This document shows positions 1-64,000 of a DNA stretch of 64,000 bases, piece by piece (the first letter of the stretch is position 1; every line of letters begins with the position of its first letter). The DNA is from an uncultured Muribaculaceae bacterium (lineage in GTDB: Bacteria; Bacillota_I; Bacilli_A; RF39; UBA660). Under the pieces are notes generated by a model. The model had not been told where the DNA came from. It did not search any database and saw nothing but the letters and a program-made list of their open reading frames with translations. Both the position numbers and the translations under genes were made by a program. Location of the stretch: contig CAZPLK010000001.1 of the NCBI GenBank assembly GCA_964587565.1, positions 120,088 to 184,087 on the forward strand, given 5' to 3'.

Positions 1-41
1 TTTTTAATGTGTTATACTATTAATATTAAGGGAGGTAGCAA

Positions 42-1721
42 GTGATTAAAGAAAATAAAAAATATTTTGTAATAGTTGTTTTTTTAATAATTGTTGTAAT
101 TGTTATTAAAAGTATTAATTTCAATTTTGAAAAACAATCTAAGATAAAAGAGTATTATGTTGCTAGTTTAAATAATGAAATAGAAACATATGATTTTGAG
201 TTTAAAAATGTTGGTACACTTCCTAGAGGTTCTAAAGTAACAGCAACTTCAAAAGAAATAGTTAATGAAAAAGAACAAGTGTTTTATAAAGTAAATTTTA
301 ACGATAATATATATTTAGTGGAAAAACTTAATTTAGTTAATGATGCGGAAGAAGTGGTTTTAGAAAAAACTCTTTATGTCCGAACACCTGTAACCGTTTT
401 AAAAGATAAAAATTCAAGCAAAATCTTATCTATGATTAAAAAAGGCGAGAGAGTAGAAGTATTAGGTTTTGATGAAGTTAAAAAAGATGGAACAGTTAAT
501 AAGTATTATATTAAACATGGTGATACTAAAGGATATGTTTATGGTAAATATTTAGTAAATGAAGAAAAGGATGCTAAACTTAATTATAATCATAAAGAAA
601 CATATGAAAAACATTTAAAAAGAACAGATACACAAGGTGGCGGTAGTGCTAGTAACTTAGATTATTATCCACGAATAAAACCGAAATTTAAAGATAATGA
701 AATGCCAGAAGAAGTCCGTTCACTTTACTTAAACAGTGTAGTTGTTAGAAGTGTAGATGAGTATATAAAAATTGCAAAACAGGCCAATATTAATGCTTTT
801 GTTGTAGATATAAAAGATAATACATCCCCAGCATATGCATCTTTAGTTATGGAGCAATATTCGCCTACTAATTTTAAATATGCACATAATTCATTTGAAA
901 ATTATAAAAAGTCCATTAAAAAGTTAAAGGACGAAGGTTTTTATTTAATTGGTAGAATTACAGTTTTCAAAGATTCATATTTTGTAAATGATCATCCCGA
1001 AAGTGCTATTGTGGATAAAAAAACAAAAAAACCATTTAATCATAACGGTTCATTTTGGCCAACAGCATATAATCGCTTAGTGTGGGAGTTTAATGTGGAA
1101 TTAGCAAAAGAAGCAGTTAAAGAAATGGGGTTTAATGAAATTCAATTTGACTATGTTAGATTTCCAGATCGAACGTACAAACTAGAACAAGAAGGAACAA
1201 TTGATATGAAAAATGTGTTCCATGAAGAAAAAGCACAAGCAATTCAAGCGTTTTTAATGTATGCAACTGATGAAATACATCAATTGGGTGCTTATGTATC
1301 AGCAGATGTATTTGGAGAAGCAGCCCACCCTTATGTAACGGGTTATGGTCAGTATTGGCCTGCAATATCTAATATAGTTGATGTAATAAGTGCAATGCCA
1401 TATCCTGACCATTTTAATGCTTATGAATACGGATTTAATGAAATAGTTTGGACAGTACCTTATAAATTATTAAAATTTTGGGGTGGTAATTACGTAGTTA
1501 ATCGTCAACAGGAAACACCATCACCAGCTATTGTGAGGACTTGGATACAAGCTTACGATGCTATAAGAGCACCCCGTATTGAGTATGGTCCAACACAAAT
1601 ATCTGAGCAAATAAAAGCATTATACGATGTAGGGCTTAGTGGTGGTTTTATGACATGGAATTCTGCTTCAAGTTTAAGTAAATATAAAGAAATAATTCCA
1701 GCTTTAAACAAAAAATATTGA
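42..1721 (+). CDS. Membrane-anchored SH3-like / putative glycoside-hydrolase-like TIM-barrel protein (DUF4015-like)
   Basis: 559-aa ORF with a GTG start after a GGGAGG SD. N-terminal TM helix (FVIVVFLIIVVIVI). The C-terminal half shows NAFVVDIKD...GRITVFKD...QFDYVRFPD, the pattern I associate with the DUF4015 putative glycosyl hydrolase family. Confidence 0.5.
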   Translation: MIKENKKYFVIVVFLIIVVIVIKSINFNFEKQSKIKEYYVASLNNEIETYDFEFKNVGTLPRGSKVTATSKEIVNEKEQVFYKVNFNDNIYLVEKLNLVNDAEEVVLEKTLYVRTPVTVLKDKNSSKILSMIKKGERVEVLGFDEVKKDGTVNKYYIKHGDTKGYVYGKYLVNEEKDAKLNYNHKETYEKHLKRTDTQGGGSASNLDYYPRIKPKFKDNEMPEEVRSLYLNSVVVRSVDEYIKIAKQANINAFVVDIKDNTSPAYASLVMEQYSPTNFKYAHNSFENYKKSIKKLKDEGFYLIGRITVFKDSYFVNDHPESAIVDKKTKKPFNHNGSFWPTAYNRLVWEFNVELAKEAVKEMGFNEIQFDYVRFPDRTYKLEQEGTIDMKNVFHEEKAQAIQAFLMYATDEIHQLGAYVSADVFGEAAHPYVTGYGQYWPAISNIVDVISAMPYPDHFNAYEYGFNEIVWTVPYKLLKFWGGNYVVNRQQETPSPAIVRTWIQAYDAIRAPRIEYGPTQISEQIKALYDVGLSGGFMTWNSASSLSKYKEIIPALNKKY

Positions 1722-1729
1722 GGTGTGTT

Positions 1730-2011
1730 ATGAAAAAAATAAAAATTAATAACAATGTTTACGAGCTTATAGAAAATTATAAAGAAGGCTTTGATTTAGA
1801 TGTATTAAAAGAAATAATGACTGATTATTTTGATAGTTTTGATTATATTATAGGAGATTGGTCTTATGGGAAGCTAAGACTTAAAGGTTTTTGTAATAAA
1901 AGTAATCCGCGTTATAAAAAAATAAATGACTTTAAATTAAGAGCCGATTATATAAAACACAACTGTGCTTATGACTGTCGCTATTTTATTTTGCAAAAAA
2001 CGAGTAAATAA
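1730..2011 (+). CDS. yutD: YutD-like protein (DUF1027)
   Basis: ATG at 1730 follows a GAGGTG SD; the track ORF begins 12 nt earlier. The motif GDWSYGKLRLKGF resembles the conserved YutD core. Confidence 0.55.
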   Translation: MKKIKINNNVYELIENYKEGFDLDVLKEIMTDYFDSFDYIIGDWSYGKLRLKGFCNKSNPRYKKINDFKLRADYIKHNCAYDCRYFILQKTSK

Positions 2012-2030
2012 AACACTCGTTTTAATTTAG
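1997..2030 (+). terminator. Rho-independent terminator after yutD
   Basis: AAAACGAGT (1997-2005) pairs with ACTCGTTTT (2015-2023), with a 9-nt loop and a T-rich tail. It overlaps the stop codon. Confidence 0.6.
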
Positions 2031-2112
2031 CATAATAACATTATATTAATTCTTTTTTTGACTAGAAAACACCACCAATATTTGATATAATAATAACGTT
2101 AGGAGAGATAAA

Positions 2113-3226
2113 ATGGAATTGAATGAATTGTTAAAAGTTTCCATCAATCTTTTAAAAAAAGTAAATGAATTATGGAGGATTCTTTGACATAGAACCTAAA
2201 ATTAATAGAGTAAATGAATTAGAAGGCATAATAAATTCCCCTAATTTTTGGTCTAATGAATCAAATAACAAAATAATTATACAAGAATATAATGAACTTA
2301 AAAAGACTATTGAAGAGTTAACTAATATAAAAGAAACAATAACTACGAATATAGAGTTAATAGAATTATTAAAAGAAAATGAAGATAAAGAGATAAAAGA
2401 TAGTTTAAATGAATCATCAAAAGTTTTAGATAAAAAAATAAATGATTTAGAAATCCAATTACTATTAAATGGGCCTTACGATAATTATAATGCAATATTT
2501 GAAATTCATTCTGGTGCTGGTGGTACCGAAGCAAATGATTGGGCATCCATGTTATACAGGATGTACTTGCGTTATTTTGAAAGAAAAAATTATAAAGTAG
2601 AAGTTTTATATGAGCAAAAAGGTGATGAAGTTGGCTTTAAAACAATATCTATGCTAGTAAAAGGAGATAATGCTTATGGATATTTAGTCAATGAAGTTGG
2701 GGTGCATAGATTAGTTAGAATATCACCTTTTGATTCAAATGCTAAAAGGCACACTTCATTTGCCTCAGTTGATGTCGCCCCTTATTTTAATCAAAATATT
2801 AATGTAGAAATAAAAGAATCTGATTTATCTATTGATGCGTACAAAAGTAGTGGTGCAGGAGGTCAATCGGTAAATACAACAGATAGTGCCGTTAGAATCA
2901 CGCATATACCAACAGGTATTGTAGTAACTTGTCAAAATGAGCGAAGTCAAATTCAAAATAGGGAAAAGGCTCTGGAAATATTGAAAAACAAACTATATAA
3001 AATTGAATTAGAAAAACAAGAAGAACAATTAAGAGAAATAAAAGGGGGACCAGTAGATATTAACTTTGGTTCTCAAATAAGAAGTTATGTGTTACATCCA
3101 TACGCAATGGTAAAAGATCATCGTAATAATCTTGATGTAAGTAATGTTAATAAAATACTTGATGGCCATTTAGATATATTTATAAACGCTAATTTAAAAA
3201 ATAAACGAAATACGAAAGAGGTGTAA
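2113..3226 (+). CDS. prfB: Peptide chain release factor 2, expressed through a programmed +1 frameshift
   Basis: ATG 2113 opens a 24-codon frame that ends at in-frame TGA 2185-2187. The +1 frame continues into the 353-aa track ORF, which carries SPF (RISPFDS) and GGQ (SGAGGQSVN) motifs. Confidence 0.93.
2174..2188 (+). other. RF2 autoregulatory +1 frameshift site
   Basis: Internal SD-like GGAGG (2174-2178), a 3-nt spacer, then CTT TGA C (2182-2188). This is the canonical prfB recoding cassette. Confidence 0.9.
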
Positions 3227-3924
3227 TGATGCATTTAATTAATATGCGGAGAGTTAAAAAACAATATGATACTGGTGTTACAGCTATATATGACTTAAAC
3301 TTAAATATTAAAAAAGGTGAATTTGTTTTTGTTATTGGTTCGACTGGTTGTGGTAAATCTACCTTAATTAAAATGTTATATCGTGAGGAAAAACCAACAA
3401 GTGGTCAAATAATTGTAGGTGGGATTGATGTTGCTAAGCTTAGAAATAATAAAATTTATAAGTTGCGCAGGCAAATAGGAGTTGTATTCCAAGACTTCCG
3501 CTTATTAGAACGTTCCACAGTTTATGAAAATGTTGCATTTGCCTTAGAAATTTTTGGGGCACCAAAAGATGAAATACATCAAAAGGTAATAAAAGTACTG
3601 GATTTAGTTGGTTTGAAAAACAGAATAAGAAGCTATCCAGACCAATTATCAGGTGGTGAACAACAAAGAGTGGCAATAGCGCGCGCTATCGTGAATGGCC
3701 CTAAATTATTAATTTGTGATGAGCCTACTGGTAATCTAGATGAAGATACAAGTGCCGAAATAATGGAATTATTAAATGAAATAAATAAACTTGGCACAAC
3801 AATAATAATGGTAACCCATGATAGAAACATAGTAGAGAGAATGGGGAAAAGAGTTATATTATTAGATGCAGGAAGAATATTAAAAGATTATGAAGAAGGG
3901 ACTTATAAAAATGAAGGTATTTAG
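3226..3924 (+). CDS. ftsE: Cell-division ABC ATPase FtsE
   Basis: Walker [10 protein letters not shown], signature LSGGEQQR, Walker B LLICDEPT. Its end overlaps the ftsX start. Confidence 0.9.
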
Positions 3925-4810
3925 AATTTTAAGTAGAAATGTTAGGGATTCATTTAGAAGTGTTTTTAGGAACTTTTCATTATCAATGGCATCTATTTCA
4001 TCAATAACTATAACTCTATTAGTAGTATCAATTTCCATGATCTTATCTTATAACGTTAATAATTTTGCTGTTTTAGTAGAAAAAGACGTAACAATTGTTG
4101 CTTTTATTGATAATGAAGCAACAGATGAGGAAATCGTAAACATTGAACAAGAAATAAATAAAATGACTAATGTAGAAACTTATGAATTTCAATCTAAAGA
4201 AGATATTACAGATGATATGATGAAATCATCCGATATATTTAAAAATATAATGGGTAGTTGGTCATTAGATGAGAACCCCATTCAAAATACATTTTTAATA
4301 AAAGTAATTAATATAGAAGAAATAGGAGAAACAGCAAATAAAATAAAGGGACTCCCAAACATATCTGTTGTTAAATACGGTGAAGGAATGGTAGAGCAAC
4401 TTATTAAAATATTCCAAATTGTAGAGAAAGTAAGTGTTGTCGTTGTTGTATCTTTAATATTAGTAACAGCATTCTTAATATCAAATACTATTAAAATTAC
4501 AATTTTTTCCAGACGAACAGAAATTGGTATTATGCGATTAGTTGGAGCTTCTAACATAAATATTAAAATACCATTTATATTAGAAGGATTAATTTTAGGA
4601 CTAATTGGTTCAATTGTACCAATAATAATTACAACTTATGGATATACATCTTTTTATAACAACTTTGATGGACAATTATTTTCACCATTTATAAAATTAA
4701 TAAAACCAAATCCTTTTATTTATTTTATATCTAGTATATTAATATTAATAGGTATTATAGTAGGTATGTTTGGTAGTTGGCGTGCGGTAAAAAAACATTT
4801 AAAAGTATAA
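3911..4810 (+). CDS. ftsX: Cell-division permease-like protein FtsX
   Basis: Start is likely ATG 3911 ([15 protein letters not shown]...). One N-terminal TM helix, an extracellular domain, then 3 C-terminal TM helices. Adjacent to ftsE. Confidence 0.85.
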   Translation: MKVFRILSRNVRDSFRSVFRNFSLSMASISSITITLLVVSISMILSYNVNNFAVLVEKDVTIVAFIDNEATDEEIVNIEQEINKMTNVETYEFQSKEDITDDMMKSSDIFKNIMGSWSLDENPIQNTFLIKVINIEEIGETANKIKGLPNISVVKYGEGMVEQLIKIFQIVEKVSVVVVVSLILVTAFLISNTIKITIFSRRTEIGIMRLVGASNINIKIPFILEGLILGLIGSIVPIIITTYGYTSFYNNFDGQLFSPFIKLIKPNPFIYFISSILILIGIIVGMFGSWRAVKKHLKV

Positions 4811-4838
4811 AAGAAGTAGTAATAACTACTTTTTTTTA
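4811..4838 (+). terminator. Rho-independent terminator after ftsX
   Basis: AAGTAGT-aata-ACTACTT hairpin followed by T8. Confidence 0.7.
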
Positions 4839-4857
4839 TTACAATATTAAATTAGTG

Positions 4858-4913
4858 CAATTGTTATTTAATATAATATAACAATTGTAATGATCAATTT
4901 ATGGTGTTATAAT
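4858..4913 (+). promoter_or_regulatory. SigmaA-type promoter with a candidate operator for the P-type ATPase gene
   Basis: TTGTAA (4885-4890), 17-nt spacer, TGtTATAAT (4905-4913). A perfect inverted repeat CAATTGTTAT (4858-4867) / ATAACAATTG (4878-4887) overlaps the -35. Confidence 0.5.
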
Positions 4914-4935
4914 TAATAAGAATAGAGGTAATGCA

Positions 4936-7272
4936 ATGAGTGATTATAAAACTGATATTAAAAAGGGATTAACTTCTTTAGAAGTTCAAAATAGGATTAT
5001 TAATAATAAAGTTAATTACGATTCTTCCCCACCTACCAAAACTATTTTGGAAATTATTAACACAAATTTATTTACTTTATTTAATTTGTTAAATTTTGGT
5101 TTAGCAGTAGCGGTTATATTAACAGGTTCATATAAAAACGCTACTTTTATGGGGGTTGTAATATGCAATACATTAATTGGTATATTACAAGAAATAAATG
5201 CAAAACGAATTACAGATAAACTATCTTTAATATCAGCATCAACGACAACTGTTATTAGAGATTCTTTAGAAAAGGAAATAGGATTAGATAATATAGTAAT
5301 TGATGACTTAGTAAAACTTAAAAGGGGTAATCAAATAATTTGTGATGCGATTATACTAGATGGAAATTGCGAAGTAGATGAATCGTTAATAACTGGTGAA
5401 TCAGATCCAATCTTTAAAAAGAAAGGTGAAAAAATTTTATCAGGTAGTTTTATTGTTAGTGGCAATATAAAAGCACAAGTAATTAATGTTGGTATGGATA
5501 ATTATAGTGCAAAAATAACAAAAGAAGCTAAAATAATGAAAAACAAAAAATCAGAATTAATGTATTCTCTTAATAAAATAATTAAATTAGTATCTATAGT
5601 TATTTTGCCCCTTGGAACTATTTTGTTTTTAAAGCAAATATCAATTGATAACAATAGTATTGAAAAAGCTGTTATTAATACAGTCGCAGCATTAATAGGG
5701 ATGATACCCGAGGGTTTAATATTGTTGACAAGCACAGTATTAGCAGTAAGCATTATTAGATTATCACGATATAAGGTTTTAATACAGCAACTTTATAGTG
5801 TTGAAACTTTAGCACGAATAAATACTATTTGTTTAGATAAAACAGGTACGTTAACAGATGGAAAAGTTGAATTTGTTAAATATAAGGAAATCAAAAAAAT
5901 AAATGAAATTGATTTGATTATATCGGCACTTGTTCACAATTTAGATTCAAACAATACAATATCAACTTTAAAAAAACACTATAATAAAAAGATAAATTGG
6001 CAAGTTGATAAAACAATTCAATTTTCATCTATAAGAAAATGGTCAGGAATTACCTTTGTGAATAAAGGCACTTATATTTTAGGAGCACCTGAATTTGTTA
6101 TTAAAAATGAATATAATAAAATTAAAAATATAGTTGATCATTATTCAAAAGATTATAGGGTATTAATTTTAGCTAAAAGTAATTATAGTTTTAAAGGCAA
6201 TGATTTGCCCAAAAACATAGAACCTTTAGGTCTAATTCTTTTGCAAGATGGTATTCGGAAAGAGGTTAGTGAAACATTAAAATATTTTAAAAAACAAAAT
6301 GTTGATATTAAAATAATATCTGGTGATAATGTTTTAACTGTTGCAAACATCGCTAAAAGATTAAATGTTGAAACAAAAAATAAATACATAGATGCCTCTT
6401 TACTCACAACTGATGAAAAACTTGAAACCGCAGTATTAAAATATGATATATTTGGACGTGTAAGTCCACAACAAAAGAAAAAAATGGTAGAAATACTACA
6501 AGCGAACAATAAAGTAGTTGGATTTGTAGGTGATGGTGTTAATGATGTATTAGCTTTGAAAAGTTCGGATTGTGGAATTGCTATGGCTAATGGAAGTGAT
6601 GCCGCAAAAAATGTATCAGAATTAATTTTGTTAGATTCTAATTTTGCAGCTATGCCTCATGTTGTTCAAGAAGGACGACGAACAATTAATAATATAGAAA
6701 GATCAGCAACACTTTTTTTAGTGAAGACTATATATTCAATGGTATTGGCAATCTTATTCTTATTTATTAATAGCCCATTTCCATTTGAACCAATTCAATT
6801 AAGTTTAACAAGCGTATTTACAATTGGAATCCCATCCTTTATATTAGCCATAGAACCTAACAACGATGAAATTAGTGGTAAGTTTTTAACTAACGTCATT
6901 AGTAAAGCTATGCCAACTGCTTTAACAAATGTTATTAATGTTATTTTAATTATGATAATAAGTAAGTTATTAAATTTTACATTTGAACAATCTTCAACAT
7001 TAGCAGTTATTTTAAGTGCCTTTGTTGGATTCATGTTATTATTTAAAATATCAACACCATTTAACACAGTTCGATTAGGATTAATGGTTTTTGGAATATC
7101 CGGATTTTTAATCGGTGTTTTAGGACTTCCCGACTTATTTTCCTTATCACAAATTACATTAACATTATGGGTTGTAATGCTTATTTTAATGTCGGTATCA
7201 ATATATAATTTTAATAAATTAACAACATTCTATTATAAATTAAAAAAGAAATATCCTAAATATTTAGATTAG
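4936..7272 (+). CDS. Cation-translocating P-type ATPase (P2-like; Ca2+/Mg2+ type likely)
   Basis: TGES (LITGESDP), phosphorylation motif CLDKTGTLT and hinge GDGVNDV. About 10 TM helices. No CPx metal motif seen. Confidence 0.8.
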   Translation: MSDYKTDIKKGLTSLEVQNRIINNKVNYDSSPPTKTILEIINTNLFTLFNLLNFGLAVAVILTGSYKNATFMGVVICNTLIGILQEINAKRITDKLSLISASTTTVIRDSLEKEIGLDNIVIDDLVKLKRGNQIICDAIILDGNCEVDESLITGESDPIFKKKGEKILSGSFIVSGNIKAQVINVGMDNYSAKITKEAKIMKNKKSELMYSLNKIIKLVSIVILPLGTILFLKQISIDNNSIEKAVINTVAALIGMIPEGLILLTSTVLAVSIIRLSRYKVLIQQLYSVETLARINTICLDKTGTLTDGKVEFVKYKEIKKINEIDLIISALVHNLDSNNTISTLKKHYNKKINWQVDKTIQFSSIRKWSGITFVNKGTYILGAPEFVIKNEYNKIKNIVDHYSKDYRVLILAKSNYSFKGNDLPKNIEPLGLILLQDGIRKEVSETLKYFKKQNVDIKIISGDNVLTVANIAKRLNVETKNKYIDASLLTTDEKLETAVLKYDIFGRVSPQQKKKMVEILQANNKVVGFVGDGVNDVLALKSSDCGIAMANGSDAAKNVSELILLDSNFAAMPHVVQEGRRTINNIERSATLFLVKTIYSMVLAILFLFINSPFPFEPIQLSLTSVFTIGIPSFILAIEPNNDEISGKFLTNVISKAMPTALTNVINVILIMIISKLLNFTFEQSSTLAVILSAFVGFMLLFKISTPFNTVRLGLMVFGISGFLIGVLGLPDLFSLSQITLTLWVVMLILMSVSIYNFNKLTTFYYKLKKKYPKYLD

Positions 7273-7283
7273 AGGGAGAAAAA

Positions 7284-8033
7284 ATGAATAATTTTATAGC
7301 GCTAATATTTACATTAGTAATAGGACTTTTTATTTTGCTAGGAGCATTAATCGTTAAAATCACAAATAATAATGATAAATTTGTTGATTTTTCTATTAGT
7401 ATCGCATTAGGGGTAATAGTATCATTAATAATATTTGAATTAATTCCAGAGTCTTATGGTATGTTAATAAATAAATATAATAAAAACATCACAATTATTA
7501 TAATTTTAGGTTTTAATATTTTAGGACTACTTTTATTAATGTTATTAGAAAACTGGATACCACATCATGGACACGATCACGGAAAAGACCTGCTTCATCT
7601 TGGTATAGTATCAAGTGTTGCCATCCTTTTGCACAACATCATTGAAGGTATGGCAATATACGCCACCGCAACACAATCAACTTCTATGGGAATGTTAATG
7701 GGATTAGGAGTAAGTCTTCACAATATTCCTTTAGGAATGGTAGTAGCATCGGTTGTAGATAAATCAAATACGAATTTTTATAAAAAAATATTAATTATTA
7801 CATCTATATCTATTTCTACTTTTATAGGTGGTCTAATTATGTATTTTAATAATAATATTTTATTGAACCAAACATTATTAGGAATTATTTTATCTATAAC
7901 ACAAGGTATGCTTAGTTATATAGTAATATTTGAATTACTCCCCCATATCAAACACTGTCCTAATAAGAAAAACAGCATTACAGGAATATTGTTAGGAATA
8001 ATTATTTTGGTTATAAGTACATTTTTCAACTAA
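7284..8033 (+). CDS. ZIP-family divalent metal transporter
   Basis: Polytopic membrane protein with a His-rich loop (HHGHDHGKD) and a HNIxEGMA motif typical of ZupT/ZIP. Confidence 0.75.
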   Translation: MNNFIALIFTLVIGLFILLGALIVKITNNNDKFVDFSISIALGVIVSLIIFELIPESYGMLINKYNKNITIIIILGFNILGLLLLMLLENWIPHHGHDHGKDLLHLGIVSSVAILLHNIIEGMAIYATATQSTSMGMLMGLGVSLHNIPLGMVVASVVDKSNTNFYKKILIITSISISTFIGGLIMYFNNNILLNQTLLGIILSITQGMLSYIVIFELLPHIKHCPNKKNSITGILLGIIILVISTFFN

Positions 8034-8123
8034 TATAAGCCATTTAATAGTTAAATATATGGTTTTTTTAATATTATATTTTGTTGTTGAATATATAATT
8101 TGGAAACAATTTTCATCTTTACG

Positions 8124-8146
8124 CAAACGTTGGTTCGTGATATAAT
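8124..8146 (+). promoter_or_regulatory. LexA (Cheo) box overlapping an extended -10 promoter of the polymerase gene
   Basis: CAAACGTTGGTTCG (8124-8137) reads CGAACCAACGTTTG on the other strand, i.e. GAAC-N4-GTTT. It is immediately followed by TGaTATAAT (8138-8146). Confidence 0.6.
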
Positions 8147-8161
8147 TTAAGTGGTGATAAG

Positions 8162-9355
8162 ATGAAAAGAATTATACTTCATATAGATGTTAACAATGCT
8201 TTTTTATCTTGGACTGCAGTATCATTATTAAAAAAAGGTTTTAAGTATGATATCCGCAACAGTTATGCTGTTATAGGTGGAGATGAGAAAAGGAGAGCCG
8301 GAGTAGTTTTAGCACGGTCAATTCCTAGTAAAAAAGCAGGTGTAATTACAGGAGAACCATTATATTTAGCACGTAAAAAATGCCCTGCATTAAAGTCATA
8401 TTCACCTAATTATAAATTGTACGATGAAATGTCAAAAAGTCTATTTAAATATTTAAGTAAATATACACCCGATATAGAAGTTTATTCAATAGATGAATGT
8501 TTTATTGATTATACAAAAGTGAAAAAATTATATGGTAATGAAATATTATTTGCTAACAATTTAAAAGAGCAAATAAAAAAAGAATTAGGTTTTACTGTTA
8601 ATATAGGAATTGGTAACAATAAATTATGTGCGAAAATGGCATCAGAATTTAAAAAACCTGATTTAGTGCACACATTATATGACTATGAGATACAAAAGAA
8701 ATTGTGGCCATTACCAATTGAAGAACTGTTTGGAATAGGTAAAAAAACTGCCCCTAAAATGAGACAATTAGGAATAAAAACAATTTATGACTTAGCACAT
8801 ACTGATTCTAGTTTTTTATACAAATATTTTAAAAATCAAGCAATTAAATATATTGAAAGTGCTAATGGAATAGATAATAGTGAAGTTATTAGTGAACCTA
8901 TTGAACCGAAAGGAATTAGTAATTCTGTAACGTTAGAGAGAGACTATACTAATAAATTAGAAATATATAAAGTGCTCAATAAATTAGCAGGAAATGTTTC
9001 AAAAAAGTTAAGAGAACAAAATAAATATGCGAGAGTAGTTGTAGTTATCATAAGAGACACTCACTTTAATAATAAAACACATCAACAAAAGTTAAATAAT
9101 GCGACTAATTTAACATTGGAAATTAGTAAAGTAGCTAGAAAATTATTTGATGAAGCGTGGAATAATAAGCCTATACGTTTACTAGGTATTAGGGTAGAAT
9201 CGTTAACTAATTGTTGTTCATATCAAATGTCTTTGTTTGAAGATATAAATAAACGTGATATAAAAATGAAACTAGAAGAAACAGTTGATGACTTAAATGA
9301 AAGATTCGGTGAAAAAATAATAAAAAGAGCTGCATTTGTTGAAACAAAAGAATAA
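8162..9355 (+). CDS. dinB: Y-family DNA polymerase (Pol IV / UvrX-like)
   Basis: N-terminal HIDVNNAF motif, catalytic SIDECFID, and a HhH region (GIGKKTAPKMRQLGIKT). Confidence 0.85.
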   Translation: MKRIILHIDVNNAFLSWTAVSLLKKGFKYDIRNSYAVIGGDEKRRAGVVLARSIPSKKAGVITGEPLYLARKKCPALKSYSPNYKLYDEMSKSLFKYLSKYTPDIEVYSIDECFIDYTKVKKLYGNEILFANNLKEQIKKELGFTVNIGIGNNKLCAKMASEFKKPDLVHTLYDYEIQKKLWPLPIEELFGIGKKTAPKMRQLGIKTIYDLAHTDSSFLYKYFKNQAIKYIESANGIDNSEVISEPIEPKGISNSVTLERDYTNKLEIYKVLNKLAGNVSKKLREQNKYARVVVVIIRDTHFNNKTHQQKLNNATNLTLEISKVARKLFDEAWNNKPIRLLGIRVESLTNCCSYQMSLFEDINKRDIKMKLEETVDDLNERFGEKIIKRAAFVETKE

Positions 9356-9396
9356 AGATATGTTATAATAATTATGCATAGTTGGGAGACAAAAAA

Positions 9397-11544
9397 ATGA
9401 ATGAATTAATTATTAATGAAATAGGACAAAATTTAAAATTGAAAAACGAATATATAATAGCCACCCTGAAATTATTGAGTGAGGGAAACACTATACCTTT
9501 TATTGCGAGGTATAGAAAAGAGCAAACAGGAAATTTAGATGAAGAACAAATACGGGCAATTAATGATGTTTATGAATATGAAGTTAATTTGTTGAACAAA
9601 AAAGAAGATGTAATAAGACTGATAGAAGAAAAGGATATGATGACAGCTGAGTTACATCAAAAAATAATGCAAGCAAAAAAACTAATTGAAGTTGAAGATT
9701 TATATAGACCATACCGAGAAAAACGCAAAACAAAAGCAACAGAAGCGATAAAAAAAGGTTTAGAACCATTAGCAAAATTAATTATGCAATTTCCAACACA
9801 AGGTAGTTTTGATGAATTAGCTAAACCATTTGTAAAAGATGAAGTTGAATCACTTGAAGAAGCTTTAGAAGGTGCTAGTTATATAATAGCAGAAACTATT
9901 AGTGATAATGCTAATTACCGCAAATGGATTAGAAATAAAACATATAACACCGGGGTAATCACTAGTAAATTAAGAAAAAATGCAAATGATGATAAAAAAA
10001 CTTATGAGATGTATTATGAGTATGAAGAAAATGTTAAAAACATAAAACCTCATCGTGTGTTGGCAATAAATAGAGGTGAAAAAGAAAAAATATTAAATGT
10101 GAAAATTAATGTTGATGAAAATAGTATTATAAGTTATTTAAATAAACAACTTATTGAAAATAGTGAATCATTTGTTGTATCTATTGTAACTGAAACTATA
10201 AAAGACAGTTATAAACGGTTAATAGCACCGAGCATAGAAAGAGAGATTAGGGCTGAATTATCATCAGTAGCAGAAGATGTAGCGATAAATAATTTTAGTA
10301 AAAATTTAGAAAAATTATTGTTACAACCCCCATTAAGAGACAAAATTATTTTGGCACTTGATCCAGCATATAGAACTGGATGTAAATTAGCTGTTATTGA
10401 TTATACTGGCAAAAAATTAGATGTAAAAGTTATTTTCCCACATGAACCAAAACTAGAAACAGAAAAAAGTAAAACAATAATGAAAGATTTAATTGAAAAA
10501 TATAAAGTTGACGTAATTGCAATTGGTAACGGTACAGCATCAAGAGAAAGTGAAGCTTTTGTTGCATCATTGATAAAAGAATTAAATAAAAAAGTTGAAT
10601 ATATAATAGTTAATGAAGCTGGTGCTAGTGTTTATTCAGCTAGTAAACTAGCAGCTGAAGAGTTTCCAAATTTAAATGTAGAAGAAAGAAGTGCCATCAG
10701 TATAGGGAGAAGATTGCAAGATCCATTATCTGAATTAGTTAAAATTGATCCTAAAAGTATTGGAGTCGGTTTATATCAACATGATGTATCTAATAAAAAA
10801 CTCACTGAATCATTAGATTTTGTAGTAGTTAAGGCTGTTAATCAAGTAGGTGTTAATATTAATACAGCATCACCTTATTTATTGAAATATGTGTCAGGAT
10901 TAAATAGAAGAAATATTAATAAAATTATTAATTATAGAAATATTCACGGTAAAATAAAATCAAGGGACGAACTTATAAATGAAAAATTATTAACTGATAA
11001 TGCTTATGTACAAGCAGGAGGATTTTTGCGAGTAATTAATGGAAATAACCCACTCGATTCTACAGACATCCATCCTGAAAGTTATAATATAGCAGAGCAA
11101 TTATTGACCAATTTAGGAATGGATCAAACTTCCATTGGTACCAAGGAGTTAATTGAAAAATTAAATAAACTGCATATTAATGAATATATCGAAAAACTTC
11201 AAACGGATAAATATACACTAGAAGATATTGTTAAATCTTTAATAAAACCTAATAGGGATCCAAGGGATTTAATGGAAAAACCATTATTAAAAAGTGACAT
11301 ATTAAAAATAGAAGATTTAACAGAAGGATTAAAATTACAAGGAACAGTTAGAAATGTTGTTGATTTTGGTGTGTTTATTGATATTGGTTTAGATAATGAT
11401 GCCTTAGCACATATATCTAGATTAACAGATAGATATATAAACCATCCTGATGAAGTTGTTAGTGTTGGGGATATTGTTGATTGTTACGTATATGAAATAG
11501 ATAGTGATAAAAAAAGGGTATCACTATCATTAATTAAAAAATAA
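9397..11544 (+). CDS. tex: Tex-like transcription accessory protein (YqgF/HhH/S1 domains)
   Basis: ATG 9397 follows a GGGAGA SD. IPFIARYRKEQTG N-terminus, a YqgF-like core (DPAYRTGCKLAVID) and a C-terminal S1 domain (GTVRNVVDFGVFIDIG). Confidence 0.9.
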   Translation: MNELIINEIGQNLKLKNEYIIATLKLLSEGNTIPFIARYRKEQTGNLDEEQIRAINDVYEYEVNLLNKKEDVIRLIEEKDMMTAELHQKIMQAKKLIEVEDLYRPYREKRKTKATEAIKKGLEPLAKLIMQFPTQGSFDELAKPFVKDEVESLEEALEGASYIIAETISDNANYRKWIRNKTYNTGVITSKLRKNANDDKKTYEMYYEYEENVKNIKPHRVLAINRGEKEKILNVKINVDENSIISYLNKQLIENSESFVVSIVTETIKDSYKRLIAPSIEREIRAELSSVAEDVAINNFSKNLEKLLLQPPLRDKIILALDPAYRTGCKLAVIDYTGKKLDVKVIFPHEPKLETEKSKTIMKDLIEKYKVDVIAIGNGTASRESEAFVASLIKELNKKVEYIIVNEAGASVYSASKLAAEEFPNLNVEERSAISIGRRLQDPLSELVKIDPKSIGVGLYQHDVSNKKLTESLDFVVVKAVNQVGVNINTASPYLLKYVSGLNRRNINKIINYRNIHGKIKSRDELINEKLLTDNAYVQAGGFLRVINGNNPLDSTDIHPESYNIAEQLLTNLGMDQTSIGTKELIEKLNKLHINEYIEKLQTDKYTLEDIVKSLIKPNRDPRDLMEKPLLKSDILKIEDLTEGLKLQGTVRNVVDFGVFIDIGLDNDALAHISRLTDRYINHPDEVVSVGDIVDCYVYEIDSDKKRVSLSLIKK

Positions 11545-11558
11545 GTAATGGTGGTAAT

Positions 11559-12332
11559 ATGAAAGTTAAAAAGTTTTTAATTTTCTTGATAATTATTTTA
11601 CTAGTAAGTTTATCGTTTTTGTTAAAAGCTTCTCAAAGTAATTACATAAAAGGATTCTTTAATGAAACAATTAAAATTAAGAGTAATAACAGCCTTAAAA
11701 AAATAGAGAAACCAAAAGAAAGAAAAACAATATTAAGTGATTATGATTGTAACAATAATGGTATAGATGATTTTACTGACTTTGTAATAGGAGCTAGAAA
11801 AGAAGTAGAAGCAAACACACAGTATGTTGAAGATAGAGGATATTATTTTGACATAAATGGCAATGATATGGGAGGATATCCTCCAGAAGGTGTTGGTGTT
11901 TGCGCTGATACAATTTGGCGCGTTTTTCTTGAAGCCGGATATATTTTCAGGGATATGGTTGACGAAGACATTGCTAATAATATTCATTTATATCCAGGGG
12001 TAAACGAAAGGGAAGAAGGAAGAGACAAATATATTGATTTTAGAAGAGTAAGAAATTTAAAAGTGTTTTTAGACCGACATTTTACTTCATTAACATTAGA
12101 TCCGTATGATGTTTTGGAATGGAACCCGGATGATATAGTTATATTTGGTGAAACTTATGATCACATAGGTATTATATCCGACAAATTTAATGAAGAAGGA
12201 ATACCTTATTTAATACATAATTCCGATGAGCTTCCTGGTGAACAAGATATAATGATATATCGTTATGAAAAAGATGGAATTACAGGACATTACCGTTTTG
12301 ATGATCCAAAGGATCATTGTAAAATAAAATGA
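11559..12332 (+). CDS. DUF1287-family secreted/membrane-anchored protein
   Basis: N-terminal signal/anchor. GVCADTIWRVFLEAGY and HIGIIS motifs resemble DUF1287. Confidence 0.5.
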   Translation: MKVKKFLIFLIIILLVSLSFLLKASQSNYIKGFFNETIKIKSNNSLKKIEKPKERKTILSDYDCNNNGIDDFTDFVIGARKEVEANTQYVEDRGYYFDINGNDMGGYPPEGVGVCADTIWRVFLEAGYIFRDMVDEDIANNIHLYPGVNEREEGRDKYIDFRRVRNLKVFLDRHFTSLTLDPYDVLEWNPDDIVIFGETYDHIGIISDKFNEEGIPYLIHNSDELPGEQDIMIYRYEKDGITGHYRFDDPKDHCKIK

Positions 12333-12399
12333 ATTTAACATTATAGGGTAATTAATTAAATAACTTACCTTTTTAGTTTGTATAGAAAGTAGCGACGTT

Positions 12400-13563
12400 A
12401 TGAAAAGATTATTTGTAGTAATTATTATGTTTTTAATATTTATCTCTAATACATATTCATTAGAATTGTATAGTGAAAATATAGTTTTATATAATTTAAA
12501 TGATGATATTGTTATATTTGAAAATAAAAAAGATGAATTGACGAGTATAGCAAGCCTTACCAAAATAATGACTGTATTAGTTGCAATCGAAAACATAGAT
12601 AATATATATGAAGAAATTATTATTGATACTAACATGTTTGAAGGTTTAATAGAAGCTGATGCCGCAATTATGTATTTAAACGATGGAGAAAGGGTTACTT
12701 ATAAGGATTTACTTTACAGTACCCTTTTAGCAAGTGCTGCCGATGCAACTAGGGCACTTACTATTAATGTAGCAGGTAGTGAAAAAGAATTTGTTAAATT
12801 AATGAATAAAAGAGCAACTAAATTGGGCCTATCAAAAACTGTGTTTAAAAATCCAATTGGATTAGATGAAAAAGGTCAATATTCAACTGTTGATGATGTT
12901 GCCGTAATATTAAAAGAAGCACTTAGTAATAAGCTTTTTAAAGAAATATTTGAATGTAAACAATACTCGTTTGTAAACGGTACTAGGACAATACGCAGTA
13001 CAACTGCTTGGTATGATTCAGACATAATTAAAGGTTCAAAAACAGGATATACAGATGAAGCCGGTTTAGCACTTGCTAGCACCGCATATGATGAAGATAA
13101 TGATATACACTATTTGTTAATAACTACAAAAGCCCCAATAACTGAAAAAAGGTCATCACATATTTTAGATGCAATTAGCATTTACAATTATTATTTTGAC
13201 AATTATAAATACTATAATTTAATTGATAAAGGTGATAGTTTAATAGATTTAAATATTAAAAATAGTAAAATTAAAAGTATTAATTTAAAGTCAATTGAAG
13301 ATGTAAAATATTTTACGGATCATTCTTTTGATAAATCAAAAGTTGAATTAAAATATAATGGAAAAGAAGTTATAAAAGCACCAATAAAAGAAGGTAGTAA
13401 AATCGGGGTAATTGATATTTTTTATAATGGTGTTAAAGTTGATGAAGTAAATGCAGTAATTCAAGAAAAAATACCGCTATCATATTTACAATTTATTAAA
13501 AACAATATATTAGTTATTATTATAATAACTTTTGCGATTCAAAAATTAATGCCGAAAGGGTGA
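12400..13563 (+). CDS. Serine-type D-Ala-D-Ala carboxypeptidase (PBP5 family)
   Basis: Signal peptide, SxxK (SLTKIMT), SxN-like region, KTG (GSKTGYT), and a C-terminal membrane anchor. Confidence 0.8.
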   Translation: MKRLFVVIIMFLIFISNTYSLELYSENIVLYNLNDDIVIFENKKDELTSIASLTKIMTVLVAIENIDNIYEEIIIDTNMFEGLIEADAAIMYLNDGERVTYKDLLYSTLLASAADATRALTINVAGSEKEFVKLMNKRATKLGLSKTVFKNPIGLDEKGQYSTVDDVAVILKEALSNKLFKEIFECKQYSFVNGTRTIRSTTAWYDSDIIKGSKTGYTDEAGLALASTAYDEDNDIHYLLITTKAPITEKRSSHILDAISIYNYYFDNYKYYNLIDKGDSLIDLNIKNSKIKSINLKSIEDVKYFTDHSFDKSKVELKYNGKEVIKAPIKEGSKIGVIDIFYNGVKVDEVNAVIQEKIPLSYLQFIKNNILVIIIITFAIQKLMPKG

Positions 13564-13567
13564 TAAG

Positions 13568-15187
13568 ATGATTGAAGTAAATAATTTAAGTTTAGTTTTT
13601 CCTAACAAAAAACTTTTTGAAAATGTAAATTTAAAATTCTCATTAGGGAATTGTTATGGCGTTATTGGTGCTAATGGAGCGGGTAAATCAACATTTTTAA
13701 AAATATTAGCGGGTGAAATGGAACCAACAACAGGTAATGTTTATGTAGAACCTAATAATAGGATGGCTGTTTTAAAACAAAATCATTATGAGTTTGATGA
13801 ATACAATGTTATAGAAACAGTTATAATGGGACATAAACATCTTTACGATATTATGAAAGAAAGAGAAAAAATATATAGCAAAAATGAATTTACTGAAGCA
13901 GATGGAATTAAAGCTGGTGAACTAGAAATGGAATTTTCTGATTTAAATGGATGGGAAGCAGAATCAGAGGCCAGTCGCTTATTAAATAATTTGGGACTAA
14001 ATAGTCAGTTGTTTGATAAAAAAATGAATGAAATTGGTGGGAAAGAAAAAGTAAAAGTATTATTGGCACAAGCACTATTTGCTAATCCTGATATATTAAT
14101 AATGGATGAACCAACTAACCAACTTGATTTTAATGCGATAGCATGGTTAGAAGATTTTTTAATTGAATATGATAAAACTGTAATAGTCGTTTCCCATGAT
14201 AGGCACTTTTTAAATAAAGTATGTACCCATATGGTTGATATTGATTTTGGTTCTGCCAAATTATATCCTGGAAATTATGATTTTTGGTATCAATCTAGCC
14301 AACTAGCCCTTCAATTAGCGAAAGATGCTAACAAGAAAAAAGAAAAAAAGATCCAAGAACTAGAAGCTTTTATTGCACGTTTCAGTGCAAATGCTTCAAA
14401 ATCTAGACAAGCAACATCAAGAAAAAAGAGTTTAGAAAAAATTCAGTTAGAAGATATAAAACCTTCAAGTCGTAAATATCCTTATATTGGCTTTACTTTA
14501 AATAGAGAACTAGGTAAAGATATTTTAACTGTTGAAAACTTATCAAAGAACATTAATGGCGTTCAAGTGTTAAACAATATATCTTTTACAGTTAATAGAA
14601 ATGATAAAGTTGTAATTTTAGGTAGAGATGATTTTGTAAAAAGCATTTTACTTAAAATATTAGCGGGTGAAATGGAACCAGATTCAGGAACAATTAGATG
14701 GGGTACAACTGTTGAATATGATTACTTACCCCAAGATAATGATAGTTATTTTAATAATGAATTAAATTTAATTGAGTGGTTATCTCAATACTCTGATGAT
14801 CAATCAGAAAACTTTATTAGAAGTTTTTTAGGAAGAATGTTGTTTTCAGGAGAGGAAACTTTAAAAAAAGTAAAAGTTTTATCTGGCGGTGAAAAGGTAA
14901 GGTGTATGTTTTCAAAATTAATGATAAAAGGATCCAACTTTTTAATATTAGATCAACCAACTAATCACTTGGATTTGGAATCGATTCAAGCTGTAAATGA
15001 TGGTTTAATTAATTATAAAGGTTCAATTATATTTACATCTCATGATCATAACTTTGTTAATACAACAGCAAATAAAATTGTCGAAATCACGCCATCAGGA
15101 GCATTTTATACAGAAATGAAGTTTAGTGATTATTTAAAAGATGAAAAAATACAAAAAAGAATTAATAAAATGTATGAAATAAAATAA
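13568..15187 (+). CDS. ABC-F family ATPase (YbiT/YkpA-like) with a degenerate second ATP site
   Basis: Two NBDs with no TM domain and an inter-domain Lys-rich linker. NBD1 has GANGAGKST / IMDEPT. NBD2 has GRDDFVKS / ILDQPT. Confidence 0.85.
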   Translation: MIEVNNLSLVFPNKKLFENVNLKFSLGNCYGVIGANGAGKSTFLKILAGEMEPTTGNVYVEPNNRMAVLKQNHYEFDEYNVIETVIMGHKHLYDIMKEREKIYSKNEFTEADGIKAGELEMEFSDLNGWEAESEASRLLNNLGLNSQLFDKKMNEIGGKEKVKVLLAQALFANPDILIMDEPTNQLDFNAIAWLEDFLIEYDKTVIVVSHDRHFLNKVCTHMVDIDFGSAKLYPGNYDFWYQSSQLALQLAKDANKKKEKKIQELEAFIARFSANASKSRQATSRKKSLEKIQLEDIKPSSRKYPYIGFTLNRELGKDILTVENLSKNINGVQVLNNISFTVNRNDKVVILGRDDFVKSILLKILAGEMEPDSGTIRWGTTVEYDYLPQDNDSYFNNELNLIEWLSQYSDDQSENFIRSFLGRMLFSGEETLKKVKVLSGGEKVRCMFSKLMIKGSNFLILDQPTNHLDLESIQAVNDGLINYKGSIIFTSHDHNFVNTTANKIVEITPSGAFYTEMKFSDYLKDEKIQKRINKMYEIK

Positions 15188-15207
15188 AAATATATGTAAA
15201 TAGTAGA

Positions 15208-15246
15208 GGATATAGTTATAATTTACAATTATATCCTTTTTTTTTA
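15208..15246 (+). terminator. Rho-independent terminator after the ABC-F gene
   Basis: GGATATAgTT...AATTATATCC hairpin followed by T10. Confidence 0.7.
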
Positions 15247-15288
15247 TTATTAAAAGATGTATAATGTTATTAGGATGGAGGGTACTTT

Positions 15289-16566
15289 ATGATCAAAGGT
15301 GTAAAAATACCTAAATATAAAAATAAATCGATTACTAATAAAATAATAAAATTTTCTAAACCAAAACATGTTTACATACCACTTATTTCACAAAATGATA
15401 CTAATATTACTGTTTTAGTTAAAGTTGGTGATTATGTTTGTAAAAATGATATAATCGCTCGACGAAGAGGAAGTTTTAGAATCCCCATTCATGCAAGTGT
15501 TAGTGGTACTGTAACATCCATTATTGAAAAACCCTATTTAAACGGGGAATTAATTAAATGTGTTGTAATTGAAAATGATTTTAAAGAAAAGGTTTCTAAT
15601 AAAACAGAACCAAGAAAACATATTAACAATTTTACAAAAAAAGAATTTATAGAAAAAATAAGAGACGCTGGAATTGTTGGTTTAGGCGGTGGTGGATTTC
15701 CGACATTTGCCAAATATGATACCGATATTAAAATAAACACACTTATTATAAATGCTATAGAATGTGAACCGTATATAACTGCCGATTATATGTTAATGCA
15801 AGAAAAATGTGAAGAAATTTTAGAAGCTATTGACGCTGTAATTGAAATTAATGATATTCCAGAAGCGTTTATTGCTATTAATCGCGGTGATGTAAAAACA
15901 AAAGAAATAATTAATACTTTCATAGGTACTTATTTAAAAATAAAATTAGTAGAAGTTCCTAACTTATATCCAATGGGATGGGAGAGAACACTAATTAAAG
16001 AGGTCAAAGGTGTATCTTATAATAACTTACCTTCTGAACGCGGTATTATCGTAAATAATATATCAACAATGTATGCAATATACGAAGCTTTAAAATATAA
16101 TAAGCCTCTTATTGAAAGAGTAATTACAATAACAGGTGACATGATTAAAGAACCACAAAATATACTTGTTAAAACCGGAACAGAAATTAAAGAAATCATC
16201 AGTAGTATGGATGGTTATAAACGTTACAAAGATATCCTTTTCATTGCTGGTGGTCCTATGATGGGGAGAACAGTAAATACAGATGAATTAATTACATCTC
16301 CTAGTTTAACTGGTGTTTTAGTATTAAGAGATAATATAAAAGAAATATTAAATGAGTGTATAAGGTGTGGTAAATGTATAGATGTTTGTCCTGCTCAATT
16401 ATCACCAGTATTAATTATGGATAATATAGCTAATTGTGAAAAATTAAAAAAATTAAAACCTGAAAAATGCGTTGAATGTGGATTATGTACTTATATATGT
16501 CCATCGAAGATAAAAGTACGTGATCACGTAATAAAAGCAAAAGCAAACATTAAAGAAGAAAGGTGA
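15289..16566 (+). CDS. rnfC: Rnf complex subunit C
   Basis: GLGGGGFPT nucleotide-binding motif and two CxxCxxCxxxCP ferredoxin motifs at the C-terminus. First gene of the rnf cluster. Confidence 0.9.
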   Translation: MIKGVKIPKYKNKSITNKIIKFSKPKHVYIPLISQNDTNITVLVKVGDYVCKNDIIARRRGSFRIPIHASVSGTVTSIIEKPYLNGELIKCVVIENDFKEKVSNKTEPRKHINNFTKKEFIEKIRDAGIVGLGGGGFPTFAKYDTDIKINTLIINAIECEPYITADYMLMQEKCEEILEAIDAVIEINDIPEAFIAINRGDVKTKEIINTFIGTYLKIKLVEVPNLYPMGWERTLIKEVKGVSYNNLPSERGIIVNNISTMYAIYEALKYNKPLIERVITITGDMIKEPQNILVKTGTEIKEIISSMDGYKRYKDILFIAGGPMMGRTVNTDELITSPSLTGVLVLRDNIKEILNECIRCGKCIDVCPAQLSPVLIMDNIANCEKLKKLKPEKCVECGLCTYICPSKIKVRDHVIKAKANIKEER

Positions 16567-16570
16567 TATA

Positions 16571-18004
16571 ATGAAAGAATTTCATTTAGATAGTGGAACA
16601 TTTGTAAAAGATAAAAATAGTACACCTAAAATAATGATGCACTTATTAGTTTCATTAATTCCAATAATATTATTTAGTTTTTTTAAAAATGGCATATTAC
16701 CTTATACGAGTGGGAAAATAAAATTACTTGGAATGTTTTATCCATTATTTTTTATTACTTTAGGACCAATATTTACTTATATAATTGAAAGAATTTATGT
16801 GAAAATATTTTATAAATACGAAAAGACTAAATTAAAGCAATATATGAAGTCATCTTATAGTATTTTCCCAGGTTTATTTTTATCATTAGTGTTACCGATC
16901 AATACTCCAATTTCTGTATTGTTTTTCGGTTCATTTATAGCAACAGTAGTTGGCAAAATGTTATTTGGTGGTTTTGGTAATAATGTATTTAATCCTGCAC
17001 TTATTGGTTATTTGTTTGTAATTTTAATATATGGACCAATGATTGCAGCAAATGGTGGGTATTTAAATCCTTTAGAAATGGACGCTGTCACTACTGCAAC
17101 ACCATTATCTAATATTGCAACAGTAGAAGGAATTGGTACATATGAAACTTTAATTAAGCCGTATGGAAGTTTATTTGAGTTTTTTGTAGGTATAATCCCT
17201 GGAACTATTGGTGAAACAAGTGCATTTTTATGTATCGTAGCATTTATTTATTTAACCTTTTTCAAAGTTATAAAATGGAAAATTCCAGCAGTATATATTG
17301 CTACTGTTTTTGGTATGACTTATGTTATTGGCACATTTAATAATTTAGGAATATGGTATCCACTATTTCAAATTATGAGTGGTGGATTAATGTTTGGTGC
17401 TGTATTTATGGCAACAGATCCTGTAACTAGCCCAACAACACCAATCGGACAAGTTTTATATGGTTTATTTTTAGGTATATTAACAGTAATGATTAGATAT
17501 TTAACTCCATACCCAGAAGGTGTGATGACAAGTATTTTAACTTTAAATATGTTTGTATTTATATTGGATAATATAGGTTCAAAATCAAGATTTAATTTTA
17601 ACAAATCAGTAGCTAGTTTCTTATTTTCATGGATACTAATATTAAGTTTAAGTTTATATATTGGCAACAGCTTTAAAACCATACCGGGAACTGTTGATAA
17701 AGCGTTTAATATAGTTTCAAAAGAGGTGGTGGAAAAAGGCGCAACTTATGTAGTAACTCAAAAAGGTTTTAGTGGTAATATAGAAGCTGAAATTATAATA
17801 GAAAATAATATAATAAAAAGCATAGATATACTATCTATAAATGATGATTATTATCCTAGAATTGAAAGAGAAAATTATGTTGGATATTTAATAGATGGTC
17901 AATTAAAAATAGAAGATTTAGATACAATAAGCGGCGCAACTATAACAACTGCAGCTATGAAAAATTTAGTTATAAATACATTGAAAGATTATAGGGGTGA
18001 GTAA
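16571..18004 (+). CDS. rnfD: Rnf subunit D fused to an RnfG-like FMN-binding domain
   Basis: The polytopic RnfD/NqrB-like part carries DAVTTATPL and MATDPVTSP. An extra TM helix (FLFSWILILSLSLYIG) follows, then a ~120-aa domain ending in the flavinylation motif LDTISGATITTAA. Confidence 0.8.
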   Translation: MKEFHLDSGTFVKDKNSTPKIMMHLLVSLIPIILFSFFKNGILPYTSGKIKLLGMFYPLFFITLGPIFTYIIERIYVKIFYKYEKTKLKQYMKSSYSIFPGLFLSLVLPINTPISVLFFGSFIATVVGKMLFGGFGNNVFNPALIGYLFVILIYGPMIAANGGYLNPLEMDAVTTATPLSNIATVEGIGTYETLIKPYGSLFEFFVGIIPGTIGETSAFLCIVAFIYLTFFKVIKWKIPAVYIATVFGMTYVIGTFNNLGIWYPLFQIMSGGLMFGAVFMATDPVTSPTTPIGQVLYGLFLGILTVMIRYLTPYPEGVMTSILTLNMFVFILDNIGSKSRFNFNKSVASFLFSWILILSLSLYIGNSFKTIPGTVDKAFNIVSKEVVEKGATYVVTQKGFSGNIEAEIIIENNIIKSIDILSINDDYYPRIERENYVGYLIDGQLKIEDLDTISGATITTAAMKNLVINTLKDYRGE

Positions 18005-18100
18005 ATGAATAAAGAAAAGATTAAAAGTCTTATAGCATTAACAATCACAGGACTTATTTGCTCAACAATAATATATTTTTTATACAAGGTTACAAAATAG
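18005..18100 (+). CDS. 31-aa single-TM micro-protein inside the rnf operon
   Basis: Its ATG immediately follows the rnfD-G TAA stop (gTAAATG; stop 18002-18004, ATG 18005-18007). Sequence MNKEKIKSLIALTITGLICSTIIYFLYKVTK. It ends 12 nt before rnfE and is absent from the ORF track because it is short. Confidence 0.4.
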   Translation: MNKEKIKSLIALTITGLICSTIIYFLYKVTK

Positions 18101-18112
18101 AGAGGTGTTAAT

Positions 18113-18748
18113 ATGAAAGCAATAAAAAAAGGCATATTTGAAGAAAATCCGATTTTTATATTAATGTTAGGATTATGTCCAACACTTGCTGTAACAACTA
18201 CCTTTGAAGGTGCTTACATAATGGGTTTATCAGTTTTAATTGTTTTGATTATTTCAAATTTTATAGTATCAATAATAAAAAAACTTGTACCTGATAATGT
18301 AAGAACACCAATATATATTTTAATAATTGCAACAGCCGTTACAGCACTAGATCTAACATTACAAAAATTTGTTCCAGCATTACATGTAACATTAGGAATA
18401 TATCTGCCATTAATAGCTGTTAATTGTATTGTTTTAGGGAGAGCCTTATCAGTAGCATCAGTGTCTTCTGTTAAAGATAGTGTATTAGATGCAATTGGTA
18501 TAGGACTTGGATTTACTTTTTCATTAATGTTAATCGGACTAACTAGAGAAGTTTTAGGTTCGAATATGATTACGGTTATGGATGGTATAAGTTCATTAAC
18601 TGGTTACCGTGCTGTTTATAGAGTGTTGCCAAACACAAATATATTACCAATTACAGTATTTAAAGAACCAGCAGGTGCCTTTCTTACATTAGGGTTTCTA
18701 TTAGCCTTTTTCAATTTTATTAAAGAAAAGAGGAGTGAAACAAAATGA
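18113..18748 (+). CDS. rnfE: Rnf complex subunit E
   Basis: ENPIFILMLGLCPTLAVTT N-terminus typical of RnfE/NqrD. Overlaps rnfA by 4 nt. Confidence 0.9.
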   Translation: MKAIKKGIFEENPIFILMLGLCPTLAVTTTFEGAYIMGLSVLIVLIISNFIVSIIKKLVPDNVRTPIYILIIATAVTALDLTLQKFVPALHVTLGIYLPLIAVNCIVLGRALSVASVSSVKDSVLDAIGIGLGFTFSLMLIGLTREVLGSNMITVMDGISSLTGYRAVYRVLPNTNILPITVFKEPAGAFLTLGFLLAFFNFIKEKRSETK

Positions 18749-19311
18749 CATTATTTCAAATTTTTATAACAAGTATGTTAACTGAAAACATTATATTGAC
18801 AAAATTTTTAGGAATATGTCCTTTTATTGGCACATCAAAAACTGAAACAGGTGCTCTTGGAATGGGAGTATCCGTAACAATTGTAATGCTATTATCTAGT
18901 ATAATTACATATTTAATATATAATTACATATTAATACCAACAGACACCATTTATTTAAGAACATTACTTTTTATATTAGTAATATCATCAATGGTTCAAA
19001 TATTGGAAATAATTGTGAAAAAATTCTTTCCAAAATTAAATAATTTACTAGGGCTTTTTTTACCACTTATTGCAACAAACTGTGCTATTTTAGGTACTGC
19101 ACTTTTGAACGTCAACAACAATTATAATTTTATACAAATGTTTGTTTTCACATTAGGAAGTGGTTTAGGATTTACATTAATTATTTATATTTTTTCAACA
19201 ATAAGAGAGAGAATGGAACAAATCAATATTCCTAATAGTTTCAAAGGAGCACCAATTGCATTAATTACAGCCTCAATTATGGCTTTAGTGTTTAGTAGGT
19301 ATTTAGGATGA
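18745..19311 (+). CDS. rnfA: Rnf complex subunit A
   Basis: ENIILTKFLGICPFIG and LPLIATNCAILG motifs typical of RnfA/NqrE. Confidence 0.9.
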   Translation: MTLFQIFITSMLTENIILTKFLGICPFIGTSKTETGALGMGVSVTIVMLLSSIITYLIYNYILIPTDTIYLRTLLFILVISSMVQILEIIVKKFFPKLNNLLGLFLPLIATNCAILGTALLNVNNNYNFIQMFVFTLGSGLGFTLIIYIFSTIRERMEQINIPNSFKGAPIALITASIMALVFSRYLG

Positions 19312-19421
19312 TTGCCTATATTATATTATTTATATTAATTACATTAACACTGTATTTATACAGTAAAAACGATAATTGTTCATTACAAAAATGTAATAAT
19401 TGCAAGGGGTGTGACAAATGA
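19308..19421 (+). CDS. 37-aa TM plus Cys-rich micro-protein (architecture like FeoB-associated Cys-rich membrane proteins)
   Basis: ATGA overlaps at both ends: with the rnfA stop at 19308-19311 and with the rnfB start at 19418-19421. Sequence MIAYIILFILITLTLYLYSKNDNCSLQKCNNCKGCDK. Not in the ORF track. Confidence 0.45.
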   Translation: MIAYIILFILITLTLYLYSKNDNCSLQKCNNCKGCDK

Positions 19422-19690
19422 TTGGAATATTGATAATGACTGTTTCCGCCTTTATTTTAGGTGTAATACTACTAGTAATAGAAACAAAAATAGGGGGTGG
19501 AGATGATTTAGAAAAAGAATTTGAAAAACTATTACCTAATTATAATTGTGGTGTTTGTGGTTATAATACTTGTTTAGGAATGAGTAAAGCGATGGTTGAA
19601 GATCCAATTAATTACAAAAAATGTAAACCACTTCGCGGTGAGAAATTAAAAGAAATGGAAGCATATTTAAAAATAAATAAATTAATATAA
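19418..19690 (+). CDS. rnfB: Truncated RnfB-like subunit (TM helix plus N-terminal Fe-S domain only)
   Basis: TM helix, then LPNYNCGVCGYNTCLGMSKAM...C, the RnfB N-terminal Fe-S motif. Only 90 aa, with no CxxCxxCxxxCP ferredoxin repeats. Confidence 0.7.
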   Translation: MIGILIMTVSAFILGVILLVIETKIGGGDDLEKEFEKLLPNYNCGVCGYNTCLGMSKAMVEDPINYKKCKPLRGEKLKEMEAYLKINKLI

Positions 19691-19705
19691 TTAGAAGGAG
19701 CTAAT

Positions 19706-20401
19706 ATGAAAAAGATAAAATATTTGATTACAGTATTATGTTTATCAGTAGTACTTACAGGTTGCTTAGGAGTAGATGTTGATATAACTGTTAAGAATGA
19801 TGATACAGGGAAGATTACTTTTAAAACTGGTTATGAAGAATCGTATTTAAAAGAATTAGACGAAAAAAAAGACGACGTTAAACTGGATATTAATAGTGAT
19901 ATGGAATTAGATATACCGTATGAAGATGCTGTTGCAAAGGATGTTACTTTTACCAAAGGAGATAACAACTATATTGGGAAAGAAGTAACAGTTGAATTTA
20001 ATTCTTTAGAACAATTAACTGAAAGATTCAATGAATTGTTTGAGTCTGAAGAAGAAAATAAAATGAAAAATACAACTTTTACACGAGAAGGAAATAAAGT
20101 AATTGTACATCAAGAAGCAAATGAAGAGTATTATGAAGAAAGTAAAATGATGTTTAACTATGTAGATTACACAATTAAATTTAATATAGATGGCAAAATA
20201 TTAAGTAATAATGCCGATAAATTTAATGAAGATGATAATACATTAGAATGGGATATTAAAACAGTATTGAAAAATGGTATACAATTTGAATACACTACAA
20301 GTAAAAGCAATATAATTAAACCAATATATATTATTGGAGCAGTAACACTTATTGTAGCAATTGGTGTTCCGATTGTAATTTTCAAACGAAAAGATGATTA
20401 A
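19706..20401 (+). CDS. Lipoprotein of unknown function with a C-terminal TM anchor
   Basis: Lipobox VLTGC after a hydrophobic signal, an acidic body, and a C-terminal helix (IIGAVTLIVAIGVPIVIF). Confidence 0.6.
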   Translation: MKKIKYLITVLCLSVVLTGCLGVDVDITVKNDDTGKITFKTGYEESYLKELDEKKDDVKLDINSDMELDIPYEDAVAKDVTFTKGDNNYIGKEVTVEFNSLEQLTERFNELFESEEENKMKNTTFTREGNKVIVHQEANEEYYEESKMMFNYVDYTIKFNIDGKILSNNADKFNEDDNTLEWDIKTVLKNGIQFEYTTSKSNIIKPIYIIGAVTLIVAIGVPIVIFKRKDD

Positions 20402-20439
20402 ATTTGATATTTATACAAAATTTGTTATAATAATATTAT

Positions 20440-20636
20440 AAAAAAAACAATGACGAAGAAATAGTAATAAATGTAATTATTTAAAGAGAGCTAGTGGCTG
20501 GTGTAAACTAGTAATAATTGTTTTATGAATTCACCTTCTAGTTTTTTCGGTAACGCGTTATAGTTTTGAGAGCATAAACACATGAATTAAGGTGGTACCG
20601 CGAGCATTCGTCCTTAAATATTAAGGACTTTTTTTA
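20440..20636 (+). promoter_or_regulatory. T-box leader (Phe specifier) controlling pheST
   Basis: Lies downstream of TGtTATAAT (20423-20431). AGAGAG bulge, GGUGUAA distal loop, UUC-A specifier (20530-20533), T-box AATTAAGGTGGTACCGCG (20586-20603). Terminator GTCCTTAA/TTAAGGAC plus T7 (20610-20635). Confidence 0.9.
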
Positions 20637-20649
20637 TTGGAGGGATATA

Positions 20650-21711
20650 ATGGAAGAAAATGTAAAATTGTTAAAAGACGAAATAAAAGATGAAATAAAA
20701 GAAGTTAAAAACATAAAACAATTAAATGATTTAAGAGTAAGATTTTTGGGTAAAAAAGGTAAAATTCATGAGTTAGGTAATTTAATGAAAACAATTGAAA
20801 AAGAGAAAAAACGGGATGCGGGAATTTTATTAAATAAATGTAGAAATTATATTGAAACTATAATTTCTGAAAAACAAGAAAATTTAGAAAATCAATTAAT
20901 GATACAAAAATTAAATGAAGAGTGGATTGATATTACACTACCAAGTACAAAAATAAAAGTTGGTACAATCCACCCTTTAACAAAAATAGTTGATGAAATA
21001 GAAGAATTGTTTGTAAGTATGGGCTATGATGTTGTAGAGGGTCCAGAAATTGAAAGTGATTTATATAATTTTGAAAAACTAAATTTGCCCAAAGACCATC
21101 CAGCGCGTGATATGCAAGATAGTTTTTATATAACAAAAGAAATGTTATTAAGAACTCAAACATCACCAGTTCAAGCTAGAGTAATGGATTCAAATATAGA
21201 AAAAGGTCCAATTAGAATAATTTGCCCAGGGAAAGTATATAGAAAAGATGAGGACGACATGACACACTCTCATCAATTTACTCAAATAGAAGGTTTAGTA
21301 ATAGATGAAGGAATAAGTGTCGCACATTTAAAAGGTACTTTAGAAATACTTGTTAAAAAAATGTTTGGTAATAATTTGGAAATAAGATATAGACCAAGTT
21401 ATTTCCCATTTACTGAACCTAGTTTAGAAGTTGATGTCTCATGTTTTAAATGTAATGGCAAAGGCTGTTCAATATGTAAAAGAACTGGTTGGATTGAAAT
21501 TCTCGGTTCTGGTATGGTACATCCAAATGTATTAAGAGCATGTGGTTATGATCCTAACAAATACAGTGGCTTTGCATTTGGAATGGGACCAGAGCGAATT
21601 GCAATGCTTAAATATGGAGTTAATGACATAAGGCATTTTTATACAAATCATATAGATTTCTTAAACAATTTTGATAAACTTGAAAAGGAGGATATGAATG
21701 AAACTAAGTAA
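20650..21711 (+). CDS. pheS: Phenylalanine-tRNA ligase alpha subunit
   Basis: [11 protein letters not shown], class II motifs (FRxD-like [21 protein letters not shown]), and operon context with pheT. Confidence 0.95.
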
Positions 21712-24085
21712 AAACTTTTTAAATGATTATATTGACATTAATGATAAGGATTTTAAAGAGGTAGCTGAAAAAATGTTATTCATGGGTAATGAATATGATT
21801 TTATTAAACCCATCAGTACTGCCACGAATTTAGTAATTGGTAAAGTTTTAACAAGGGTAGATCATCCTAACTCAAATAAACTAAATATTTGTGAAGTAGA
21901 TATCGGTGATAATAAAACACATCAAATTGTTTGTGGTGCAAATAATGTAGATGCTGGACAAAACGTAATTGTTGCGAAGGTCGGTGCTACATTACCTGGT
22001 GATTTAACAATTAAAAAAACTAATATTAGAGGAGAAGAATCAAATGGAATGATATGTTCATTATCTGAATTAGGAATTGATAATAAGTTTCTAACTAAAG
22101 AAGATATTGAAGGAATTCATATATTAGATCCTAATGCACCACTTGGGAAAGATGCAATTAAATATTTAGGCTATGACGATGAAGTAATTCATTTTGATTT
22201 AACTACTAATAGAAGCGATTTATTAAGTATGATTGGCATGGCTTATGAAGTTGGTGCTATATATGATTTAGATGTAAATTATCCTAAAACATCATATAAA
22301 GAAATAAATAAAAATGTTGAAGATAATTTTGAATTAACAATAAAAACAAATAATTGTGAAAAATTTTTAATAAAAAAGGCTTCTAATATTCAAATAAAAG
22401 AGAGTCCACAATTTATTAAAAATAGATTAATAGCAAATGGCATTAGGCCCATAAATAACATTGTTGATATTAGCAACTATGTAATGTTGGAAACAGGTCA
22501 ACCACTTCATTTTTATGATGCTAATAAACTAGGAAATAAAATTTTAGTAAGAATGGCTAATGAAAATGAAAAAATTATTACTCTAGATAAAAAGGAAAGA
22601 AACTTAACAAATAATGATATAGTTATTACAAATGGAAAAAATGTAGTAGGAATTGCAGGAGTAATGGGTGGGTTTGATACAGAGGTATCAAAAGAAACAA
22701 CTGATATCATTATTGAATCAGCAATATTTAACCCTGTAAACATAAGAAATACTGCTAAAAAAGCGGTGAGAAGTGAAGCGAGTACACGTTTTGAAAAGGG
22801 AATTAATAAAGAAATGACTGAGTTTGCTCTTAAACGTGCATGCTATTTACTAGAAAAATATGCAAATGCAAACATTTGGGGTGGAATTGTATCACATGAT
22901 AAAACCACTAATAAAACAATTGAAATTGAAGTAGCATTAAATCACATTAATAAAATTTTAGGTACTAAACTATCAAATGACGAAGTAAAGAATGTATTTA
23001 ATAAATTAAAATTCAATTATTATATGGAAAATGATATATACTACGTTACTATACCTTCAAGGAGATTGGATTTAAACATAGCTGAAGATTTAATAGAAGA
23101 AGTAGGTAGAGTAATTGGTTTTAATAATATAGAAGGTATTCTTCCAAAATTAACTGTTAAAAAAGGTTCGTATTCTAACAAAATATTATATTTAAAAAAT
23201 GTGAGAAAGAGATTAGAATCCTTAGGATTACAACAAGTTATTACTTATTCATTAGTTAGTAAAGAAATGAATAAAATGTTTGTTAATCATAAGTTTGAAC
23301 AAGTTAAGTTAAAAGAACCGATTAGTGTCGATAAATCAATTATGAGAACTTCTTTAATACCATCACTTTTAAATGTGTTCAACTATAATAATGCCAGAAA
23401 TATTGAAAATATAAATATATTTGAAATAGGTTCAATATATTATAAAGAAAATGATAAATATATTGAAAAAAGTATGTTAGCTGGTTTATTAAGTGGAACT
23501 TACATAACAAATGATTGGCAAAAAAAACACTTAAAGGTTGATTTTTATTTAGCAAAAGGCATAATTGAAAATATATTACAATATTTAGGACTAACAAATA
23601 GGTATAGTTTTGTAGCCAAACAACTAAATGATATGCATCCAAATAGATGTGCAGTTATAAAGGTTGGAATGGATGAAGTAGGATATATAGGTGAAGTTCA
23701 TCCGGGTATTTCTAATAAAAGAATATATATTTTCGAGTTAAATTTAGATAAACTTATATGCTTAAAAACTAGAAATATTAAATTTAAGGAAATTTCTAAG
23801 TATCCTACTATTACCAAAGATGTTGCATTTGTTGTAAATAAACAAACTATATCAGATGATATTGTTAAGGTAATAAGGAAATCAGGTGGCCGTTTATTAA
23901 CGAACATCGATGTGTTTGATGTTTATGAAGGTACAAATATTGAAAATAATAAAAAATCAATTGCATACACTTTACAATTTAGCGACATGAATAGAACTTT
24001 AATTGATGAAGAAGTTAATATTATTTTTGAAAAAATAATTAAAGATGTAGAAAATAAAATAGGGGCGAAACTAAGAGATAGATAA
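21698..24085 (+). CDS. pheT: Phenylalanine-tRNA ligase beta subunit
   Basis: 795 aa. N-terminal tRNA-binding OB domain ([15 protein letters not shown]), B3/4 and B5 regions, and a C-terminal FDX-ACB-like domain. Confidence 0.95.
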
Positions 24086-24105
24086 GTCAGTATCTATCTT
24101 TTTTA
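24076..24105 (+). terminator. Rho-independent terminator after pheT
   Basis: AGATAGATA-agtcag-TATCTATCT followed by a T run. Overlaps the pheT stop. Confidence 0.7.
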
Positions 24106-24140
24106 GTACTGTGTGTTATAATATAAATAACGGTGGTATT

Positions 24141-25010
24141 ATGAAATTAATTAAAACAACATTTACTTTTCTTTTTTTCTTTTTATTATTAATTTTAATT
24201 ATTAGTAACCGATTATTGACAATTAATAAATATGTGATAGAGTATAATAACTTACCAGCCAATTTTGATGGATATAAAATTGTTCACTTGTCTGATTTGC
24301 ATAGTAAAACATTTGGCAAAAACAATAAAAAATTATTAAAAAAAATTAATAAAATAAACCCCAATATTATAGTTATGACTGGTGATATGGTTAATACAAC
24401 AGATGAAAACTTCAATGTGTTTATTAATTTATCAAACGCATTAGCGCATAATTATGATGTTTATTATATTGTTGGTAATCATGAACAAAATTTAAAAATA
24501 AAAGAATTAAAAAAATTATATAAAAATTTAAAAAATGTTGGAATTAACGTTTTAGATAATGAAAAATTAATACTAAAACAAGGAACAGATACAATAAATA
24601 TTTATGGTCTTTGGTTTAATCTCCGCTATTATAGCGATCAAACAAATGAAGCAATTAAAAATAACCCACAAGATTATTATTTTTCAAAAAATATAATGGA
24701 TAAAATTATTACAAAAGAAGATGGGAGTTTCACTGTATTATTGACACACAATCCCATGTATTTTAACACTTATATTGAGTGGGGTGCTGATTTAATACTT
24801 ACTGGCCATGTTCATGGTGGAATGATTAGGATACCTTTTGTTGGGGGAATATTTTCACCAGAAAAAACATATTTTCCGGAATATGATTCTGGTATATATA
24901 TAAAAAACAATCAAAAAATGATAATTAGTAGAGGGTTAGGGAATGGTAATGATGGAATCCGTTTTTGGAATGCCCCTGAAATTATTTCAATTGAACTTAA
25001 AAGACAGTAA
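24141..25010 (+). CDS. Membrane-anchored metallophosphoesterase (YkuE-like)
   Basis: ATG 24141 follows a GGTGG SD; the track start lies inside a TGtTATAAT promoter. Motifs HLSDLH, GDMV, GNHE and GHVHGG. Confidence 0.75.
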   Translation: MKLIKTTFTFLFFFLLLILIISNRLLTINKYVIEYNNLPANFDGYKIVHLSDLHSKTFGKNNKKLLKKINKINPNIIVMTGDMVNTTDENFNVFINLSNALAHNYDVYYIVGNHEQNLKIKELKKLYKNLKNVGINVLDNEKLILKQGTDTINIYGLWFNLRYYSDQTNEAIKNNPQDYYFSKNIMDKIITKEDGSFTVLLTHNPMYFNTYIEWGADLILTGHVHGGMIRIPFVGGIFSPEKTYFPEYDSGIYIKNNQKMIISRGLGNGNDGIRFWNAPEIISIELKRQ

Positions 25011-25019
25011 GGAGGTAAC

Positions 25020-25424
25020 ATGGCTTTTAATCCAAGTAAATATAATAAAGGTGAAATTAAACACGAAAACTGTGAACATGAAATATTGTTAGGTAATGGA
25101 ATTGAAAAAGGAACTAATGGTTTTACTTTTGAGTGTATCATTTGTGGGGACAAATTAAAGTATTTTAATTTAGATGATAACTTGTATTCAAAATTTGTAA
25201 AGTATGACTATAATATCATTACCCCCAATATTAAAGGTGTTATGAAAAATGTATTAAACATAATATCATTAAATAATGATAATAAAAACTATATTGATAT
25301 AATTCAAATTTTCACTAAATTAGAACCTTATATTGATAAGTGTGTTGAAAGAAATCTTGCAAATTTTGTTGATGTTAATTTTCAACCTAAAGTATTAAAA
25401 TTTACACAAAAAAGGATCAACTAA
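25020..25424 (+). CDS. Hypothetical protein, 134 aa
   Basis: GGAGG SD upstream. CEHE...CIICGD may form a small zinc-binding motif. No family recognised. Confidence 0.4.
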   Translation: MAFNPSKYNKGEIKHENCEHEILLGNGIEKGTNGFTFECIICGDKLKYFNLDDNLYSKFVKYDYNIITPNIKGVMKNVLNIISLNNDNKNYIDIIQIFTKLEPYIDKCVERNLANFVDVNFQPKVLKFTQKRIN

Positions 25425-25438
25425 TATGTTGATCCTTT
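25411..25438. terminator. Bidirectional terminator between convergent genes
   Basis: AAAGGATCAAC-taatat-GTTGATCCTTT perfect 11-bp hairpin flanked by A and T runs. Overlaps both stop codons. Confidence 0.7.
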
Positions 25439-26163
25439 TAAACTGAAATGTTTTCAAATCTTTTTTCAATAAAATTTTTATGAGCTTTTGTTTCCAAGAC
25501 TAAATCCATTTTTTCTAAATCAATTTTTTTGTTTTTGCCCTCTATTAATTGTTTTACAATAAATTTTAAAAAATGAGGATTTCTAGCCAACAATGGTCCT
25601 AATAAATATGTACCATAAAAACCTTTATAATTAAAGCCTTCTATTTTACTATTCGGATAGCTACCGACTCCATTAATTACTTCAAAAAATGGTTGTTTAA
25701 TATTTGATATTACTCCATATTGATTTTGAAAGCCAATAAAAGGCTCTTCAAACATATTAGATTTAAAAAATGCATCATCAACCATACGAAAATCTTCTAC
25801 TCTTGTATGATATTGAAATATATTCAATGTTTTCCATTTCTTTTTGTTGTGATCAAGTATGTGTTTACCAAAAAGTTCAATTGAGTTACCTGTTGCTAAA
25901 AATAAATTATTATTTTCTATATAGTTTTTAATATCATCTCTATACTTTAATAAATGTTTAAGAGCGATTTTTTGATTGTTTTCAGTTCCGGCACCAATAT
26001 AGACAAAGTCATATTTATCAAATTCTAAATTATCATCTACTGTTAAAAACTTTATTGTTACATCAATATCTTGATTTTCTAATTGTTTTTTTAACACTTT
26101 TACATTTCCATTTTCACCATATAAATTTAATAAATCATAATATAAATACGCTATTGTCATCAT
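25438..26163 (-). CDS. gatD: Lipid II isoglutaminyl synthase, glutaminase subunit GatD (CobQ-type amidotransferase)
   Basis: 241 aa with the LYGENGN N-terminus typical of GatD. Immediately downstream of murT. Confidence 0.8.
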   Translation of the reverse strand: MMTIAYLYYDLLNLYGENGNVKVLKKQLENQDIDVTIKFLTVDDNLEFDKYDFVYIGAGTENNQKIALKHLLKYRDDIKNYIENNNLFLATGNSIELFGKHILDHNKKKWKTLNIFQYHTRVEDFRMVDDAFFKSNMFEEPFIGFQNQYGVISNIKQPFFEVINGVGSYPNSKIEGFNYKGFYGTYLLGPLLARNPHFLKFIVKQLIEGKNKKIDLEKMDLVLETKAHKNFIEKRFENISV

Positions 26164-27483
26164 TTATTTATCCTCCTTTAATAATTTTTTTAAAGTAGTT
26201 TCCATTTCAAAACAAATTACACAATAAATGATATTTTGACCATGTTCTTTAATAGTGTTTAATAATTCATTAGAATTTTCACAAATAATTAATTTATCTT
26301 CTTTTATATTAGCATATTTTAATCTTGTAGCAATATCATAAGCAAAATTACCGGCACAAATAATCTTATTAATAGTGTTATCATTTAACTTTTCAAAATT
26401 AATATCCCAAAGCCAAGAAAGATCTTGTAAATCATATCTTCTGCTAACATTATTAAAACCAATTATTATTGTCTTTTCATTTTTTTGATTTTTAATGTAA
26501 TTTAATGACTGATTATAAGAAACAGAATTTTCATTTTTACTAAGTAATAAAACACATTCCGTGTCCCCTATTTGTAATGTTTCTAATCTTTTATAATTTA
26601 ACGTTAAATTGTTTAAAGCATGAAAAACTTTATCTTCCGGCAGGCCATCTTTAACAGCCAAAGTAAAGCATGCTAATAAATTATAAACATTATATAAAGT
26701 TGAATGTTCCATAGTTATTAAATCATTGCCAATTTTAAAAGAAAAATCATCAATCATATTAGCTGAAAAATCCGGTTTAACTCTTTTAAAACTACAACTA
26801 GAACATTTGAAAGATCCCACATTTCCAAAATGAAAATAATCAAAAATTAATTTCTTATTACATTTGGGACAGTAAGCCATATCAAGATTAAAAGAATTGA
26901 TTTCAGTTGTTGAATAATTTGTTTTATTTAAACCATAATATGATTTTTCCCCTTTATGGTTTAATCCAAATTTGGTAACTAGTGGGTCGTCACTATTTAA
27001 GATTAAATGCATATCATTAGTAATTTGTTTTTGAATATCATTAAATACTATATCAACGTGTCCATTTCTTGTAGGTTGGTCTCGTGATAAACTATTTATT
27101 ATTAAATAATTCGGTTTAATATCGTTAATAACCTTTTTAATATATCTTTCGTCAACTTCTAAAATTAAAACATTAGATTGAATTTCCCCTTTTAAATTAC
27201 TATTGTTAATCAAACAAGTTAAAATTCCATACTCTAAATTTGAACCTTCTTTGTTTGTTGCTACTAAGAAACCGTTTTGTTCATATACACTTGTAAGAAT
27301 TCCAGTAATGGAAGTTTTCCCATTTGTTCCAGTTACAAAAATTACTTTTGATGGTAATTTAAAATAGGACTTTATATTCTTATTTAACATAAGTGCTATT
27401 TCCCCTGGAAAAGCAGAACCTCTACCAAATTTATTCAATATTTTACCAATTATTTTTGTTATAAAAATTATTAAGGAATTCAT
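26164..27483 (-). CDS. murT: Lipid II isoglutaminyl synthase, Mur-ligase-like subunit MurT
   Basis: Likely start is MNSLIIF at 27483, after an AGGTGA SD. GTNGKTS P-loop, Cys4 ribbon (CPKC...CSSC), and a DUF1727-like C-terminus. Confidence 0.85.
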   Translation of the reverse strand: MNSLIIFITKIIGKILNKFGRGSAFPGEIALMLNKNIKSYFKLPSKVIFVTGTNGKTSITGILTSVYEQNGFLVATNKEGSNLEYGILTCLINNSNLKGEIQSNVLILEVDERYIKKVINDIKPNYLIINSLSRDQPTRNGHVDIVFNDIQKQITNDMHLILNSDDPLVTKFGLNHKGEKSYYGLNKTNYSTTEINSFNLDMAYCPKCNKKLIFDYFHFGNVGSFKCSSCSFKRVKPDFSANMIDDFSFKIGNDLITMEHSTLYNVYNLLACFTLAVKDGLPEDKVFHALNNLTLNYKRLETLQIGDTECVLLLSKNENSVSYNQSLNYIKNQKNEKTIIIGFNNVSRRYDLQDLSWLWDINFEKLNDNTINKIICAGNFAYDIATRLKYANIKEDKLIICENSNELLNTIKEHGQNIIYCVICFEMETTLKKLLKEDK

Positions 27484-27523
27484 AATATCACCTAATAAAA
27501 GTATAACATAATTTTGTGTATAA

Positions 27524-27599
27524 TTCGACAATTTTAAAAACAAAAATGTTTTTCTACTTTTGTCGAAAGCATATAAATAAAGTTAATATATGTTATATT
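27524..27599 (+). promoter_or_regulatory. Two candidate Spo0A boxes and a promoter upstream of a STAS-like gene
   Basis: TTCGACA (27524-27530, inverted) and TGTCGAA (27561-27567) match the 0A-box TGNCGAA. TGtTATATT extended -10 at 27591-27599. Confidence 0.4.
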
Positions 27600-27614
27600 G
27601 GAAGCGGTGATAAC

Positions 27615-27854
27615 ATGTTTAAAACAGAACTTGAATTTTCTAAAAATACATTGTATGTAAATGTATTTGGCGATTTAAATCATAACAATTTAATAAAGTT
27701 AAGAAGAAAGTTATACTATATTATTGATGAGTATAATATTTTTGATATAGTGATTAATATTAAAAATAGTGAGTACTTCGATCAAGAAGCATTCTATAAT
27801 TTTTTAGACGAATATGATATAAGATATGGCGGCAATTTATTAGTGATTGAATAA
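27615..27854 (+). CDS. Small STAS-like (anti-sigma-factor-antagonist-like) protein
   Basis: 79 aa from ATG 27615. The spacing of LYVNVFGDLNHNNLIKLRRKL...IVINIKNSEYFDQEAF mirrors the SpoIIAA beta-alpha pattern. Shorter than canonical STAS. Confidence 0.3.
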   Translation: MFKTELEFSKNTLYVNVFGDLNHNNLIKLRRKLYYIIDEYNIFDIVINIKNSEYFDQEAFYNFLDEYDIRYGGNLLVIE

Positions 27855-27913
27855 ATCAAAATGATAACTCATAAAAGGGTTATCTTTTTAATAATATTAA
27901 AAGAGGTGATAGT

Positions 27914-28153
27914 ATGAAAATGATCGATAAAATGAGAACATATTTATTAGAAGAAGAATTTTGCATAAATATTTATAAAAACAAAATTAATATTATTAAT
28001 TATGAAAACATTGATCATTTTGATATTAATACTGTAATTATTAGATATAAGGAAGGTACAATAAAAATTAGCGGTAATAATTTAGTTGCATCAAAATTAT
28101 TAAATGATGAAATTTTAATAGTAGGAGACATTAAAAATATAGAATTGAGGTAA
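27914..28153 (+). CDS. yqfC: Sporulation protein YqfC
   Basis: 79 aa with the conserved ...IKISGNNLVASKLLNDEILIVGDIKNIEL C-terminus. Followed by yqfD. Confidence 0.8.
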   Translation: MKMIDKMRTYLLEEEFCINIYKNKINIINYENIDHFDINTVIIRYKEGTIKISGNNLVASKLLNDEILIVGDIKNIELR

Positions 28154-28158
28154 TTTAT

Positions 28159-29340
28159 TTGAAAAATCAATTTATATTATTGTTTGAAAAAAAACTTGAT
28201 TTAAAAATTGAAGGGAAAAACATTAATCGTTTTCTTAAGAGGTTAGTAGTTAATGAAATAAACGTATATAACATTAAATATATAAATGATAATGAAGCAA
28301 TTATTAAAGTCAGGGCTATTGATTATAGTAAAATAAAGGAAATAAAAACGATTTATAATATATATATAATAGAGGTACGTGGCATATTAAAAATTAAAAA
28401 AATTATAAAAAAAAATATAGTTCTATTTTCTGCTTTTCTTATAGGAATTTCATTTTTAATTATTTTATCAAAAGTTATTTTTAATATAGAAATAATCCAC
28501 ACTAATAAAGAATTGCGCGAATTATTATTAATGGAATTAAAAGAGGACGGTATATATAAATATAAATTACAAAAAAATTATGACCAATTACAAATTATAA
28601 AATCGAGAATATTAAATTTGTACAAAGATCAAATTGAATGGCTTGAAATAGAAAAAAGAGGTACTAAATATTTAGTACGAGTTGAGGAAAGAAAATTACA
28701 ACAACCTAAACTTAAAGTTGAAAATAGACATGTAGTAGCTAAAAAAAGTGCTGTAATTAAAAAAATTGAAGCTGAATCTGGTGAAGTTATAAGAGAAATA
28801 AATGAATTTGTAAAAAAAGGAGATATAATTATATCGGGAGAAATTAAACTACATGATGAAGTAAAAGATAAAATAGGGGCAGTAGGAAAAGTATACGGTG
28901 AAGTATGGTATCAAACGAAAGTATCATACCCACTTACAAGGAGAGTGGAACGTAAATTAAATAAACTAAAAAGGGTAATCGTAATTAATTTTTTAAATTT
29001 GAATTTTGAAATTTTAAATAATAAAACTAATGCAAAAAAACATGTAAAACGTTATAATATTTTTAAACATCCATTGTTACCGATGAACGTATATTATGAA
29101 AAACAAAATGAAGTGGAAATAATTGAAGAAATCAATACAATAGATGAAGCGATTGTTAAAGCAATAAATAAAGGAACTGAAAAAATGAATGAACGTTTAA
29201 ATGACGATGAATATATTATAACTCAAAGTAATTTGAAAGTTGACATAAAAAGTAGTAAAATAGAACTAGATGTATTTTATGTAGTTTATGAAAATATAAC
29301 AGACTATGCTGAAATTATAGAACAAGAAGAAGTAGAATAG
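28159..29340 (+). CDS. yqfD: Sporulation protein YqfD
   Basis: TTG start after a GAGGTAA SD. 393 aa with a single central TM helix. Synteny with yqfC. Confidence 0.75.
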   Translation: MKNQFILLFEKKLDLKIEGKNINRFLKRLVVNEINVYNIKYINDNEAIIKVRAIDYSKIKEIKTIYNIYIIEVRGILKIKKIIKKNIVLFSAFLIGISFLIILSKVIFNIEIIHTNKELRELLLMELKEDGIYKYKLQKNYDQLQIIKSRILNLYKDQIEWLEIEKRGTKYLVRVEERKLQQPKLKVENRHVVAKKSAVIKKIEAESGEVIREINEFVKKGDIIISGEIKLHDEVKDKIGAVGKVYGEVWYQTKVSYPLTRRVERKLNKLKRVIVINFLNLNFEILNNKTNAKKHVKRYNIFKHPLLPMNVYYEKQNEVEIIEEINTIDEAIVKAINKGTEKMNERLNDDEYIITQSNLKVDIKSSKIELDVFYVVYENITDYAEIIEQEEVE

Positions 29341-29349
29341 AGGTAAATT

Positions 29350-29946
29350 ATGGAAAAAGCAATATTTATAAATTTATTTTCAAAAGTATGGCCTATGATA
29401 TTAATCTTTTCTGTTGTACTTGTATCCCTAAGATTAACTTATATATTAAAGCATAAAAAAAAGCTAATATTATACCAAGAACTATTTTATTTAGCATTTT
29501 TAATTTACATAATGCTTTTATTTCATATAGTCACCTTTAAAGATGTACCTTGGTCAACATCTAATTTTACACCATTTAAAGAAATTTTTAGGCACTCTTT
29601 TGGTAGTAAAGCATTTTATAGAAACGTTATAGGCAACATGGTTATGTTTATGCCATATGGTTTTTTTGTTTCATATTTTTTAAATTTAAGAAAACCTTAT
29701 ATTGTATTGTTTTTATCTTTAATTGTTTCTATTACAATTGAAACAACACAAATGATTATTGGACGAGTTTTTGATGTGGATGATATATTTTTAAATGTAA
29801 TAGGAGCACTATTTGGTTACTATATATATAAGAACTTTATGTATATAGTAAATAGACTTCCCCAATTCTTGAAAAAAGATTATATTTATAATATAATAAT
29901 CATATTGATAATTTTATTAGTTATGATCACATTTATAATAATATAG
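29350..29946 (+). CDS. VanZ-family membrane protein
   Basis: Four to five TM helices. NVIGNMVMFMPYGFF and ETTQMIIGRVFDVDDIFLNVIGALFG match VanZ-like motifs. Confidence 0.7.
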   Translation: MEKAIFINLFSKVWPMILIFSVVLVSLRLTYILKHKKKLILYQELFYLAFLIYIMLLFHIVTFKDVPWSTSNFTPFKEIFRHSFGSKAFYRNVIGNMVMFMPYGFFVSYFLNLRKPYIVLFLSLIVSITIETTQMIIGRVFDVDDIFLNVIGALFGYYIYKNFMYIVNRLPQFLKKDYIYNIIIILIILLVMITFIII

Positions 29947-29959
29947 TAAGGGTGAAAAC

Positions 29960-30406
29960 GTGAATAGTGTAGGGATGTTTAATGAAACAAAAGAAGAAAT
30001 TAAAGAAATGGAAGAAATAGAAAAACTAATTCATTACACGTTGAACAAAAAGAAACTAAAATACACTGTGTTTAATGTTATATTTGTAAATGATTTATTC
30101 ATAACTTCATTAAATCAAGATTACCGGGGACAAAACAAACCAACTGATGTAATATCATTTGCTTTGGAAGATGATTTGCCTCTAGATTTGGGCAAATACA
30201 GATTGCTAGGCGACATTTACATATCCGTAGACACTGCTAAGAGACAAGCTAACGAATACGGCCACAGCTTATTAAGAGAGTTATCATTTTTAACAATACA
30301 TGGTCTTTTACATTTGTTAGGATATGATCATAAAAATAAAGAAGAAGAAAAAATAATGTTTGAGAAACAGGAGTGGATTTTAGATGGATATGGAATTAAG
30401 AGATAA
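29960..30406 (+). CDS. ybeY: rRNA maturation endoribonuclease YbeY
   Basis: HGLLHLLGYDH zinc motif and PTDVISF. Confidence 0.9.
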   Translation: MNSVGMFNETKEEIKEMEEIEKLIHYTLNKKKLKYTVFNVIFVNDLFITSLNQDYRGQNKPTDVISFALEDDLPLDLGKYRLLGDIYISVDTAKRQANEYGHSLLRELSFLTIHGLLHLLGYDHKNKEEEKIMFEKQEWILDGYGIKR

Positions 30407-30791
30407 ACAAAAAAGAAGAGGATTTAAAAGATTTGTGAATAGTTTTAAATATTCATTTGATGGTCTTAAATATGCCTATAAACACGAGCAAAGTTTAACT
30501 ATACATTTTGGTGTTGCGATTATCGTAATCATTAGTGGTGTTGTTTTAAAGATAAGTTTAATGGAATGGTTATTATGTTTTATATTAATGGGATTAGTAA
30601 TGGCAACTGAGCTTATAAACACTTCTATTGAAGCAGTTATTGATTTAACTTGTCCGGAAATTCATCCGTTAGCTAAAATTGCTAAAGATACCGCATCAGC
30701 TGCTGTTTTTGTTTTTTCTATAGTTGCTTTTTTTAGTGGATTAATTATATTTGGTCCTAAAATCGCGCTATTAATTGAAAGTATAATTTAG
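30384..30791 (+). CDS. dgkA: Diacylglycerol/undecaprenol kinase DgkA
   Basis: 135 aa, 3 TM helices, ELINTSIEAVIDL motif. Confidence 0.85.
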   Translation: MDMELRDKQKRRGFKRFVNSFKYSFDGLKYAYKHEQSLTIHFGVAIIVIISGVVLKISLMEWLLCFILMGLVMATELINTSIEAVIDLTCPEIHPLAKIAKDTASAAVFVFSIVAFFSGLIIFGPKIALLIESII

Positions 30792-30800
30792 GAGGGTATT

Positions 30801-31184
30801 ATGGAAAAAAAATTAAAAAAAATATTAGAAAATGCTTATGCACCTTATTCAAACTATAAAGTTGCAGCGATCGTTGTGACAACAGATGGCAATCACTTTA
30901 GTGGTGTTAATGTTGAAAATGCATCATATGGTGCTACTATATGTGCAGAAAGAAATGCTATTAATAATGCTATAGCAAATGGATATAAAAAAGGAGATTT
31001 TAAAGAACTATATGTTATGGTAGCTAGTGATAAATTAGCATTTCCATGCAATATATGCCGACAAGTAATAGTTGAATTTTTTGATATGAATGATAAACTA
31101 TATTTAATAAATGAAGATTATAATGAAAGTTATTTAATGAGTGATATAATTGTTCATCCATTTTCAGTAGAGGATTTACAATGA
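30801..31184 (+). CDS. cdd: Cytidine deaminase
   Basis: CAERNAI and PCNICRQ zinc motifs. 127 aa. Confidence 0.9.
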   Translation: MEKKLKKILENAYAPYSNYKVAAIVVTTDGNHFSGVNVENASYGATICAERNAINNAIANGYKKGDFKELYVMVASDKLAFPCNICRQVIVEFFDMNDKLYLINEDYNESYLMSDIIVHPFSVEDLQ

Positions 31185-32065
31185 GATCCGGATTTATATC
31201 TGTTGTTGGACGCCCTAATGTTGGTAAATCAACTTTAATAAACAACATAATAGGTCATAAAGTAGCAATTACATCTAATAAACCTCAAACTACTAGAAAT
31301 ATTATCCACGGTATTTATAACGAAAAGGATCTTCAAATTGTTTTTTTAGACACTCCAGGCATTCATAAACCAAAACATAAATTAGGTGAATATTTAAATA
31401 AGCAAGCTTATTACAGCATGAATGATGTTGATGCCATAATAATGTTGGTTGATGCTAGTACGAGTTTGGGACCAGGTGATAAATTTATTATTGAATCATT
31501 AAAGGAGGTACAAACACCTGTTATTTTAGTTTTAAATAAAATTGACAAATTAAATAAAGAAGAATTATTGCCTATTATAGATAATTATAATAAATTGTAT
31601 AATTTTACTGAAATAATACCAGTATCAGCCTTAAAAAAAGAAAACATTAATAATTTAATAAATGTCTTAAAAAAATATTTAGTTGATAATATAAAATATT
31701 ATCCAGATAATCAATTGACAAACAGAACTACAGAATTTTTAGTTTCGGAAATAATTAGGGAAAAGGTTTTTAATTTAACGGAAGAAGAAATACCCCATTC
31801 TATTACATGTATCGTCGAACAAATTAAAAAAGATAAAAACAAATATATAATTAATGCTGTTATTATAGTAGATCGTGAATCATTGAAAAAAATCATAATA
31901 GGTAAGCAAGGAAAAATGATTAAAGCAATAGGTATACAAGCTAGAAAAGATATAGAAAAATTATTAGGTGAAAAAGTTTATTTAGAACTTTTCGTTAAAA
32001 CAGTTAAAAAGTGGCGCCAAAAAGAAAGGTATTTGTCAGAATTTGGATTTACTAATTTTGAATAA
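31181..32065 (+). CDS. era: GTPase Era
   Basis: GRPNVGKST, DTPG and NKID G-motifs plus a C-terminal KH domain (IIGKQGKMIK). Confidence 0.95.
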   Translation: MRSGFISVVGRPNVGKSTLINNIIGHKVAITSNKPQTTRNIIHGIYNEKDLQIVFLDTPGIHKPKHKLGEYLNKQAYYSMNDVDAIIMLVDASTSLGPGDKFIIESLKEVQTPVILVLNKIDKLNKEELLPIIDNYNKLYNFTEIIPVSALKKENINNLINVLKKYLVDNIKYYPDNQLTNRTTEFLVSEIIREKVFNLTEEEIPHSITCIVEQIKKDKNKYIINAVIIVDRESLKKIIIGKQGKMIKAIGIQARKDIEKLLGEKVYLELFVKTVKKWRQKERYLSEFGFTNFE

Positions 32066-32100
32066 TTAAAGTGGGAAATAATCATCATATTAATAAAGAG

Positions 32101-32217
32101 GTGATTATAATTAAAAAACAATTATTATGGAATTTGTTTAATAAAACAGGAAAAATCGAATATTACTTAAAATATAAAGAGGCTTTAAATGTTGATAACA
32201 AAAATAGGGAAACTTGA
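32101..32217 (+). CDS. yqzL: YqzL-like small protein (start uncertain)
   Basis: The unannotated frame ...KQLLWNLFNKTGKIEYYLKYKEAL... resembles YqzL (W..F..TG.IE.YL) and occupies the era-recO gap, as yqzL does in Bacillus. No ATG is present; the start may be GTG 32101 or a nearby ATT/ATA. Confidence 0.5.
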   Translation: MIIIKKQLLWNLFNKTGKIEYYLKYKEALNVDNKNRET

Positions 32218-32283
32218 AAATGCACAAATATTTTAAAAGCCAAAATATTGTCATTAATTAGTTTAAGTACTGGAGGTTTTATT

Positions 32284-33018
32284 ATGATAGAAAAAGTTGA
32301 AGGAATTATTGTAAGTGAAAGAAATTACAGTGAAAGTAGTAAAATACTAAATGTGCTTACTAAAAAACATGGTATGATTGGTGTCATTGCTAAAGGTTGT
32401 CGCACTATGAAAAGTGACTTAAGAAGTGTGAGTGAAAAATTAATATACGGCGATTTTAATTTATATTATAAACAAGATAAACTATCTACATTAATAAGTG
32501 TAGATGTTTTAAATAGTTTTAAAAACATGAGAAAAGATATAGTTAAAATAAGTTATGCATCTTTTTTGTTGGAACTATCTGAACAAGTGTATAGACAAAA
32601 TAATGATAAGCGTATATATGAATTACTAATTGCTAGTTTAATTAAAATAGAAGAAGGACTTGATCCTGTAGTTATAACAAATATTTTAGAATTAAAATAT
32701 TTAGATTTCTTAGGTGTGACCCCAATTTTAAATAGTTGTGCGGTATGTGGTACAACAAATTCAATCGTTAGTTTATCTATAATTAAAGGTGGTTATGTGT
32801 GTAAGAATTGTCAAACCACCGAAATTATTAATAGTAATAAGACAATTAAAATGATTAGAATGTTTTATTATGTTGATATATCTAAAATATCCAAAATAGA
32901 TATTAGTGATAAAGTGAAAAATGAAATAGATTTTTTCCTAAATGAATATTATGATGAATATACAGGTTTATATTTAAATGGTAAAGATTTTTTAAAAGAT
33001 TTATGTCAAATATGTTAA
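32284..33018 (+). CDS. recO: DNA repair protein RecO
   Basis: ATG 32284 follows a GGAGG SD. OB-fold N-terminus and a zinc motif (CAVCG...CKNC). Confidence 0.85.
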   Translation: MIEKVEGIIVSERNYSESSKILNVLTKKHGMIGVIAKGCRTMKSDLRSVSEKLIYGDFNLYYKQDKLSTLISVDVLNSFKNMRKDIVKISYASFLLELSEQVYRQNNDKRIYELLIASLIKIEEGLDPVVITNILELKYLDFLGVTPILNSCAVCGTTNSIVSLSIIKGGYVCKNCQTTEIINSNKTIKMIRMFYYVDISKISKIDISDKVKNEIDFFLNEYYDEYTGLYLNGKDFLKDLCQIC

Positions 33019-33028
33019 GAGGTGAAAT

Positions 33029-33469
33029 ATGGAATATAAGTACTTAATAGTCCCGTTTGTAACTTTAATAATTGCACAAATAATAAAGTTTATAATTGAA
33101 TCAATAAAAGATAAAGAATTAAAGTGGGGACGGTTTTTTAACGGTAGTGGTGGCATGCCTAGTTCACATTTTTCTTTTTCTTTTTCCTTAGCAATGATGC
33201 TGGGTTTAAACGAAGGATTTAATAGTTCATCTTTTGCTATTGCATTAGTGTTTTCATTAATAGTTGCATATGATGCAATGGGTGTTAGATTAGAAAGTGA
33301 AAAACACGCCCAAATGTTAAATCAAATTGTAGACGAAATTTTTTCTAAAAATTATAAAGAAGGATTTGCACATTTTAAAGAAGAATTGGGCCATGAATTT
33401 ATCGAAGTAATAGGAGCTTTTATATTAGCAACGTTAAGTGCCTTAATGTTTACATATATAATATTTTAA
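33029..33469 (+). CDS. Divergent PAP2 / DUF212 membrane protein (YuiD-like)
   Basis: GGMPSSHFS and AYDAMGVR motifs. 146 aa with 3-4 TM helices. Confidence 0.75.
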   Translation: MEYKYLIVPFVTLIIAQIIKFIIESIKDKELKWGRFFNGSGGMPSSHFSFSFSLAMMLGLNEGFNSSSFAIALVFSLIVAYDAMGVRLESEKHAQMLNQIVDEIFSKNYKEGFAHFKEELGHEFIEVIGAFILATLSALMFTYIIF

Positions 33470-33621
33470 CTAAAAGAAGTATTAAAAATGTTCCTTGTTT
33501 CACTACAAATAAAGTAAGAACTATATGTAAACTCATTTTGTTATAAATTTGGAAAGTGTGTCACTTTTTAATAATATTAGACACAAATGTGTACAATTTA
33601 TTTAAATTTTGTTTTTGTTTA

Positions 33622-33650
33622 TTGACAACAATTAACTAATAATATATATT
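33622..33650 (+). promoter_or_regulatory. SigmaA-type promoter for the Gly T-box leader
   Basis: TTGACA (33622-33627), 17-nt spacer, TATATT (33645-33650). Confidence 0.55.
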
Positions 33651-33675
33651 ATTTATATAACAAATATATTTAAAT

Positions 33676-33784
33676 GTAATGATGAGGTTGGAATCTCGGA
33701 GCATTTTTGAAAGTGATTCTTTTAGAATAAGTAAGGTGGAACCGCGGGGTAACTCGTCCTTACAATGATTCTAAAGGTTTTTTT
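33676..33784 (+). promoter_or_regulatory. Compact T-box leader (Gly)
   Basis: Antiterminator GTAAGG-TGGAACC-GCGGG(GTAA)CTCGT-CCTTAC (33731-33763) with a UGGA bulge, which fits the U73 discriminator of tRNA-Gly. U-tract at 33778-33784. The upstream part is unusually short. Confidence 0.7.
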
Positions 33785-33800
33785 ATTATAGGAGGAAAAC

Positions 33801-34355
33801 ATGAATGTATTAATTATTTCGTCTGCAAACGAAAACATAAACAATTACTATAAAGATATAGCTAATAAAATATCATCTTTTTTAGCACAAAACAATTGTG
33901 ATTTAATTTTTGGCTCTTCATCAAAATCAATGATGGGGGAATGCTATAAATCATTCATTAAAAATAAGCGCAAAGTATATGCTTTTACTAATGAGGAATA
34001 TGCAGAATGTTTAAAAGATTTAAGTGATGCTGAACATTGTGTTGTAACAACTACTTTTGATTTGAAAAAAGTAATGTATCAAAAAGCTGATTGTATTATT
34101 TGTTTGGCAGGTGGTATAGGGACATTATCAGAACTTTTAGCTTTTATTGAAGAAAACAGATCTAACAATAAAAAAATTCCTATTATTATTTATGATGAAA
34201 CAGAATATTATGATTATTTATTAATTCAACTTGGTAAAATGAATGAATTTGGATTTGTCAACAACAATATTTTTTCATCATTTAAATTAATAAGTAATTT
34301 TGAGAAATTTCAAAATGAATTTCATAAAATAAAGGAGAGTGTTAAAAATGAATAA
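33801..34355 (+). CDS. LOG-family (TIGR00730-like) Rossmann-fold protein
   Basis: [10 protein letters not shown] matches the PGGxGTxxE motif. The upstream GGG motif is degenerate ([10 protein letters not shown]). 184 aa. Its stop overlaps the glyQS start. Confidence 0.55.
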
Positions 34356-35727
34356 GGTAACAATGGAAAAAATTATTAGCTTGTGCAAACAATATGGTTT
34401 TATTTTTCAAGGTAGTGAAATTTATGGTGGATTAGCTAATACTTGGGATTATGGACCATTAGGTAATGAATTAAAGAAAAACATAAAAAATGCTTGGTTT
34501 AAAAAATTTATTCAAGAAAATGAATATAACGTAGGGATGGATAGTGCGATTTTAATGAATCCAAAAGTTTGGGAAGCTAGTGGTCATGTTTCGGGATTCA
34601 ATGATCCATTAATTGATTGTAGAAATTGTAAATCAAGATATAGGGCTGATAAATTAATAGAAGAACATACAAAAGGAGAAATACAAGCAGATGGTTGGTC
34701 AAATGAAAAAATGTATAATTATATTGAAGATAACAATATTAAATGTCCTAAATGTAAAGCATTAAATTATACAAGTATTAGAAAATTTAATATGATGTTT
34801 AAAACAAATCAAGGAGTAACTGAAGATGGAACAAGTACAGTTTATTTAAGACCAGAAACAGCCCAAGGTATATTTGTTAACTTTTTAAATGTACAAAGAA
34901 GTATGAGACTAAAAATACCATTTGGTATAGGTCAAATAGGTAAAAGTTTTCGTAATGAAATAACACCTGGAAATTTTATTTTTAGAACAAGAGAATTTGA
35001 GCAAATGGAATTACAATTTTTCTGCAAGCCAGGTACAGAAATGGTATGGTTTAATTATTGGAAAGAATTTTGCTATAACTGGTTAATTAGTTTGGGAATA
35101 AGTAATAAAAACATTAGATTAAGGGATCATAGTGAAGATGAGTTGAGTCACTATAGTAATGCTACAACAGATTTTGAATATAAATTTCCATTTGGTTGGG
35201 GTGAATTATGGGGTATAGCTTCTAGAACTGATTATGATTTACAACAGCACCAATTACATTCGAAACAAAGTTTAGAGTATTTAGATCCGATGACACATGA
35301 AAAATATATTCCATATGTTATAGAGCCTAGCTTAGGGGCTGATAGAATTTTGTTAGCATTTTTAGTGGAAGCTTACTGTGAAGAGGCATTAGAAAACGGA
35401 GATACAAGAGAAGTTATGAAATTTCACCCAGCGCTTTCCCCAATTAAAGTAGCAGTTTTTCCATTAGTTAAAAAAAGACATAGTGATCAAGCCATGACTA
35501 TTTATAAAGAGTTAAGTAAGCAATTTATGGTTAGTTACGATGATTCAGGAAATATCGGAAGACGTTATAGAAGGGCAGATATATCTGGAACACCGTTTGC
35601 TATTACTATTGACGATGATACTTTAAACAATAATACAGTAACAGTTAGAAATCGTGATACAATGGAACAAATAACATTAAACTTAGAAAATTTAGCACAG
35701 TATATTCAAAAGCAAATTGATTTTTAG
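34348..35727 (+). CDS. glyQS: Glycine-tRNA ligase (alpha2 GlyQS type)
   Basis: [24 protein letters not shown]-terminus and class II motifs ([13 protein letters not shown]). ATG 34348 lies 10 nt after AAGGAG. Confidence 0.95.
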
Positions 35728-35829
35728 GAAAATAAGTGTTTAGACAGCTTTTTTTCTTTAATTTGTTAAACACTTGAAAAGATTATATATAAATAGTATA
35801 ATTAGAATATAATTATATAGGTGGTAAAT

Positions 35830-36246
35830 ATGTATTTGTTTTGGTTAATGCTGACAATATTTTTGATTTTTATTGAAATGATAACTATTAATTTAACTAC
35901 TATTTGGTTTATAGTAAGTTCTTTGGTTGTATTGTTTTTGTCATTTTTTATTGATAGTTTTACAATCCAAGTTGCGCTTTTTATAATATTAGGACTTATA
36001 TTATTAGTAAAAAGCAGACCAATACTTGTAAAATATCTAAACAAAAACAAAGAGAAAACTAATATTGATCGGATTATCGGTATGCGTGGTGTTGTTATAG
36101 ACGATATTTTATTAAAAAGTTATGGTTCTGTTAAAGTTGATGGAAAAATATGGACAGCTTATAGTGATAAAGAATTAAAAAAGGACACTTTTGTAAAAAT
36201 ACTTAAAATAAATGGAAACAAATTAGAAGTAGAGGAGGAAAATTGA
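35830..36246 (+). CDS. NfeD-family membrane protein
   Basis: Three TM helices followed by a C-terminal OB-like domain (GMRGVVIDD...VKVDGKIWTAYSD). Directly upstream of the SPFH gene. Confidence 0.8.
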   Translation: MYLFWLMLTIFLIFIEMITINLTTIWFIVSSLVVLFLSFFIDSFTIQVALFIILGLILLVKSRPILVKYLNKNKEKTNIDRIIGMRGVVIDDILLKSYGSVKVDGKIWTAYSDKELKKDTFVKILKINGNKLEVEEEN

Positions 36247-36247
36247 T

Positions 36248-37138
36248 ATGGATTTACTTATAATTTTATTAATTTTAGTAGGGATTTTAGTCATTCCTAA
36301 TGTTAAAATAGTACCCCAAGCAAGAGTATATGTAATAGAAAGAATAGGTTCTTATTATGTAACTTGGTCTAATGGATTACATTTCAAAATTCCGTTTATT
36401 GACCGAATTGCGAATAATGTCTCATTAAAAGAAAGAGTTGAAGATTTCCCGCCACAACCCGTAATTACAAAGGATAATGTTACAATGCAAATTGATACAG
36501 TTGTTTATTATCAAATTACTGATGCTAAATTGTATACATATGGTGTTGAGAATCCAATAAATGCAATCGAAAACTTAACTGCAACGACATTAAGGAATAT
36601 AATAGGAGAATTAGAGCTAGATCAAACACTAACATCAAGAGATGTTATTAATACTAAAATGCGTACTATTTTAGATGAAGCAACTGATCCATGGGGAATT
36701 AAAGTTAACCGTGTTGAAGTGAAAAATATAATCCCACCACGTGATATTCAAGATGCAATGGAAAAACAAATGAGAGCAGAGCGCGAAAGAAGAGAAGCAA
36801 TATTAAGAGCGGAAGGTTTAAAACGCGCTAGTATACTAACAGCTGAAGGTGAAAAAGAAAGCTCTATATTAAGAGCAGAAGCCGAAAAGGAAGCACAAAT
36901 AAAAATCGCAGAAGGTGAAGCAGAAGCACTTTTGGTTATTAAGAAAGCCGAGGCTGAAGGAATTAGAACATTAAAAGAGGCAAAACCAGACCAAGCTATA
37001 ATAACGATGAAAAGTTTAGATACAATGGCACTTGTTGCAGATGGTAAAGCGTCTAAAATTATAATTCCATCAGATTTACAAAACATCGCTACTATTGGAA
37101 CAACTATTAATGAAATGTTAAAAAATGATAATAAGTAG
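36248..37138 (+). CDS. SPFH/band-7 (stomatin/QmcA-like) protein
   Basis: N-terminal anchor, SPFH core (VPQARVYVIERIGSY...TKDNVTMQIDTVVYYQI), and a coiled-coil AEGEKE repeat tail. Confidence 0.85.
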   Translation: MDLLIILLILVGILVIPNVKIVPQARVYVIERIGSYYVTWSNGLHFKIPFIDRIANNVSLKERVEDFPPQPVITKDNVTMQIDTVVYYQITDAKLYTYGVENPINAIENLTATTLRNIIGELELDQTLTSRDVINTKMRTILDEATDPWGIKVNRVEVKNIIPPRDIQDAMEKQMRAERERREAILRAEGLKRASILTAEGEKESSILRAEAEKEAQIKIAEGEAEALLVIKKAEAEGIRTLKEAKPDQAIITMKSLDTMALVADGKASKIIIPSDLQNIATIGTTINEMLKNDNK

Positions 37139-37234
37139 TGCAAAAGTGTTTAAAAGATAAAAAAACATTTATTTTTAATTAAAATTGTGATAAACTTATA
37201 ATAGTTATTAAATTGTCACTTAGGAGGAATATAA

Positions 37235-37645
37235 ATGGGTTTTTTTAAAAAATTATTTGAAGGTGGGGAACACGACAGTTATTCTAGTCACGATATAATG
37301 TCGGATGAATATTATAATTTAACTGCCGAGGAAGTATTAGAAGAGAATGGTAGCAAAATGATTTTGCTAGAACCAAGAGCATATTCAGAAGCACAACAAA
37401 TAGCAGATTATTTAAGAGATAGAAATACTGTTGTAGTAAATTTGAAAAGAGTTACACCAGAACAAGCAAAAAGAATTATTGACTTTTTAGGTGGTGCGAT
37501 TTACTCAATTCAAGGAGAAATACAAAAAATTGGAGGAGGCATATTTTTATGTACTCCAAACAATATAAATGTTCAGGGGAAAATAACGGATGATACCGAT
37601 GGTAAAGGTATTCATGATAATGACGATATTAATGTTGAATGGTAA
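37235..37645 (+). CDS. sepF: Cell division protein SepF
   Basis: Conserved core VVVNLKRVTPEQAKRIIDFLGGAIYSIQGEIQKIG. Upstream of divIVA. Confidence 0.85.
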   Translation: MGFFKKLFEGGEHDSYSSHDIMSDEYYNLTAEEVLEENGSKMILLEPRAYSEAQQIADYLRDRNTVVVNLKRVTPEQAKRIIDFLGGAIYSIQGEIQKIGGGIFLCTPNNINVQGKITDDTDGKGIHDNDDINVEW

Positions 37646-37680
37646 TCAGTTTTAGTTTTAAGTAGTGCAAGAGGTGAAAT

Positions 37681-38139
37681 ATGGAAAAATTTAAAAGAGC
37701 ACTTCGTGGTTATGATCCCAATGAAGTTAATAGGTTTTTAGATCAAATAATTAAACAAGTAGAAAATATGATTGAAGATATTAAAGAACGAGATGAAAAA
37801 ATAATTGAGTTAGAAACAGTGGCTATTGAAAATGTTCGTTTAAAGGACAAACTTGAACAATACGAACGTATGGAAAAAACGTTAAACAAAGCTCTTTTCA
37901 TGGCTCAAAAAACATCGGAACAAATTAAATTATCTGCCCATCAAGAAAGTACGATTCTACTTGAAGAAGCAAAACAAAACGCTAGTAGAATTATAAATGA
38001 TGCATTACTTAGAGCTGAAAAAACTGAATTAGAAGTTAATATGTTAAAAAGAAATGTTAATATTTTCAAAAGAAGATTAAAAGATATAATAGAAACTCAA
38101 CTTGAAATAGTAGATGATATTGAAAAAATAGAATTATAA
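37681..38139 (+). CDS. divIVA: DivIVA-domain protein
   Basis: FKRALRGYDPNEVNRFLDQI N-terminus followed by coiled coil. Confidence 0.85.
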   Translation: MEKFKRALRGYDPNEVNRFLDQIIKQVENMIEDIKERDEKIIELETVAIENVRLKDKLEQYERMEKTLNKALFMAQKTSEQIKLSAHQESTILLEEAKQNASRIINDALLRAEKTELEVNMLKRNVNIFKRRLKDIIETQLEIVDDIEKIEL

Positions 38140-38149
38140 TTAAAACAAT

Positions 38150-38346
38150 TGATGGAGACGGTATATTACATAAGTTTGAAGAGAGTTGGTGCTAGGTGAA
38201 AACCAATAACTTAGTAATATATAGATCACTCCTGATGTTTTTTATGGATAAGATAAAAACGGTAACGCGTTATAGTTTTGAGTGTATACATAAATTAAGG
38301 TGGTACCGCGGGTAAAACTCGTCCTTATAAGGATGAGTTTTTTTTA
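38150..38346 (+). promoter_or_regulatory. T-box leader (Ile specifier) controlling ileS
   Basis: GAUGGAG K-turn strand, AGAGAG bulge, GGUGAAA distal loop, AUC-A specifier (38225-38228), T-box AATTAAGGTGGTACCGCG (38294-38311). Terminator AAACTCGTCCTTA/TAAGGATGAGTTT plus T8. Confidence 0.9.
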
Positions 38347-38365
38347 TATAAAAAGGAGAGATAAT

Positions 38366-41089
38366 ATGGAATATAAAGATACTTTATTAATGCCAAAAAC
38401 TGAATTTAAAATGAGGGGTAATTTACCAGTTAATGAAAAAATTCAAAGTGAAAAATGGGAAAAAATACAATTATATAATAAAATTATGCACAAAAATGAA
38501 CAAGGTGAACTATTTGTACTACATGATGGACCACCGTATGCTAATGGGGATATTCATATAGGACATGCACTTAACAAAATTTTAAAAGATTTTATTAATA
38601 GATATAAGATGCTAGAAGGATATAAAGTTGTTTATATACCTGGTTGGGATGTTCATGGTTTGCCAATTGAAACAGCAGTAACAAATACAGGTATAAATAG
38701 AAAAGAAATGAATAAAACTGATTTCAGAAAACTTTGTGAAAGTTATGCTAAGAAACAAATTGAAAATCAAAAATTACAATTTAAAGCATTAAATGTAATA
38801 GGAGATTTTGAAAATCCATATATTACAATGTCAAAAGAATATGAAGCAAAACAAATAGAAGTATTTGCAGAAATGGCAAAAAAGGGTCTTATCTTCAAAG
38901 GTTTGCGCCCAGTATATTGGAGTCCAAGTAGTGAATCAGCTTTAGCTGAAGCCGAAATAGAATATAAAGATAGAAGGGATGCGTCTCTTTATGTAACATT
39001 TCCTATTGTTCATGGTAATGAATATGTAGATGAAGGAGATAATTTAGTAATTTGGACAACAACAGCATGGACATTGCCTGGAAATTTAGGTATAGCAGTA
39101 AATAGAGATATTGAATATGCAAAAGTTAGTGCAAATAATAAAAATTATATTATCGCAAAAGAATTACTAAATAAATTAAGTGAATTATTTGATTGGGGAA
39201 AATATGAAATATTACAAACATTTTTAGGAAGTGAACTTGAAAATGTTAAATATAGACATGTTTTTATGGACCGTATATCACCTGTAATATTAGGGGAGCA
39301 TGTCACTATTGAAGCGGGAACAGGATTAGTTCATATTGCACCTGGTTATGGAGCAGAAGATTTTGAAGTAGGCAAAAAATATAACTTAGGTATGATAAAT
39401 GGTGTTAATGATCAAGGTGTATTAAATGAACAATCTGGAAAATACAAAGGTTTATATTTTGAAAAAGCTAATAAAGTAATAGCGGATGATTTGGATAATA
39501 CTGGTCATTTATTAAAGTTAGAAATGATTACGCACTCTTATCCACATGATTGGCGAACAAAAGGACCTGTAATATTTAGGGCAACATCACAATGGTTTTG
39601 CAGTATTGATAAAATACGCGAACAACTATTAGATGAAATCCAAAACAATGTTAACTGGTTGCCTGAGTGGGGTCAATTAAGAATGCATAATATGATCAAA
39701 GATAGAGGTGATTGGTGCATATCACGTCAAAGAGTTTGGGGCGTTCCAATACCTATATTTTATAACGAAGATGGCAGTGAAATAATTGATTATGATGTTA
39801 TGATGCATATTGCTAAATTATTTAAAAAGCATGGCTCAAATATTTGGTTTTCTAAATCTGCAAAAGAATTATTACCACAAGGTTATTCTAATCCAGCAAG
39901 TCCAAATGGTGAATTTAAAAAAGAAGAGGATATTATGGATGTTTGGTTTGATTCTGGTTCTAGTCACACTGGAGTTTTAATAAATCGTAATTTAAATTAT
40001 CCAGCAGATATATATATAGAAGGATCAGATCAATATCGTGGTTGGTTTAACTCATCATTAATTTGTGGTGTTTCTGTTCACGGAAAAGCACCATATAAAA
40101 AAGTTATATCTCATGGGTTTGTATTAGATGGAAAAGGTCATAAAATGAGCAAAAGCTTAGGAAATGTTATTGATCCATTAAAAATGATAAAAAGAGATGG
40201 TTCTGACATATTAAGGCTTTGGGTAGCGAGTGTTGATTATAAAGAAGATGTAAGAATTAGTGATAACTTGATTAATCAAGTAAAAGAAAGCTATCGTAAA
40301 ATTAGAAATACCTATCGCTTTATGTTAGGAAATTTATTTGATTTTGATCCAAATACAAATAAAATAGAATTTAATAACATGCCATATTATGATCAATATA
40401 TAATGGTGAAACTAAATGAACTTATTAAAGATATAAAAAATGCATATGAACAATATAACTTTCAAGAAGTATATAGATTATCTAATAATTTTATTACATT
40501 TATGTTATCTAACTTTTATTTGGATTTTACTAAAGATATTTTATATATTGAAAAACAAGATAGTTTAAAAAGACGTAGTGTCCAAACAGTGCTATATGAA
40601 ACGTTAAGTTCTTTAATAAGATTATTAGCACCTATATTACCTTATACGAGTGAAGAAGTATACGCCTTAATGCCTAGTCCAAAATTAGAAAGTGTTCATT
40701 TAGAAAATAATCCTATTGTTAAAAATTATGCGAATAGTGAGGAAATATTGAAAGAATGGAAAATATTTTTTGATATTAAAGATGATGTTTATAAAGCATT
40801 AGAAGAAGCTAGAAACGAAAAATTAATTGGTAAAGGATTAGAAGCAAAGGTGTATATTAATGCTTCGGGAAAACATTTAGAAATTATTGAAAAAATAAAA
40901 GACGATTTAAAATTATTACTAATTGTATCTGAAGTAGTTATTACAGATGAATCATTAAAAAAATATGACACAATAGGCGTTAGGGTTGAACGTTTTGAAG
41001 GTGAAAAATGTGAAAGATGTTGGAATTATTTTACTGATGACAATATGGTAAAAGAAATTTGCAAGCGCTGTTTTGAGGTGATAAATTAA
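38366..41089 (+). CDS. ileS: Isoleucine-tRNA ligase
   Basis: ATG 38366 follows an AAGGAGAG SD; the track start at 38300 lies inside the T-box. HIGH (GDIHIGHALNK), KMSKS, and a C-terminal zinc motif (CERC...CKRC). Confidence 0.95.
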   Translation: MEYKDTLLMPKTEFKMRGNLPVNEKIQSEKWEKIQLYNKIMHKNEQGELFVLHDGPPYANGDIHIGHALNKILKDFINRYKMLEGYKVVYIPGWDVHGLPIETAVTNTGINRKEMNKTDFRKLCESYAKKQIENQKLQFKALNVIGDFENPYITMSKEYEAKQIEVFAEMAKKGLIFKGLRPVYWSPSSESALAEAEIEYKDRRDASLYVTFPIVHGNEYVDEGDNLVIWTTTAWTLPGNLGIAVNRDIEYAKVSANNKNYIIAKELLNKLSELFDWGKYEILQTFLGSELENVKYRHVFMDRISPVILGEHVTIEAGTGLVHIAPGYGAEDFEVGKKYNLGMINGVNDQGVLNEQSGKYKGLYFEKANKVIADDLDNTGHLLKLEMITHSYPHDWRTKGPVIFRATSQWFCSIDKIREQLLDEIQNNVNWLPEWGQLRMHNMIKDRGDWCISRQRVWGVPIPIFYNEDGSEIIDYDVMMHIAKLFKKHGSNIWFSKSAKELLPQGYSNPASPNGEFKKEEDIMDVWFDSGSSHTGVLINRNLNYPADIYIEGSDQYRGWFNSSLICGVSVHGKAPYKKVISHGFVLDGKGHKMSKSLGNVIDPLKMIKRDGSDILRLWVASVDYKEDVRISDNLINQVKESYRKIRNTYRFMLGNLFDFDPNTNKIEFNNMPYYDQYIMVKLNELIKDIKNAYEQYNFQEVYRLSNNFITFMLSNFYLDFTKDILYIEKQDSLKRRSVQTVLYETLSSLIRLLAPILPYTSEEVYALMPSPKLESVHLENNPIVKNYANSEEILKEWKIFFDIKDDVYKALEEARNEKLIGKGLEAKVYINASGKHLEIIEKIKDDLKLLLIVSEVVITDESLKKYDTIGVRVERFEGEKCERCWNYFTDDNMVKEICKRCFEVIN

Positions 41090-41117
41090 AAAGTATATTT
41101 AAAATATACTTTTTTTG
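41088..41117 (+). terminator. Rho-independent terminator after ileS
   Basis: AAAGTATATTT / AAATATACTTT palindrome followed by a T run. Confidence 0.6.
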
Positions 41118-41155
41118 TCAAATTGTGTTATAATTTAATATATAGGAGTGACTTA

Positions 41156-42205
41156 ATGATGTGTAATAATAAAGGATTTACATTAATCGAATTATTAGCA
41201 GTAATAGTAATACTTGCAATCATCATGTTAATCACAACACCAACAGTATTAAATATAATAGAAAATGCAAGGGTCGAATCATTTAAAACATCCGTTTATG
41301 GAATAATAAACACTGTTGAACAAAGTTATGCCAAAGAAACTCTAACAAAATCTTTTCCAACGGTAGTAACATACATATATAAAAATGGGAAAGAGATATC
41401 TAGTAATAAAAAGGAGTTAAAATTTAAAGGCAAAAAACCTGAATCAGGAATGATTATAATAAATAATAATGGTGTAGTTTCATTAGCTTTATACAATAGA
41501 GTATATTGCGCAGTTAAAGATAGTACAACTAACGAGGTAGAGGTTGAAAAAACATCAAGTTCAGAGTGTGAGTTATCATATCCATGTGGGACTGATTTAT
41601 TTGATTTTCGGGATGGGGAATTATATAGAACACTAAAAATAGGAGATCAGTGTTGGATGGCCGAAGATTTAAGATATGATTGCTCCAAATCCGGGTATAA
41701 CAATATTGGTTCCGCAAATAGTTGGAGTGGAAGTAATAATTGTGGTGATGGCGAATATAATACAATTTTATACCAGTGGCCAGTTGCTATGGATGGAAGT
41801 ACAGAAGAGAGTTCACAGGGCTTATGTCCAAGTGGTTGGCATATACCTAGTGATGATGAGTGGAAAAAGTTGGAACAACATCTAGGTATGACAGTGGACG
41901 AAGTTAATAAACCAGATTGGAGAGGTAATGATCAAGGTGATCAATTAAAATCCCTTCAATATAATTGGTGTTTAGAAGCAAACAGTTGTGGCACTTCGGG
42001 ATTCGACGCTATGCCAGTGGGCGGAAGGCAAATAGATGGTAAGTTTTATAATGTAGATTCAACTAGTTATTGGTGGACATCCACCATTTCAGATACATCA
42101 GCCTGGGTAAGACGAATTAATAATATAAATACTAATATTTATAGAAACAATCCAACCCAATTGTATGGTAGAGGAGTGCGTTGCATTATAAATATAAATA
42201 ATTAA
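41156..42205 (+). CDS. Type IV pilin-like protein fused to a FISUMP (TIGR02145-like) lectin-fold domain
   Basis: Own TGtTATAAT promoter (41126-41134). Class III signal MMCNNKG|FTLIELLAVIVILAII with Glu at +5. C-terminal FRDGELYRTLKIGDQCWMAEDL...CPSGWHIPSDDEWKKL...YWWTST...GRGVRCI matches the Fibrobacter succinogenes major paralogous domain pattern. Confidence 0.75.
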   Translation: MMCNNKGFTLIELLAVIVILAIIMLITTPTVLNIIENARVESFKTSVYGIINTVEQSYAKETLTKSFPTVVTYIYKNGKEISSNKKELKFKGKKPESGMIIINNNGVVSLALYNRVYCAVKDSTTNEVEVEKTSSSECELSYPCGTDLFDFRDGELYRTLKIGDQCWMAEDLRYDCSKSGYNNIGSANSWSGSNNCGDGEYNTILYQWPVAMDGSTEESSQGLCPSGWHIPSDDEWKKLEQHLGMTVDEVNKPDWRGNDQGDQLKSLQYNWCLEANSCGTSGFDAMPVGGRQIDGKFYNVDSTSYWWTSTISDTSAWVRRINNINTNIYRNNPTQLYGRGVRCIININN

Positions 42206-42287
42206 ATGTTCCACATAATTACTTTTTGTAAATGTATAATAATAATTTATTGTGTTTAATGAAAAAAACTATATTTAATAATTACAA

Positions 42288-42326
42288 TAAACCAAGTGAA
42301 ATAATTTCATTTGGTTTATTTTTTTT
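42288..42326 (+). terminator. Rho-independent terminator
   Basis: AAACCAAGTGAAA / TTTCATTTGGTTT stem (one G-U pair) followed by aT9. Confidence 0.7.
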
Positions 42327-42424
42327 CAAACATTATTAATAATATGGTTTTTTATCAATATATTAAAAATTTATTTACATTTATTTTAATACGTAATTAC
42401 ATATAATCTAATAGGAGTGATTTT

Positions 42425-43123
42425 ATGATTTTAAAATTTTTAAAAAAATTGTTTAAAGATTTTTATTTATTAACAGCATCATATTCAAATAAGGTTTTTC
42501 CAGAACCACTACCTAGGGATGAGGAAGCAATATACATTAAAAAAGCTAAAGAAGGAGATATGAATGCAAGAAGTAAATTAATAGAACACAACTTGCGTTT
42601 AGTAGCACACATAGTTAAAAAATATGATTATAACAGAGATGAATTAGATGATTTGATAAGTATTGGTACAATCGGACTTATAAAAGGAATTGATAGTTAC
42701 TCAGAAAAACACGGTACTAGAATAACTACATATTGTGCCAGATGTATAGAAAATGAAATACTAATGCATTTTAGAGGTGATAAGAAAAACAACAGAAATA
42801 TGAGTATTAATGAATCAATCGGATATGACAAAGATGGAAATGAAATTACTTTTTTAGATATTTTAAAAACACCTAAACCAGATTATGCTCTAGAAATTCA
42901 TAAAAAAGATAATATACAATTATTAAAAAAATATTTTAATGTATTAACTGAACGTGAACAAGATATAGTAATAAAAAGATATGGTTTAAATAATACAAAA
43001 GAAATAACACAAAAAGATATAGCAGAAGAACTAGGAATATCAAGAAGTTATGTTTCTAGAATAGAAAAAAGAGCGCTAACTAAAATTTTAAGAGAATTTT
43101 TAAAAAATGATATGGATATATAA
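42425..43123 (+). CDS. sigK: Pro-sigma-K, uninterrupted
   Basis: The pro-sequence junction ...LLTA|SYSNKVFPEPLPRDEE parallels B. subtilis ...FLV|SYVKNNAFPQPLSSSEE. Also IEHNLRLVAHIVKKY, ISIGTIGLIKG and GISRSYVSRIEKRAL. Confidence 0.85.
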   Translation: MILKFLKKLFKDFYLLTASYSNKVFPEPLPRDEEAIYIKKAKEGDMNARSKLIEHNLRLVAHIVKKYDYNRDELDDLISIGTIGLIKGIDSYSEKHGTRITTYCARCIENEILMHFRGDKKNNRNMSINESIGYDKDGNEITFLDILKTPKPDYALEIHKKDNIQLLKKYFNVLTEREQDIVIKRYGLNNTKEITQKDIAEELGISRSYVSRIEKRALTKILREFLKNDMDI

Positions 43124-43185
43124 AAAATATATAATTCTTTTGTTTGGGTGTTAAAATAAAAAAGCTACAACTCAAATCTTAGTAC

Positions 43186-43214
43186 TTGACAATGTAAGAT
43201 ACTTGGGATACAAT
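43186..43214 (+). promoter_or_regulatory. SigmaA-type promoter of the padR operon
   Basis: TTGACA (43186-43191), 17-nt spacer, TACAAT (43209-43214). Confidence 0.6.
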
Positions 43215-43230
43215 TATATTGAGGTGAGTT

Positions 43231-43554
43231 ATGAATATACAATTTAAAAAAGGTGTATTAGAATTAATAGTGTTAGTATCAGTAAGTGAAAAGGATATGT
43301 ACGGCTATGAATTAATTGCACTCGTATCTGAAATAATAGATATAAACGAAGGAAGTATATATCCATTATTAAAAAGAATGACAAATGAAAAATATTTTGA
43401 TACTTATTTAGCAGAATCAAACGAGGGGCCACCTAGAAAGTATTATAAAATAACTAATCTTGGGAAAGAAAGAATGGTTGATTTAGTAGAAGCTTGGAAA
43501 ACATTTTCAACATCTGTTAATGCGTTTATAGAAGGGAGCAATATAAATGAATAA
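43231..43554 (+). CDS. PadR-family transcriptional regulator
   Basis: 107-aa winged helix. MYGYELI, GSIYPLLKRM and PRKYYKIT motifs. Confidence 0.85.
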   Translation: MNIQFKKGVLELIVLVSVSEKDMYGYELIALVSEIIDINEGSIYPLLKRMTNEKYFDTYLAESNEGPPRKYYKITNLGKERMVDLVEAWKTFSTSVNAFIEGSNINE

Positions 43555-44890
43555 AAAGCAATTTTTAAATATATTAAAAGAAAAATTATCAATCTTAAAT
43601 AAAGATGAAAAACAAGATATTATTAACGAATATAGTGACATAATCGATGAAAAAATTAAAAATGGAAAAAGTGTTAAAGAAGCTATAAATGATTTTGGAG
43701 ATATAGATGAATTAACAACAGAAATATTAAAAGCTTATAAAATAGATCCTAGTTATAATTCTTTCAAAAGTAAAGAAGAAATGGGTTTTTTTGAAGGTAT
43801 AGAAATAGCAATCAATGTTATTGCAACTAAAATGGCTGAAATAACCAAAAAAACAATTGAAAAAATTCAAAATTATGATAATGATATTACAATTGAAAAA
43901 GTATTTGAAATAATAATAAAATTTTTCATATTAATGATCATTATAATGATACTTAAAATACCTTTCCATATATTACAAGAAATAGGTATTGGGATTTTAC
44001 ATTTTGGAAATAATCCAATTTCACAAATGATTAAATTTTTATGGAAAACTTTTGTTTGGGCAATATACTTTATCTCTTGTTTTGTTTTATTATTTATATT
44101 TTTTAAAACTCAATTAGATAAATCAACTAATAATAACGAAGTGAAAATTCCAAAAGATTTAGAAATCAAAAAAAAAGAAAAAGAAAAACAACAACAAAAT
44201 AAAAAAGAATCATTTTTAAAAACAGTAGTAATCATATTTTTGACAGTACCAATAGTTTTAATAAATATACCCTTATATGTTGCACTATCTGTAATAATAT
44301 ACGCGTTAATTAAAGGCATTAGTATATATGGATTATTAATGGTATTTTTAGGCCTAATTATAATATTTAGTAATTTATATAATATGGTTATATCAATTTT
44401 CCACAATAAAAATAAAATATATTTGTTTCCCTATATAGTTGGAATGATATTAATTATAATTGGTAGTTTGTTCACATTTGAATATATAAATAAAATCACA
44501 TATTATGATAAATTGCCTGAAACAAACTTAACTATTGAAACGGATATATATAAAGATAAAATAAAAGGTAAATTAATAATTCAACATGATAACAGCAGAA
44601 CTACTTTAAAAGTTGATAATAGTATGAAGGATAATGAAATTAAAATAGTTACTAAATATTATGATGGCTATGTAGATTTTTCTAAAAATATATATTTTAA
44701 TGAAACTTCTAATATCGCGTATTTGAATTTTCATTATAAGGATACAAGCCCCAAATATAAAGATTTAATTCATGTAATAATTAATAACTTAAAAGATAAT
44801 AAAATATATAACTATTCTCAAATATATAAATTATTTGTTGAAGTACATGGTAATGATAATACATTAAAAAATGTAAAGGTGGATTGGTAA
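43547..44890 (+). CDS. DUF1700 (HAAS)-type membrane protein with an extended C-terminal extracytoplasmic domain
   Basis: N-terminal MNKKQFLNILKEKLSILNKDEKQDIINEYSDIIDEK matches the DUF1700 partner of PadR regulators. Several TM helices. Overlaps the padR stop. Confidence 0.7.
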   Translation: MNKKQFLNILKEKLSILNKDEKQDIINEYSDIIDEKIKNGKSVKEAINDFGDIDELTTEILKAYKIDPSYNSFKSKEEMGFFEGIEIAINVIATKMAEITKKTIEKIQNYDNDITIEKVFEIIIKFFILMIIIMILKIPFHILQEIGIGILHFGNNPISQMIKFLWKTFVWAIYFISCFVLLFIFFKTQLDKSTNNNEVKIPKDLEIKKKEKEKQQQNKKESFLKTVVIIFLTVPIVLINIPLYVALSVIIYALIKGISIYGLLMVFLGLIIIFSNLYNMVISIFHNKNKIYLFPYIVGMILIIIGSLFTFEYINKITYYDKLPETNLTIETDIYKDKIKGKLIIQHDNSRTTLKVDNSMKDNEIKIVTKYYDGYVDFSKNIYFNETSNIAYLNFHYKDTSPKYKDLIHVIINNLKDNKIYNYSQIYKLFVEVHGNDNTLKNVKVDW

Positions 44891-44955
44891 AACAATTCAC
44901 CTTTTTTAAAAGGAAAAACATATAAATTACCATATATTATTTATGAGGTGATTTT

Positions 44956-46482
44956 ATGAGAAGATTTTTAATGTTTATACTAATGATATTATTATTTAGA
45001 AATAATGTGAATGCAAAAGAAGAGGTGTATTATTCAGATTACAGTGATTTCGGAGAATATACTGAACAAAAAATATTGGGAAGTGATGTTATTGATGTTA
45101 AAGAAGTTTATAAATACAAGTATTATAAAGAAGTCAAAGAATTTGGCGATTATTATATAGAAGGGCATAACGAAGAACAATTTCCTTATATTGATAGAAG
45201 TGATTTTATAATTAGTGATTACACACCTTTTAGTGATGAAAAACCATTAGAAGAAAAGGGACGTGAGCTTAAAACAAGAAATGTTTATCATTATTCAAAT
45301 ATGAAAAAAATAAGATATATTCATTTAACAGACTTTTGGGGTACTCGTGATCAATTAAACATCAATGAAATTATTATAAGATCGAATAGTGAATATTTAC
45401 CATATAATTTATATTGCGAAGGATGCAGTGAAGGATTTTATGAAAAAGTTAGTAATAAAGAAGTCAAAACTGAAAATTCATATGTTTTACATGGTGGTTA
45501 CATTAGGATTGATTTAAGAAATTATTATGATTTATCTGATTTAGAAATTAGAATTTATATTACTGATTTAGGAACGAGTGAAAAAGGGTTTCAAATAAGC
45601 ACAAGTCGGGAACAAGATTTAAACCATAAAATTTTTAATACAATAAAGGAAAGGCAATTTTTCACTAATGAAAATATTTCCGATTTTAAAACTGTTGTTT
45701 ATAAACTTGATCAATTACAGTGGGTTGAACCAGAATGGGAAGAAACACTAAAAACTTACGACGAGATGCTTCCTTCAAGTACGAGAATGGTTGACAAAAA
45801 AGAAGAATATAGTTATAGAGATACTTACTATAAATATTATAATTTAAACAAAAAATATGCCGATGGTTATTATTTGGATTCGCCCATTGATTATCCTCTA
45901 AAAGATGTTGATTATAAAAAAACTTATTACCAATTCAGGGAAAGAGATAAAGTGGTAATTTCATCGTCAATTATTATAAGTGATAAAAACCAAAAATTGG
46001 AAGAGTTTATTATATCAAATTCAACAAATAAATATATAGTTAATAGTAATATAAACTATAATAAAAATGGTAAATATACTGCTTTATATGAATTCCCATT
46101 TATTACTGTAGAAAAGGAAATAATTGTCGATATTCCTAATAATCATAATGAAAACACCAAAAATATTAATACTAGTAAAGTTGTTAATCAAGAACTAAAA
46201 AATCTTAATAAAAATGAAGGAGGTAATCATACAAATAAAGTTAAATTACAAAATAAAGAAACCATCGATAATAATGAAATAAAAGTTAACATTCCAAGTA
46301 TTGAAAAAACAGATACAATAAACATAACAAAACCAATCGCTCAAACGAATGTAAAAGAACAATTAAAAATTGAAGATAAAGAAAAAGTAAATAAAAATTA
46401 TTTGTTAGTTCCATTGTCAATAATAATTATTATTACTGCAATACAAATAATAAAATTAAGCACAAATCAAAAAAAGTCGTAA
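44956..46482 (+). CDS. Secreted Tyr/Lys-rich surface protein with a C-terminal TM anchor, unknown family
   Basis: Signal peptide ending NVNA|KEE. C-terminal helix LLVPLSIIIIITAIQIIKL followed by a basic tail. Recurrent Y-x-Y-(K/R)-x-x-Y-Y-K motifs. Confidence 0.55.
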   Translation: MRRFLMFILMILLFRNNVNAKEEVYYSDYSDFGEYTEQKILGSDVIDVKEVYKYKYYKEVKEFGDYYIEGHNEEQFPYIDRSDFIISDYTPFSDEKPLEEKGRELKTRNVYHYSNMKKIRYIHLTDFWGTRDQLNINEIIIRSNSEYLPYNLYCEGCSEGFYEKVSNKEVKTENSYVLHGGYIRIDLRNYYDLSDLEIRIYITDLGTSEKGFQISTSREQDLNHKIFNTIKERQFFTNENISDFKTVVYKLDQLQWVEPEWEETLKTYDEMLPSSTRMVDKKEEYSYRDTYYKYYNLNKKYADGYYLDSPIDYPLKDVDYKKTYYQFRERDKVVISSSIIISDKNQKLEEFIISNSTNKYIVNSNINYNKNGKYTALYEFPFITVEKEIIVDIPNNHNENTKNINTSKVVNQELKNLNKNEGGNHTNKVKLQNKETIDNNEIKVNIPSIEKTDTINITKPIAQTNVKEQLKIEDKEKVNKNYLLVPLSIIIIITAIQIIKLSTNQKKS

Positions 46483-46497
46483 TAAATATAATTCTAG

Positions 46498-46528
46498 TTT
46501 TGTCGAAATTGTATAAGATTAATATGAT
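46498..46528 (+). promoter_or_regulatory. Candidate Spo0A box and promoter of the spoIIA-like operon
   Basis: TGTCGAA (46501-46507) sits within TTTTGTCGAAA, the same 11-mer found at 27558-27568. TTGTCG, 17-nt spacer, TATGAT (46523-46528). Confidence 0.45.
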
Positions 46529-46556
46529 GTGTGCTAAATTATTGTAACGAGGTGAT

Positions 46557-46952
46557 ATTATTTTAAATATTAGCACTGAATGCCATAAAGGCGTGTTTTT
46601 TGTAAGACTAATTGGTCAATTAACTAAAGATACTGTTACTAAACTAAATGATGAAGTTACAATGTTAGTTTTAGATAATGGTATTAAAAATGTAGTTTTT
46701 AACATCGAAAAATTAAAAGTAATTGATATGATTGGAATAAATGCATTATTGTATAATTATGAAATAATAAAAAACAATAAAGGATATGGTTGTTTGTGTG
46801 GGTTAGAAAATAATTTAGTAAGACAAAGAATAGAAAATAGCAGGTTATTAAAATATATGTATGAAACGAGCGATGAAATTGGTGCTTTAAATATAATTAA
46901 TTTACATAAGGAGCAAAGTTATGACAGAAAATATAACAGCAATAATCGATGA
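46557..46952 (+). CDS. spoIIAA: SpoIIAA-like STAS protein (anti-sigma-F antagonist homologue) lacking the phospho-serine
   Basis: Aligns by eye with B. subtilis SpoIIAA (VFFVRLIGQLTKDTVTKLNDEV vs [22 protein letters not shown]). The frame is open from 46548. The GAGGTGAT SD (46549-46556) suggests a non-ATG start (ATT 46557/46560); the track start GTG 46593 would truncate beta-1. Confidence 0.65.
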   Translation: MILNISTECHKGVFFVRLIGQLTKDTVTKLNDEVTMLVLDNGIKNVVFNIEKLKVIDMIGINALLYNYEIIKNNKGYGCLCGLENNLVRQRIENSRLLKYMYETSDEIGALNIINLHKEQSYDRKYNSNNR

Positions 46953-47589
46953 AAATAAAAATTTAATATACTCAATATCTCATTATTTTAAAAATTACCC
47001 TAATAAAGAAGACTTGTTTCAAGTAGGATGTATAGGGGTAATTAATGCATATAAAAATTTTAACAATAATTTAGGTGTTAAATTTACGACTTATGCATAT
47101 CCTTATATATTAGGTGAAATGAAAAGATATGTAAACTATGATCGTGGTATAAAAATTAGTAGAAAAATATTATCATTAAACTTGAGAATAGAAAAAGCAA
47201 AAGCATTATTAACACAAAAGCTTATGAGAGAGCCTACAATAGAAGAAGTTGCGAATTTTTTAAATGTTTCAGAAGATTTGATTATTCAATCATTAAATAG
47301 CATTTTAACTATAAATAGCTTTGATGAACCGATTACTGCTAGTGATGGTAAAGATTTAAATTTATATGATGTTGTAAGTTCGATTGATAATTTGGATTAT
47401 GATAGTTTAATAATGCTGAAAAAGGAACTAAACAAATTAAATGAATGTGACAAAAACATTATAAAAATGCGTTATTTTGATGATTTAACTCAAACTGAAA
47501 CAGCAAATATACTTGGAATAAATCAAGTTCAAGTTTCAAGAAAAGAACAAAAAATCTTACAAAAGTTAAGAACAGAACTTATTAATTAA
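46921..47589 (+). CDS. sigF: Sporulation sigma factor of the SigF/SigG family (SigF by synteny)
   Basis: DLFQVGCIGVINAYKNF, FTTYAYPYILGEMKRY and GINQVQVSRKEQKIL compare with B. subtilis DLFQIGCIGLLKS / GISQVQVSRLEKKIL. It lies between spoIIAA and spoVA. Confidence 0.8.
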   Translation: MTENITAIIDENKNLIYSISHYFKNYPNKEDLFQVGCIGVINAYKNFNNNLGVKFTTYAYPYILGEMKRYVNYDRGIKISRKILSLNLRIEKAKALLTQKLMREPTIEEVANFLNVSEDLIIQSLNSILTINSFDEPITASDGKDLNLYDVVSSIDNLDYDSLIMLKKELNKLNECDKNIIKMRYFDDLTQTETANILGINQVQVSRKEQKILQKLRTELIN

Positions 47590-47613
47590 AACTACTTATT
47601 AAAGTAGTTTTTT
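47589..47613 (+). terminator. Rho-independent terminator after sigF
   Basis: AAACTACTT-atta-AAGTAGTTT followed by TTT. Confidence 0.65.
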
Positions 47614-47642
47614 GTATATTAAAAATTATATATTACATAATA
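47614..47642 (+). promoter_or_regulatory. SigmaG/F-type forespore promoter of the spoVA operon
   Basis: GTATA (47614-47618), 17-nt spacer, CATAATA (47636-47642). This fits the sigmaG consensus GHATR-N17/18-CATxHTA. Confidence 0.55.
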
Positions 47643-47658
47643 ATATTGGAGGTAATTT

Positions 47659-48099
47659 ATGGAGAAAAAACAGTATAAACAAATAGTCGATAACAATACA
47701 CCAATGGAAAACAGACTATATAATGGAATGGTAGCTTTTATTGTCGGTGGTTTTATGGGAGCGATAGGGGAATTATTAATCCAGATTTATTCTTATTTTT
47801 TTAACATATCCAGTTCCGAAGCTTCTGTGTTAATGATTATGACACTTATATTTTTAGGATGCTTGTTTACTGCTTTAGGTTTTTTTGATAATTTAGTTAA
47901 TTTCGCCAAAGCAGGATTAATTATACCGATAACAGGTTTCGCCCATGCTACTATGAGTGCAGCGTTAGAACATAGGGAAGAAGGGTTAGTTACTGGAGTA
48001 GGTGCTAATATATTTAAATTATCTGGTACTGTAATTGTGTTTGGTATTGTTAGTGCTTATATTGTAGGACTAATTAGATTAATGTTTTTAGGAGGATAA
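47659..48099 (+). CDS. spoVAC: Stage V sporulation protein AC
   Basis: 146 aa, 4 TM helices, conserved PITGFAHA and GANIFKL motifs. Confidence 0.85.
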   Translation: MEKKQYKQIVDNNTPMENRLYNGMVAFIVGGFMGAIGELLIQIYSYFFNISSSEASVLMIMTLIFLGCLFTALGFFDNLVNFAKAGLIIPITGFAHATMSAALEHREEGLVTGVGANIFKLSGTVIVFGIVSAYIVGLIRLMFLGG

Positions 48100-48100
48100 T

Positions 48101-49087
48101 ATGACTTTTACATATAAAAATGTATATATAAATGATGTTAGTACAATTGTAGGCCCTTATGAAAAAAAAGGACCAATTGGAAATTTATTTGATAAATATT
48201 ACGATGATTTGTATTTTGGTGAAAAAACATGGGAACAAGCAGAAGTGAAATTAATTGTTGAAAGTGTTGAATTATTATTAAAAAAATTAAATAAAAATAA
48301 ACTAGATATTGATGTACATTTGTCTGGTGATTTGTTAAATCAAATTGTAGCAACAAATTATGCCTCGGCAAAATTAGGTATTCCATTACTAGGGCTTTAT
48401 AGTGCTTGTGCAACTAGTGTTGAGGCTCTTATTATAGGAGCAAATATGATTGAATCAAGCCAAATTAATAATTGTATTTGTAGTGTTTCTTCTCATAATA
48501 ATGCAGCGGAAAAACAATTTAGATATCCTATTGAATATGGTGGTCCTAAACCAAAAACAGCAACTTTTACAACAACTGGTTGTGCTAGTGCATATTTAAG
48601 TAAACAACTAAAAGGTATAAAAATAGAAAGTGGCACGATTGGTACTGTTAGTGAGTTAGGTATTACTGATCCTTATCATATGGGTGCTATTATGGCTTCA
48701 TCAGCAGGTGATACAATAAATAAGCATTTAAATGATTTAAATAGAACCTTTGATTATTACGATTTAATTATTACAGGAGATTTAGGAAAGTATGGTTCAA
48801 AAATTTTAATAGATTATATGAAAACGAAATACGGTATTAATTTAACTAATCATCAAGATGCTGGTGTTATGATATACGATTTAAAAACACAACCCGTTTA
48901 CTCTGGTGGAAGTGGGACAGCGTGTGCCCCGTTAGTAACATATACACATGTTTTTAAACTAATGCAAAAAAAGGAAATCAAAAAAGTATTATTAGTTGCA
49001 ACAGGTGCATTACTATCATCGACAATGGCTTTACAAAAACTTGGAATACCATCAATATCACACGCAATTAGTTTGGAGGTATTGTAA
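48101..49087 (+). CDS. spoVAD: Stage V sporulation protein AD (thiolase-like fold)
   Basis: 328 aa. YFGEKTWEQAE, GLYSACATS and SGGSGTACAP motifs typical of SpoVAD. Confidence 0.85.
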   Translation: MTFTYKNVYINDVSTIVGPYEKKGPIGNLFDKYYDDLYFGEKTWEQAEVKLIVESVELLLKKLNKNKLDIDVHLSGDLLNQIVATNYASAKLGIPLLGLYSACATSVEALIIGANMIESSQINNCICSVSSHNNAAEKQFRYPIEYGGPKPKTATFTTTGCASAYLSKQLKGIKIESGTIGTVSELGITDPYHMGAIMASSAGDTINKHLNDLNRTFDYYDLIITGDLGKYGSKILIDYMKTKYGINLTNHQDAGVMIYDLKTQPVYSGGSGTACAPLVTYTHVFKLMQKKEIKKVLLVATGALLSSTMALQKLGIPSISHAISLEVL

Positions 49088-49437
49088 TGATATACATAAA
49101 TGCATTTATATTTTGTGGAACAATTTGTTTAATTGGACAAATAATTTTAGACAACACTAAATTAACACCAGGCCACGTTACTGCTATTTTAGTTACAATT
49201 GGTACCTTTCTTGATTTATTCCACATATACGATCGCTTTGTATTGTGGGCAGGTGGTGGGGCATTAGTACCAATAACTAGTTTTGGTCATTTATTAATTC
49301 ATGGAGCACTAGCTAAAGCTAGCAACCTTGGACCGATGGGGTTAGTAATGGGGATGTTTGATTTAACAGCCGCTGGAATTGTTTCAGTAATCTTTTTCTC
49401 TTTTATATTAGCTTTAATATTTAAACCTAAAGATTAA
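49087..49437 (+). CDS. spoVAEb: Stage V sporulation protein AE(b)
   Basis: 116 aa, 3-4 TM helices, GGGALVPITSFGH motif. ATGA-type coupling to spoVAD. Confidence 0.8.
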   Translation: MIYINAFIFCGTICLIGQIILDNTKLTPGHVTAILVTIGTFLDLFHIYDRFVLWAGGGALVPITSFGHLLIHGALAKASNLGPMGLVMGMFDLTAAGIVSVIFFSFILALIFKPKD

Positions 49438-49479
49438 AAATGTAAATATGCTTTAAAAATGATTTTAAATGGTGATAAT

Positions 49480-52344
49480 ATGAAGAAAAATAATAAAAAA
49501 GCATTTACATTAGTAGAGTTATTAGCAGTAATATTTATTATTGGCATTTTATCTGTAATTACTATACCTACCATTAACAAATTAACTTTGCAAAGTAAAG
49601 AACAATTATATAAAAATCAAATAGATAACATAAAACATGGTGCTAAAAACTGGGCTGCTAGTAATTTTTACATGTTGCCAGAAAGTGAAGGAGAACAAAT
49701 TACACTTACATTAGGACAGTTACAAATAGGAGGATTTGTTGCATCTGATATTAAAGATCCGAGAAATAAAAAACCATTTCCAAGAGATATGGAAATAATA
49801 ATCAAAAGAATTATGAATAGTTATCGCTATGAAGTAATAGAAGGTAGTGGTGGTGAAAATGGTAACTTAGATTTTGATTCTCCAACTATAATTTTAAATG
49901 GTTCAGCTCATGAAATTGTGGAAATTAATACAAATTATGTTGAAAAAGGTGCACTAGCAAAAGATCCAAGTGGTAGTCTAATAGATGATATTAATATTTT
50001 AATTCAATCTAACAATAAAGAAGTAGATAAAGTAGATACTAGTAAATTAGTACAATATAAAATAACTTATAGTGCTGTTTATAATAATAATACGGCAACT
50101 GCAATAAGAACAGTTACTATTAAAGATACAATACCCCCGAATTTAAATGTACCTGGTAATATAATAATATCATCCGATGAGGTATTAAATTACGATTTTA
50201 TGGAAGGGGTTAGTGCAACAGATAACTCTCTTGAAAATGTAAATATTACAATAAAAGGAACAGTAAGTGTACTTCCAGGAAAGTACTTGCTAACTTATAT
50301 TGCGACAGATTCATCTTCCAATAAAACAGAAAAAACAAGGCACATTACAGTAGTAAGTGCTACATATCCAACAATATCAATAATAGGTAGTAGTATAGTA
50401 AATATAAATGTGGAAGAACCATATAAAGACATGGGAGCAACTGCTAGTGATTTATTAGATGGTGATTTAACTAATAAAATTATTGTTAGTGGTACAGTTA
50501 ATGTTAATATACCTGGAAATTATAATATTACTTATGAAGTTACTAATAGCATAGGTAAAACTACAACTGTAATAAGGGAAGTAAAAGTAATTGATAATAT
50601 ACCACCTGTTATAGTTTTTGGGACAAATGGAAACAGTACTTATGCAAGAAATTATAATACCAAAATAACAGTAAATGATATACATTCATTGGTAAATAAA
50701 AATTCACTAAAATATTTATGGTCAACAACTACTACAACTCCTAGTGAAAGTTCTTTTACTAATAAATTCACAAGTGGTGATATAATATCAACGCCAAATG
50801 ATTTAAGTGGTAGTTATTATTTATGGATAATAGCAAAAGACACCGTTGGGAATACTGCAATTAAAAGAACAAATGCATTTAACTTGGATAATACTAATCC
50901 TAGTGTTACAAACATAGTTAGTAATGTAACAAATATAACAGAAACAGGTTTTACTATAACAAGAAGCGGAAATGCAACTGATGCCCATAGTGGATTAGCT
51001 AGCATTCCATATATGTATCAAATAAGTACAAACAATGTAAGTTGGATTACAAATTGTACTAGTAGTGCTACAACTTGTGTTGTAACTGGGTTAGACCTTG
51101 AAACAAAATACTATTATAGAATATGTGCATCGGATAAAGTTGGTAATCAATCGTGTGTAGCAAGTAAAAACACTACAACCGAAGGCGGTGATTATAGTAT
51201 TGTTAAAAACGTTAACAGACCAGTATTGTTGCCAGGTATGACGCCAATTAAATGGAATGGTATGACAGAGGTGATTACTACTACAAATGATACATCTTGG
51301 TATGATTATACTAATAAAATGTGGGCTAATGCAAAAACAAAAGACGGATCTTATTGGGTGTGGGTACCAAGATATGCATATCAAATTTCAAGTGGTTATC
51401 ATACTAAAAGTGCTGGTAATATAAATATAAAATTTTTACAAGGTAATACTAATGTTGCATCTGATAATACAACAGTGGCAACAACCCCTACTTATAGTGG
51501 TTCTAGGCAAACTAATTATATAAGACATCCCGCTTTCCAATTTGGAACAGAAGAAATCCTAGGATTTTGGGTAGCAAAATTCGAACCAAGTGGTACTTTA
51601 AGCAATATAAATATTTTACCAAACGCATCAACATTAACAAATATAAATGTTAAAGATATGTTTAATGCAAGTTTAAATATGAAATCCAATTCAAAGTATG
51701 GTTGGGGTACCAATACTGTTGATACCCACATGGCTAAAAATACAGAATGGGGAGCAATAGCTTATTTAAGTAAATCCATATATGGGGCGAATAGTGAAGT
51801 GTGGATTAATAATAGTAACAATTATACGACTGGTTGTGCTGGAAGTAGTATATCAGCTAGTAGTTATTCTGGTTGTCAAAACGCTTATAATACAACAATT
51901 GGTGTTAGAGCTAGTACAACACATAATATATATGGTGTGTACGATATGAGTGGTGGCGCGAATGAATATGTAACAGGAAATTTAAATCGTACAACAGCAA
52001 GTAGTGGTTTTTCTATAACTGAACTTAGAGGAATAGATTCAAAGTATATTGATGTATATAGTGGTTATAATAGTACGATATTTGGTGATGCTATTTATGA
52101 AACGAGTTTAACTCAAAAAATGAGTGATTTTGGCAATGCTAACAAATTAAATGAATCATGGCACAATCAGAGATCAACTTTAATCGGTACTTATAGTATA
52201 GCTGGAAGAAGTATATCAGCACCATGGTATATTAGAGGTGATGATTATGCGGGGAGAGAATTAGCAGGATTATTTTCATTTAGACCCGATGCTGGAAATG
52301 CTTCATCAAGTTATTCTTTTAGACCAATAGCAATACCTCAATAA
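49480..52344 (+). CDS. 954-aa modular type IV pilin-like protein (pilin module, 3 Ig-like DUF5011-type repeats, Fn3-like domain, FGE/SUMF1-like lectin-fold domain)
   Basis: ATG 49480 follows a GGTGA SD. Class III signal MKKNNKKA|FTLVELLAVIFIIGIL. Repeats of the P.I.L.G....pY.d.Ga.A.D..dG.l...I...G.V....pG.Y.itY...D..gN pattern, DxHSGL Fn3-like segment. The C-terminus has GFWVAKFEPS...NTEWGAIAYL...GVYDMSGGANEYV...WYIRGDD...SFRP. Confidence 0.7.
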   Translation: MKKNNKKAFTLVELLAVIFIIGILSVITIPTINKLTLQSKEQLYKNQIDNIKHGAKNWAASNFYMLPESEGEQITLTLGQLQIGGFVASDIKDPRNKKPFPRDMEIIIKRIMNSYRYEVIEGSGGENGNLDFDSPTIILNGSAHEIVEINTNYVEKGALAKDPSGSLIDDINILIQSNNKEVDKVDTSKLVQYKITYSAVYNNNTATAIRTVTIKDTIPPNLNVPGNIIISSDEVLNYDFMEGVSATDNSLENVNITIKGTVSVLPGKYLLTYIATDSSSNKTEKTRHITVVSATYPTISIIGSSIVNINVEEPYKDMGATASDLLDGDLTNKIIVSGTVNVNIPGNYNITYEVTNSIGKTTTVIREVKVIDNIPPVIVFGTNGNSTYARNYNTKITVNDIHSLVNKNSLKYLWSTTTTTPSESSFTNKFTSGDIISTPNDLSGSYYLWIIAKDTVGNTAIKRTNAFNLDNTNPSVTNIVSNVTNITETGFTITRSGNATDAHSGLASIPYMYQISTNNVSWITNCTSSATTCVVTGLDLETKYYYRICASDKVGNQSCVASKNTTTEGGDYSIVKNVNRPVLLPGMTPIKWNGMTEVITTTNDTSWYDYTNKMWANAKTKDGSYWVWVPRYAYQISSGYHTKSAGNINIKFLQGNTNVASDNTTVATTPTYSGSRQTNYIRHPAFQFGTEEILGFWVAKFEPSGTLSNINILPNASTLTNINVKDMFNASLNMKSNSKYGWGTNTVDTHMAKNTEWGAIAYLSKSIYGANSEVWINNSNNYTTGCAGSSISASSYSGCQNAYNTTIGVRASTTHNIYGVYDMSGGANEYVTGNLNRTTASSGFSITELRGIDSKYIDVYSGYNSTIFGDAIYETSLTQKMSDFGNANKLNESWHNQRSTLIGTYSIAGRSISAPWYIRGDDYAGRELAGLFSFRPDAGNASSSYSFRPIAIPQ

Positions 52345-52374
52345 GAACAAATAACATTTATTTGTTCTTTTATT
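52344..52374 (+). terminator. Rho-independent terminator after the 954-aa pilin-like gene
   Basis: AGAACAAATAA-cat-TTATTTGTTCT perfect 11-bp stem followed by a T run. Confidence 0.75.
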
Positions 52375-52417
52375 ATATATTCCAACAATTAGTCCATAAT
52401 AAAAAAGAGGTAATATT

Positions 52418-54082
52418 ATGATTCAAAATAAAAACAAAGGTTTTACATTGATCGAATTATTAAGTGTAATTGTAGTTTTTGTTATTATAATGCTTATAGT
52501 AAGTCCAGTAGTTATAAACATAATAAAAAGTGCTAATAAAGGTGCTTTTAAAAACAGTGTTAACGGGATAGTGAAAAGTGCTATATTAGAACAATCTAAA
52601 AATGTATTAACCGGTAAAGAAGTGAATGAACTTATTTTTACATATGAAAACGGTGTTGAAAAATCAAATATTATTGGGGCAAAACTTAATTATAAAGGTA
52701 AAAGTCCAAGTGAAGGTGTTATTATTGTCAATAAAAAAGGACAAGTTTCACTTGCTCTTTTCGATTCAATGTGTGCTATTAAATCATTCGAAGGCAATGT
52801 GGAAATTAAACCAAATAGTAAAGAAGATTGTCAATTAAAATTATTAATACCTACTATTGAATTAATTGGAAATAATACAATAGATATAGAAATAAATACT
52901 AAATATGAAGAACTAGGTGTAATTGCAAAAAAATATAACGGAGATGTTATTAAAAATGTTGATATTAAAATTAAATATAATGGCATAATACAAAAAACTG
53001 TTGATACTAGTAAATTAGGAACATATGAATTAATATATTCAGTACAAGAAGATAATCAAAGGGTAGAGATATTAAGAATTATACATATTGTAGATACAAT
53101 CCCTCCTGTTTTAAACATTCCAAAAGATATAGTTATTGACATCAAAAATTTTAATGATTTTGATTTTATGGATGGTGTTAGTGCCACGGATAATAGCAAT
53201 GAAAAAATTAATATAATTACAACTAGTAACATTGTTCCAATACCAGGTAATTATTATATTAAATATGAAGCATTTGATTCATCAGGGAACAAAACGGAAA
53301 AGATAAGGCAAATTAACATAATAGATACAACACCACCTAATATAAATAAATTAGTTATATCAACTAAAAATGTAACATCTAATTCATTTGTCATTATAAT
53401 GGAAGGAGAAGTTTTTGACGAACACAGTGACTTAGCACAAAAACCATTTATTTATCAAACAAGTACTGATAACGTTAATTGGCAAACAAAATGTACAACA
53501 AGTAATAAAGATTGTTTAGTTGAAAATTTAAATAATAACACAACATATTATTACCGTTTATGTGTCATAGATATATATGATAATAAAGCGTGTTCTAATA
53601 ATAAAAGTATAACAACTAGTAATCCGCTTTATTACTACGATAAATATAGGGTAGGTATTAATTACTATAATTACCGAAATCCTTCATCAAATTTTTCTTA
53701 TAGTTATACAACATCTGAAAAATCATTATCAAGTGGTAGTACCATATCAATTGCAGGTACAACGAGTTATGGTTTTAATAGTACATCTGGTTTTTATGGT
53801 ACTGGCTCATCTGTAACATTGACTCAATCAACAATTTCAAACGGATATACTAGATACTATGCAAGCGGAAGTTCAATTTCACAACATAAAATAGTTAATA
53901 AAAGAACATCAGGCTCAACAGTATATTGGAAAGAAGAAGTTTATGTTATGAGTTGTCAATATGATACAAGTTATACGAGAGGAGCGTTTATAGAAACTGT
54001 GACAGCTATTACTGGTCAGTATCCTAATAACGGTAGACATACAGATGGTTATTGGTATGTCAGAAGAGAATTGGTTAGTTAA
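52418..54082 (+). CDS. 554-aa modular type IV pilin-like protein (pilin module, 2 Ig-like repeats, Fn3-like domain, Tyr/Ser/Gly-rich C-terminal domain)
   Basis: Class III signal MIQNKNKG|FTLIELLSVIVVFVII. The pilin module is paralogous to 41156-42205 (LNYKGKSPSEGVIIVNKKGQVSLALF vs LKFKGKKPESGMIIINNNGVVSLALY). The Ig/Fn3 part is paralogous to 49480-52344 (DFMDGVSATDNS / DFMEGVSATDNS). Confidence 0.7.
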   Translation: MIQNKNKGFTLIELLSVIVVFVIIMLIVSPVVINIIKSANKGAFKNSVNGIVKSAILEQSKNVLTGKEVNELIFTYENGVEKSNIIGAKLNYKGKSPSEGVIIVNKKGQVSLALFDSMCAIKSFEGNVEIKPNSKEDCQLKLLIPTIELIGNNTIDIEINTKYEELGVIAKKYNGDVIKNVDIKIKYNGIIQKTVDTSKLGTYELIYSVQEDNQRVEILRIIHIVDTIPPVLNIPKDIVIDIKNFNDFDFMDGVSATDNSNEKINIITTSNIVPIPGNYYIKYEAFDSSGNKTEKIRQINIIDTTPPNINKLVISTKNVTSNSFVIIMEGEVFDEHSDLAQKPFIYQTSTDNVNWQTKCTTSNKDCLVENLNNNTTYYYRLCVIDIYDNKACSNNKSITTSNPLYYYDKYRVGINYYNYRNPSSNFSYSYTTSEKSLSSGSTISIAGTTSYGFNSTSGFYGTGSSVTLTQSTISNGYTRYYASGSSISQHKIVNKRTSGSTVYWKEEVYVMSCQYDTSYTRGAFIETVTAITGQYPNNGRHTDGYWYVRRELVS

Positions 54083-54104
54083 AAGGGCGTTATACCCCTT
54101 TTTC
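54081..54104 (+). terminator. Rho-independent terminator
   Basis: AAAAGGG-cgttatac-CCCTTTT followed by TC. Confidence 0.55.
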
Positions 54105-54180
54105 TTATTAATAATTTACTTTAAATATAACTTAATATATAGTATAATATACATATAGTATAATAGAAAAGGGGAGTTAT

Positions 54181-57100
54181 ATGAAGAAAAAATTAACAAT
54201 TGATGGTAATGAAGCTTGTACTATAAGTGCTTATGCCTTTACTGAAGTTGCAGGTATATATCCTATTACTCCATCGAGTCCTATGGCGGAATTAATGGAT
54301 ACTTGGAGTAATGAGGGGAAATTAAATTTATTTAATGACACTGTTAAAGTTGTAGAAATGCAGAGTGAAGCTGGGGCTGCAGGTATGGTACACGGTTCTT
54401 TACAAGCAGGCCTTTTAACAACAACATTTACGTCTAGTCAAGGCTTACTTTTAATGATACCAAACATATACAAAATGGTTGGGGAAATGCTACCCGGCGT
54501 GATTCATGTAGCAGCAAGATCAATCTCGACTCAAGCACTTAGTATTTTTGGTGATCATCAAGATATTTATGCAACAAGGCAAACAGGTATAACAATGCTA
54601 GCTTCTTCATCTGTTCAAGATGTAGCATATTTATCAGCTATCGCCCATTTAGTAGCGATAAAATCGTCTCTACCAGTAATGCACTTTTTTGATGGTTTTA
54701 GAACAAGTCATGAATTACAAAAAATAGATACATTAGATGTGGGAACTTATTGTAAATTAATCGATAAAGAAGCGGTGAGAAAATTTAGGCAAAGGGCGCT
54801 GAAACCAAATAAGGCAATTACAAGAGGTACTGCCCAAAATGATGATATTTATTTCCAAGCTGTGGAAGTAAGAAATAAATTTCACGATAAAGTTCCATTT
54901 ATTGTAAATGAATATATGGAAAAAATTAATGAAATAGCAGGTACAAATTATTTACCATTTAATTATTATGGAAGTGAGAATGCTGAAAATATTATTGTTG
55001 CTATGGGTTCTGTAACTGAAACAATTAAGGAAACAATAGATTATCTAAATAACTTAGATTATAATATCGGTTTAATCGAAGTACATTTATATAGACCATT
55101 TAGTTCAAAACATTTATTAAACGTACTACCTAAAACAGTTAAGAAAATCGCAGTTTTGGATAGAACAAAAGAACCAGGTAGTATAGGAGAACCGCTATAT
55201 TTAGATGTAGTTGCTGCATTAAAAGGAAAAGATATTTCCATTGTTGGTGGTCGCTATGGATTGTCAAGTAAAAATACAACACCACGTCAAATAAAAGCAG
55301 TTTACGATATGTTAAGTGCTGAATTAAAACATAACTTTACAATCGGCATCGAAGATGATGTTACTAACTTAAGCTTAGAAGTTGAAGAAGATTTTACAAT
55401 AACAAATGCTAGAGAATTTGTAATATATGGTTACGGTAGTGATGGTATGGTAACAGCAGCCCAATCAATTATAAAAATTGTTGGTGATAATACAAATAAA
55501 TATGTTCAAGGTTATTTTCAATATGATTCCAAAAAATCAGGTGGAGTCACAGTAGGACACTTAAGGTTTTGTGACAACTCAATTCGTGCCACTTATTATG
55601 TTGAAAAACCAGAATTGGTAGTAGTAACAAAAGATAGTTATTTAAATGATTTTAAAGTTATTCACAACATAGCTAATGATGGAACATTTATATTAGCTAC
55701 ATCTAAAACTGATGAAGATGTCCAAAAATTACTTACAAAAGAAATGAAACAAATAATTAATGAAAGAAATATTAAATTTTATATTATAAACGCGTACGAA
55801 CTAGCGCGTAAAGTGGGACTTCAAAATAGAATAAGCACTATTATGCAAACTGCTATTATGAAAGTAACTAATATTGTTGATTACAATTTAGCTATAAAGG
55901 AAATGAAACAAATGGTAGCAGATACCTTTGCATTAAGAGGTAATAATATTGTTGAAGCCAACTATGATGCAATTGATAGTGTTGAACAATATTTGAAAAA
56001 AATAGAAGTAAATATGGATAACAATAGGGAAGAGAAAAATCATGTTTTTGACGGTGTTTTCGAGGCAATGTCAAGAAGAGAAGGTGATTTATTACCAACA
56101 TCAGCATTTTTAACTAACCCTGATGGAACATTTGAAGGTGGAACAACAGCTTTTGAAAAAAGAGCAATTAGTGATGTAGTCCCAAGGTGGATTAGTAATA
56201 ATTGTATACAATGTGCTCAGTGCTCATTCGTTTGTCCACATGCTGTTATAAGACCATTTCATTTAAGTGAAGAAGAATATGAAAAAGCTCCTGACTATAT
56301 TAAGGAAAGGTGTATTAAACCTATTGAGAAACATTTACAAGAATATTATTTCATAATAAGTGTATCCGTAAAAGATTGTACAGGATGCCGCTTGTGCATT
56401 AACGTCTGTCCAGGTCGTGGTGGCCAAAAAGCTTTAGTTCCAAAAGATTTAACTGGGGAAATAAAAAACTATGAACAAGATATAGCAGATTATTTATTTA
56501 ACAACATTAGTGATAAAAATTTACTGCCTAACACATCAATAAAAGGTACTCAATTAAAAGAACCTAAATTTAGCTTTAGTGGAGCTTGTGCAGGATGTGG
56601 AGAAACCGCTTATATTAAATTGTTAACACAACTGTTTGGTGATCAAATGATTATCGCTAACGCCACTGGATGTTCATCAATATATGGTGCTAGTGCACCT
56701 AGTATGCCATACACGGTTCCTTGGGCGAGTTCTTTATTTGAAGATAATGCAGAATATGGTTATGGTATACTTGTTGCTTCTGATGTAATGAGAAATAGAA
56801 TAAGAAAAATAATGACAGATAATCTAGATGGTGTTAATAAAGAATGGTTTTCAAAGTGGCTTGAAAATTATGATGATTTTAAAATTACAAAAGAAGTTTA
56901 TGAAAATATAAATTATGATAAAGCTCCAAAAGAGTTAATCGAATTAAAAGATTATATAAAAAGTAGAGTTATTTGGACAATAGGCGGTGATGGCTGGGCA
57001 TATGACATTGGTTTTGGCGGAATAGATCATGTTTTGGCAAGTAATGACAATGTTAATATATTAGTATTAGATTCACAAGTTTATTCGAATACTGGTGGGC

Positions 57101-57615
57101 AATCATCTAAAGCTAGTCCAAGAGGAAGTGTTGCACCATTTACCGCAAGTGGAAAACAAGTGGCGAGAAAAGATTTAGCAAGAATGGCACTCGCTTATCC
57201 ACATGTTTATGTTGCGCAAGTAAGTTTGGCAGCAAATCCAATGCAACTAATTCGGGCTTTTAACGAAGCAGCACAGCATAATGGACCATCAATAGTTATT
57301 GCTTATACGCCATGTATAGCACATGGAATTAAAGGTGGAATGTCAAATAGTTTAGAAAATGAAAAAGCAGCGACAAAATCAGGTTATTTTCCAATTTTCA
57401 GATATAACCCTAAAACTGAAGTATTTACTTTAGATAGCAAGAATGTTGACTTTGATATGTATGAGGATTTCTTAAATACACAAAGGAGATACACAGTTTT
57501 AAAAAAAGTAAATCCAAAACAGGCCCAAGAATTACTAACTGCCCAAAAAGAAGATTCTATTAAAAAATTTGAATATTATAAAAATCTTTCAAAATTAGAA
57601 AAAACTATCGAATGA
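54181..57615 (+). CDS. nifJ: Pyruvate:ferredoxin (flavodoxin) oxidoreductase, single-polypeptide type
   Basis: 1144 aa. N-terminal IDGNEA...YPITPSS, two CxxCxxCxxxCP motifs, and a TPP-binding GGDGWAYDIG...NTGGQ region. Confidence 0.95.
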   Translation: MKKKLTIDGNEACTISAYAFTEVAGIYPITPSSPMAELMDTWSNEGKLNLFNDTVKVVEMQSEAGAAGMVHGSLQAGLLTTTFTSSQGLLLMIPNIYKMVGEMLPGVIHVAARSISTQALSIFGDHQDIYATRQTGITMLASSSVQDVAYLSAIAHLVAIKSSLPVMHFFDGFRTSHELQKIDTLDVGTYCKLIDKEAVRKFRQRALKPNKAITRGTAQNDDIYFQAVEVRNKFHDKVPFIVNEYMEKINEIAGTNYLPFNYYGSENAENIIVAMGSVTETIKETIDYLNNLDYNIGLIEVHLYRPFSSKHLLNVLPKTVKKIAVLDRTKEPGSIGEPLYLDVVAALKGKDISIVGGRYGLSSKNTTPRQIKAVYDMLSAELKHNFTIGIEDDVTNLSLEVEEDFTITNAREFVIYGYGSDGMVTAAQSIIKIVGDNTNKYVQGYFQYDSKKSGGVTVGHLRFCDNSIRATYYVEKPELVVVTKDSYLNDFKVIHNIANDGTFILATSKTDEDVQKLLTKEMKQIINERNIKFYIINAYELARKVGLQNRISTIMQTAIMKVTNIVDYNLAIKEMKQMVADTFALRGNNIVEANYDAIDSVEQYLKKIEVNMDNNREEKNHVFDGVFEAMSRREGDLLPTSAFLTNPDGTFEGGTTAFEKRAISDVVPRWISNNCIQCAQCSFVCPHAVIRPFHLSEEEYEKAPDYIKERCIKPIEKHLQEYYFIISVSVKDCTGCRLCINVCPGRGGQKALVPKDLTGEIKNYEQDIADYLFNNISDKNLLPNTSIKGTQLKEPKFSFSGACAGCGETAYIKLLTQLFGDQMIIANATGCSSIYGASAPSMPYTVPWASSLFEDNAEYGYGILVASDVMRNRIRKIMTDNLDGVNKEWFSKWLENYDDFKITKEVYENINYDKAPKELIELKDYIKSRVIWTIGGDGWAYDIGFGGIDHVLASNDNVNILVLDSQVYSNTGGQSSKASPRGSVAPFTASGKQVARKDLARMALAYPHVYVAQVSLAANPMQLIRAFNEAAQHNGPSIVIAYTPCIAHGIKGGMSNSLENEKAATKSGYFPIFRYNPKTEVFTLDSKNVDFDMYEDFLNTQRRYTVLKKVNPKQAQELLTAQKEDSIKKFEYYKNLSKLEKTIE

Positions 57616-57626
57616 TAGTTTTTTTG
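57601..57626 (+). terminator. Rho-independent terminator after PFOR
   Basis: AAAACTATC-gaat-GATAGTTTT followed by a T run. Overlaps the stop codon. Confidence 0.7.
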
Positions 57627-57672
57627 TTTAAAAATGTCATATTAGGACAAAATAAAAACACGGAGGATTAAT

Positions 57673-58143
57673 ATGACTAAAAAAATAATTTCAATATTTT
57701 TAATCTTTATTTTAATAAATATATTAATTGTTTTTAAAAATAATAAAAACACTGAAACTGTATTTTCAGAAATAACTACTAATAATTATGATATATACAA
57801 TCTTGATGTAAACGAATTATACATAAGTACAAAAAATTTAACAAACGTAATATATAATCCTAATATAAAAATAATAGGAATTACTCCAAAAATAAATAAT
57901 ATATTAGATAAAAAAATTTTAAGACAAAACAATTATTATTCATTCAAAAAACATGAAATAAAAGAAAATGTTTTAGATTTTGAAAAACAATTTAAAATTT
58001 TATTACAAAAAAAAGGGCTAAGCGACGAGATAGAAAAAATCAACTTAAATGGTGTAAAACTAAGCAAAATAAAAATATATTCATCGCATAGTGATGTTAA
58101 GGCTTTAGTAAAACAACATCCCAAAATAAAAATAAACAGTTGA
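57673..58143 (+). CDS. Hypothetical membrane-anchored protein, 156 aa
   Basis: GGAGGA SD and an N-terminal TM helix. No family recognised. Confidence 0.4.
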   Translation: MTKKIISIFLIFILINILIVFKNNKNTETVFSEITTNNYDIYNLDVNELYISTKNLTNVIYNPNIKIIGITPKINNILDKKILRQNNYYSFKKHEIKENVLDFEKQFKILLQKKGLSDEIEKINLNGVKLSKIKIYSSHSDVKALVKQHPKIKINS

Positions 58144-58194
58144 AGTAGTTGTCAAATAATTTAAATAATAGTATAATGAATTTGGGTGATTTGT

Positions 58195-58611
58195 ATGATG
58201 TATATTTGGCTTGCAATAGTTATTTTATTAATAGTTGTTGAAATAATGACTGTTGATTTAACTACTATTTGGTTTGTTACAAGTGCCTTAATTTCATTAA
58301 TTTTAACTTTTTTCATAAAAAGTTTTGCCATTCAAGTAATTGTTTTTCTAATACTTGGTGTTATACTTTTAATAACGACACGTTCAACTTTAGTAAAATT
58401 AATTACTAATATTAGGCATAAAAAAGATGTGAACTATTTAGTTGGTATGCGTGGGCAAGTTATTTCTTTAGTTAGTCAAGATCAAATTGGTGAAGTAAAA
58501 ATAGATGGAAAAATTTGGTTGGCTTATGCTGATGAATTAATTGATATAAACACTTATGTAACAGTAGTTGAAATAAATGAAAATAAAATTAAAGTTTCGA
58601 AAGATGATTAA
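58195..58611 (+). CDS. NfeD-family membrane protein, orphan paralogue
   Basis: Clear paralogue of 35830-36246 (VDLTTIWFVTSALISL / INLTTIWFIVSSLVVL; GMRGQVIS...VKIDGKIWLAYAD). No SPFH gene is adjacent. Confidence 0.75.
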   Translation: MMYIWLAIVILLIVVEIMTVDLTTIWFVTSALISLILTFFIKSFAIQVIVFLILGVILLITTRSTLVKLITNIRHKKDVNYLVGMRGQVISLVSQDQIGEVKIDGKIWLAYADELIDINTYVTVVEINENKIKVSKDD

Positions 58612-58711
58612 AAAGGATCAATTAATATTGGTCATTTTTTGTTTACATTAAACCTCTATAAAAACTTTACTATATAACGAAAAAAAGATATAATAAAGGC
58701 ATGGTGATTTT

Positions 58712-59446
58712 ATGAAAATAAAAAACATAAATATAAATTATACTATATATGGCAATGAATTAGGCCAGTCAATAGTTTTTCTACACGGGTGGGGCCAAAA
58801 TATTGAAATGATGAAGCCACTTGCTAACTTATTAAAAAAAGATTATAAAATTATAATAATTGATTTGCCAGGTCATGGTAAGAGTGATGAACCTAATTAT
58901 CCATGGACTGTAAATGACTATAAAGAAGCAATTAAAGAATTGTTAACAAAGTTAAATATAAATAAGCCAACACTAGTAGGACATTCATTTGGTGGTAAAA
59001 TCAGTTTACTTTATGCAAGTGAGTATGAAATTAACAAATTAATTGTATTAGGTAGTCCATTTAAAGCTAACACTAAAAATAAGACGCTTAAAACAAAAGT
59101 TTTAAAATTTTTAAAAAAAGTTCCTATTATCAATAAATTTGAAGAATTTGCAAAAAAAAGAATAGGCTCAACAGATTACAAAAATGCTACACCGATTATG
59201 AGACAAGTACTTGTAAACACTGTCAATCATGATATAACAGAAAACATTAAAAAAATAAAAAATCCAACATTAATTATTTGGGGTAATTTAGACGAAGCTG
59301 TCCCTTTAAACGACGCTTATGAGTTAGAAAGTTTGATAGATGATTCAGCAGTAGTTGTATTAGAAAATGGGAGTCATTACGCATATTTAGAAAATGTTAA
59401 TCAAGTAGCAAACATGATAAAAAGTTTAGTAGGAGGCAATTTATGA
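58712..59446 (+). CDS. Alpha/beta-fold hydrolase
   Basis: HGWG oxyanion region, nucleophile elbow GHSFGG, and a C-terminal His (GSHYAYLE). Confidence 0.75.
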   Translation: MKIKNININYTIYGNELGQSIVFLHGWGQNIEMMKPLANLLKKDYKIIIIDLPGHGKSDEPNYPWTVNDYKEAIKELLTKLNINKPTLVGHSFGGKISLLYASEYEINKLIVLGSPFKANTKNKTLKTKVLKFLKKVPIINKFEEFAKKRIGSTDYKNATPIMRQVLVNTVNHDITENIKKIKNPTLIIWGNLDEAVPLNDAYELESLIDDSAVVVLENGSHYAYLENVNQVANMIKSLVGGNL

Positions 59447-61044
59447 ATACTATAACTTTCATAATATTAAATGTACCTATAATGTTTTATTTAATATTAA
59501 GAACAAAAACATCACTTCATATGTTGCAACAAAATTGGTATAACGAAGCAAATAGATATGTAACGTGGATTAAAAACAACATTAATAAAGCGTTTAATTT
59601 TAATGAATTATTAATTGTTGCATTGTTAATAATTGGATTTTACATAAATAAATTAAATGTGTTAATAATTTATTCATTTATATATTTATTAATTGGAATA
59701 ATATATTTTAATGAATTAAAACATGAACAAACTAAAAAACCATTAGTAATTACTAAACGAATTAGAAGGTTAATTTGTACTATATTAATTTTATATTGTA
59801 TCCCATATTTAATTTATATTTTAAAGTTTAAAGATGTGCTAAAATTTTTAACATTTTATAAATTTACAACATTCATAATGGTTTTTGTAAATTTCCTTAT
59901 AATTTGGTTAGCTAATATAATAAATAAACCTATAGAAAAACAAGTTTTCTTTTATTATAAAAGACAAGCTATTAAAAAGTTAAAAAACATGAACAAAATG
60001 AAAGTTATAGGTATAACAGGTAGTTATGGTAAAACTAGTAGTAAAAATATATTAAACGATATATTAAATGTTAAGTTTAACTCTTTTGCTACACCTCAAA
60101 ATTTTAATACAACTTATGGTTTAATTAATTCAGTAAACAATTATTTAGACAAATTTAGTGATGTGTTTATAGCAGAAATGGGTGCCTTTCGTATAGGTGA
60201 TATTGAAGAAATTTGTGATTTGATGAAACCCCAATATGGTATATTAACTAAAATAGGAGTTGCTCATTTAGAAACTTTTGGAAATATTGAAAATGTTGCT
60301 AAAGGAAAATTTGAATTAATTGAATCATTACCTAAAGATGGTATTGCTGTATTAAATATGGATGACGAGTATCAAGTAAATTATAATTTAAAAAATACAT
60401 GTAAAACATTATGGTTAGGTATTGATAATAAGAATGGAGATATTTACGCTGATAATATAAAGCTATCTCACAAAGGAACATCATTTGATGTTTATTTCAA
60501 AGATGATAAAAAAGCATATAAATTTGAAACAAAATTATTAGGAAAAGCTAATATATATAATGTTTTGGCAGCTATATTGCTTGGTAAAGAATTAGGACTC
60601 ACAGTTGAACAGCTTCAATTAGGGGTAAAGTTAGTTAATACAATACCTCATCGTTTAGAATTAAAGAAATATGGTAATATTAATATTATAGATGATGCAT
60701 ATAATTCAAATCCAATTGGAGCACAGATGGCACTTGAAGTATTAAATATGATGCCTGGTAAAAAAATAATTATAACACCTGGTATGGTTGATTTAGGAAA
60801 AGAGCAATACAACTTAAACAAACAATTTGGAAAAAGTATTGCATCTGTTGCTGATGAAGTAATATTAATTGGTGAAGAACAAACAAAACCAATTTATGAG
60901 GGATTAATTAAAAAAAGGTATAATAAAAAGAAAATTCATATATTAAACGATATAAAAGATGCATTTAAATTGCTCAATAAATTGCAAGATAAAGAAACTT
61001 ATGTTTTAATAGAAAACGATTTACCTGATATATTTAACGAATAG
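59443..61044 (+). CDS. murF: MurF-like Mur ligase with an N-terminal polytopic membrane domain
   Basis: The first ~190 aa are hydrophobic helices (TM-like). They are followed by the Mur ligase core GITGSYGKTSSK, a central domain, and a C-terminal DDAYNSNP motif. Followed by ddl. Confidence 0.7.
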   Translation: MNTITFIILNVPIMFYLILRTKTSLHMLQQNWYNEANRYVTWIKNNINKAFNFNELLIVALLIIGFYINKLNVLIIYSFIYLLIGIIYFNELKHEQTKKPLVITKRIRRLICTILILYCIPYLIYILKFKDVLKFLTFYKFTTFIMVFVNFLIIWLANIINKPIEKQVFFYYKRQAIKKLKNMNKMKVIGITGSYGKTSSKNILNDILNVKFNSFATPQNFNTTYGLINSVNNYLDKFSDVFIAEMGAFRIGDIEEICDLMKPQYGILTKIGVAHLETFGNIENVAKGKFELIESLPKDGIAVLNMDDEYQVNYNLKNTCKTLWLGIDNKNGDIYADNIKLSHKGTSFDVYFKDDKKAYKFETKLLGKANIYNVLAAILLGKELGLTVEQLQLGVKLVNTIPHRLELKKYGNINIIDDAYNSNPIGAQMALEVLNMMPGKKIIITPGMVDLGKEQYNLNKQFGKSIASVADEVILIGEEQTKPIYEGLIKKRYNKKKIHILNDIKDAFKLLNKLQDKETYVLIENDLPDIFNE

Positions 61045-61054
61045 GAGTGGTATT

Positions 61055-62239
61055 ATGAAAATAAAGTTAGGTGTTATTTTTGGTGGTGAAACTGTTGAAC
61101 ATGAAATAAGTATAATTTCTGCTGTTCAGGCAATGAAACATATTGATACTGAAAAATATGAAATTATACCAATATATATTACTAAAGATCGCACATGGTA
61201 TACTGGTAAAATGTTAATGGATATAAGTGTATATAATGATTTTGATTTTTTAAAAAGATATGCTAAAAAAGTTGTATTGTACAATAAAAAGGGGCGCTTT
61301 ATTTTACAAACATTAGGAATTTTCAAACGTGAATTAGTAGAGTTAGATATTGTGTTCCCAATAATGCATGGTAATAATACTGAAGATGGTTCAATACAAG
61401 GCTATTTACAAACAGTTGGTATTCCTTATGTAGGCAGTAAAGTTTTAGGTTCAGCAATTGGTCAAGACAAAGTTATAATAAAAAAGTTATTAAATTCTGC
61501 TAAATTACCAACAGTACCATACACATGGTTTTATGATATGAGTTATTATAGTGAAAAAGATAAAATTATAAAAGCAATTAAAAATTTAGGATATCCCGTA
61601 ATAGTGAAGCCTGCAACATTAGGTAGTAGTGTTGGAATTTCAATCGCTAAATCCGAAAATGAAATTGAACAGGCTATAAGTGAAGCTATTAAATACGATA
61701 CTAAAATATTAGTTGAAAAAGTAGTTGAAAACTTAACAGAAGTTAATTGTAGTGTATTAGGAGATCATAATTATCAAGAAACGAGTATCATCGAAGAAGT
61801 AATAAGTACAGAAGAATTTTTATCGTATACTGATAAATACATTGGTAAAGGTAAAGGGAAATCAACTAAAGGAATGGTGGCAATGAATAGAATAATACCT
61901 GCTAGAATCGATAATGAAATATTTGTTGAAGTTCAACATTTAGCAAAAGAAACTTTTAAAATTTTGAATTTAAGTGGTGTTGCACGAATTGACTTTTTAA
62001 TTGACAATAAAACAAATAACATATATATTAACGAACCAAATACGATCCCGGGATCATTATCATTTTATTTATGGGAAAAAACAAATAAGACATATGCACA
62101 GTTACTAGATGATATGATATCTCTTGCAATTAAAGATTTTAAGGCAAGAAACAAAAAAATATATTCATTTGAAACAAACATTTTGAGCAGTTTCAATGGT
62201 TTAAAAGGTGGAAAAGGAATTAAGGGAATTAAAGGATAA
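61055..62239 (+). CDS. ddl: D-alanine-D-alanine ligase
   Basis: GVIFGGETVEHEISIISA N-terminus, ATP-grasp motifs (GYPVIVKPATLGSSVGIS, ARIDFLI, INEPNTIPG). Gly/Lys-rich C-terminal tail. Confidence 0.9.
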   Translation: MKIKLGVIFGGETVEHEISIISAVQAMKHIDTEKYEIIPIYITKDRTWYTGKMLMDISVYNDFDFLKRYAKKVVLYNKKGRFILQTLGIFKRELVELDIVFPIMHGNNTEDGSIQGYLQTVGIPYVGSKVLGSAIGQDKVIIKKLLNSAKLPTVPYTWFYDMSYYSEKDKIIKAIKNLGYPVIVKPATLGSSVGISIAKSENEIEQAISEAIKYDTKILVEKVVENLTEVNCSVLGDHNYQETSIIEEVISTEEFLSYTDKYIGKGKGKSTKGMVAMNRIIPARIDNEIFVEVQHLAKETFKILNLSGVARIDFLIDNKTNNIYINEPNTIPGSLSFYLWEKTNKTYAQLLDDMISLAIKDFKARNKKIYSFETNILSSFNGLKGGKGIKGIKG

Positions 62240-62294
62240 CATTCCCTTTTTTATTGCGTTTTTTAAAATATTATTGTATAATATTATTACATTT

Positions 62295-62371
62295 GGACGA
62301 TTAGCTCAGTTGGTTAGAGTGCTACGTTGACATCGTAGAGGTCACAGGTTCAAGTCCTGTATTGTCCACCA
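62295..62371 (+). tRNA. tRNA-Val (anticodon GAC), CCA encoded
   Basis: The cloverleaf folds by hand. Acceptor GGACGAT/ATTGTCC, D-arm GCTC/GAGT, anticodon stem CTACG/CGTAG with loop TTGACAT, T-arm ACAGG-TTCAAGT-CCTGT, then A-CCA. Confidence 0.9.
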
Positions 62372-62381
62372 TTATAAAAAC

Positions 62382-62408
62382 AAACCCTTGATTTACAAGG
62401 GTTTTATT
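62382..62408 (+). terminator. Rho-independent terminator after tRNA-Val
   Basis: AAACCCTTG-attta-CAAGGGTTT followed by TATT. Confidence 0.7.
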
Positions 62409-62630
62409 ATTCGCAAGTGTAATTAGATACTAAATTATCCATTGTTTCTTTTTATTGTATTTGTGTTATGAACCATTTTTAGTATATTGCTTAACAATAA
62501 AATGTATTATGTTATAAATTATTTATATGAGCGATTTTGAAAAAACAAATAATATACTATCAATAAAGTGTGAATTTGTAACACTTTATTTTTAACAATT
62601 TTCATGTTATATTTATAGTGGTGATAATTA

Positions 62631-63326
62631 ATGAAAAAGGAATATATTAGTATTGATGATAAAGTAATTATTTCAAAAGATAATGAAATTTTAGAAATGA
62701 AAAAATATAATAATAATATAAAAAAAATTATAAACACCGAAAATAAAATAGACGGATTAAAAAGAGATATAAAACACACACAAGAACAAATAAATTCTGC
62801 TATAAGTGTTGTAAAGAGATTAAGTAAAGTACTGCCTTTTGCCTTCCTTTTTTGGACATCATTACTTTTAATTTCATATGTCGCAGGTAGTACTGTTGCT
62901 ACATCCATCAAAGATTGTTTTTTAATTGGTTTTTTATATTCAAGCATTACTAATATAACAGGTGCTGTTTTAAGTTTTTACGCTAACCAAGAAATAAAAA
63001 AATATAAACAATTATTAAACAAACAGAAAATGGAATTACAATATAATAAAGATTTTAAAATTGAACTAGAAAAAATTAATAACAAATATAATACGAAACA
63101 AGATAATATTGAAGTTTTAGATTTAGACCAATTAAAAAGATATCGTGCAAAAATAATTGCTGAACATCATTATGAAATAAATAAAGAAAAAATAAATAAA
63201 TTACATAAGAAGAATAAATTAAGAAAAAATTATTTAATTGATGAAATTCATAAAGAATATGTATACGAAGAATTGGAAAGTTTGGTAAATAAACCTAAAA
63301 TTAAAGTGAAAACAATAAACAATTAA
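62631..63326 (+). CDS. Hypothetical coiled-coil / two-TM membrane protein
   Basis: GGTGAT SD. 231 aa with two central TM helices flanked by Lys-rich coiled-coil-like segments. Preferred over the overlapping antisense ORF 62519-62947. Confidence 0.5.
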   Translation: MKKEYISIDDKVIISKDNEILEMKKYNNNIKKIINTENKIDGLKRDIKHTQEQINSAISVVKRLSKVLPFAFLFWTSLLLISYVAGSTVATSIKDCFLIGFLYSSITNITGAVLSFYANQEIKKYKQLLNKQKMELQYNKDFKIELEKINNKYNTKQDNIEVLDLDQLKRYRAKIIAEHHYEINKEKINKLHKKNKLRKNYLIDEIHKEYVYEELESLVNKPKIKVKTINN

Positions 63327-63348
63327 ACATTACTTAGTAATGTTTTTT
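63325..63348 (+). terminator. Rho-independent terminator
   Basis: AAACATTAC-tta-GTAATGTTT followed by a T run. Confidence 0.65.
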
Positions 63349-63396
63349 ATTGACAAAAAAAGTAATAAACAATATAATTAGTTATGTTGTCAATAA
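63347..63396 (+). promoter_or_regulatory. SigmaA-type promoter bracketed by a perfect 10-bp inverted repeat
   Basis: TTGACA (63350-63355), 17-nt spacer, TATAAT (63373-63378). TTATTGACAA (63347-63356) / TTGTCAATAA (63387-63396). Confidence 0.5.
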
Positions 63397-63465
63397 TAAG
63401 GAATAACACTACTTTTTTCTTAATACATTTAAAAAGATATAAACAATGTAACTAAGGAGGTTTAT

Positions 63466-64000
63466 ATGTTAGAATTAATAAAAATAAATAAAAGTTATAA
63501 GACGGGTGATTTTAAGCAAGAAGCACTTAAAAATTTAACATTGAAATTTAGAGAGAAAGAATTTGTAGCAATATTAGGTCCAAGCGGTAGTGGTAAAACA
63601 ACTTTGTTAAACATAATAGGTGGTTTAGATAGATACAATAGTGGCGATTTAATAATTAATGGTAAATCAACTAAAATGTTTAAAGAAGTAGAATGGGACG
63701 CATACAGAAATAATTGCATTGGTTTTGTATTTCAAAATTATAATTTGATTAGCCATATATCAGTGCTACAAAATGTTGAAATGGGAATGACTTTAAGTGG
63801 GGTTTCATCTAAAAAAAGACGTAAAAAAGCTATTGAATTGCTTGAAAAAGTTGGTTTGAAAGAGCATATGAATAAAAAACCAAATCAATTATCTGGTGGT
63901 CAAATGCAAAGAGTAGCCATAGCAAGAGCACTTGCAAATAATCCAGATATTATTTTGGCAGATGAACCTACCGGGGCACTAGATTCAACTACAAGTATTC
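63466..64000 (+). CDS. ABC transporter ATP-binding protein (MacB/FtsE-like class), 3' end outside the window
   Basis: ATG 63466 follows an [32 protein letters not shown] and ILADEPTGALD. The frame is still open at the window end, so it is absent from the track. Confidence 0.85.
   Translation, partial: MLELIKINKSYKTGDFKQEALKNLTLKFREKEFVAILGPSGSGKTTLLNIIGGLDRYNSGDLIINGKSTKMFKEVEWDAYRNNCIGFVFQNYNLISHISVLQNVEMGMTLSGVSSKKRRKKAIELLEKVGLKEHMNKKPNQLSGGQMQRVAIARALANNPDIILADEPTGALDSTTSI

Follow-up and report, generated by a model that had tools for sequence, protein, structure and literature searches.

Three modular pilin-like genes near sporulation loci of an uncultured low-GC bacterium: probable minor pilins with an adhesive role on a filament whose genes lie elsewhere

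Three large open reading frames (ORFs) on the plus strand of the window, the whole 64-kb stretch of DNA analysed here, begin like prepilins and continue into large additional modules (P1, 41156-42205, 349 aa; P2, 49480-52344, 954 aa; P3, 52418-54082, 554 aa), and their position among housekeeping and sporulation genes raises the question of what such proteins might do. The initial annotation offered two answers, an unrecognised surface- or spore-display system or tip adhesins of a pilus encoded elsewhere. The second is the best-supported reading, resting on the invariant Gly-1, Phe1 and Glu5, the pilin fold of P1, a disulfide and the recombination of modules. It is likely, with a probability of about 0.7, that the three proteins are modular minor pilins with an adhesive role, serving a filament whose genes lie elsewhere, and that they belong to a dispersed, recombining family of paralogues.

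The class III signal, described at the outset as textbook in all three ORFs, was borne out by a motif scan and profile models. A short basic leader ending in Gly or Ala precedes F-T-L-[IV]-E, in which Glu stands at +5, and about 20 hydrophobic residues come next, the N-termini (a slash marks the expected cleavage site) being MMCNNKG/FTLIELLAVIVILAIIMLITTP in P1, MKKNNKKA/FTLVELLAVIFIIGILSVITIP in P2 and MIQNKNKG/FTLIELLSVIVVFVIIMLIVSP in P3. A six-frame scan of the 64 kb returned three such motifs, those of P1, P2 and P3 only, versus 0.04 expected in shuffled sequences. The Pfam model N_methyl (PF07963) scored 33.9, 26.3 and 29.0 bits for P1, P2 and P3, respectively, against a gathering score of 21.2, and all three proteins exceeded the cut-off of TIGR02532. 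At the DNA level, a 105-nt repeat family with 63-72% identity spans the three N-termini, and the G+C content of the three genes is that of their surroundings. The residue at -1 of P2 is Ala and not Gly, which was counted against the preferred explanation.

P1 is the simplest of the three, and its gene and flanking elements are as follows.

41090..41116, plus strand: terminator-like AT-rich hairpin with a T-run, 3' of the ileS stop, read from the sequence
41126..41134, plus strand: candidate promoter-like element of the extended -10 type, TGTTATAAT, ahead of P1, predicted from the sequence
41144-41148, plus strand: AGGAG ribosome-binding site ahead of P1, from the sequence
41156..42205, plus strand: P1 gene, modular pilin of 349 aa with pilin module and FISUMP head (ORF, Pfam, TIGR02145, AlphaFold2)
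41156..41575, plus strand: P1 pilin module, aa 1-140, with leader MMCNNKG, mature F1 to E5, alpha-1 helix and beta-sheet
41597..42190, plus strand: FISUMP (Fib_succ_major) head of P1, aa 148-345 (scores exceed the PF09603 and TIGR02145 cut-offs)
42286..42320, plus strand: intrinsic terminator downstream of P1, with 16-bp stem and T-run

The protein is identical to the NCBI-called P0001, whose start is placed at 41159. Its AlphaFold2 model (pLDDT 91.3, pTM 0.79) has the lollipop pilin fold, with a helix at residues 10-64 (55 residues) packed on five to six strands at 71-132, followed by the FISUMP domain, which is joined directly to the pilin module with no stalk. The head is a full FISUMP domain above the curated cut-offs, matching PF09603 over profile positions 2-186 of 187 (E 5.7e-33, 115.2 bits versus 33.9) and TIGR02145 with 111.7 bits versus 41.65. 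The pilin module carries the pair Cys118/Cys138, and in an alignment of 14 pilin modules (A1, including P3) the two Cys are invariant together with Gly-1, Phe1, Thr2, Leu3, Ile, Glu5 and Pro22; a conserved disulfide pair is a property of the pilin module of the P1/P3 type. The Phe, Thr, Leu and Glu are also invariant across 44 pilin-FISUMP proteins. In type IV pilins, Glu5 is required for filament assembly and not for membrane anchoring, so its conservation here argues for polymerisation. Judging from the DNA, P1 would be an insulated unit with its own predicted housekeeping-type extended -10 element and terminators on both sides, the upstream hairpin being unscored by the terminator scanner, which requires G+C.

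P3 combines a paralogous pilin module with a stalk and a different head.

52418..54082, plus strand: P3 gene, modular pilin of 554 aa (ORF; N_methyl 29.0 bits; two PF16403 stretches)
52418..52837, plus strand: pilin module of P3, aa 1-140, paralogous to that of P1 (member of alignment A1)
52850..53617, plus strand: P3 stalk of two DUF5011 Ig-like domains and one FN3-like domain, boundaries approximate
53618..54079, plus strand: P3 C-terminal head, aa 401-554, rich in Tyr, Ser and Thr
54081..54102, plus strand: terminator-like hairpin downstream of P3

The pilin modules of P1 and P3 share 45% identity over 137 aa (E 1e-28), and because of this identity to the modelled P1 the pilin fold was assigned to P3 as well. 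The P3 protein is also encoded on a Logan contig from SRR8925797, where it likewise adjoins the end of P2. A Pfam search gave no match for the P3 head and no lectin assignment; the head matches phrog_21129 (E 1.7e-11) and is 39% identical to gp424 of Bacillus phage G over 97 aa.

P2, the largest protein, has an N-domain of another type and the longest stalk.

49480..52344, plus strand: P2 gene, modular pilin-like, 954 aa (ORF; N_methyl 26.3 bits; three PF16403 stretches, E 5e-37)
49480..49854, plus strand: P2 pilin-like N-domain, aa 1-125, of a type unlike the P1/P3 module
49873..51195, plus strand: P2 stalk, in which three DUF5011/Bact_surface_Ig-like domains are followed by one Big_3_4-like and one FN3-like domain, with approximate boundaries
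51202..52341, plus strand: P2 head, aa ~575-954, distantly FGE-sulfatase-like, of a family without its own Pfam model
52345..52376, plus strand: AT-rich hairpin GAACAAATA-ACATT-TATTTGTTC with a T-rich tail 3' of P2, weakly terminator-like, from the sequence

The best NCBIfam matches of the N-domain were ComGC and GspG, far under cut-off, and a phmmer search of the PDB matched the N-termini of geopilin, PilA and MshA. Stand-alone relatives of this domain, 118-145 aa long, occur at three related loci (L008, L213 and L212). Within the head, PF03781 (FGE-sulfatase) was matched over 66 residues only, with E 0.005 and 17.0 bits versus a cut-off of 23.3, and membership of the FGE-sulfatase/SUMF1-like family by the Pfam criterion was rejected on this score. 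The same model was matched at E<=0.01 by 12 of 76 members of the P2-head family (best E 5.9e-6), which suggests that the head is a distant relative of FGE-sulfatase outside the Pfam family. The PDB structure 5vf4_A gave a weak profile match. The AlphaFold2 model of the head is poor (pLDDT 44.6), and the family holds 5973 cluster representatives at E<=1e-3.

The heads had been called lectin-type from the outset, which survives in part. For P1 the FISUMP assignment stands and the top Foldseek matches of the model are C-type-lectin-like snaclecs from snake venom, at a non-significant E of ~0.2; the P2 head is weakly FGE-like, and the P3 head has no lectin assignment. The weak similarity behind a lectin-like nature of the heads was counted against the preferred explanation. 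Module shuffling is well documented. The stalks of P2 and P3 are paralogous (29-34% identity, E 7e-41 and 1e-32), residues 1-291 of P2 are 58% identical to P0024, which joins a P2-type N-domain and Ig domains to a FISUMP head, and in relatives one and the same pilin module bears FISUMP, a P2-type head, LRR_5, DUF285, propeller-like repeats or Gly-rich tails. FISUMP has been reported as a DGR target (PMC11661182). P1, P2 and P3 were rejected as DGR variable proteins, as 40-58 kb shows no TR/VR pair, its direct repeats being confined to the shared pilin N-termini and one Ig-domain segment, and no reverse transcriptase occurs among the ORFs of the window.

The relatives that carry such genes are uncultured Bacilli and 'Tenericutes' metagenome-assembled genomes (MAGs), in which related pilin genes sit singly amid housekeeping genes at sites that vary between genomes. 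The orphan placement and the shuffling noted in the initial annotation are both real, but they are lineage-wide habits and not peculiar to this locus; placement far from pilus machinery is typical of this uncultured, spore-forming low-GC Bacilli lineage.

Modular architectures of this kind have precedent, and for the comparison we take IPR011871 to be TIGR02145/FISUMP and IPR032179 to be PF16403. Modular pilins were defined, and adhesion by PilB demonstrated, by Raynaud et al. 2021 (PMC8179133), and P1 (FISUMP), P2 (three PF16403 stretches, FN3-like, FGE-like) and P3 (two PF16403 stretches, FN3-like, unassigned head) are modular pilins in that sense. Dataset S1 of the same study already catalogues the pilin-FISUMP and pilin-FGE-sulfatase architectures, listing 40 proteins with IPR012902-IPR011871, 8 with IPR012902-IPR005532 (IPR005532 being FGE-sulfatase, PMC13358676) and 3+1 with IPR012902-IPR032179. 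These are the combinations of P1, of P2 and of the Ig-bearing P2 and P3, given as counts with none characterised, and the P2 head itself lies under the Pfam threshold.

The comparison with PilB and PilC of Streptococcus sanguinis, made in the initial annotation, proved apt; these are minor pilins whose heads are a vWA domain in PilB and a concanavalin-A-like lectin in PilC (PMC8179133; Shahin et al. 2023, PMC9934059). Common to both sets of proteins are a monoderm host, a canonical class III signal that includes Glu5, a bulky binding module that a short linker connects to a small pilin module, and a predicted role as adhesive minor pilin on a type IV pilus. In contrast to PilB and PilC, encoded inside the pil operon, P1-P3 are scattered among housekeeping genes, their heads differ (FISUMP, FGE-sulfatase-like and unassigned), and P2 and P3 add Ig/FN3 stalks. 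The large minor pilins of the type of CofB of ETEC and TcpB of Vibrio cholerae, thought to be tip-located, also place extra beta-rich domains behind a pilin module (PMC8179133), but they are type IVb pilins of diderm hosts, with genes inside the pilus operon and extra domains unrelated to those of P1-P3. PilW of Clostridioides difficile (PDB 7t31, 8dx4), a Firmicute type IV minor pilin, was a weak Foldseek match of the P1 model, though non-significant (E 0.4-1, TM ~0.16), and carries no grafted head. ComGC-GG and the T2SS pseudopilin GspG share the short leader, the motif of Gly or Ala followed by FTLxE and the hydrophobic helix, and are the best NCBIfam equivalog matches, but at 26-30 bits versus cut-offs of 70-89 and over the N-terminal 30-60 residues only; the globular parts are unrelated and P1-P3 have no comGA/GB neighbours. 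Assignment as Com pilins (NF040999 ComGC, NF040982 ComGD, NF041013 ComGE) was likewise rejected, with 21-29 bits versus 49-75 and no comG neighbours.

As minor pilins, P1-P3 would enter the membrane via the hydrophobic alpha-1N segment, and a prepilin peptidase encoded elsewhere would cut after Gly/Ala(-1) and methylate Phe1. The Glu5-bearing helix would then allow the proteins to be built in at low abundance, most likely at or near the tip, by a T4P or Com-like filament machinery also encoded elsewhere, and adhesion of the filament would come from ligand binding by the FISUMP, FGE-like and P3 heads, with glycans or other surface polymers as the probable targets. The long Ig/FN3 stalks of P2 and P3, not obviously needed by a tip-located pilin, were counted against this explanation.

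As had been claimed, the window itself encodes neither a small pilin nor any pilus machinery (ATPase, platform protein or prepilin peptidase), according to ORF and Pfam review, a scan for Walker-A and PilD motifs and phmmer searches of nine queries (ATPase, platform and peptidase proteins) against all ORFs. The 47 related loci (687 kb in total) were likewise free of peptidase, assembly ATPase and platform protein, with no machinery within 10 kb, and searching metagenomes with an AT-biased Walker-A scan yielded nothing from the lineage of these genes. The lack of peptidase, ATPase and platform in the window and the 47 loci was also counted against the preferred explanation. Given one machinery locus per ~1.5 Mb genome, only about 0.5 encounters are expected in the 687-kb sample, so the null result in the 47 loci indicates that the machinery is unlinked, not that it is absent. 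Pilins of 115-150 aa are present in the lineage (L011, L012, L023, L068 and L212) and could be major subunits.

A display that is independent of any filament is quite unlikely, although the stalks lend it some appeal. The prepilin peptidase would cleave the N-terminus, which would serve mainly as a membrane anchor or very short pseudopilus stub, and the Ig/FN3 stalks would carry the heads across the cell wall, as in the archaeal bindosome. In that system, large sugar-binding proteins of Sulfolobus carry class III signal peptides, a pilin-type N-terminus put to another use, and their genes lie apart from those for assembly. The bindosome is archaeal with another machinery and would serve as an analogy only. 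The stalks of P2 and P3, with three to five Ig/FN3 domains, are typical of Gram-positive wall-spanning adhesins, the lineage has many such genes per genome with none linked to machinery, and many proteins with the P2-type head begin with a G-I-S-L-I-V-type N-terminus that lacks Glu5. On the other hand, all P1/P3-type modules and pilin-FISUMP proteins compared have Glu5, the whole globular pilin domain is kept together with its disulfide, and P1 has no stalk.

The neighbourhood might seem to point to the spore. Profile matches confirmed the neighbours named in the initial annotation, namely IleS (TIGR00392, 993 bits), SigK (NF004471, 296 bits), PadR with a HAAS-domain protein, a STAS protein with a SigF-like sigma factor, SpoVAC/SpoVAD/SpoVAEB and PFOR; the surface protein among them is a 508-aa signal/TM protein with no family match. 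One promoter-like element lies in front of the spoVA genes.

47614..47642, plus strand: forespore-type (sigmaG/F-like) motif GTATA-17-CATAATA upstream of spoVAC (motif match)

The P2 start lies 42 nt past the spoVAEb stop, and the gap contains neither a terminator nor a recognisable P2 promoter, an arrangement that was counted against the preferred explanation. P2 may be read through from, or co-transcribed with, the spoVA operon, with the motif ahead of spoVAC as a possible source. One reading would have P2, and perhaps P3, share a forespore transcript with spoVAC/D/Eb and work inside the spore, on its surface or during germination. Such a function is very unlikely. The motif occurs four times on the plus strand versus ~1.9 expected, about 2-fold over chance, and is suggestive only as a forespore promoter; P1 is insulated behind its predicted housekeeping-type element. 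Some relatives' pilin genes do lie beside spoIIP (L084) or near spoIID (L085), but P2-type heads and N-domains in relatives follow pheT, gpsA, rnfD or Band7/Rce1, and the comparison of genomes proposed in the initial annotation found spoVA or ileS-sigK beside the pilin genes in none of ~47 related loci. A conserved linkage with sporulation genes was therefore rejected, since insertion sites differ between genomes. Four sporulation loci occur within the 64 kb (yabP/yqfD, sigK, spoIIAA-sigF and spoVA), and because such genes are dense throughout these small genomes, their adjacency to pilin genes is expected by chance. The nearness of P1-P3 to sigK and spoVA looks coincidental, and the proposed surface- or spore-display system finds no support in a neighbourhood that is not conserved.

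Least probable of all are ordinary signal-anchored adhesins whose peptidase and machinery were lost or never present, the pilin N-terminus persisting as an uncleaved, vestigial anchor. No machinery was seen in the window or the 47 loci, but Gly-1, Phe1 and Glu5 are strictly conserved in hundreds of homologues from several MAG lineages, which would hardly be expected unless the proteins were processed and assembled, and the comG operon is reported to be vertically inherited in Erysipelotrichales, another order of class Bacilli (PMC12786226).

Beyond the reading of P1-P3 as minor pilins, the lineage might use the pilin module as an all-purpose carrier for a large adhesin repertoire, with many pilin genes per genome, each inserted singly amid housekeeping genes, and with gain, loss, splitting and head-swapping between close relatives, the machinery being fully unlinked or even dispensable, as in a bacterial counterpart of the bindosome, and some copies (P2) expressed from sporulation operons, a broader view that we regard as unlikely. 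Modular pilins are thought to account for the functional versatility of simple type IV filaments, and few have been studied, chiefly PilB and PilC of S. sanguinis. In this lineage, at least seven head types occur on a single conserved pilin carrier, including the large P2-head family (~6000 cluster representatives and no Pfam model), and reasoning from gene neighbourhood, with no pil operon near and sporulation genes near, is misleading. The chromosome-wide dispersal of these genes would make the lineage a natural system in which to study how module swapping drives the evolution of adhesin repertoires in Firmicutes of the gut and the environment.

Exactly three class III motif sites were located in the 64 kb by a six-frame scan, compared with 0.04 expected from shuffles, and they open three large ORFs (P1, P2 and P3), as the initial annotation had claimed. 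Each signal is followed by ~20 hydrophobic residues, all three proteins score above the cut-offs of both Pfam N_methyl (gathering score) and TIGR02532, and their N-termini form a 105-nt repeat family at the DNA level. The neighbours attributed to them (IleS, SigK, PadR, STAS-SigF-like, SpoVA and PFOR) were recovered as well.

Modular pilin-like genes and their neighbours in the window
41156-42205, + strand: P1, 349 aa, N-terminus MMCNNKG/FTLIELL...
49480-52344, + strand: P2, 954 aa, N-terminus MKKNNKKA/FTLVELL...
52418-54082, + strand: P3, 554 aa, N-terminus MIQNKNKG/FTLIELL...
Neighbour: IleS, with a T-box leader 5' of the gene
Neighbour: SigK
Neighbours: PadR and a HAAS-domain membrane protein
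Neighbour: 508-aa signal/TM protein without a family match
Neighbours: STAS protein and SigF-like sigma factor
Neighbours: SpoVAC, SpoVAD and SpoVAEB
Neighbour: PFOR

P1 consists of a ~140-aa pilin module and, after a linker of 4 residues, a FISUMP/Fib_succ_major domain (E 5.7e-33). The AlphaFold2 model built with 44 homologues (pLDDT 91.3, pTM 0.79) predicted a helix at residues 10-64 that packs on a beta-sheet, the lollipop fold of pilins, with the head after it. Foldseek comparison of the two-domain model with the PDB gave zero matches at E<=0.001, and the weak, non-significant ones were to snake-venom proteins of the C-type-lectin-like kind and to PilW, a minor pilin of C. difficile. P1 homologues number thousands, the pilin-FISUMP architecture being common in MAGs labelled Bacilli bacterium. 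FISUMP domains are reported targets of diversity-generating retroelements (DGRs) (PMC11661182), in keeping with a lectin-like fold that binds ligands. A direct-repeat search detected no DGR features in the window, and DGR diversification of its lectin-fold heads was rejected.

The pilin module of P3, 45% identical to that of P1, leads into a pair of DUF5011 Ig domains, then an FN3-like domain, and lastly a C-terminal 154-aa Tyr/Ser/Thr-rich head (53618-54079; ends ...GRHTDGYWYVRRELVS). This head matched only phrog_21129 (E 1.7e-11) and gp424 of Bacillus phage G (39% identity), and the domain is common to P3 and this giant-phage protein. P3 was found only on a 2.9-kb contig in the Logan contig search.

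P2 starts with a pilin-like N-domain of another type than the P1/P3 module, with Ala at -1, whose homologue search returned 8 matches, two of them in contexts with further orphan pilins. Three DUF5011 domains, a Big_3_4-like and an FN3-like domain precede a 380-aa head, and the stalks of P2 and P3 are paralogous (29-34% identity). The head reached no more than 17 bits on FGE-sulfatase but is predicted to be a distant FGE-like domain, because 12 of 76 members of its family match PF03781 (best E 5.9e-6); its AlphaFold2 model, based on 9 sequences, was unusable (pLDDT 44.6). The head family (window:51202-52341, P0239-P0387) comprises 5973 cluster representatives at E<=1e-3 without a Pfam model, and is of some interest. 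Some giant proteins in this family hold five head copies, such as P0239 (4340 aa), and many members have G-I-S-L-I-V-L-type hydrophobic N-termini that are class III-like but devoid of Glu5.

In relatives, the same P1/P3-type pilin module, with invariant G-1, F1, T2, L3, E5, P22 and two Cys, was found fused to P2-type, LRR_5, DUF285 and cadherin-like heads, propeller-like repeats and Gly-rich tails. The homologous protein P0024 shares 58% identity with P2 across the N-domain and two Ig domains but terminates in a FISUMP head. The proposed shuffling of paralogous modules is thus real, judging from one carrier with many heads and from this hybrid.

In two relatives (L089:10001-11626 and L091:10001-11635), a 145-150 aa pilin is immediately followed by a separate ORF for a P2-type FGE-like head, with a stop codon in the pilin-head linker and an intact paralogue at L091:11714-13363. 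Sequencing error does not account for the split, since the same short pilin occurs on 14 contigs from different samples, and the pairs could be pseudogenes or split genes. P0127 and P0126, considered as stand-alone major pilins, were rejected as such, being the first halves of split pilin-plus-head genes.

A pilus ATPase, platform protein, prepilin peptidase or small pilin was not encountered in the window by ORF/Pfam review, Walker-A and PilD motif scans or phmmer with nine machinery queries, in agreement with the initial annotation. The search of the 47 lineage loci listed (687 kb), by the same motif scans, Pfam tables for 10 loci and phmmer with 9 queries, likewise yielded no GspE/PilB/ComGA ATPase, PilC/ComGB platform or PilD/ComC peptidase. 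Because only ~0.5 chance encounters are expected in 687 kb, given one machinery locus per ~1.5-Mb genome, this result shows that the pilin genes are unlinked from the machinery and does not mean that the machinery is missing. An AT-codon-biased Walker-A DNA pattern run against metagenome contigs gave no match of this lineage among the matches listed, which were ABC transporters and unrelated T4P, T2SS and Com loci. Three points indirectly support machinery encoded elsewhere: cleavage site and Glu5 are strictly conserved, the lineage has small pilins (115-150 aa), and vertical inheritance of comG operons is reported for Erysipelotrichales, a further order within class Bacilli (PMC12786226).

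The sporulation neighbourhood, to which meaning had been attached, is not conserved, since spoVA or ileS-sigK lies beside pilin genes in none of the related pilin loci listed. At least ~45 pilin loci were among the matches listed from species-representative genomes (gut and groundwater MAGs of uncultured Bacilli, 'Tenericutes' and Mollicutes), in a scan biased to genes with exact KGFTLIELL or AVIVIL peptide patterns. In these loci and ten annotated contexts, the genes lie singly or in short tandems amid housekeeping genes.

Related insertion sites
NfeD-Band7-Rce1-[pilin]-hydrolase-murF-ddl
rnfC-rnfD-[pilin][pilin]
tig-spoIIP-[pilin]-priA
Zip-gpsA-[pilin]-dinB-tex
pheST-[pilin]
[pilin][pilin]-prfB-ftsEX
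gap-[pilin]-pgk
four pilin-FISUMP genes in tandem

At several of these sites (after Zip, after pheT and before prfB) the window is syntenic but empty. Sporulation loci are dense in these small genomes, with four in the window and spoIID, spoIIP, spoIIGA-sigE-sigG and spoIIIAH in relatives' loci. The gap-pgk slot holds a small pilin of 125-130 aa in each of two different MAGs (L023:4270-4662 and L068:4234-4611), and two more pilin genes come ~5 kb downstream, past tpiA and a response regulator gene. Orphan pilin positions are conserved within this glycolysis cluster.

P1 appears to be an insulated transcription unit, as it is preceded by an AT-rich hairpin after ileS and by its own extended -10 element (TGTTATAAT) and AGGAG site before the ATG, and is followed by a terminator with a 16-bp stem. 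P2 starts 42 nt 3' of spoVAEb with neither a terminator nor a clear promoter in between, and a forespore-type motif (GTATA-17-CATAATA, window:47614-47642) lies just 5' of spoVAC, so P2 may be read through from a sporulation promoter; this motif is only ~2-fold over chance in AT-rich DNA. Between P2 and P3 lies a weak hairpin of AT-rich sequence, and P3 has a terminator after it.

The window is a low-G+C (0.23-0.31) chromosomal segment of a spore-forming Firmicute with almost all genes on the + strand. A horizontally acquired island was rejected, because G+C over the P1-P3 bins (0.27-0.31) is near that of adjacent bins (0.23-0.31) and the flanks keep their synteny with relatives. The 508-aa protein (window:44956-46482), placed between the PadR/HAAS and STAS-sigF pairs, carries a signal peptide at its N-terminus, a TM segment at its C-terminus and a tail rich in Lys and Asn, with zero matches in Pfam, NCBIfam and PHROG. 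The SpoIIAA-like STAS gene overlaps the start of the SigF-like gene (window:46593-47589) with no SpoIIAB anti-sigma kinase between, departing from the canonical spoIIAA-spoIIAB-sigF operon, and both proteins fall below equivalog cut-offs. T-box leaders were detected at window:38140-38329 (108 bits, 5' of ileS) and 20441-20618 (106 bits, 5' of pheS); mechanical listing starts ileS at a GTG (38300) inside the leader, the likely true start being the ATG at 38363. Rearrangement between two NfeD regions is suggested, since the related locus L002 has a single NfeD-Band7-Rce1 block directly 5' of its pilin gene and of the hydrolase-murF-ddl block, whereas the window has two NfeD-family paralogues (35821-36246, paired with a Band7/SPFH gene, and 58186-58611), with hydrolase-murF-ddl after the second.

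The best explanation, held at a probability of roughly 0.7, is that P1-P3 would serve as adhesive minor pilins of a filament encoded elsewhere. The earlier interpretation is partly supported: of its two options, adhesins of such a pilus are favoured, and the spore- or surface-display system finds no support in the comparative data. Membership of the Com pilus or T2SS pseudopilins was rejected, as P1-P3 score under the equivalog cut-offs. We take IPR011871 to be TIGR02145/FISUMP, and IPR032179 is presumably PF16403. More than 1200 modular type IV pilins with 264 architectures have been counted (Raynaud et al. 2021, PMC8179133), IPR012902-IPR011871 being the fifth most common (40 proteins) in Dataset S1, which also has IPR012902-IPR005532 (8 proteins) and IPR012902-IPR032179; IPR005532 is FGE-sulfatase (PMC13358676). 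Adhesion by S. sanguinis PilB proceeds through a grafted vWA module (PMC8179133). By the definition of Raynaud et al. 2021, P1, P2 and P3 are modular type IV pilins and add to this already catalogued kind, with mild interest at the lineage level in the one carrier with many heads, the dispersed and variable insertion sites and the split copies.

Follow-up and report, generated by a model that had tools for sequence, protein, structure and literature searches.

A FISUMP-headed protein, predicted as a minor type IV pilin, from Bacilli with a genome of ~1 Mb

Introduction

What use does a bacterium with a genome of about 1 Mb make of a gene that joins the N-terminus of a type IV pilin to a FISUMP domain? 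Such a gene lies at positions 41156-42205 (+ strand) of the window, the 64,000-nucleotide stretch of DNA analysed here. A first-pass annotation, made from the letters of this stretch, had read its product as a pilin fused to a FISUMP domain, and had added that no such fusion was known to have been described. The fusion itself is borne out: a single intact ORF encodes a prepilin signal and a pilin module, joined to a FISUMP domain of full length. Its novelty is another matter, treated below together with the question of what the protein, P0001, may do at the cell surface.

Results

The gene and its expression signals

The pilin-FISUMP CDS (41156-42205, +) comprises 349 codons plus a stop, without internal stop codon, and its product is the same as database protein P0002 except for the start codon, which the public gene call places one codon downstream (348 aa). 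A ribosome binding site, AGGAG (41144-41148, +), lies 7 nt 5' of the ATG at 41156 and 10 nt 5' of the ATG at 41159. A TTG start at 41123, which would open an ORF of 360 aa, was rejected, and either ATG is preferred because of this RBS and of the normal leader of 6-7 residues that results. All the strings quoted in the first-pass annotation can be found in the translation, namely G|FTLIELLAVIVILAII, YCAVK (which holds Cys118), SSSEC (Cys138) and FRDGELYRTLKIGDQCWMAEDL, followed towards the C-terminus by LYQW, CPSGWHIPSDDEWKKLEQHLG, GFDAMPVGGR, YWWTST and GRGVRCI.

On its 221-kb contig the gene has a mid-contig position, with ileS on one side and a sigma-factor gene on the other. An AT-only hairpin (approximately 41089-41116) follows ileS and, after it, a candidate extended -10 element, TGTTATAAT, can be read directly in the sequence at 41126-41134 (+). 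The annotation had given the gene a promoter of its own on the basis of this element. The sequence is indeed present at these positions, but there is no recognisable -35 upstream of the gene and our two-hexamer scan did not call the element, so that the promoter is plausible only. The terminator, which had been placed at 42288-42326, was recovered as an intrinsic terminator at 42286-42330 (+), with a 16-bp stem and a 3-nt loop (42286-42320) followed by a T run. It is the sole terminator in the region, where shuffled sequences lead one to expect 0.3. The pilin-FISUMP gene is monocistronic, with its own terminator.

The prepilin N-terminus and the pilin module

P0001 starts with a class III (prepilin) leader, MMCNNKG (41156-41176, +), with a predicted cleavage after Gly7. 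The N-terminus reads MMCNNKG|FTLIELLAVIVILAIIMLITTP, i.e. a basic leader ending in Gly, then Phe at +1, Glu at +5 and a hydrophobic helix of about 21 residues. As proposed from the letters, this is a pilin N-terminus: PF07963 (N_methyl) matches residues 2-27 with an E-value of 2e-8 (33.9 bits for a cut-off of 21.2), and TIGR02532 matches with an E-value of 9.2e-8 (31.6 bits for a cut-off of 16.3). Across 42 full-length homologues, G7, F8, T9, L10 and E12 vary little or not at all, and the +1 and +5 residues, Phe8 and Glu12, are invariant.

The pilin module itself covers residues 8-141 (41177-41578, +), about 134 aa where some 130 had been estimated, and consists of an alpha1 helix and a small beta-sheet. 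In the AlphaFold2 model the helix spans residues 10-64 and the strands lie within residues 71-132, with a pLDDT of ~90, so that an alpha/beta pilin fold is predicted. The pair of cysteines that had been noticed in this module for its D-region-like spacing, Cys118 (41507-41509) and Cys138 (41567-41569), tends to be kept or lost together: both are present in 32 of the homologues, neither in 7 and only one in 3. Because of this co-occurrence, they probably form a disulfide that closes the module. A profile search of PDB sequences with P0001 retrieved type IV pilins only, matched through their N-terminal helices (Streptococcus sanguinis PilE1 at 3e-10), and no solved FISUMP relative.

The best relatives of this module, none above 49% identity, carry varied heads: none at all, LRR_5, DUF285 or Laminin_G_3. 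A stand-alone pilin of 140 aa encoded in the same genome (C2:4718-5140) is 49% identical to the module, has the same cysteine pair and is a plausible major subunit. The window itself encodes a paralogous modular pilin of 554 aa (52418-54082, +), in which Ig-like domains come after a pilin module of the same class (45% identity over residues 4-142), and, as context, a paralogous giant modular pilin of 961 aa (49459-52344, +) with an N_methyl motif and three Bact_surface_Ig-like domains.

Pilus machinery, and other uses of a prepilin signal

The genome to which the window belongs (G000) is a metagenome-type assembly of 1.01 Mb in 43 contigs, with 27% GC and 90.8% completeness, and its relatives are uncultured Bacilli of 0.6-1.6 Mb. 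It contains the proteins that a pilin would need. Indeed, PF01478, PF00437 and PF00482 all match above their cut-offs, corresponding to a single A24 prepilin peptidase, to three ATPases of the T2SSE family and to platform proteins of the T2SSF family. A cluster on contig C5 (C5:18869-22970) combines a PilB-like ATPase (452 aa, a small size for a PilB), a PilD-like protein (259 aa, C5:20261-21040) and a PilC-like protein (637 aa); a pilin of 1096 aa and two small pilin-like genes are found there too. A second, Tad-like secretion-ATPase cluster is found on C2.

None of this machinery adjoins the pilin-FISUMP gene, an orphan far from any such cluster, and this is one of the reasons to consider that the class III signal might serve only for export of the FISUMP head, which would then be held in the membrane or on a short stub and never form part of a long filament. 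Archaea offer a precedent in the 'bindosome', whose sugar-binding proteins carry prepilin-type signals. Furthermore, prepilin-type N-termini are found on 15 proteins of the genome, many of them 500-1600 aa long and thus hard to fit in a filament shaft, and organisms with genomes of ~1 Mb need many surface binding proteins. Against this reading, the pilin module of P0001 is complete, with its alpha1 helix, Glu5, beta-sheet and probable C-terminal disulfide, and is 49% identical to the 140-aa pilin, and the bulky modular pilins of S. sanguinis do enter real pili (PMC8179133). We regard display without a pilus as the main rival to the pilin reading, and as an unlikely one.

Even less probable is a role as a subunit of a competence (Com) or type II secretion-like pseudopilus, in which the head would capture DNA or another substrate rather than promote adhesion. 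What suggests it is a weak N-terminal likeness to GspG (TIGR01710, 29.7 bits for a cut-off of 88.85), to ComGC (NF040999, 28.8 bits for a cut-off of 75) and, again below threshold, to ComGD and ComGE. These scores are far under the cut-offs, the GspG and ComGC matches are confined to residues 6-56, and the likeness is that of the shared alpha1 helix alone. Moreover, homologues of P0001 are targets of diversity-generating retroelements (DGRs, see below), a feature typical of adhesins and receptors that bind ligands, and we know of no link between FISUMP domains and DNA binding.

The FISUMP head

The head of P0001, attached to the pilin module described above, occupies residues 142-349 (41579-42202, +), with the Pfam match at 41636-42187. 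PF09603 (Fib_succ_major) matches residues 161-344 with an E-value of 5.7e-33 (115.2 bits for a cut-off of 33.9) and is covered from position 2 to position 186 out of 187. TIGR02145, the model to which the first-pass annotation had pointed, gives an E-value of 6.3e-32 (111.7 bits for a cut-off of 41.65), so the FISUMP assignment holds. Two of the head cysteines, C224 and C343, are invariant in the 42 homologues, and C166 and C196 are found in 41 of the 42; this conservation suggests extracellular disulfides. C272 and C278 are a further candidate pair in the head. The FISUMP lipoproteins of Fibrobacter and Bacteroidota (TIGR02145) have the full-length domain and these four cysteines in common with P0001. 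They differ at the other end of the protein, where a lipoprotein signal is usual; the N-terminus of P0001 has no lipobox, and a prepilin signal and a pilin module take its place.

A structure prediction, one of the checks that had been suggested, returned a confident two-domain model. In the full-length AlphaFold2 model, built on the alignment of the 42 homologues (pLDDT 91.1, pTM 0.79), the long alpha1 helix and the beta-sheet are connected by a short linker to a head that stands apart from them. When it was compared to the PDB with Foldseek, nothing significant was found, the best match being Clostridioides difficile PilW (E 0.45). Since two domains and a long helix make for a poor Foldseek query, the head was re-predicted alone (pLDDT 95.6, pTM 0.91). 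This head model also had no PDB match at E <= 0.001; the best was the C-terminal domain of Legionella Lcl (E 0.05), and nearly all the weak matches were C-type-lectin-like domains. Among viral predicted structures, it clearly matched phage FISUMP-domain proteins (E 2.5e-11 and 4e-8), and DUF1566 proteins came up with weaker matches.

Fib_succ_major, together with DUF1566 and DUF823, makes up the DGR target category 'd', whose variable regions belong to the CLec2 class (Wu et al. 2018, PMC5758913). Since neither module has a significant match among solved structures, the C-type-lectin fold proposed for the head is based on this literature and on the fact that DGRs target homologues. The P0001 sequence has none of the canonical Ca2+/sugar motifs (EPN, QPD and WND) that mark true C-type lectins.

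A known and common architecture

Relatives of P0001 were drawn from a database of 5.8 billion proteins, and the best 120 were looked at. About 55 of these 120 carry both PF09603 and PF07963, full-length, with 31-53% identity to P0001. They have already been labelled automatically, as 'TIGR02145 family / prepilin-type N-terminal cleavage/methylation domain' by JGI and as 'FISUMP domain-containing protein [Bacilli bacterium]' by NCBI. P0001 also falls under a published definition, that of modular pilins. Under that definition, the InterPro pair of interest is IPR012902 with IPR011871, the latter being, we presume, the Fib_succ_major entry. In their survey of modular pilins in InterPro, Raynaud et al. 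(2021, PMC8179133, Dataset S1) counted 40 proteins with the IPR012902-IPR011871 pair, the fifth most frequent modular-pilin architecture, and listed its extra domain with 'no clear function'. The claim that a pilin-FISUMP fusion had not been described therefore fails, as the architecture is common in bacteria with small genomes, was catalogued in 2021 and is already annotated. In the literature that we searched, no member of this architecture has been experimentally characterised.

The catalogued class has the same two-domain architecture as P0001 but comes mostly from CPR/Patescibacteria, with a representative from Candidatus Wolfebacteria (Raynaud et al. 2021, PMC8179133, Fig. 8 and Dataset S1), whereas P0001 belongs to a ~1-Mb Bacilli lineage. 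When 201 genomes of the order were searched, 196 matched P0001, mostly by the pilin module alone; the FISUMP head was found in four only (G000, G025, G033 and G038). A search of genome contigs for related loci gave mostly FISUMP-only proteins of Bacteroidota.

Diversity-generating retroelements in relatives, and a window copy that appears fixed

The only reverse transcriptase of G000 (C13:12303-12998, the sole RVT_1 match) is part of a DGR. Its template repeat (C13:13253-13435) and its variable region (C13:14505-14687) differ by 18 mismatches, all 18 of which fall at template adenines. This variable region encodes the C-terminal end of a FISUMP protein that is truncated by the contig end. Only one other FISUMP fragment exists in the assembly, at the start of C11, where a prepilin signal and a pilin module are followed by the first FISUMP residues. 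It runs off the contig in a direction compatible with C13. As this is the only other piece and its orientation is compatible, the target of the C13 DGR is probably a second pilin-FISUMP gene, split over C11 and C13. The flanks of the C11 fragment, an ABC transporter and rpoC, are of no help in linking the two contigs. We also considered that the C13 DGR might be syntenic with a cassette found beside rplQ/rpoA in G038, and rejected this, rpoA and rplQ of G000 being located in the middle of contig C4.

DGRs accompany several relatives. Downstream of P0008, which is 46% identical to P0001 over both modules, come MutS_I, bAvd, a template repeat and a reverse transcriptase. Of the 15 mismatches that separate the variable region of P0008 from this template repeat, 13 are at template adenines. 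G038 has two DGR cassettes targeting prepilin-FISUMP proteins. No DGR was found near P0011 and P0003.

The variable regions of C13 and P0008 align with residues 286-346 of P0001 (42011-42193, +), and sequence entropy of the head among homologues peaks at residues 318-337. By this alignment, residues 286-346 are likely the ligand-contact surface.

Is the window gene itself rewritten in trans by the C13 retroelement? The intact DGR lies in the same genome, its variable region corresponds to the homologous segment at the C-terminus of another FISUMP protein, and P0001 is rich in Asn at the equivalent positions; an Asn richness of this kind is, however, expected at 27% GC. A blastn search (word size 7) with the template repeat of C13, the only one of the genome, gave no match in the window gene, the best local alignment between the two was gapped and poor, and the AT-rich 3' end of the gene is devoid of the GC-rich conserved end present in the true variable regions. 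We rejected the window gene as a DGR target on this lack of DNA similarity to the template repeat, and consider its rewriting in trans highly improbable. The window copy is accordingly read as fixed. It also has no reverse transcriptase, Avd or MSL (MutS-like) gene adjacent to it.

Mosaic origin

In G025, a congeneric genome, only 48 bp separate ileS from the sigma-factor gene and they hold no other gene; this empty junction indicates that the pilin-FISUMP gene of G000 is an accessory insertion. The pilin-FISUMP gene of G025 is located elsewhere, after yceD-rpmF. The N-terminal half of its FISUMP domain is 66% identical to that of P0001, while its pilin module is closest (62% identity) to a different G000 pilin, a stand-alone protein of 128 aa (C1:115094-115483). 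P0014 is arranged in the same way. Having different nearest relatives, the two modules of the window gene were brought together by module shuffling. Within the window gene, GC is 37% in the FISUMP part and 28% in the pilin part. By these comparisons, head and carrier have separate histories, which is what the 'grafting' model of modular pilins predicts.

The GC difference and the 43-contig metagenome-type assembly could also evoke an assembly chimera or a decaying pseudogene with mismatched or unexpressed halves, to which we give almost no credence in view of an intact ORF in the middle of a 221-kb contig with RBS and terminator, a confident two-domain model, and over 40 homologues of full length, drawn from independent samples, with the same junction and conserved cysteines.

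Discussion

Our analysis leads us to propose that P0001 is a minor type IV pilin. A PilD-like peptidase would process it and the machinery encoded on C5 would build it into filaments that consist of a small major pilin, with its lectin-type head probably at the tip and binding its ligand through the surface that DGRs rewrite in relatives. We would give this reading a probability of roughly 0.7. The domains, their conservation, the pilus machinery of the genome, the mosaic history and the targeting of homologues by DGRs are shown by the data above; processing, assembly, position at the tip and adhesion are inferred.

P0001 would be a modular type IV pilin, that is, a carrier pilin module with a FISUMP head grafted at its C-terminus via a short linker. 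The prepilin would enter the membrane through its hydrophobic alpha1 helix, and the A24 prepilin peptidase would then cut after Gly7 and methylate Phe8, as suggested by the motif and by the presence of the enzyme in the genome. The PilB-like ATPase and the PilC-like platform protein of C5 would subsequently polymerise P0001 into a filament made mainly of the small major pilin. Because of its bulky head of 208 aa, P0001 is expected to be a low-abundance subunit, probably placed at the filament tip, by analogy with PilB and PilC of S. sanguinis. From there, the FISUMP head may bind a ligand on the host, on a particle or on a neighbouring cell via its last ~60 residues, the contact surface being the stretch whose counterparts in paralogues and close homologues are rewritten by DGRs. 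It is possible that this ligand is a glycan or a protein. The copy found in the window would be a version of fixed specificity.

The closest functional parallel is provided by S. sanguinis PilB, with a vWA module, and PilC, with a concanavalin-A-like lectin (PMC8179133; Shahin et al. 2023, PMC9934059). Like P0001, these pilins belong to a monoderm host and combine a short leader, a small pilin module, a short linker and a bulky module that folds independently, and a role as minor, tip-exposed adhesins is predicted for all three. P0001 differs from them by its FISUMP head and by its orphan gene, outside a pil locus.

Two other comparisons concern the head. The variable proteins of DGR category 'd', such as LdtA of Legionella pneumophila (Wu et al. 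2018, PMC5758913), belong to the same head family, and the C-terminal ~60 residues of P0001 align with true variable regions (those of C13, P0008 and G038). However, P0001 has no matching template repeat, and LdtA is a lipoprotein rather than a pilin. The DGR-diversified tip adhesins of Bacteroides type V pili (bioRxiv 10.1101/2024.11.15.621889) follow the same concept of a lectin-fold binding head carried on a pilus, a head that, in relatives, a DGR can hypermutate. They belong to another class of pili, assembled by chaperone-free strand exchange, and their carrier domain is unrelated. In the papers that could be searched, type IV pilins rewritten by DGRs receive passing mentions only, and Roux et al. 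(2021) make no mention of pilins.

A broader scenario can be sketched, more tentatively. In this ~1-Mb Bacilli lineage, pilin-FISUMP genes could act as an evolvable 'grappling hook', the same lectin head moving among unrelated pilin scaffolds and among loci and being repeatedly captured by DGRs, so that the tips of the type IV pili would become hypervariable. The window gene could then be a recently inserted, frozen derivative of one of these DGR-written heads, kept for a useful specificity. We consider this scenario possible, with the odds somewhat against it.

The pilin-FISUMP gene described here is one more member of a catalogued and experimentally untouched class of modular pilins, and it indicates that a design known mainly from CPR bacteria is used by reduced-genome Bacilli too. 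The fixed pilin of the window, the C13 DGR and their relatives offer a natural comparison between fixed and hypermutable lectin-headed pilins. Finally, P0001, being small (349 aa) and confidently modelled, is a candidate for a first biochemical look at what a FISUMP head binds, and this question bears on the many FISUMP lipoproteins of gut Bacteroidota as well as on the biology of DGR targets.

Diversity-generating retroelements at FISUMP genes

The 368-aa and 433-aa prepilin-FISUMP proteins of the related 1.0-Mb genome G038 are targets of diversity-generating retroelements (DGRs), in which a template repeat rewrites the variable region of the target gene at template adenines. The two near-identical DGR cassettes of this genome (L093, G038:C1:64500-71500, and L094, G038:C1:300000-306500) contain the target, a MutS-like gene, the template repeat and a gene for a 401-aa reverse transcriptase, with Avd in L094; the second target has a frameshift within its variable region. 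In all, G038 gave 16 FISUMP matches, some of which form tandem arrays of four pilin-FISUMP genes (C4:12971-17348).

P0008, one of the nearest homologues that match the window protein P0001 over its full length, is also a DGR target (locus L097, 6001-9566; GCA_001513565.1, LFRM01222666.1). The gene order there is rbfA, the pilin-FISUMP gene, MutS_I, bAvd, the template repeat (8145-8326) and the reverse transcriptase, and the variable region lies at 6849-7030. The two repeats differ at 15 positions, 13 of which are adenines in the template and two thymines.

The source genome itself (G000) carries a complete DGR outside the window, at C13:12303-14731 (locus L096). Its reverse transcriptase is encoded on the minus strand (C13:12303-12998), the template repeat spans C13:13253-13435 and the variable region C13:14505-14687, and every mismatch between these repeats (18/18) falls at a template adenine. 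The GC content around this element is 52%, against 27% genome-wide. The variable region forms the C-terminus of a FISUMP protein whose other part is cut off where the contig ends. Another contig opens, on the minus strand (C11:2-529), with the 5′ half of a second gene of the prepilin-FISUMP type; the 176 aa that it encodes share 39% identity with residues 4-167 of P0001, and the gene leaves that contig in a direction compatible with the fragment at the end of C13. Because these two pieces are the only FISUMP fragments in the assembly besides P0001, the target of the C13 DGR is probably a pilin-FISUMP paralogue, of which about 110 codons are unassembled; the genes flanking the two fragments gave no confirmation that both belong to one gene.

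Related pilin loci

Much of the coding space of the 1-Mb source genome is spent on giant prepilin-type proteins made of bacterial Ig-like repeats, of 554, 689, 961, 1096 (with a Cys-rich C-terminal tail) and 1599 aa (window 49459-52344 and 52418-54082; C2:67256-74268; C5:12325-15615). A Tad-like cluster (C2:13341-17656), distinct from the PilB/PilC/PilD-like cluster on C5, encodes a CpaE/ParA-like protein, a TadA-like ATPase of 445 aa and a pair of T2SSF-type proteins, of which one bears an Ig-like extension at its N-terminus.

In the congeneric genome G009, contig C90 (locus L103) ends precisely where the sigma-factor gene begins, the position that the window gene occupies in the source genome. 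A variable or repeated gene may sit at this point in G009.

The pilin encoded at the yceD-rpmF locus in the source genome (C1:115094-115483) is a stand-alone protein of 128 aa. Its counterpart in another congeneric genome carries a FISUMP head (L083, G025:C91, 1495-2232), as does that in the genome encoding the pilin-FISUMP homologue P0014. At this locus, a pilin that is otherwise orthologous between the genomes has clearly either gained or lost its head.

Follow-up and report, generated by a model that had tools for sequence, protein, structure and literature searches.

A spoIIA-like operon without spoIIAB, encoding a SpoIIAA descendant that lacks the phospho-acceptor serine, in bacteria related to the order RF39

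Forespore-only activity of σF has a textbook explanation, a phospho-switch composed of SpoIIAA, SpoIIAB, and SpoIIE, and to our knowledge these three proteins are regarded as almost universal among endospore formers. A STAS protein can also act without being phosphorylated: RsfA of Mycobacterium tuberculosis is a non-phosphorylated antagonist of UsfX, with switching that is independent of phosphorylation of the antagonist by the anti-sigma factor. We know of no observation of sporulation in the order RF39. The canonical SpoIIAA-SpoIIAB-σF trio is present in Turicibacter, a related spore former within the Bacilli (PMC13492147), and the state of RF39 is therefore derived. A 2024 KEGG-orthologue gene-content survey describes spoIIAB and spoIIE as reduced in presence or entirely absent in RF39 (PMC10868615). 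A diverged protein may be overlooked when KEGG orthologues are assigned. The operon anatomy and the degenerate phospho-site set out below appear to be undescribed so far.

Operon layout, conservation, and expression signals

The window (the whole 64-kb stretch of DNA that was analyzed) belongs to an uncultured bacterium related to RF39 and is present in five DNA/other metagenome runs, mostly from bioreactors and digesters, and in 0 RNA runs. Its open STAS frame spans 46548 to the stop codon at 46950-46952, and the STAS and sigma genes share a 32-nt overlap with no SpoIIAB gene between them (Table 1). The SpoIIAB gene is deleted from the operon, and the layout proposed in an initial annotation, namely a spoIIA-like operon devoid of spoIIAB, is confirmed; spoVAC-AD-AE lies downstream.

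A STAS gene adjoins a short sigma gene, with the kinase gene absent, in 79 of 80 independent species loci, and those loci that could be placed belong to the GTDB order RF39. Such recurrence exceeds chance and identifies the arrangement as a clade trait rather than a local accident. The distance from STAS stop to sigma start falls between -32 and +14 nt in 72/79 loci, which suggests that translation of the two genes is coupled. Fusions of the two proteins are absent from both the 150 family representatives listed (64-141 aa) and the best 120 sigma homologues, and the downstream spoVA genes are present at about 50 of 81 loci.

Upstream of the STAS gene is a heptamer that we take to be a Spo0A box on the basis of the established B. 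subtilis consensus. The exact sequence TGTCGAA is located 53-79 nt (nearly all 57-60) before the STAS start in 71 of 77 loci, and a perfect box occurs twice in the window versus 0.47 times expected. GTCGAA is also found in many relatives, about 25 nt farther upstream than the main box. The sequence TGTGCTAAATTA is nearly invariant in the 77-locus upstream alignment, and the putative extended -10 element would place the 0A box near -43. Transcription is predicted to start near 46547. A generic σ70 scan yields 14 sites versus 11.7 expected and is uninformative in DNA of 27% GC, so the promoter assignment rests on cross-species conservation and the Gram-positive TRTGn consensus.

The hairpin and T-run following the sigma gene recur at the same place in most relatives; the terminator scan missed them because the stem has fewer than three G-C pairs. 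Beyond the hairpin, the pattern G[ACT]AT[AG]-N17/18-CA[ACT][AT][ACT]TA, which presumes the forespore promoter consensus of established B. subtilis σG/σF work, precedes spoVAC in 45/51 loci. The predicted signals are consistent with a bicistronic message that would be driven by the Spo0A-box promoter and would encode a SpoIIAA descendant followed by a translationally coupled, N-terminally shortened σF. The terminator would end this two-gene operon, and spoVA would then be read from its own forespore-type promoter.

Table 1. Genes and predicted signals of the spoIIA-like locus (window coordinates)
Feature	Coordinates	Strand	Description and basis
Possible second, imperfect Spo0A-like half site	46475..46482	+	AGTCGTAA; 77-locus upstream alignment, weak in the window
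Predicted Spo0A box, perfect	46499..46507	+	TTTGTCGAA in the conserved block TCTAGTTTTGTCGAA; conservation
GTATAA block	46511..46516	+	Between 0A box and -10 region; conserved in most of 77 upstream regions
Putative extended -10	46530..46540	+	TGTGC-TAAATT (TRTGn plus hexamer TAAATT); conservation
Shine-Dalgarno of STAS gene	46549..46556	+	GAGGTGAT; conserved at a distance of 3-4 nt from the start codon in almost all loci
spoIIAA-like STAS gene	46560..46952	+	130 aa; ATT start; D56-M57-I58-G59 (non-phosphorylatable)
Shine-Dalgarno of sigma gene	46908..46913	+	AAGGAG; inside the STAS coding sequence, 7 nt upstream of the ATG
σF-type sporulation sigma gene	46921..47589	+	222 aa; ATG start; regions 2, 3, and 4 (Pfam)
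Weak predicted intrinsic terminator	47588..47613	+	10-bp hairpin and U-rich tract; ΔG -8.4 kcal/mol, z = -2.9
Predicted forespore-type (σF/σG) spoVA promoter	47614..47642	+	GTATA-N17-CATAATA; conserved pattern
spoVAC-spoVAD-spoVAE	47659..49437	+	Pfam and NCBIfam matches
spoVAC	47659..48099	+	Pfam/NCBIfam
spoVAD	48101..49087	+	Pfam/NCBIfam
spoVAE	49087..49437	+	Pfam/NCBIfam

Identity of the STAS protein and the sigma factor

The upstream protein matches Pfam STAS (5.6e-11), and its family profile retrieves SpoIIAA from the PDB (1TH8_B, 4.6e-20; 1AUZ, 2.1e-19) ahead of the next, non-SpoIIAA match (3.4e-07). The AF2 model (pLDDT 95) has SpoIIAA 1THN_B as its top Foldseek match (TM 0.79/0.89, rmsd 1.5 Å); transporter STAS domains and MlaB follow as weaker matches, and the UsfX-RsfB complex 8IH8 is also among the structural matches. 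By sequence and structure, the protein is a SpoIIAA descendant, and it holds the SpoIIAA position at the head of an operon that ends in a sigF-type gene.

The non-ATG start attributed to the STAS gene in the initial annotation is borne out as ATT at 46560, which lies 4 nt past the Shine-Dalgarno sequence and aligns with ATG, TTG, or GTG starts in relatives. The gene-caller start, GTG 46593 (P0271, 119 aa), is rejected because no Shine-Dalgarno sequence precedes it and its use would remove strand β1, which residues 2-9 form in the confidently predicted fold. We attribute an antisense ORF that is conserved over the STAS 5′ end in 51 loci to conservation of the sense strand. Purifying selection on the STAS protein is strong, with dN/dS values of 0.01-0.16 in close pairs, to which the calculation was restricted since synonymous sites are saturated in these AT-rich genes and distant-pair values are meaningless.

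The sigma factor is of the σF type. Its best NCBIfam match is spore_sigF (TIGR02885), with SigB/F/G next and likewise below its curated cut-off, and its profile finds σF 1L0O_C (1.8e-57) as the best PDB match, followed by σB (1.6e-40). A separate SigG of canonical length is encoded in the relatives L055 (374 bits on NF006071, cut-off 372) and L046 (cut by the locus end), so that assignment of the short sigma to SigG is rejected; the protein is closest to σF and distinct from the SigG paralogue. The clade profile aligns to Geobacillus stearothermophilus σF only from residue 31 onward, in agreement with the N-terminal deficit of about 30 residues noted earlier. The protein is truly short, as upstream extension of its ORF stops at 46897 (at most eight extra codons), and the best 120 of more than 1400 homologues span 213-232 aa.

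Both proteins score under their NCBIfam equivalog cut-offs (46.4 bits versus 114.75 on SpoIIAA TIGR02886; 195.5 versus 321.45 on TIGR02885), as might a paralogous, non-sporulation STAS-sigma module in a genome that encodes a canonical spoIIAA-spoIIAB-sigF elsewhere. This is very improbable. By sequence and structure the two proteins match SpoIIAA and σF best, with RsbV and σB far behind, and the pair sits in spoIIA-spoVA synteny and carries a Spo0A box. Moreover, SigG is the only other σF/G-like gene seen in the relatives, and spoIIAB is reduced or absent in RF39 according to the gene-content survey (PMC10868615).

Loss of the phospho-site and control of σF

Profile alignment to PDB SpoIIAA sets the window motif IDMIGI opposite MDSSGL, which places D-M-I-G where SpoIIAA has D-S58-S59-G. 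In the 117-aa B. subtilis sequence that we took as the reference, the motif is D57-S58-S59-G60, and Ser58 is the first serine after Asp57. The PDB variant chain 1TID_B reads MDASGL versus MDSSGL in wild-type 1TH8_B. The initial annotation, which had claimed loss of the phospho-acceptor serine by pairing Ser57 with Met and Ser58 with Ile, was off by one in its numbering; the correct pairs are Ser58/Met and Ser59/Ile. Its conclusion stands since neither position 58 nor 59 is Ser or Thr in the window.

Across RF39 STAS proteins, position 58 is Ile, Met, Cys, Val, or Leu in 67/79 and Ser in 1/79, with Asp57 kept in 79/79 and Gly60 in 78/79. The 150 family representatives listed have 16 different residues at this position, with Ser or Thr in 23 of them scattered among nearest neighbors that lack Ser. 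Such free variation and scatter are expected if no kinase acts there. The kinase gene and the serine that it targets are both confirmed as lost across the whole clade, two losses previously put forward as mutually consistent. With both gone, the textbook phospho-switch cannot operate in activating σF, and phosphorylation-based switching has very probably been lost throughout the lineage. The earlier reading is supported: σF is controlled otherwise than in the textbook cycle, or else the partners are encoded elsewhere.

Searches with B. subtilis and G. stearothermophilus SpoIIAB (phmmer --max) returned no SpoIIAB/HATPase_c homologue below E = 0.29 from the 4947 ORFs that the window and 84 loci contain, and a Pfam scan found a PP2C domain in 0/8 of the largest window ORFs (554-1144 aa). 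SpoIIAB may be truly absent genome-wide. Alternatively, a diverged, kinase-dead SpoIIAB-like anti-sigma factor could be encoded elsewhere, with the STAS protein as its non-phosphorylatable antagonist, regulated through its abundance, its turnover, or some other signal, much as UsfX works with RsfA in M. tuberculosis. Such a survivor is possible but doubtful. SpoIIAB loss is toxic in B. subtilis, which argues that some σF inhibitor is needed, and few parts of the STAS protein are as well conserved as the docking loop (Asp57, Gly60, the neighboring Ile, and the GIN motif), despite the loss of Ser58. A diverged protein could also escape KEGG-orthologue assignment, and the survey speaks of presence that is reduced or wholly lacking, and not of absence in every genome (PMC10868615). 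Against such a survivor, no SpoIIAB-like ORF lies within ±10 kb at any of the 80 species loci or across the window, and the conserved neighbors of the loci include nothing resembling an anti-sigma factor. In addition, canonical spoIIAB sits between spoIIAA and sigF, so relocation would have required a new promoter.

The explanation that we tentatively favor, while granting it somewhat less than an even chance, is a streamlined, kinase-less spoIIA (σF) operon in which the STAS protein directly controls σF. Purifying selection and the conserved former kinase-docking loop, which keeps Asp57, Gly60, and a hydrophobic residue at 58, imply that the protein still binds something. It would act without phosphorylation, directly on σF or on the σF-RNA polymerase complex, through direct STAS-σF binding and as a stoichiometrically co-produced holder or release factor. 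Spo0A-dependent transcription would give the timing, and weak, often non-ATG STAS initiation would set the STAS:σF ratio. Three points weigh on direct action: STAS-sigma fusions are absent from the proteins listed above and the STAS/sigma adjacency is explained by descent alone, both of which count against it, and the Asp57/Gly60 loop is the SpoIIAB-docking surface in canonical systems, so that a surviving SpoIIAB-like partner fits equally well. A further proposal is that the SpoIIAA/SpoIIAB/SpoIIE/σF switch has collapsed in RF39 to a two-protein module, in which the SpoIIAA descendant binds and controls the shortened σF without ATP or phosphorylation; we regard it as possible but doubtful. 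If true, forespore-specific σF activity, in an endospore or a derived program, would be achieved by a mechanism unseen in studied spore formers.

The STAS protein might instead have taken on a role that has nothing to do with σF control, or the whole module might be left over from a sporulation pathway that has ceased to produce spores. RF39 bacteria are uncultured and their genomes reduced, with sporulation unproven, and STAS domains have varied partners, in keeping with the transporter and MlaB matches above. In one machine-learning study, RF39 genomes come out as non-sporulating, with a sporulation probability of 0% (PMC12536801). Predictors relying on spoIIAB gene content call RF39 non-sporulating, a call that may be wrong. 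Speaking against co-option or decay are the strong purifying selection on the STAS protein, the invariable coupling of the STAS and sigma genes in 79 species, conservation of the Spo0A box and the spoVA forespore promoter, and the presence of pro-σK, yqfC/yqfD, and spoVA in the window. RF39 sequence variants are also passed to chicks alongside spore formers (PMC7028958). Co-option or decay is improbable.

Most of the cascade (Spo0A box, σF, σG, pro-σK, spoVA, and yqfC/yqfD) is retained in this order-level lineage, which has discarded the phospho-site and, apparently, the kinase, with the antagonist still under selection. It offers a natural experiment on the minimal needs for compartment-specific σF activation and on the functions open to a STAS protein that lacks its kinase.

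Comparison with described STAS and σF systems

MlaB and the STAS domains of SulP/SLC26 transporters share the fold of the window protein and are purely protein-binding modules without a phospho-switch. However, their partners (ABC ATPase, transporter, and acyl carrier protein) are unrelated and have no sigma link, and the window STAS is far less similar in sequence to them than to SpoIIAA. The M. tuberculosis σF system (UsfX, RsfA/RsfB) keeps a SpoIIAB-fold anti-sigma factor, UsfX, whereas none was found in the window and 84 loci; unlike the window operon, it is a non-sporulation system.

The closest sequence and structure relatives of the window STAS and sigma proteins are those of the Bacillus subtilis/Geobacillus spoIIA operon, which works together with the SpoIIE phosphatase. 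Unlike B. subtilis spoIIA, the window operon has no spoIIAB, and both of its proteins fall below the equivalog cut-offs. Ser58 of B. subtilis is Met in the window, most relatives have Ile, Met, Cys, Val, or Leu there, and the window σF is without about 30 N-terminal residues. The window promoter appears to resemble the extended -10 σA type, in contrast to the σH type of B. subtilis spoIIA, and spoIIE, part of the B. subtilis system, is given as reduced or absent in RF39 in the survey (PMC10868615). The window has spoVA downstream, as in clostridia, and shares with B. subtilis spoIIA an upstream Spo0A box, a sporulation context, and a forespore-type spoVA promoter.

Operon layout and the missing kinase gene

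A same-strand run at 46.5-49.4 kb of the AT-rich window (26.9% GC) comprises a STAS ORF, a sigma-factor ORF, spoVAC, spoVAD, and spoVAE. The STAS ORF matches Pfam STAS at 5.6e-11, and its top NCBIfam models are "anti-sigma factor antagonist" and "spore_II_AA", each below cut-off. Because it overlaps the sigma ORF by 32 nt, no coding room is left between the two genes, and phmmer --max with two SpoIIAB query sequences (the B. subtilis one matching PDB SpoIIAB at 2e-68) finds no SpoIIAB homologue in the window. The operon without room for spoIIAB described in the initial annotation is thus borne out.

A genome-collection scan with the sigma family yields 80 species-level loci, all from metagenome-assembled genomes labelled Bacilli, Mollicutes, or Tenericutes, including Candidatus Faecisoma and Candidatus Coprovivens of GTDB order RF39 (PMC8035907). 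Even the closest relatives share just 67% σF identity with the window. A STAS ORF adjoins the sigma gene in 79 of the 80 loci (gap of -32 to +14 nt in 72 of these 79), and no SpoIIAB-like ORF lies within ±10 kb in any of them (phmmer --max). That the pair is a paralogue seems very improbable. The exception, locus L084, has a divergently oriented 350-aa ORF beside its short σF-type gene and may represent a further reduction step or a different lineage.

Bioreactor and digester metagenomes are almost the only ones to contain the window sequence, which makes the organism a relative, from engineered ecosystems, of RF39 genomes that come mostly from the gut. Positions 44900-49500 are almost complete in two bioreactor runs of one study and partly present (5-10% of sampled words) in one anaerobic-digester run and one soil run.

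The gene caller starts the STAS gene at GTG 46593 (P0271, the public gene call, 119 aa), a start rejected here because relatives begin 11 codons earlier and strand β1, residues 2-9 in the AF2 model, would be lost. The relatives' start is ATG (46), TTG (22), or GTG (4), preceded by a conserved Shine-Dalgarno sequence, GAGGTGAT; exactly this position is ATT in the window (46560-46562) and in four related species (loci L005, L006, L007, and L010). Start position, Shine-Dalgarno sequence, and β1 together argue for ATT 46560 and a predicted product of 130 aa, in agreement with the non-ATG start originally suspected. Non-ATG starts occur in 41% of the clade's STAS genes, and weak STAS initiation could set the STAS:σF ratio.

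Coordinates of the operon, its signals, and surrounding features (window positions unless a relative's locus is named)
Feature	Position	Strand	Remarks
TTTGTCGAA, exact copy	27559-27567		~300 nt upstream of yqfC/yqfD
yqfC (YabP family), yqfD (stage IV sporulation)	27875-33018 (region)		followed by VanZ, ybeY, dgkA, cdd, era, recO
Large protein	41123-42205		prepilin-type N-terminal methylation motif
SigK-type gene	42425-43123		intact; NF004471, 296 bits, above cut-off
PadR regulator	43231-43554		3' of SigK-type gene
HAAS-domain membrane protein	43547-44890		follows PadR gene
508-aa protein	44956-46482		signal-like N-terminal segment, hydrophobic C-terminal anchor, no Pfam match
Spo0A box	46499-46507		TGTCGAA
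STAS ORF	open from 46548; stop 46950-46952	+	
Sigma-factor ORF	46921-47589	+	222 aa
Forespore-type promoter pattern	47614-47642		GTATA-N17-CATAATA
Large protein	49459-52344		prepilin-type motif
Large protein	52418-54082		prepilin-type motif
SigG, relative L055	15775-16575		canonical length
SigG, relative L046	19983-20627		canonical length
Sigma locus, relative L084	6000-10500		only locus of 80 without upstream STAS gene

SpoIIAA ancestry and the phospho-site

A STAS profile built from 45 relatives best matches, in the PDB, SpoIIAA of G. stearothermophilus (1TH8_B, 4.6e-20) and B. subtilis (1AUZ, 2.1e-19), with the top non-SpoIIAA match at just 3.4e-07. The AF2 model (52 sequences, pLDDT 95) superposes on SpoIIAA from SpoIIAA-SpoIIAB crystal structures at 1.5 Å (TM 0.79/0.89), and its helix α2 begins at residue 57, the site of Ser58 in SpoIIAA. 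The profile alignment pairs the family's "iDlkGi" with "MDSSGL", numbered D57-S58-S59-G60 in the 117-aa B. subtilis sequence used; in the variant chain 1TID_B the motif is "MDASGL", which places the substitution at the first Ser following Asp. The window's D-M-I-G places Met opposite Ser58 and Ile opposite Ser59. The initial annotation, which had Ile at Ser58 and Met at Ser57, was one off in numbering, but its point stands in a proper alignment since neither residue is phosphorylatable.

Among 79 distinct RF39 STAS proteins, Asp57 is invariant (79/79) and Gly60 nearly so (78/79), position 59 is mainly K (50) or Y (17), and position 58 is I 26, M 16, C 13, V 6, L 6, N 3, Y 2, D 2, K 2, R 1, S 1, or Q 1. 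Searched exhaustively with HMMER, 1.84 billion cluster representatives yield just 271 STAS-related clusters. The 150 representatives listed are all 64-141 aa long, hence free of STAS-sigma domain fusions, and carry 16 different residues at position 58 (Ser 19, Thr 4), with the Ser/Thr carriers dispersed among non-Ser nearest neighbours. Such a pattern is that of an unconstrained site. The phospho-acceptor is lost and evolving freely, while constraint acts on the full protein (close species pairs have a dN/dS of 0.01-0.16); co-option of the STAS protein, or a module that is a mere remnant, appears improbable.

The short sigma factor and its developmental setting

NCBIfam ranks spore_sigF first for the short sigma (195.5 bits, cut-off 321), ahead of SigB/F/G, SigF/SigG, and then SigG and SigB. 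Built from 26 family members, the sigma profile has σF (1L0O_C, 1.8e-57) as its top match, with σB behind it at 1.6e-40. It aligns from σF residue 31 onward, and the frame can extend no further than 8 codons 5' of the ATG, confirming the noted lack of ~30 N-terminal residues. Homologues number >1400, the best 120 spanning 213-232 aa. Assignment as SigG is rejected because a second, distinct sigma lies 6-10 kb away in relatives L055 and L046, and the one in L055 passes the SigG equivalog cut-off (374 bits vs 372); the short sigma is thus the σF counterpart. σF is by contrast strongly diverged and shortened, and within the clade the evolutionary rates of the two forespore sigma factors differ widely.

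The 77 aligned upstream regions share the layout TCTAGTTTTGTCGAA - GTATAA - TGTGCTAAATTA - GAGGTGAT - start. TCTAGTTTTGTCGAA holds a perfect Spo0A box, exact in 71 of 77 loci and nearly always 57-60 nt 5' of the start codon; the only other exact copy of TTTGTCGAA in the window lies near yqfC/yqfD. TGTGCTAAATTA can be read as an extended -10 element (TRTGn-TAAATT), a reading under which the 0A box would lie near -43. The sigma stop is followed by a 10-bp hairpin and U-tract, and next comes the forespore-type (σF/σG) promoter pattern. This pattern (N17/18) precedes spoVAC in 45 of 51 loci, usually right after a hairpin and T-run terminator, so forespore promoter specificity looks canonical despite the divergent σF. 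With these signals, a pro-σK-like sigma, yqfC, and yqfD, the developmental cascade is otherwise intact at sequence level.

The SigK-type protein has an N-terminal extension resembling a pro-sequence, and the yqfC-recO gene order is similar to that of Bacillus. Near the operon in relatives, the PadR regulator and HAAS-domain protein are found again, and homologues of the 508-aa protein lie directly upstream in 47 of 81 loci. The three large proteins, in which the prepilin-type motif is joined to Fib_succ_major or bacterial Ig-like surface domains, place pseudopilin-like surface proteins on either side of the sporulation genes.

Control of σF and comparison with known systems

Reduction or absence of spoIIAB and spoIIE in RF39 is on record from one gene-content survey (PMC10868615); the molecular anatomy appears new, a targeted literature search having found no description of the two-gene operon, degenerate phospho-site, or shortened σF. 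A machine-learning predictor scored RF39 genomes as non-sporulating (PMC12536801), and RF39 sequence variants belonged to the small set of taxa passed on to chicks along with spore formers (PMC7028958).

In about 80 species spoIIAB is missing from the operon and the DNA around it. The phospho-acceptor is gone, whereas conservation extends to the antagonist, its former docking loop, the Spo0A box, and the forespore promoter. Control of σF by phosphorylation-driven partner switching has therefore very probably ceased in this lineage. The proposed departure from the textbook cycle was therefore essentially right. Turicibacter sanguinis has the canonical SpoIIAA-SpoIIAB-σF trio (PMC13492147). Tentatively favoured is that the STAS protein acts directly on σF, independently of phosphorylation, as it is always co-encoded with σF, is probably translationally coupled to it, and no other partner for it has been identified. 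The main rival, somewhat unlikely, would account for docking-loop conservation equally well: a SpoIIAB-like anti-sigma factor, diverged and kinase-dead, encoded elsewhere in the genome, for which mycobacterial UsfX/RsfA is the model.

Follow-up and report, generated by a model that had tools for sequence, protein, structure and literature searches.

The window, by which we mean the whole stretch of 64,000 nucleotides analysed, carries on its plus strand a spoVA operon that leads without an intervening terminator into the first of two genes for modular type IV pilin-like proteins, referred to here as pil954 and pil554. The host is a spore former with a small genome, of gut or bioreactor habitats. 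The features of the locus are the following:

47589..47613, + strand: terminator hairpin closing the spoIIAA-sigF unit (10-bp stem, dG -8.4 kcal/mol, z -2.5, then a T-run)
47614..47642, + strand: predicted sigmaG/F-type forespore promoter of the spoVA operon (GTATA-17-CATAATA, read from sequence)
47659..48099, + strand: spoVAC (Pfam PF03862, E 1.1e-32)
48101..49087, + strand: spoVAD (Pfam PF07451, E 2.9e-118)
49087..49437, + strand: spoVAEb (Pfam PF03862, E 9.4e-29)
49438..49479, + strand: spoVAEb-pil954 junction (42 nt, hairpin-free, no convincing promoter)
49480..52344, + strand: pil954, modular type IV pilin-like protein of 954 aa (Pfam N_methyl and three PF16403 domains)
52343..52374, + strand: AT-rich terminator-like hairpin after pil954 (12-bp stem, dG -9.8, z -5.1, T-run)
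52373..52401, + strand: predicted near-consensus forespore-type promoter before pil554 (TTATA-17-CATAATA)
52418..54082, + strand: pil554, second modular pilin-like gene, 554 aa (Pfam N_methyl and PF16403)
54081..54102, + strand: GC-containing terminator hairpin (dG -10.5), putative orthologue, by position, of the closest congener's spoVA terminator
54181..57615, + strand: gene which we take to encode pyruvate:ferredoxin oxidoreductase (PFOR), as recognised from its N-terminal sequence (MKKK.TIDGNEA...); probable ancestral downstream neighbour of spoVA

The spoVA Operon and Its Signals

In endospore formers, spoVAC, spoVAD and spoVAEb form a tricistronic, sigmaG-dependent operon, which in Bacillus subtilis is located downstream of spoIIA. 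The operon described here resembles that of B. subtilis in its gene order, its location after spoIIAA-sigF, its upstream terminator and its sigmaG-consensus promoter; it differs from the usual arrangement in that spoVAEb is not followed by a terminator and the operon leads into a foreign gene of 954 codons. The promoter sequence fits the B. subtilis sigmaG consensus (GHATR-17/18-CATNHTA) perfectly, and a sigmaG consensus at an equal distance from spoVAC is kept in 70 of 77 relatives. A strict forespore motif followed by a Shine-Dalgarno sequence (SD) and an open reading frame (ORF) occurs only four times in this genome, the upstream region of sigG itself being among the four, and the genes for sigF, sigG, sigE and sigK are all encoded.

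The 42-nt gap between the spoVAEb stop codon and pil954 folds at best with -2.5 kcal/mol (z +0.5), which shuffled sequences achieve equally well, and a scan of 49438-49479 for a hairpin followed by a T-run found none. Since such a hairpin with a T-run is present at or just past the spoVAEb stop codon in 45 of 78 relatives, the missing terminator is a real departure. Translation of pil954 is predicted to start at the ATG at 49480, with the SD GGTGA (49470-49474) 5 nt ahead of it, while an alternative in-frame start (ATG at 49459) lacks one. Regular-expression scans of 49000-49500 revealed no sigmaA, G, F, E or K motif. The GC content of the genome is 27%, and weak promoter-like sites occur everywhere in it. 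The pil954 gene and spoVA share the same strand and are separated by a short gap with neither terminator nor promoter, as is characteristic of genes of one operon.

A consensus scan found no plus-strand terminator within pil954, and the hairpin behind the gene, which is itself followed by TTTTATTAT, folds better than all of its shuffled versions (0/200). Each of the signals that the original prediction had read here, namely the terminator before spoVA, the good sigmaG-type promoter, the hairpin-free gap with its SD and the first strong terminator only after the pilin-like gene, was confirmed by these analyses. Directly behind the hairpin lies the forespore-like promoter of pil554, whose -10 element ends 16 nt before the ATG, which is also the geometry of the spoVAC promoter. 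The relaxed forespore motif precedes only eight ORFs genome-wide, one of which looks SspI-like by eye.

Architecture of pil954 and pil554

The pil954 protein is composed of a class III signal with a pilin module (aa 1-~135), Ig-like repeats (~136-477), a Fn3-like domain (~461-574) and a C-type-lectin-fold (CLec) head (565-954). Raynaud et al. 2021 define a modular pilin by a pilin module to which at least one domain without a specific link to type IV filaments is added; with its Ig-like, Fn3-like and CLec-fold modules behind the pilin module, pil954 agrees with this definition. A class III signal is characterized by a short basic leader, Gly at position -1, Phe at +1, Glu at +5 and about 20 hydrophobic residues; the N-terminus of pil954, MKKNNKKA followed after the predicted cleavage site by FTLVELLAVIFIIGILSVI, is recognised as such a signal (Pfam N_methyl, 26.3 bits vs a cut-off of 21.2) with Ala, not Gly, at position -1, as in three close paralogues. 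When aa 1-147 were compared with PDB sequences, residues 2-65 matched geopilin, MshA and PilA chains (E 4e-6 to 3e-3), mainly over the alpha-1 helix, and over residues 4-120 there is 38% identity with a 118-aa small pilin of the same genome. The Pfam match to fn3 is sub-threshold.

The head matched no PDB entry by sequence, either as a single sequence or as a profile, and only the fold search was informative. Its AF2 model has a pLDDT of 93.2, and the best Foldseek matches are the DGR variable proteins TaqVP (5vf4; E 1.6e-10, probability 1.0), Mtd of a Bordetella phage (1yu0-1yu3) and TvpA of Treponema (2y3c), with TM-scores of only about 0.3-0.45. In the predicted structure the head is a C-type-lectin fold, in agreement with the lectin head that had been proposed from the sequence, and its function is presumably ligand or glycan binding. 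Membership in the FGE-sulfatase family (PF03781) was also considered; the match covers 67 residues on the YGVYDMSGG motif, and its score of 17.0 bits (E 0.0049) is below the gathering cut-off of 23.3.

The whole protein is a mosaic with similarity to different family members along its length: to the C2 paralogues over residues 1-476 (55-57% identity), to pil554 over residues 469-570 (40%) and to the C15 paralogue over residues 575-948 (40%). The product of pil554 consists of a pilin module, Ig-like and Fn3-like domains and a Tyr/Ser/Gly-rich C-terminus, the last 174 aa of which have no Pfam match; its Ig-like region is shared with pil954 (families D1-D3).

A cognate peptidase and assembly machinery, as required by a type IV pilin, are encoded in the genome: a prepilin peptidase (Peptidase_A24, C5:20405-20731), three T2SSE ATPases (C5:18890, C2:15784 and C3:30429) and two T2SSF platform proteins (C5:21090-22073 and C2:13371-14555). 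No sortase was found in this genome.

The Pilin-Like Family

In this genome, the pilin-like family has about 14 members at many unrelated sites. Matching segments number roughly 14 to 31 here and hundreds in relatives, some of which carry dozens of family copies per 1-Mb genome, and the head domain of pil954 is present in at least 1819 database proteins. Judged by these sequences, the family consists of large, fast-evolving, modular type IV pilin-like surface proteins built from a pilin anchor/assembly module, an Ig/Fn3 stalk and a predicted ligand-binding head. Its hosts are uncultured, spore-forming Bacilli of the RF39 type with reduced genomes and no sortase, and it is highly variable between species. 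The 90% cluster of pil954 has a single member, and searches of genomes and metagenomes revealed no orthologue over its full length; the exact junction sequence matched no metagenome contig, and a protein scan of such contigs returned only partial homologues with at most 59% identity.

Most family genes here appear to have promoters of a vegetative type: nine of the 14 possess a sigmaA-type promoter at -49 to -59 or an extended -10. All four of the closest paralogues of pil954 have promoters of the TTGACA-17-TATAAT type, whereas pil954 has none. In a census of metagenome loci, sigmaA-like motifs preceded 10 of the 13 genes that passed the filters, a sample too small to build on.

Synteny and the Origin of the Cassette

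In three congeners (G004, G006 and G007), the PFOR gene, with the N-terminal sequence given above, begins 114-136 nt behind spoVAEb, and a terminator lies between the two. When the printed sequences were compared by eye, the terminator at 54081-54102 of the window and the PFOR promoter and leader behind it looked like their counterparts in the spoVAEb-PFOR spacer of G004; the orthology of the terminator given above is based on this comparison. Two other congeners (G002 and G003) have a different neighbour downstream of spoVAEb. Because three congeners have the order spoVAEb-terminator-PFOR, pil954 and pil554 together were probably inserted, in this lineage only, ahead of the ancestral terminator at 54081-54102. 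That the event was an insertion is inferred by parsimony from a small number of congeners whose assemblies are fragmented. A mobile-element signature was looked for and discarded as an explanation, as no direct or inverted repeats flank 49438-54102.

A pilin-like gene lies behind spoVAEb in none of six informative congeners and at three of about 68 family loci (about 4%), which is roughly the chance rate. At those three loci, a terminator stands between the two genes in two cases and a promoter-like site in one. The synteny check that had been suggested for the predicted linkage with spoVA therefore gave a negative answer: as far as gene order in these genomes indicates, the linkage is a one-off rather than a conserved trait of sporulation.

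Transcription of pil954: Probable Capture by the spoVA Operon and Alternative Explanations

We propose, with a probability of roughly 0.6, that a two-gene cassette was captured by the spoVA operon, so that pil954 would most probably be co-transcribed with it and its forespore timing would be incidental. According to this model, the cassette entered, in the lineage of this species, the short stretch that separates the spoVAEb stop codon from the spoVA terminator, and pil954 either came without the TTGACA-17-TATAAT promoter of its paralogues or subsequently lost it. The gene would then be the fourth cistron of the sigmaG-dependent spoVA mRNA, which may end at the hairpin at 52343-52374 or, in part, at the old terminator at 54081-54102. 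Forespore timing would follow from the landing site, as in operon capture, with no need for a conserved design, and the protein would be expected to act as its paralogues do, by binding a ligand or glycan on the cell surface or as part of a type IV filament. The most likely origin of pil954 transcription, and a rather probable one, is read-through from the spoVA promoter, because pil954 is devoid of a promoter while all four of its closest paralogues have one; likewise, co-transcription with spoVA is probable because the cassette appears to have landed between spoVAEb and the operon terminator. The original prediction had put pil954 in one transcript with the DPA-channel genes, and this part of it stands as the most economical reading of the strand, the short gap, the missing promoter and the position between a sigmaG promoter and the ancestral terminator. 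The further suggestion that the protein is meant to sit in the inner membrane of the forespore, turned towards the cortex, is not supported, given that the arrangement is absent in congeners, occurs at only three of about 68 loci in relatives and involves one gene of a family of about 14 members at unrelated sites.

It is less probable, but still worth considering, that pil954 is expressed independently from a weak or non-canonical promoter of its own in the gap or in the 3' part of spoVAEb, vegetatively as its paralogues, with read-through being negligible or irrelevant. Weak promoters are tolerated in AT-rich genomes, the paralogues are apparently sigmaA-driven, and the only promoter match of a consensus scan at the junction, TTTAAA-16-GATAAT (49452-49479), agrees with the sigmaA consensus at 9 of 12 positions. 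Moreover, the segment TGATTTTAAATGGTGATAAT of the pil954 5' UTR looks similar to the C5 paralogue's leader when compared by eye, so an older upstream region may partly have come along with the gene. However, the -10 element of the match lies immediately before the ATG, which would put its transcription start within the coding sequence, and 9/12 matches occur at the frequency of chance, as judged from shuffled sequence (55 observed vs 60 expected). Furthermore, neither a TTGNNN-16/18-TANNNT sequence nor an extended -10 is sensibly placed in 49000-49479.

A selected forespore programme, in which the spoVA promoter would drive pil954 and a sigmaG/F-like promoter of its own would drive pil554 to place pilin-anchored, lectin-type proteins with a spore or germination role in the inner forespore membrane, is improbable. 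If it existed, both proteins would be stored in the spore inner membrane, and a type IV filament tipped with a lectin, or an anchored adhesin, would be ready at germination and outgrowth, a scenario that we likewise regard as improbable. The location of pil954 within a sigmaG-type unit is consistent with such a programme, and so is the pil554 promoter, with its spoVAC-like geometry and its position directly after the hairpin. In addition, the strict forespore motif was found 13 times before pilin-like genes, in 5 of 201 family genomes, compared with a single match in the reversed control. Together with the pil554 promoter, the motifs before pilin-CLec genes of a few relatives suggest that sporulation-timed expression might be selected rather than accidental, and spore-stage adhesion of this kind may have evolved more than once; a possible further case is genome G197, whose pilin-CLec paralogues carry GAATA-17-CATACTA. 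However, the five motif-bearing genomes are near what is expected by chance (by our own estimate, roughly 0.02 per genome). Eight of the 13 matches belong to G197 paralogues, of which one gene was inspected and has a CLec head; these copies are recent paralogues with a TTGACA element also upstream. The closest long homologue of pil954, P0002, lies just behind dpaA-dpaB and a PASTA/deacetylase gene; it was examined as a hint of a link to DPA and set aside, for it has its own TATAAT box and is devoid of the pilin motif. The pilus machinery genes are not preceded by the strict forespore motif either. The synteny with spoVA, which is absent in congeners and near the chance rate in the family, also argues against selection, and other lineages have a terminator or a promoter-like site between spoVAEb and the pilin-like gene. 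Because pilin-like genes are found behind spoVAEb about as often as chance would have it, mostly with a terminator between them, a dedicated forespore role of pil954 is quite unlikely.

Finally, by analogy with silent pilin cassettes, the promoterless cassette could be a silent or poorly expressed reserve copy that serves mainly as a recombination reservoir for expressed paralogues, or it could be decaying. This is very unlikely. The missing promoter and the mosaic architecture of pil954 and the high variability of the family between species would be compatible with it, but the frame of 954 codons is uninterrupted and begins with a good start codon behind a good SD, the cassette has no flanking repeats, and the identity to paralogues is only 40-57%, which gives no sign of recent gene conversion. 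A place behind an active operon without a terminator should also yield at least some transcription.

Comparison with Known Systems

The general process is not new, as operon capture and the 3' appendage of genes inserted by horizontal transfer or from paralogues are a general phenomenon. As in other such cases, a promoterless gene placed upstream of a resident terminator would inherit the regulation of the host operon; the mechanism itself adds nothing to this, and the forespore-specific nature of the capturing operon is the only notable point.

Regarding the protein, PilB and PilC of Streptococcus sanguinis are modular type IV (minor) pilins with a vWA module and a lectin module, respectively (Raynaud et al. 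2021, PMC8179133; PMC9934059), and the PilB paper describes modular pilin architectures as widespread and highly diverse. Similar to PilB and PilC, pil954 combines a class III signal and a pilin module with bulky, C-terminal ligand-binding modules in a monoderm host whose genome encodes a prepilin peptidase, an assembly ATPase and a platform protein. In contrast to them, it has a far longer stalk that consists of several Ig-like repeats (PF16403 in three stretches) and a Fn3-like domain, it has Ala at -1, its gene lies behind spoVA and outside a pilus locus, and its family is massively expanded. The head, a CLec fold of the DGR-variable-protein/FGE type, also differs from the architectures presented in the PilB paper.

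Given that the best structural matches to the head are DGR variable proteins, pil954 was considered as a protein of this kind and, for this assembly (91% complete), rejected. A blastn search with the last 544 nt of pil954 found no second copy in the assembly that could be a template repeat, no variable region was identifiable in the head, and the only reverse transcriptase gene (RVT_1) is located on another contig, C13, unlinked to pil954. Because of the missing template repeat and the location of the reverse transcriptase, there is no evidence of mutagenic retrohoming here.

Implications

If the read-through is real, the locus would be a natural example of an adhesin gene that gained forespore timing by landing before a terminator, and it would indicate that regulons can grow by insertion between an operon and its terminator. 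For annotation, position alone is no ground for calling pil954 a sporulation gene. The broader point, and a more interesting one than the linkage to spoVA, concerns the RF39 pilin-like families: very large families of modular pilin-like proteins with DGR-like C-type-lectin heads are carried by sortase-less Bacilli of the RF39 type and are probably their main surface display.

Layout of the spoVA Operon and Its Promoter

The genome to which the window (G000:C1:120088-184087) belongs, G000, is represented by a 1.01 Mb assembly with 27% GC and 91% completeness. All coordinates of the original prediction proved correct on rechecking, and the features discussed here are listed below.

Features of the region around the pilin-like gene pil954 (window coordinates)
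Both ending by 47589: spoIIAA-like gene and sigF-like gene
47589-47613: upstream hairpin, dG -8.4, z -2.5
47614-47642: sigmaG-type promoter GTATA-17-CATAATA, as read from the sequence
3' of the promoter, in order: spoVAC, spoVAD, spoVAEb (Pfam E 1e-32, 3e-118, 9e-29)
49480-52344 (+): pil954, start ATG at 49480, preceded by a Shine-Dalgarno-type (SD) GGTGA site; pilin-like protein of 954 aa
After pil954: AT-rich 12-bp hairpin with T-run, dG -9.8, z -5.1, 0/200 shuffles as good
52418-54082 (+): pil554, pilin-like protein of 554 aa
54181-57615 (+): putative pyruvate:ferredoxin oxidoreductase gene (PFOR), so assigned from its N-terminal sequence

The STAS (SpoIIAA-like) gene directly overlaps the sigF-like gene (46593-47589), with spoIIAB absent between them.

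Regions upstream of spoVAC were taken from 77 related loci, retrieved with SpoVAD, and searched for the Bacillus subtilis sigmaG consensus G[ACT]AT[AG]-17/18-CATN[ACT]TA. This consensus was present in 70 of the 77, mostly directly 3' of a terminator, with the -10 element ending 15-20 nt before the start codon. In G000, only four open reading frames (ORFs) have the strict motif upstream of their SD site: a lipoprotein gene, spoVAC, a 65-aa ORF, and sigG. Four of the sigma factors of this genome have SigG, SigE, SigK, and SigF as their best NCBIfam models, most scores falling slightly under the equivalog cut-offs. Because of this conservation, the rarity of the motif, and these sigma factor matches, the assignment of the spoVA promoter appears sound, as good as sequence alone allows. 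In B. subtilis, sigG is transcribed in a sigF/sigG-dependent, autoregulated manner; the element GAATA-18-CATTATA upstream of sigG in G000 (G000:C2:85686, minus strand) is consistent with the same regulation.

Predicted Transcription across the spoVAEb-pil954 Junction

The 42-nt gap between spoVAEb and pil954 folds at -2.5 kcal/mol (z +0.5), which is not better than shuffled sequence, and no terminator hairpin with a T-run lies between the spoVAEb stop and 52343. The hairpin scans therefore agree with the original prediction of a hairpin-free gap and a first strong terminator only past pil954. The missing terminator is unusual: 45 of 78 relatives carry a hairpin (dG -5 kcal/mol or better) with a T-run at or just past the spoVAEb stop, and in many cases the hairpin overlaps this codon. 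A conserved gene for a secreted or membrane protein of ~121 aa (MKKFPFIFLGIIL...NPS[VI][VI]TK...) starts 1-4 nt past the spoVAEb stop in at least six relatives (L028, L091, L096, L107, L122, and L124) and looks like a true fourth spoVA cistron in those lineages.

A motif scan identified 14 pilin-like genes in G000, nine of which carry either TTG(A/T)(C/A)A-16/18-TAnnnT between -49 and -59 or an extended -10 near -32. The four closest paralogues of pil954 (1599 and 689 aa on contig C2, 1096 aa on C5, and 295 aa on C3) all have a near-perfect TTGACA-17-TATAAT/TATACT/TAATAT with a terminator upstream. No comparable promoter precedes pil954, where the only match, TTTAAA-16-GATAAT, ends at the base that directly adjoins the ATG; sigmaA-like matches at 9 of 12 positions are no commoner than in shuffles (55 vs. 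60), and patterns for sigmaE, K, F, or G are absent from 49000-49500. These results, taken together, make read-through from the spoVA promoter the best explanation of how pil954 would be transcribed, and we assign its co-transcription with spoVA a probability of about 0.6-0.7. Elsewhere in the genome, a 501-aa pilin-like gene without a promoter motif lies 17 nt past an RseP/site-2-protease-like gene (G000:C2:133298, minus strand), a second case of a pilin-like gene joined to an unrelated operon.

Proposed Insertion History and Possible Forespore Expression

The comparison of gene order in relatives is, in our reading, the decisive result. In three congeners (G004, G006, and G007; SpoVAD 77-83% identical), PFOR lies only 114-136 nt past spoVAEb. 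The G004 spacer consists of the stop, 27 nt, a hairpin AAAAAGGGGCAATTGCATTGTCCTTTTT, the PFOR promoter TATAGTATAAT, a leader, and the ATG; judged by eye, the window has the same PFOR promoter and leader, and a hairpin AAAAGGGCGTTATACCCCTTTTT (54081-54102), placed like that of G004, overlaps the pil554 stop codon. Given this correspondence, pil954 and pil554 would stand where a short spacer once separated the stop of spoVAEb from the operon terminator, and a lineage-specific insertion (49480-52344 and 52418-54082) is the simplest history. Across ~68 informative loci of the wider family, the gene 3' of spoVAEb varies strongly (scpA, uvrA, murF-like, small secreted proteins, and others) and is pilin-like in only three. 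Two of these (L108 and L126) have a clear terminator in between; at L088, the remaining one, this place is taken by a promoter-like TTGATT...TGTGGTAAAAT element. For genomes of ~1000 genes with 15-50 pilin-like genes each, chance predicts 3-4 cases in ~70. The link between spoVAEb and a pilin gene is thus absent from the three congeners and near the chance rate in the family.

A selected addition to the forespore programme would be another way to account for this position. Directly 3' of the pil954 hairpin lies TTATA-17-CATAATA (52373-52401), which may be a forespore promoter of pil554; its -10 stops 16 nt short of the start codon of that gene, in exactly the geometry found at spoVAC. With the first -35 base relaxed in this way, only eight ORF-proximal matches exist genome-wide, one of them before an ORF that by eye resembles SspI. 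A search for the strict motif combined with a pilin N-terminus gave 13 genes, distributed over 5 of the 201 family genomes, and one gene for the reversed control; the number of independent genomes (5) is near the chance estimate. Eight of the 13 are paralogues in a single genome, G197, the one inspected being of the pilin-C-type-lectin type. These eight (L153-L159, e.g., L154:1499-1547) share GAATA-N17-CATACTA ~17 nt before the ATG, which matches the forespore sigma consensus, and have a TTGACA box ~30 nt further upstream. Among long homologues, the one closest to pil954 (P0002, 992 aa, L146:2946-8782) directly follows dpaA-dpaB and a PASTA/polysaccharide-deacetylase gene. Its N-terminus is hydrophobic but lacks the pilin motif, and the gene carries a TATAAT box of its own. 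Such hints of sporulation-timed expression give weak support to a selected forespore addition, which we consider improbable, and not to a conserved link. Co-transcription, as originally predicted, is reasonable on the junction and promoter evidence, whereas the proposed role of the protein in the inner forespore membrane is not upheld by the comparative data.

The pil954 Protein and Its Family

The N_methyl motif of pil954 scores above the Pfam cut-off, its alpha-1 region matches solved pilins, and residues 4-120 share 38% identity with a pilin of 118 aa from another locus of this genome. The pilin module is followed by three PF16403 Ig-like domains, a sub-threshold Fn3-like segment, and a 390-residue head matching no Pfam family. 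This head is shared by at least 1819 database proteins, most of 525-620 aa with the pilin N-terminus joined straight to it. An AlphaFold2 model built from 50 homologues (mean pLDDT 93.2, pTM 0.93) and its Foldseek matches, TaqVP (E 1.6e-10), Mtd, and TvpA, then FGE and EgtB, bear out the lectin head originally proposed, which is predicted to adopt a C-type-lectin fold. In agreement with this, YGVYDMSGG matches FGE-sulfatase at 17 bits. TaqVP, Mtd, and TvpA are variable proteins of diversity-generating retroelements, but no template repeat for the head was found in the assembly. The sole reverse transcriptase gene of G000 (RVT_1, G000:C13:12303-12998, 465-aa frame) is relevant because the pilin heads share this type of fold.

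The protein is a mosaic, residues 1-476 matching the C2 paralogues at 55-57%, 469-570 pil554 at 40%, and 575-948 a C15 paralogue at 40%. Neither a full-length orthologue nor a second strain was found in the collections searched. The protein can be classed as a modular pilin in the sense of Raynaud et al. (PMC8179133), its stalk and head being unusual.

G000 carries genes for a prepilin peptidase, three T2SSE ATPases, and two platform proteins. At G000:C5:12325-24174, a type IV pilus locus with T2SSE ATPase, prepilin peptidase, and T2SSF platform genes has as its neighbours the gene of the 1096-aa paralogue of pil954 and that of the housekeeping sigma factor. The 91%-complete assembly was found to contain no sortase gene, in agreement with the published absence of sortases from the related orders RFN20 and ML615J-28 (PMC10868615).

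The feature is best described as an operon capture, in which an insertion in one lineage placed a member of a mobile and expanding family of adhesins ahead of the spoVA terminator. All of its parts belong to known kinds, namely a modular pilin, a spoVA operon, and a predicted ligand-binding C-type-lectin head; what is new is just this specific member and where its gene stands.
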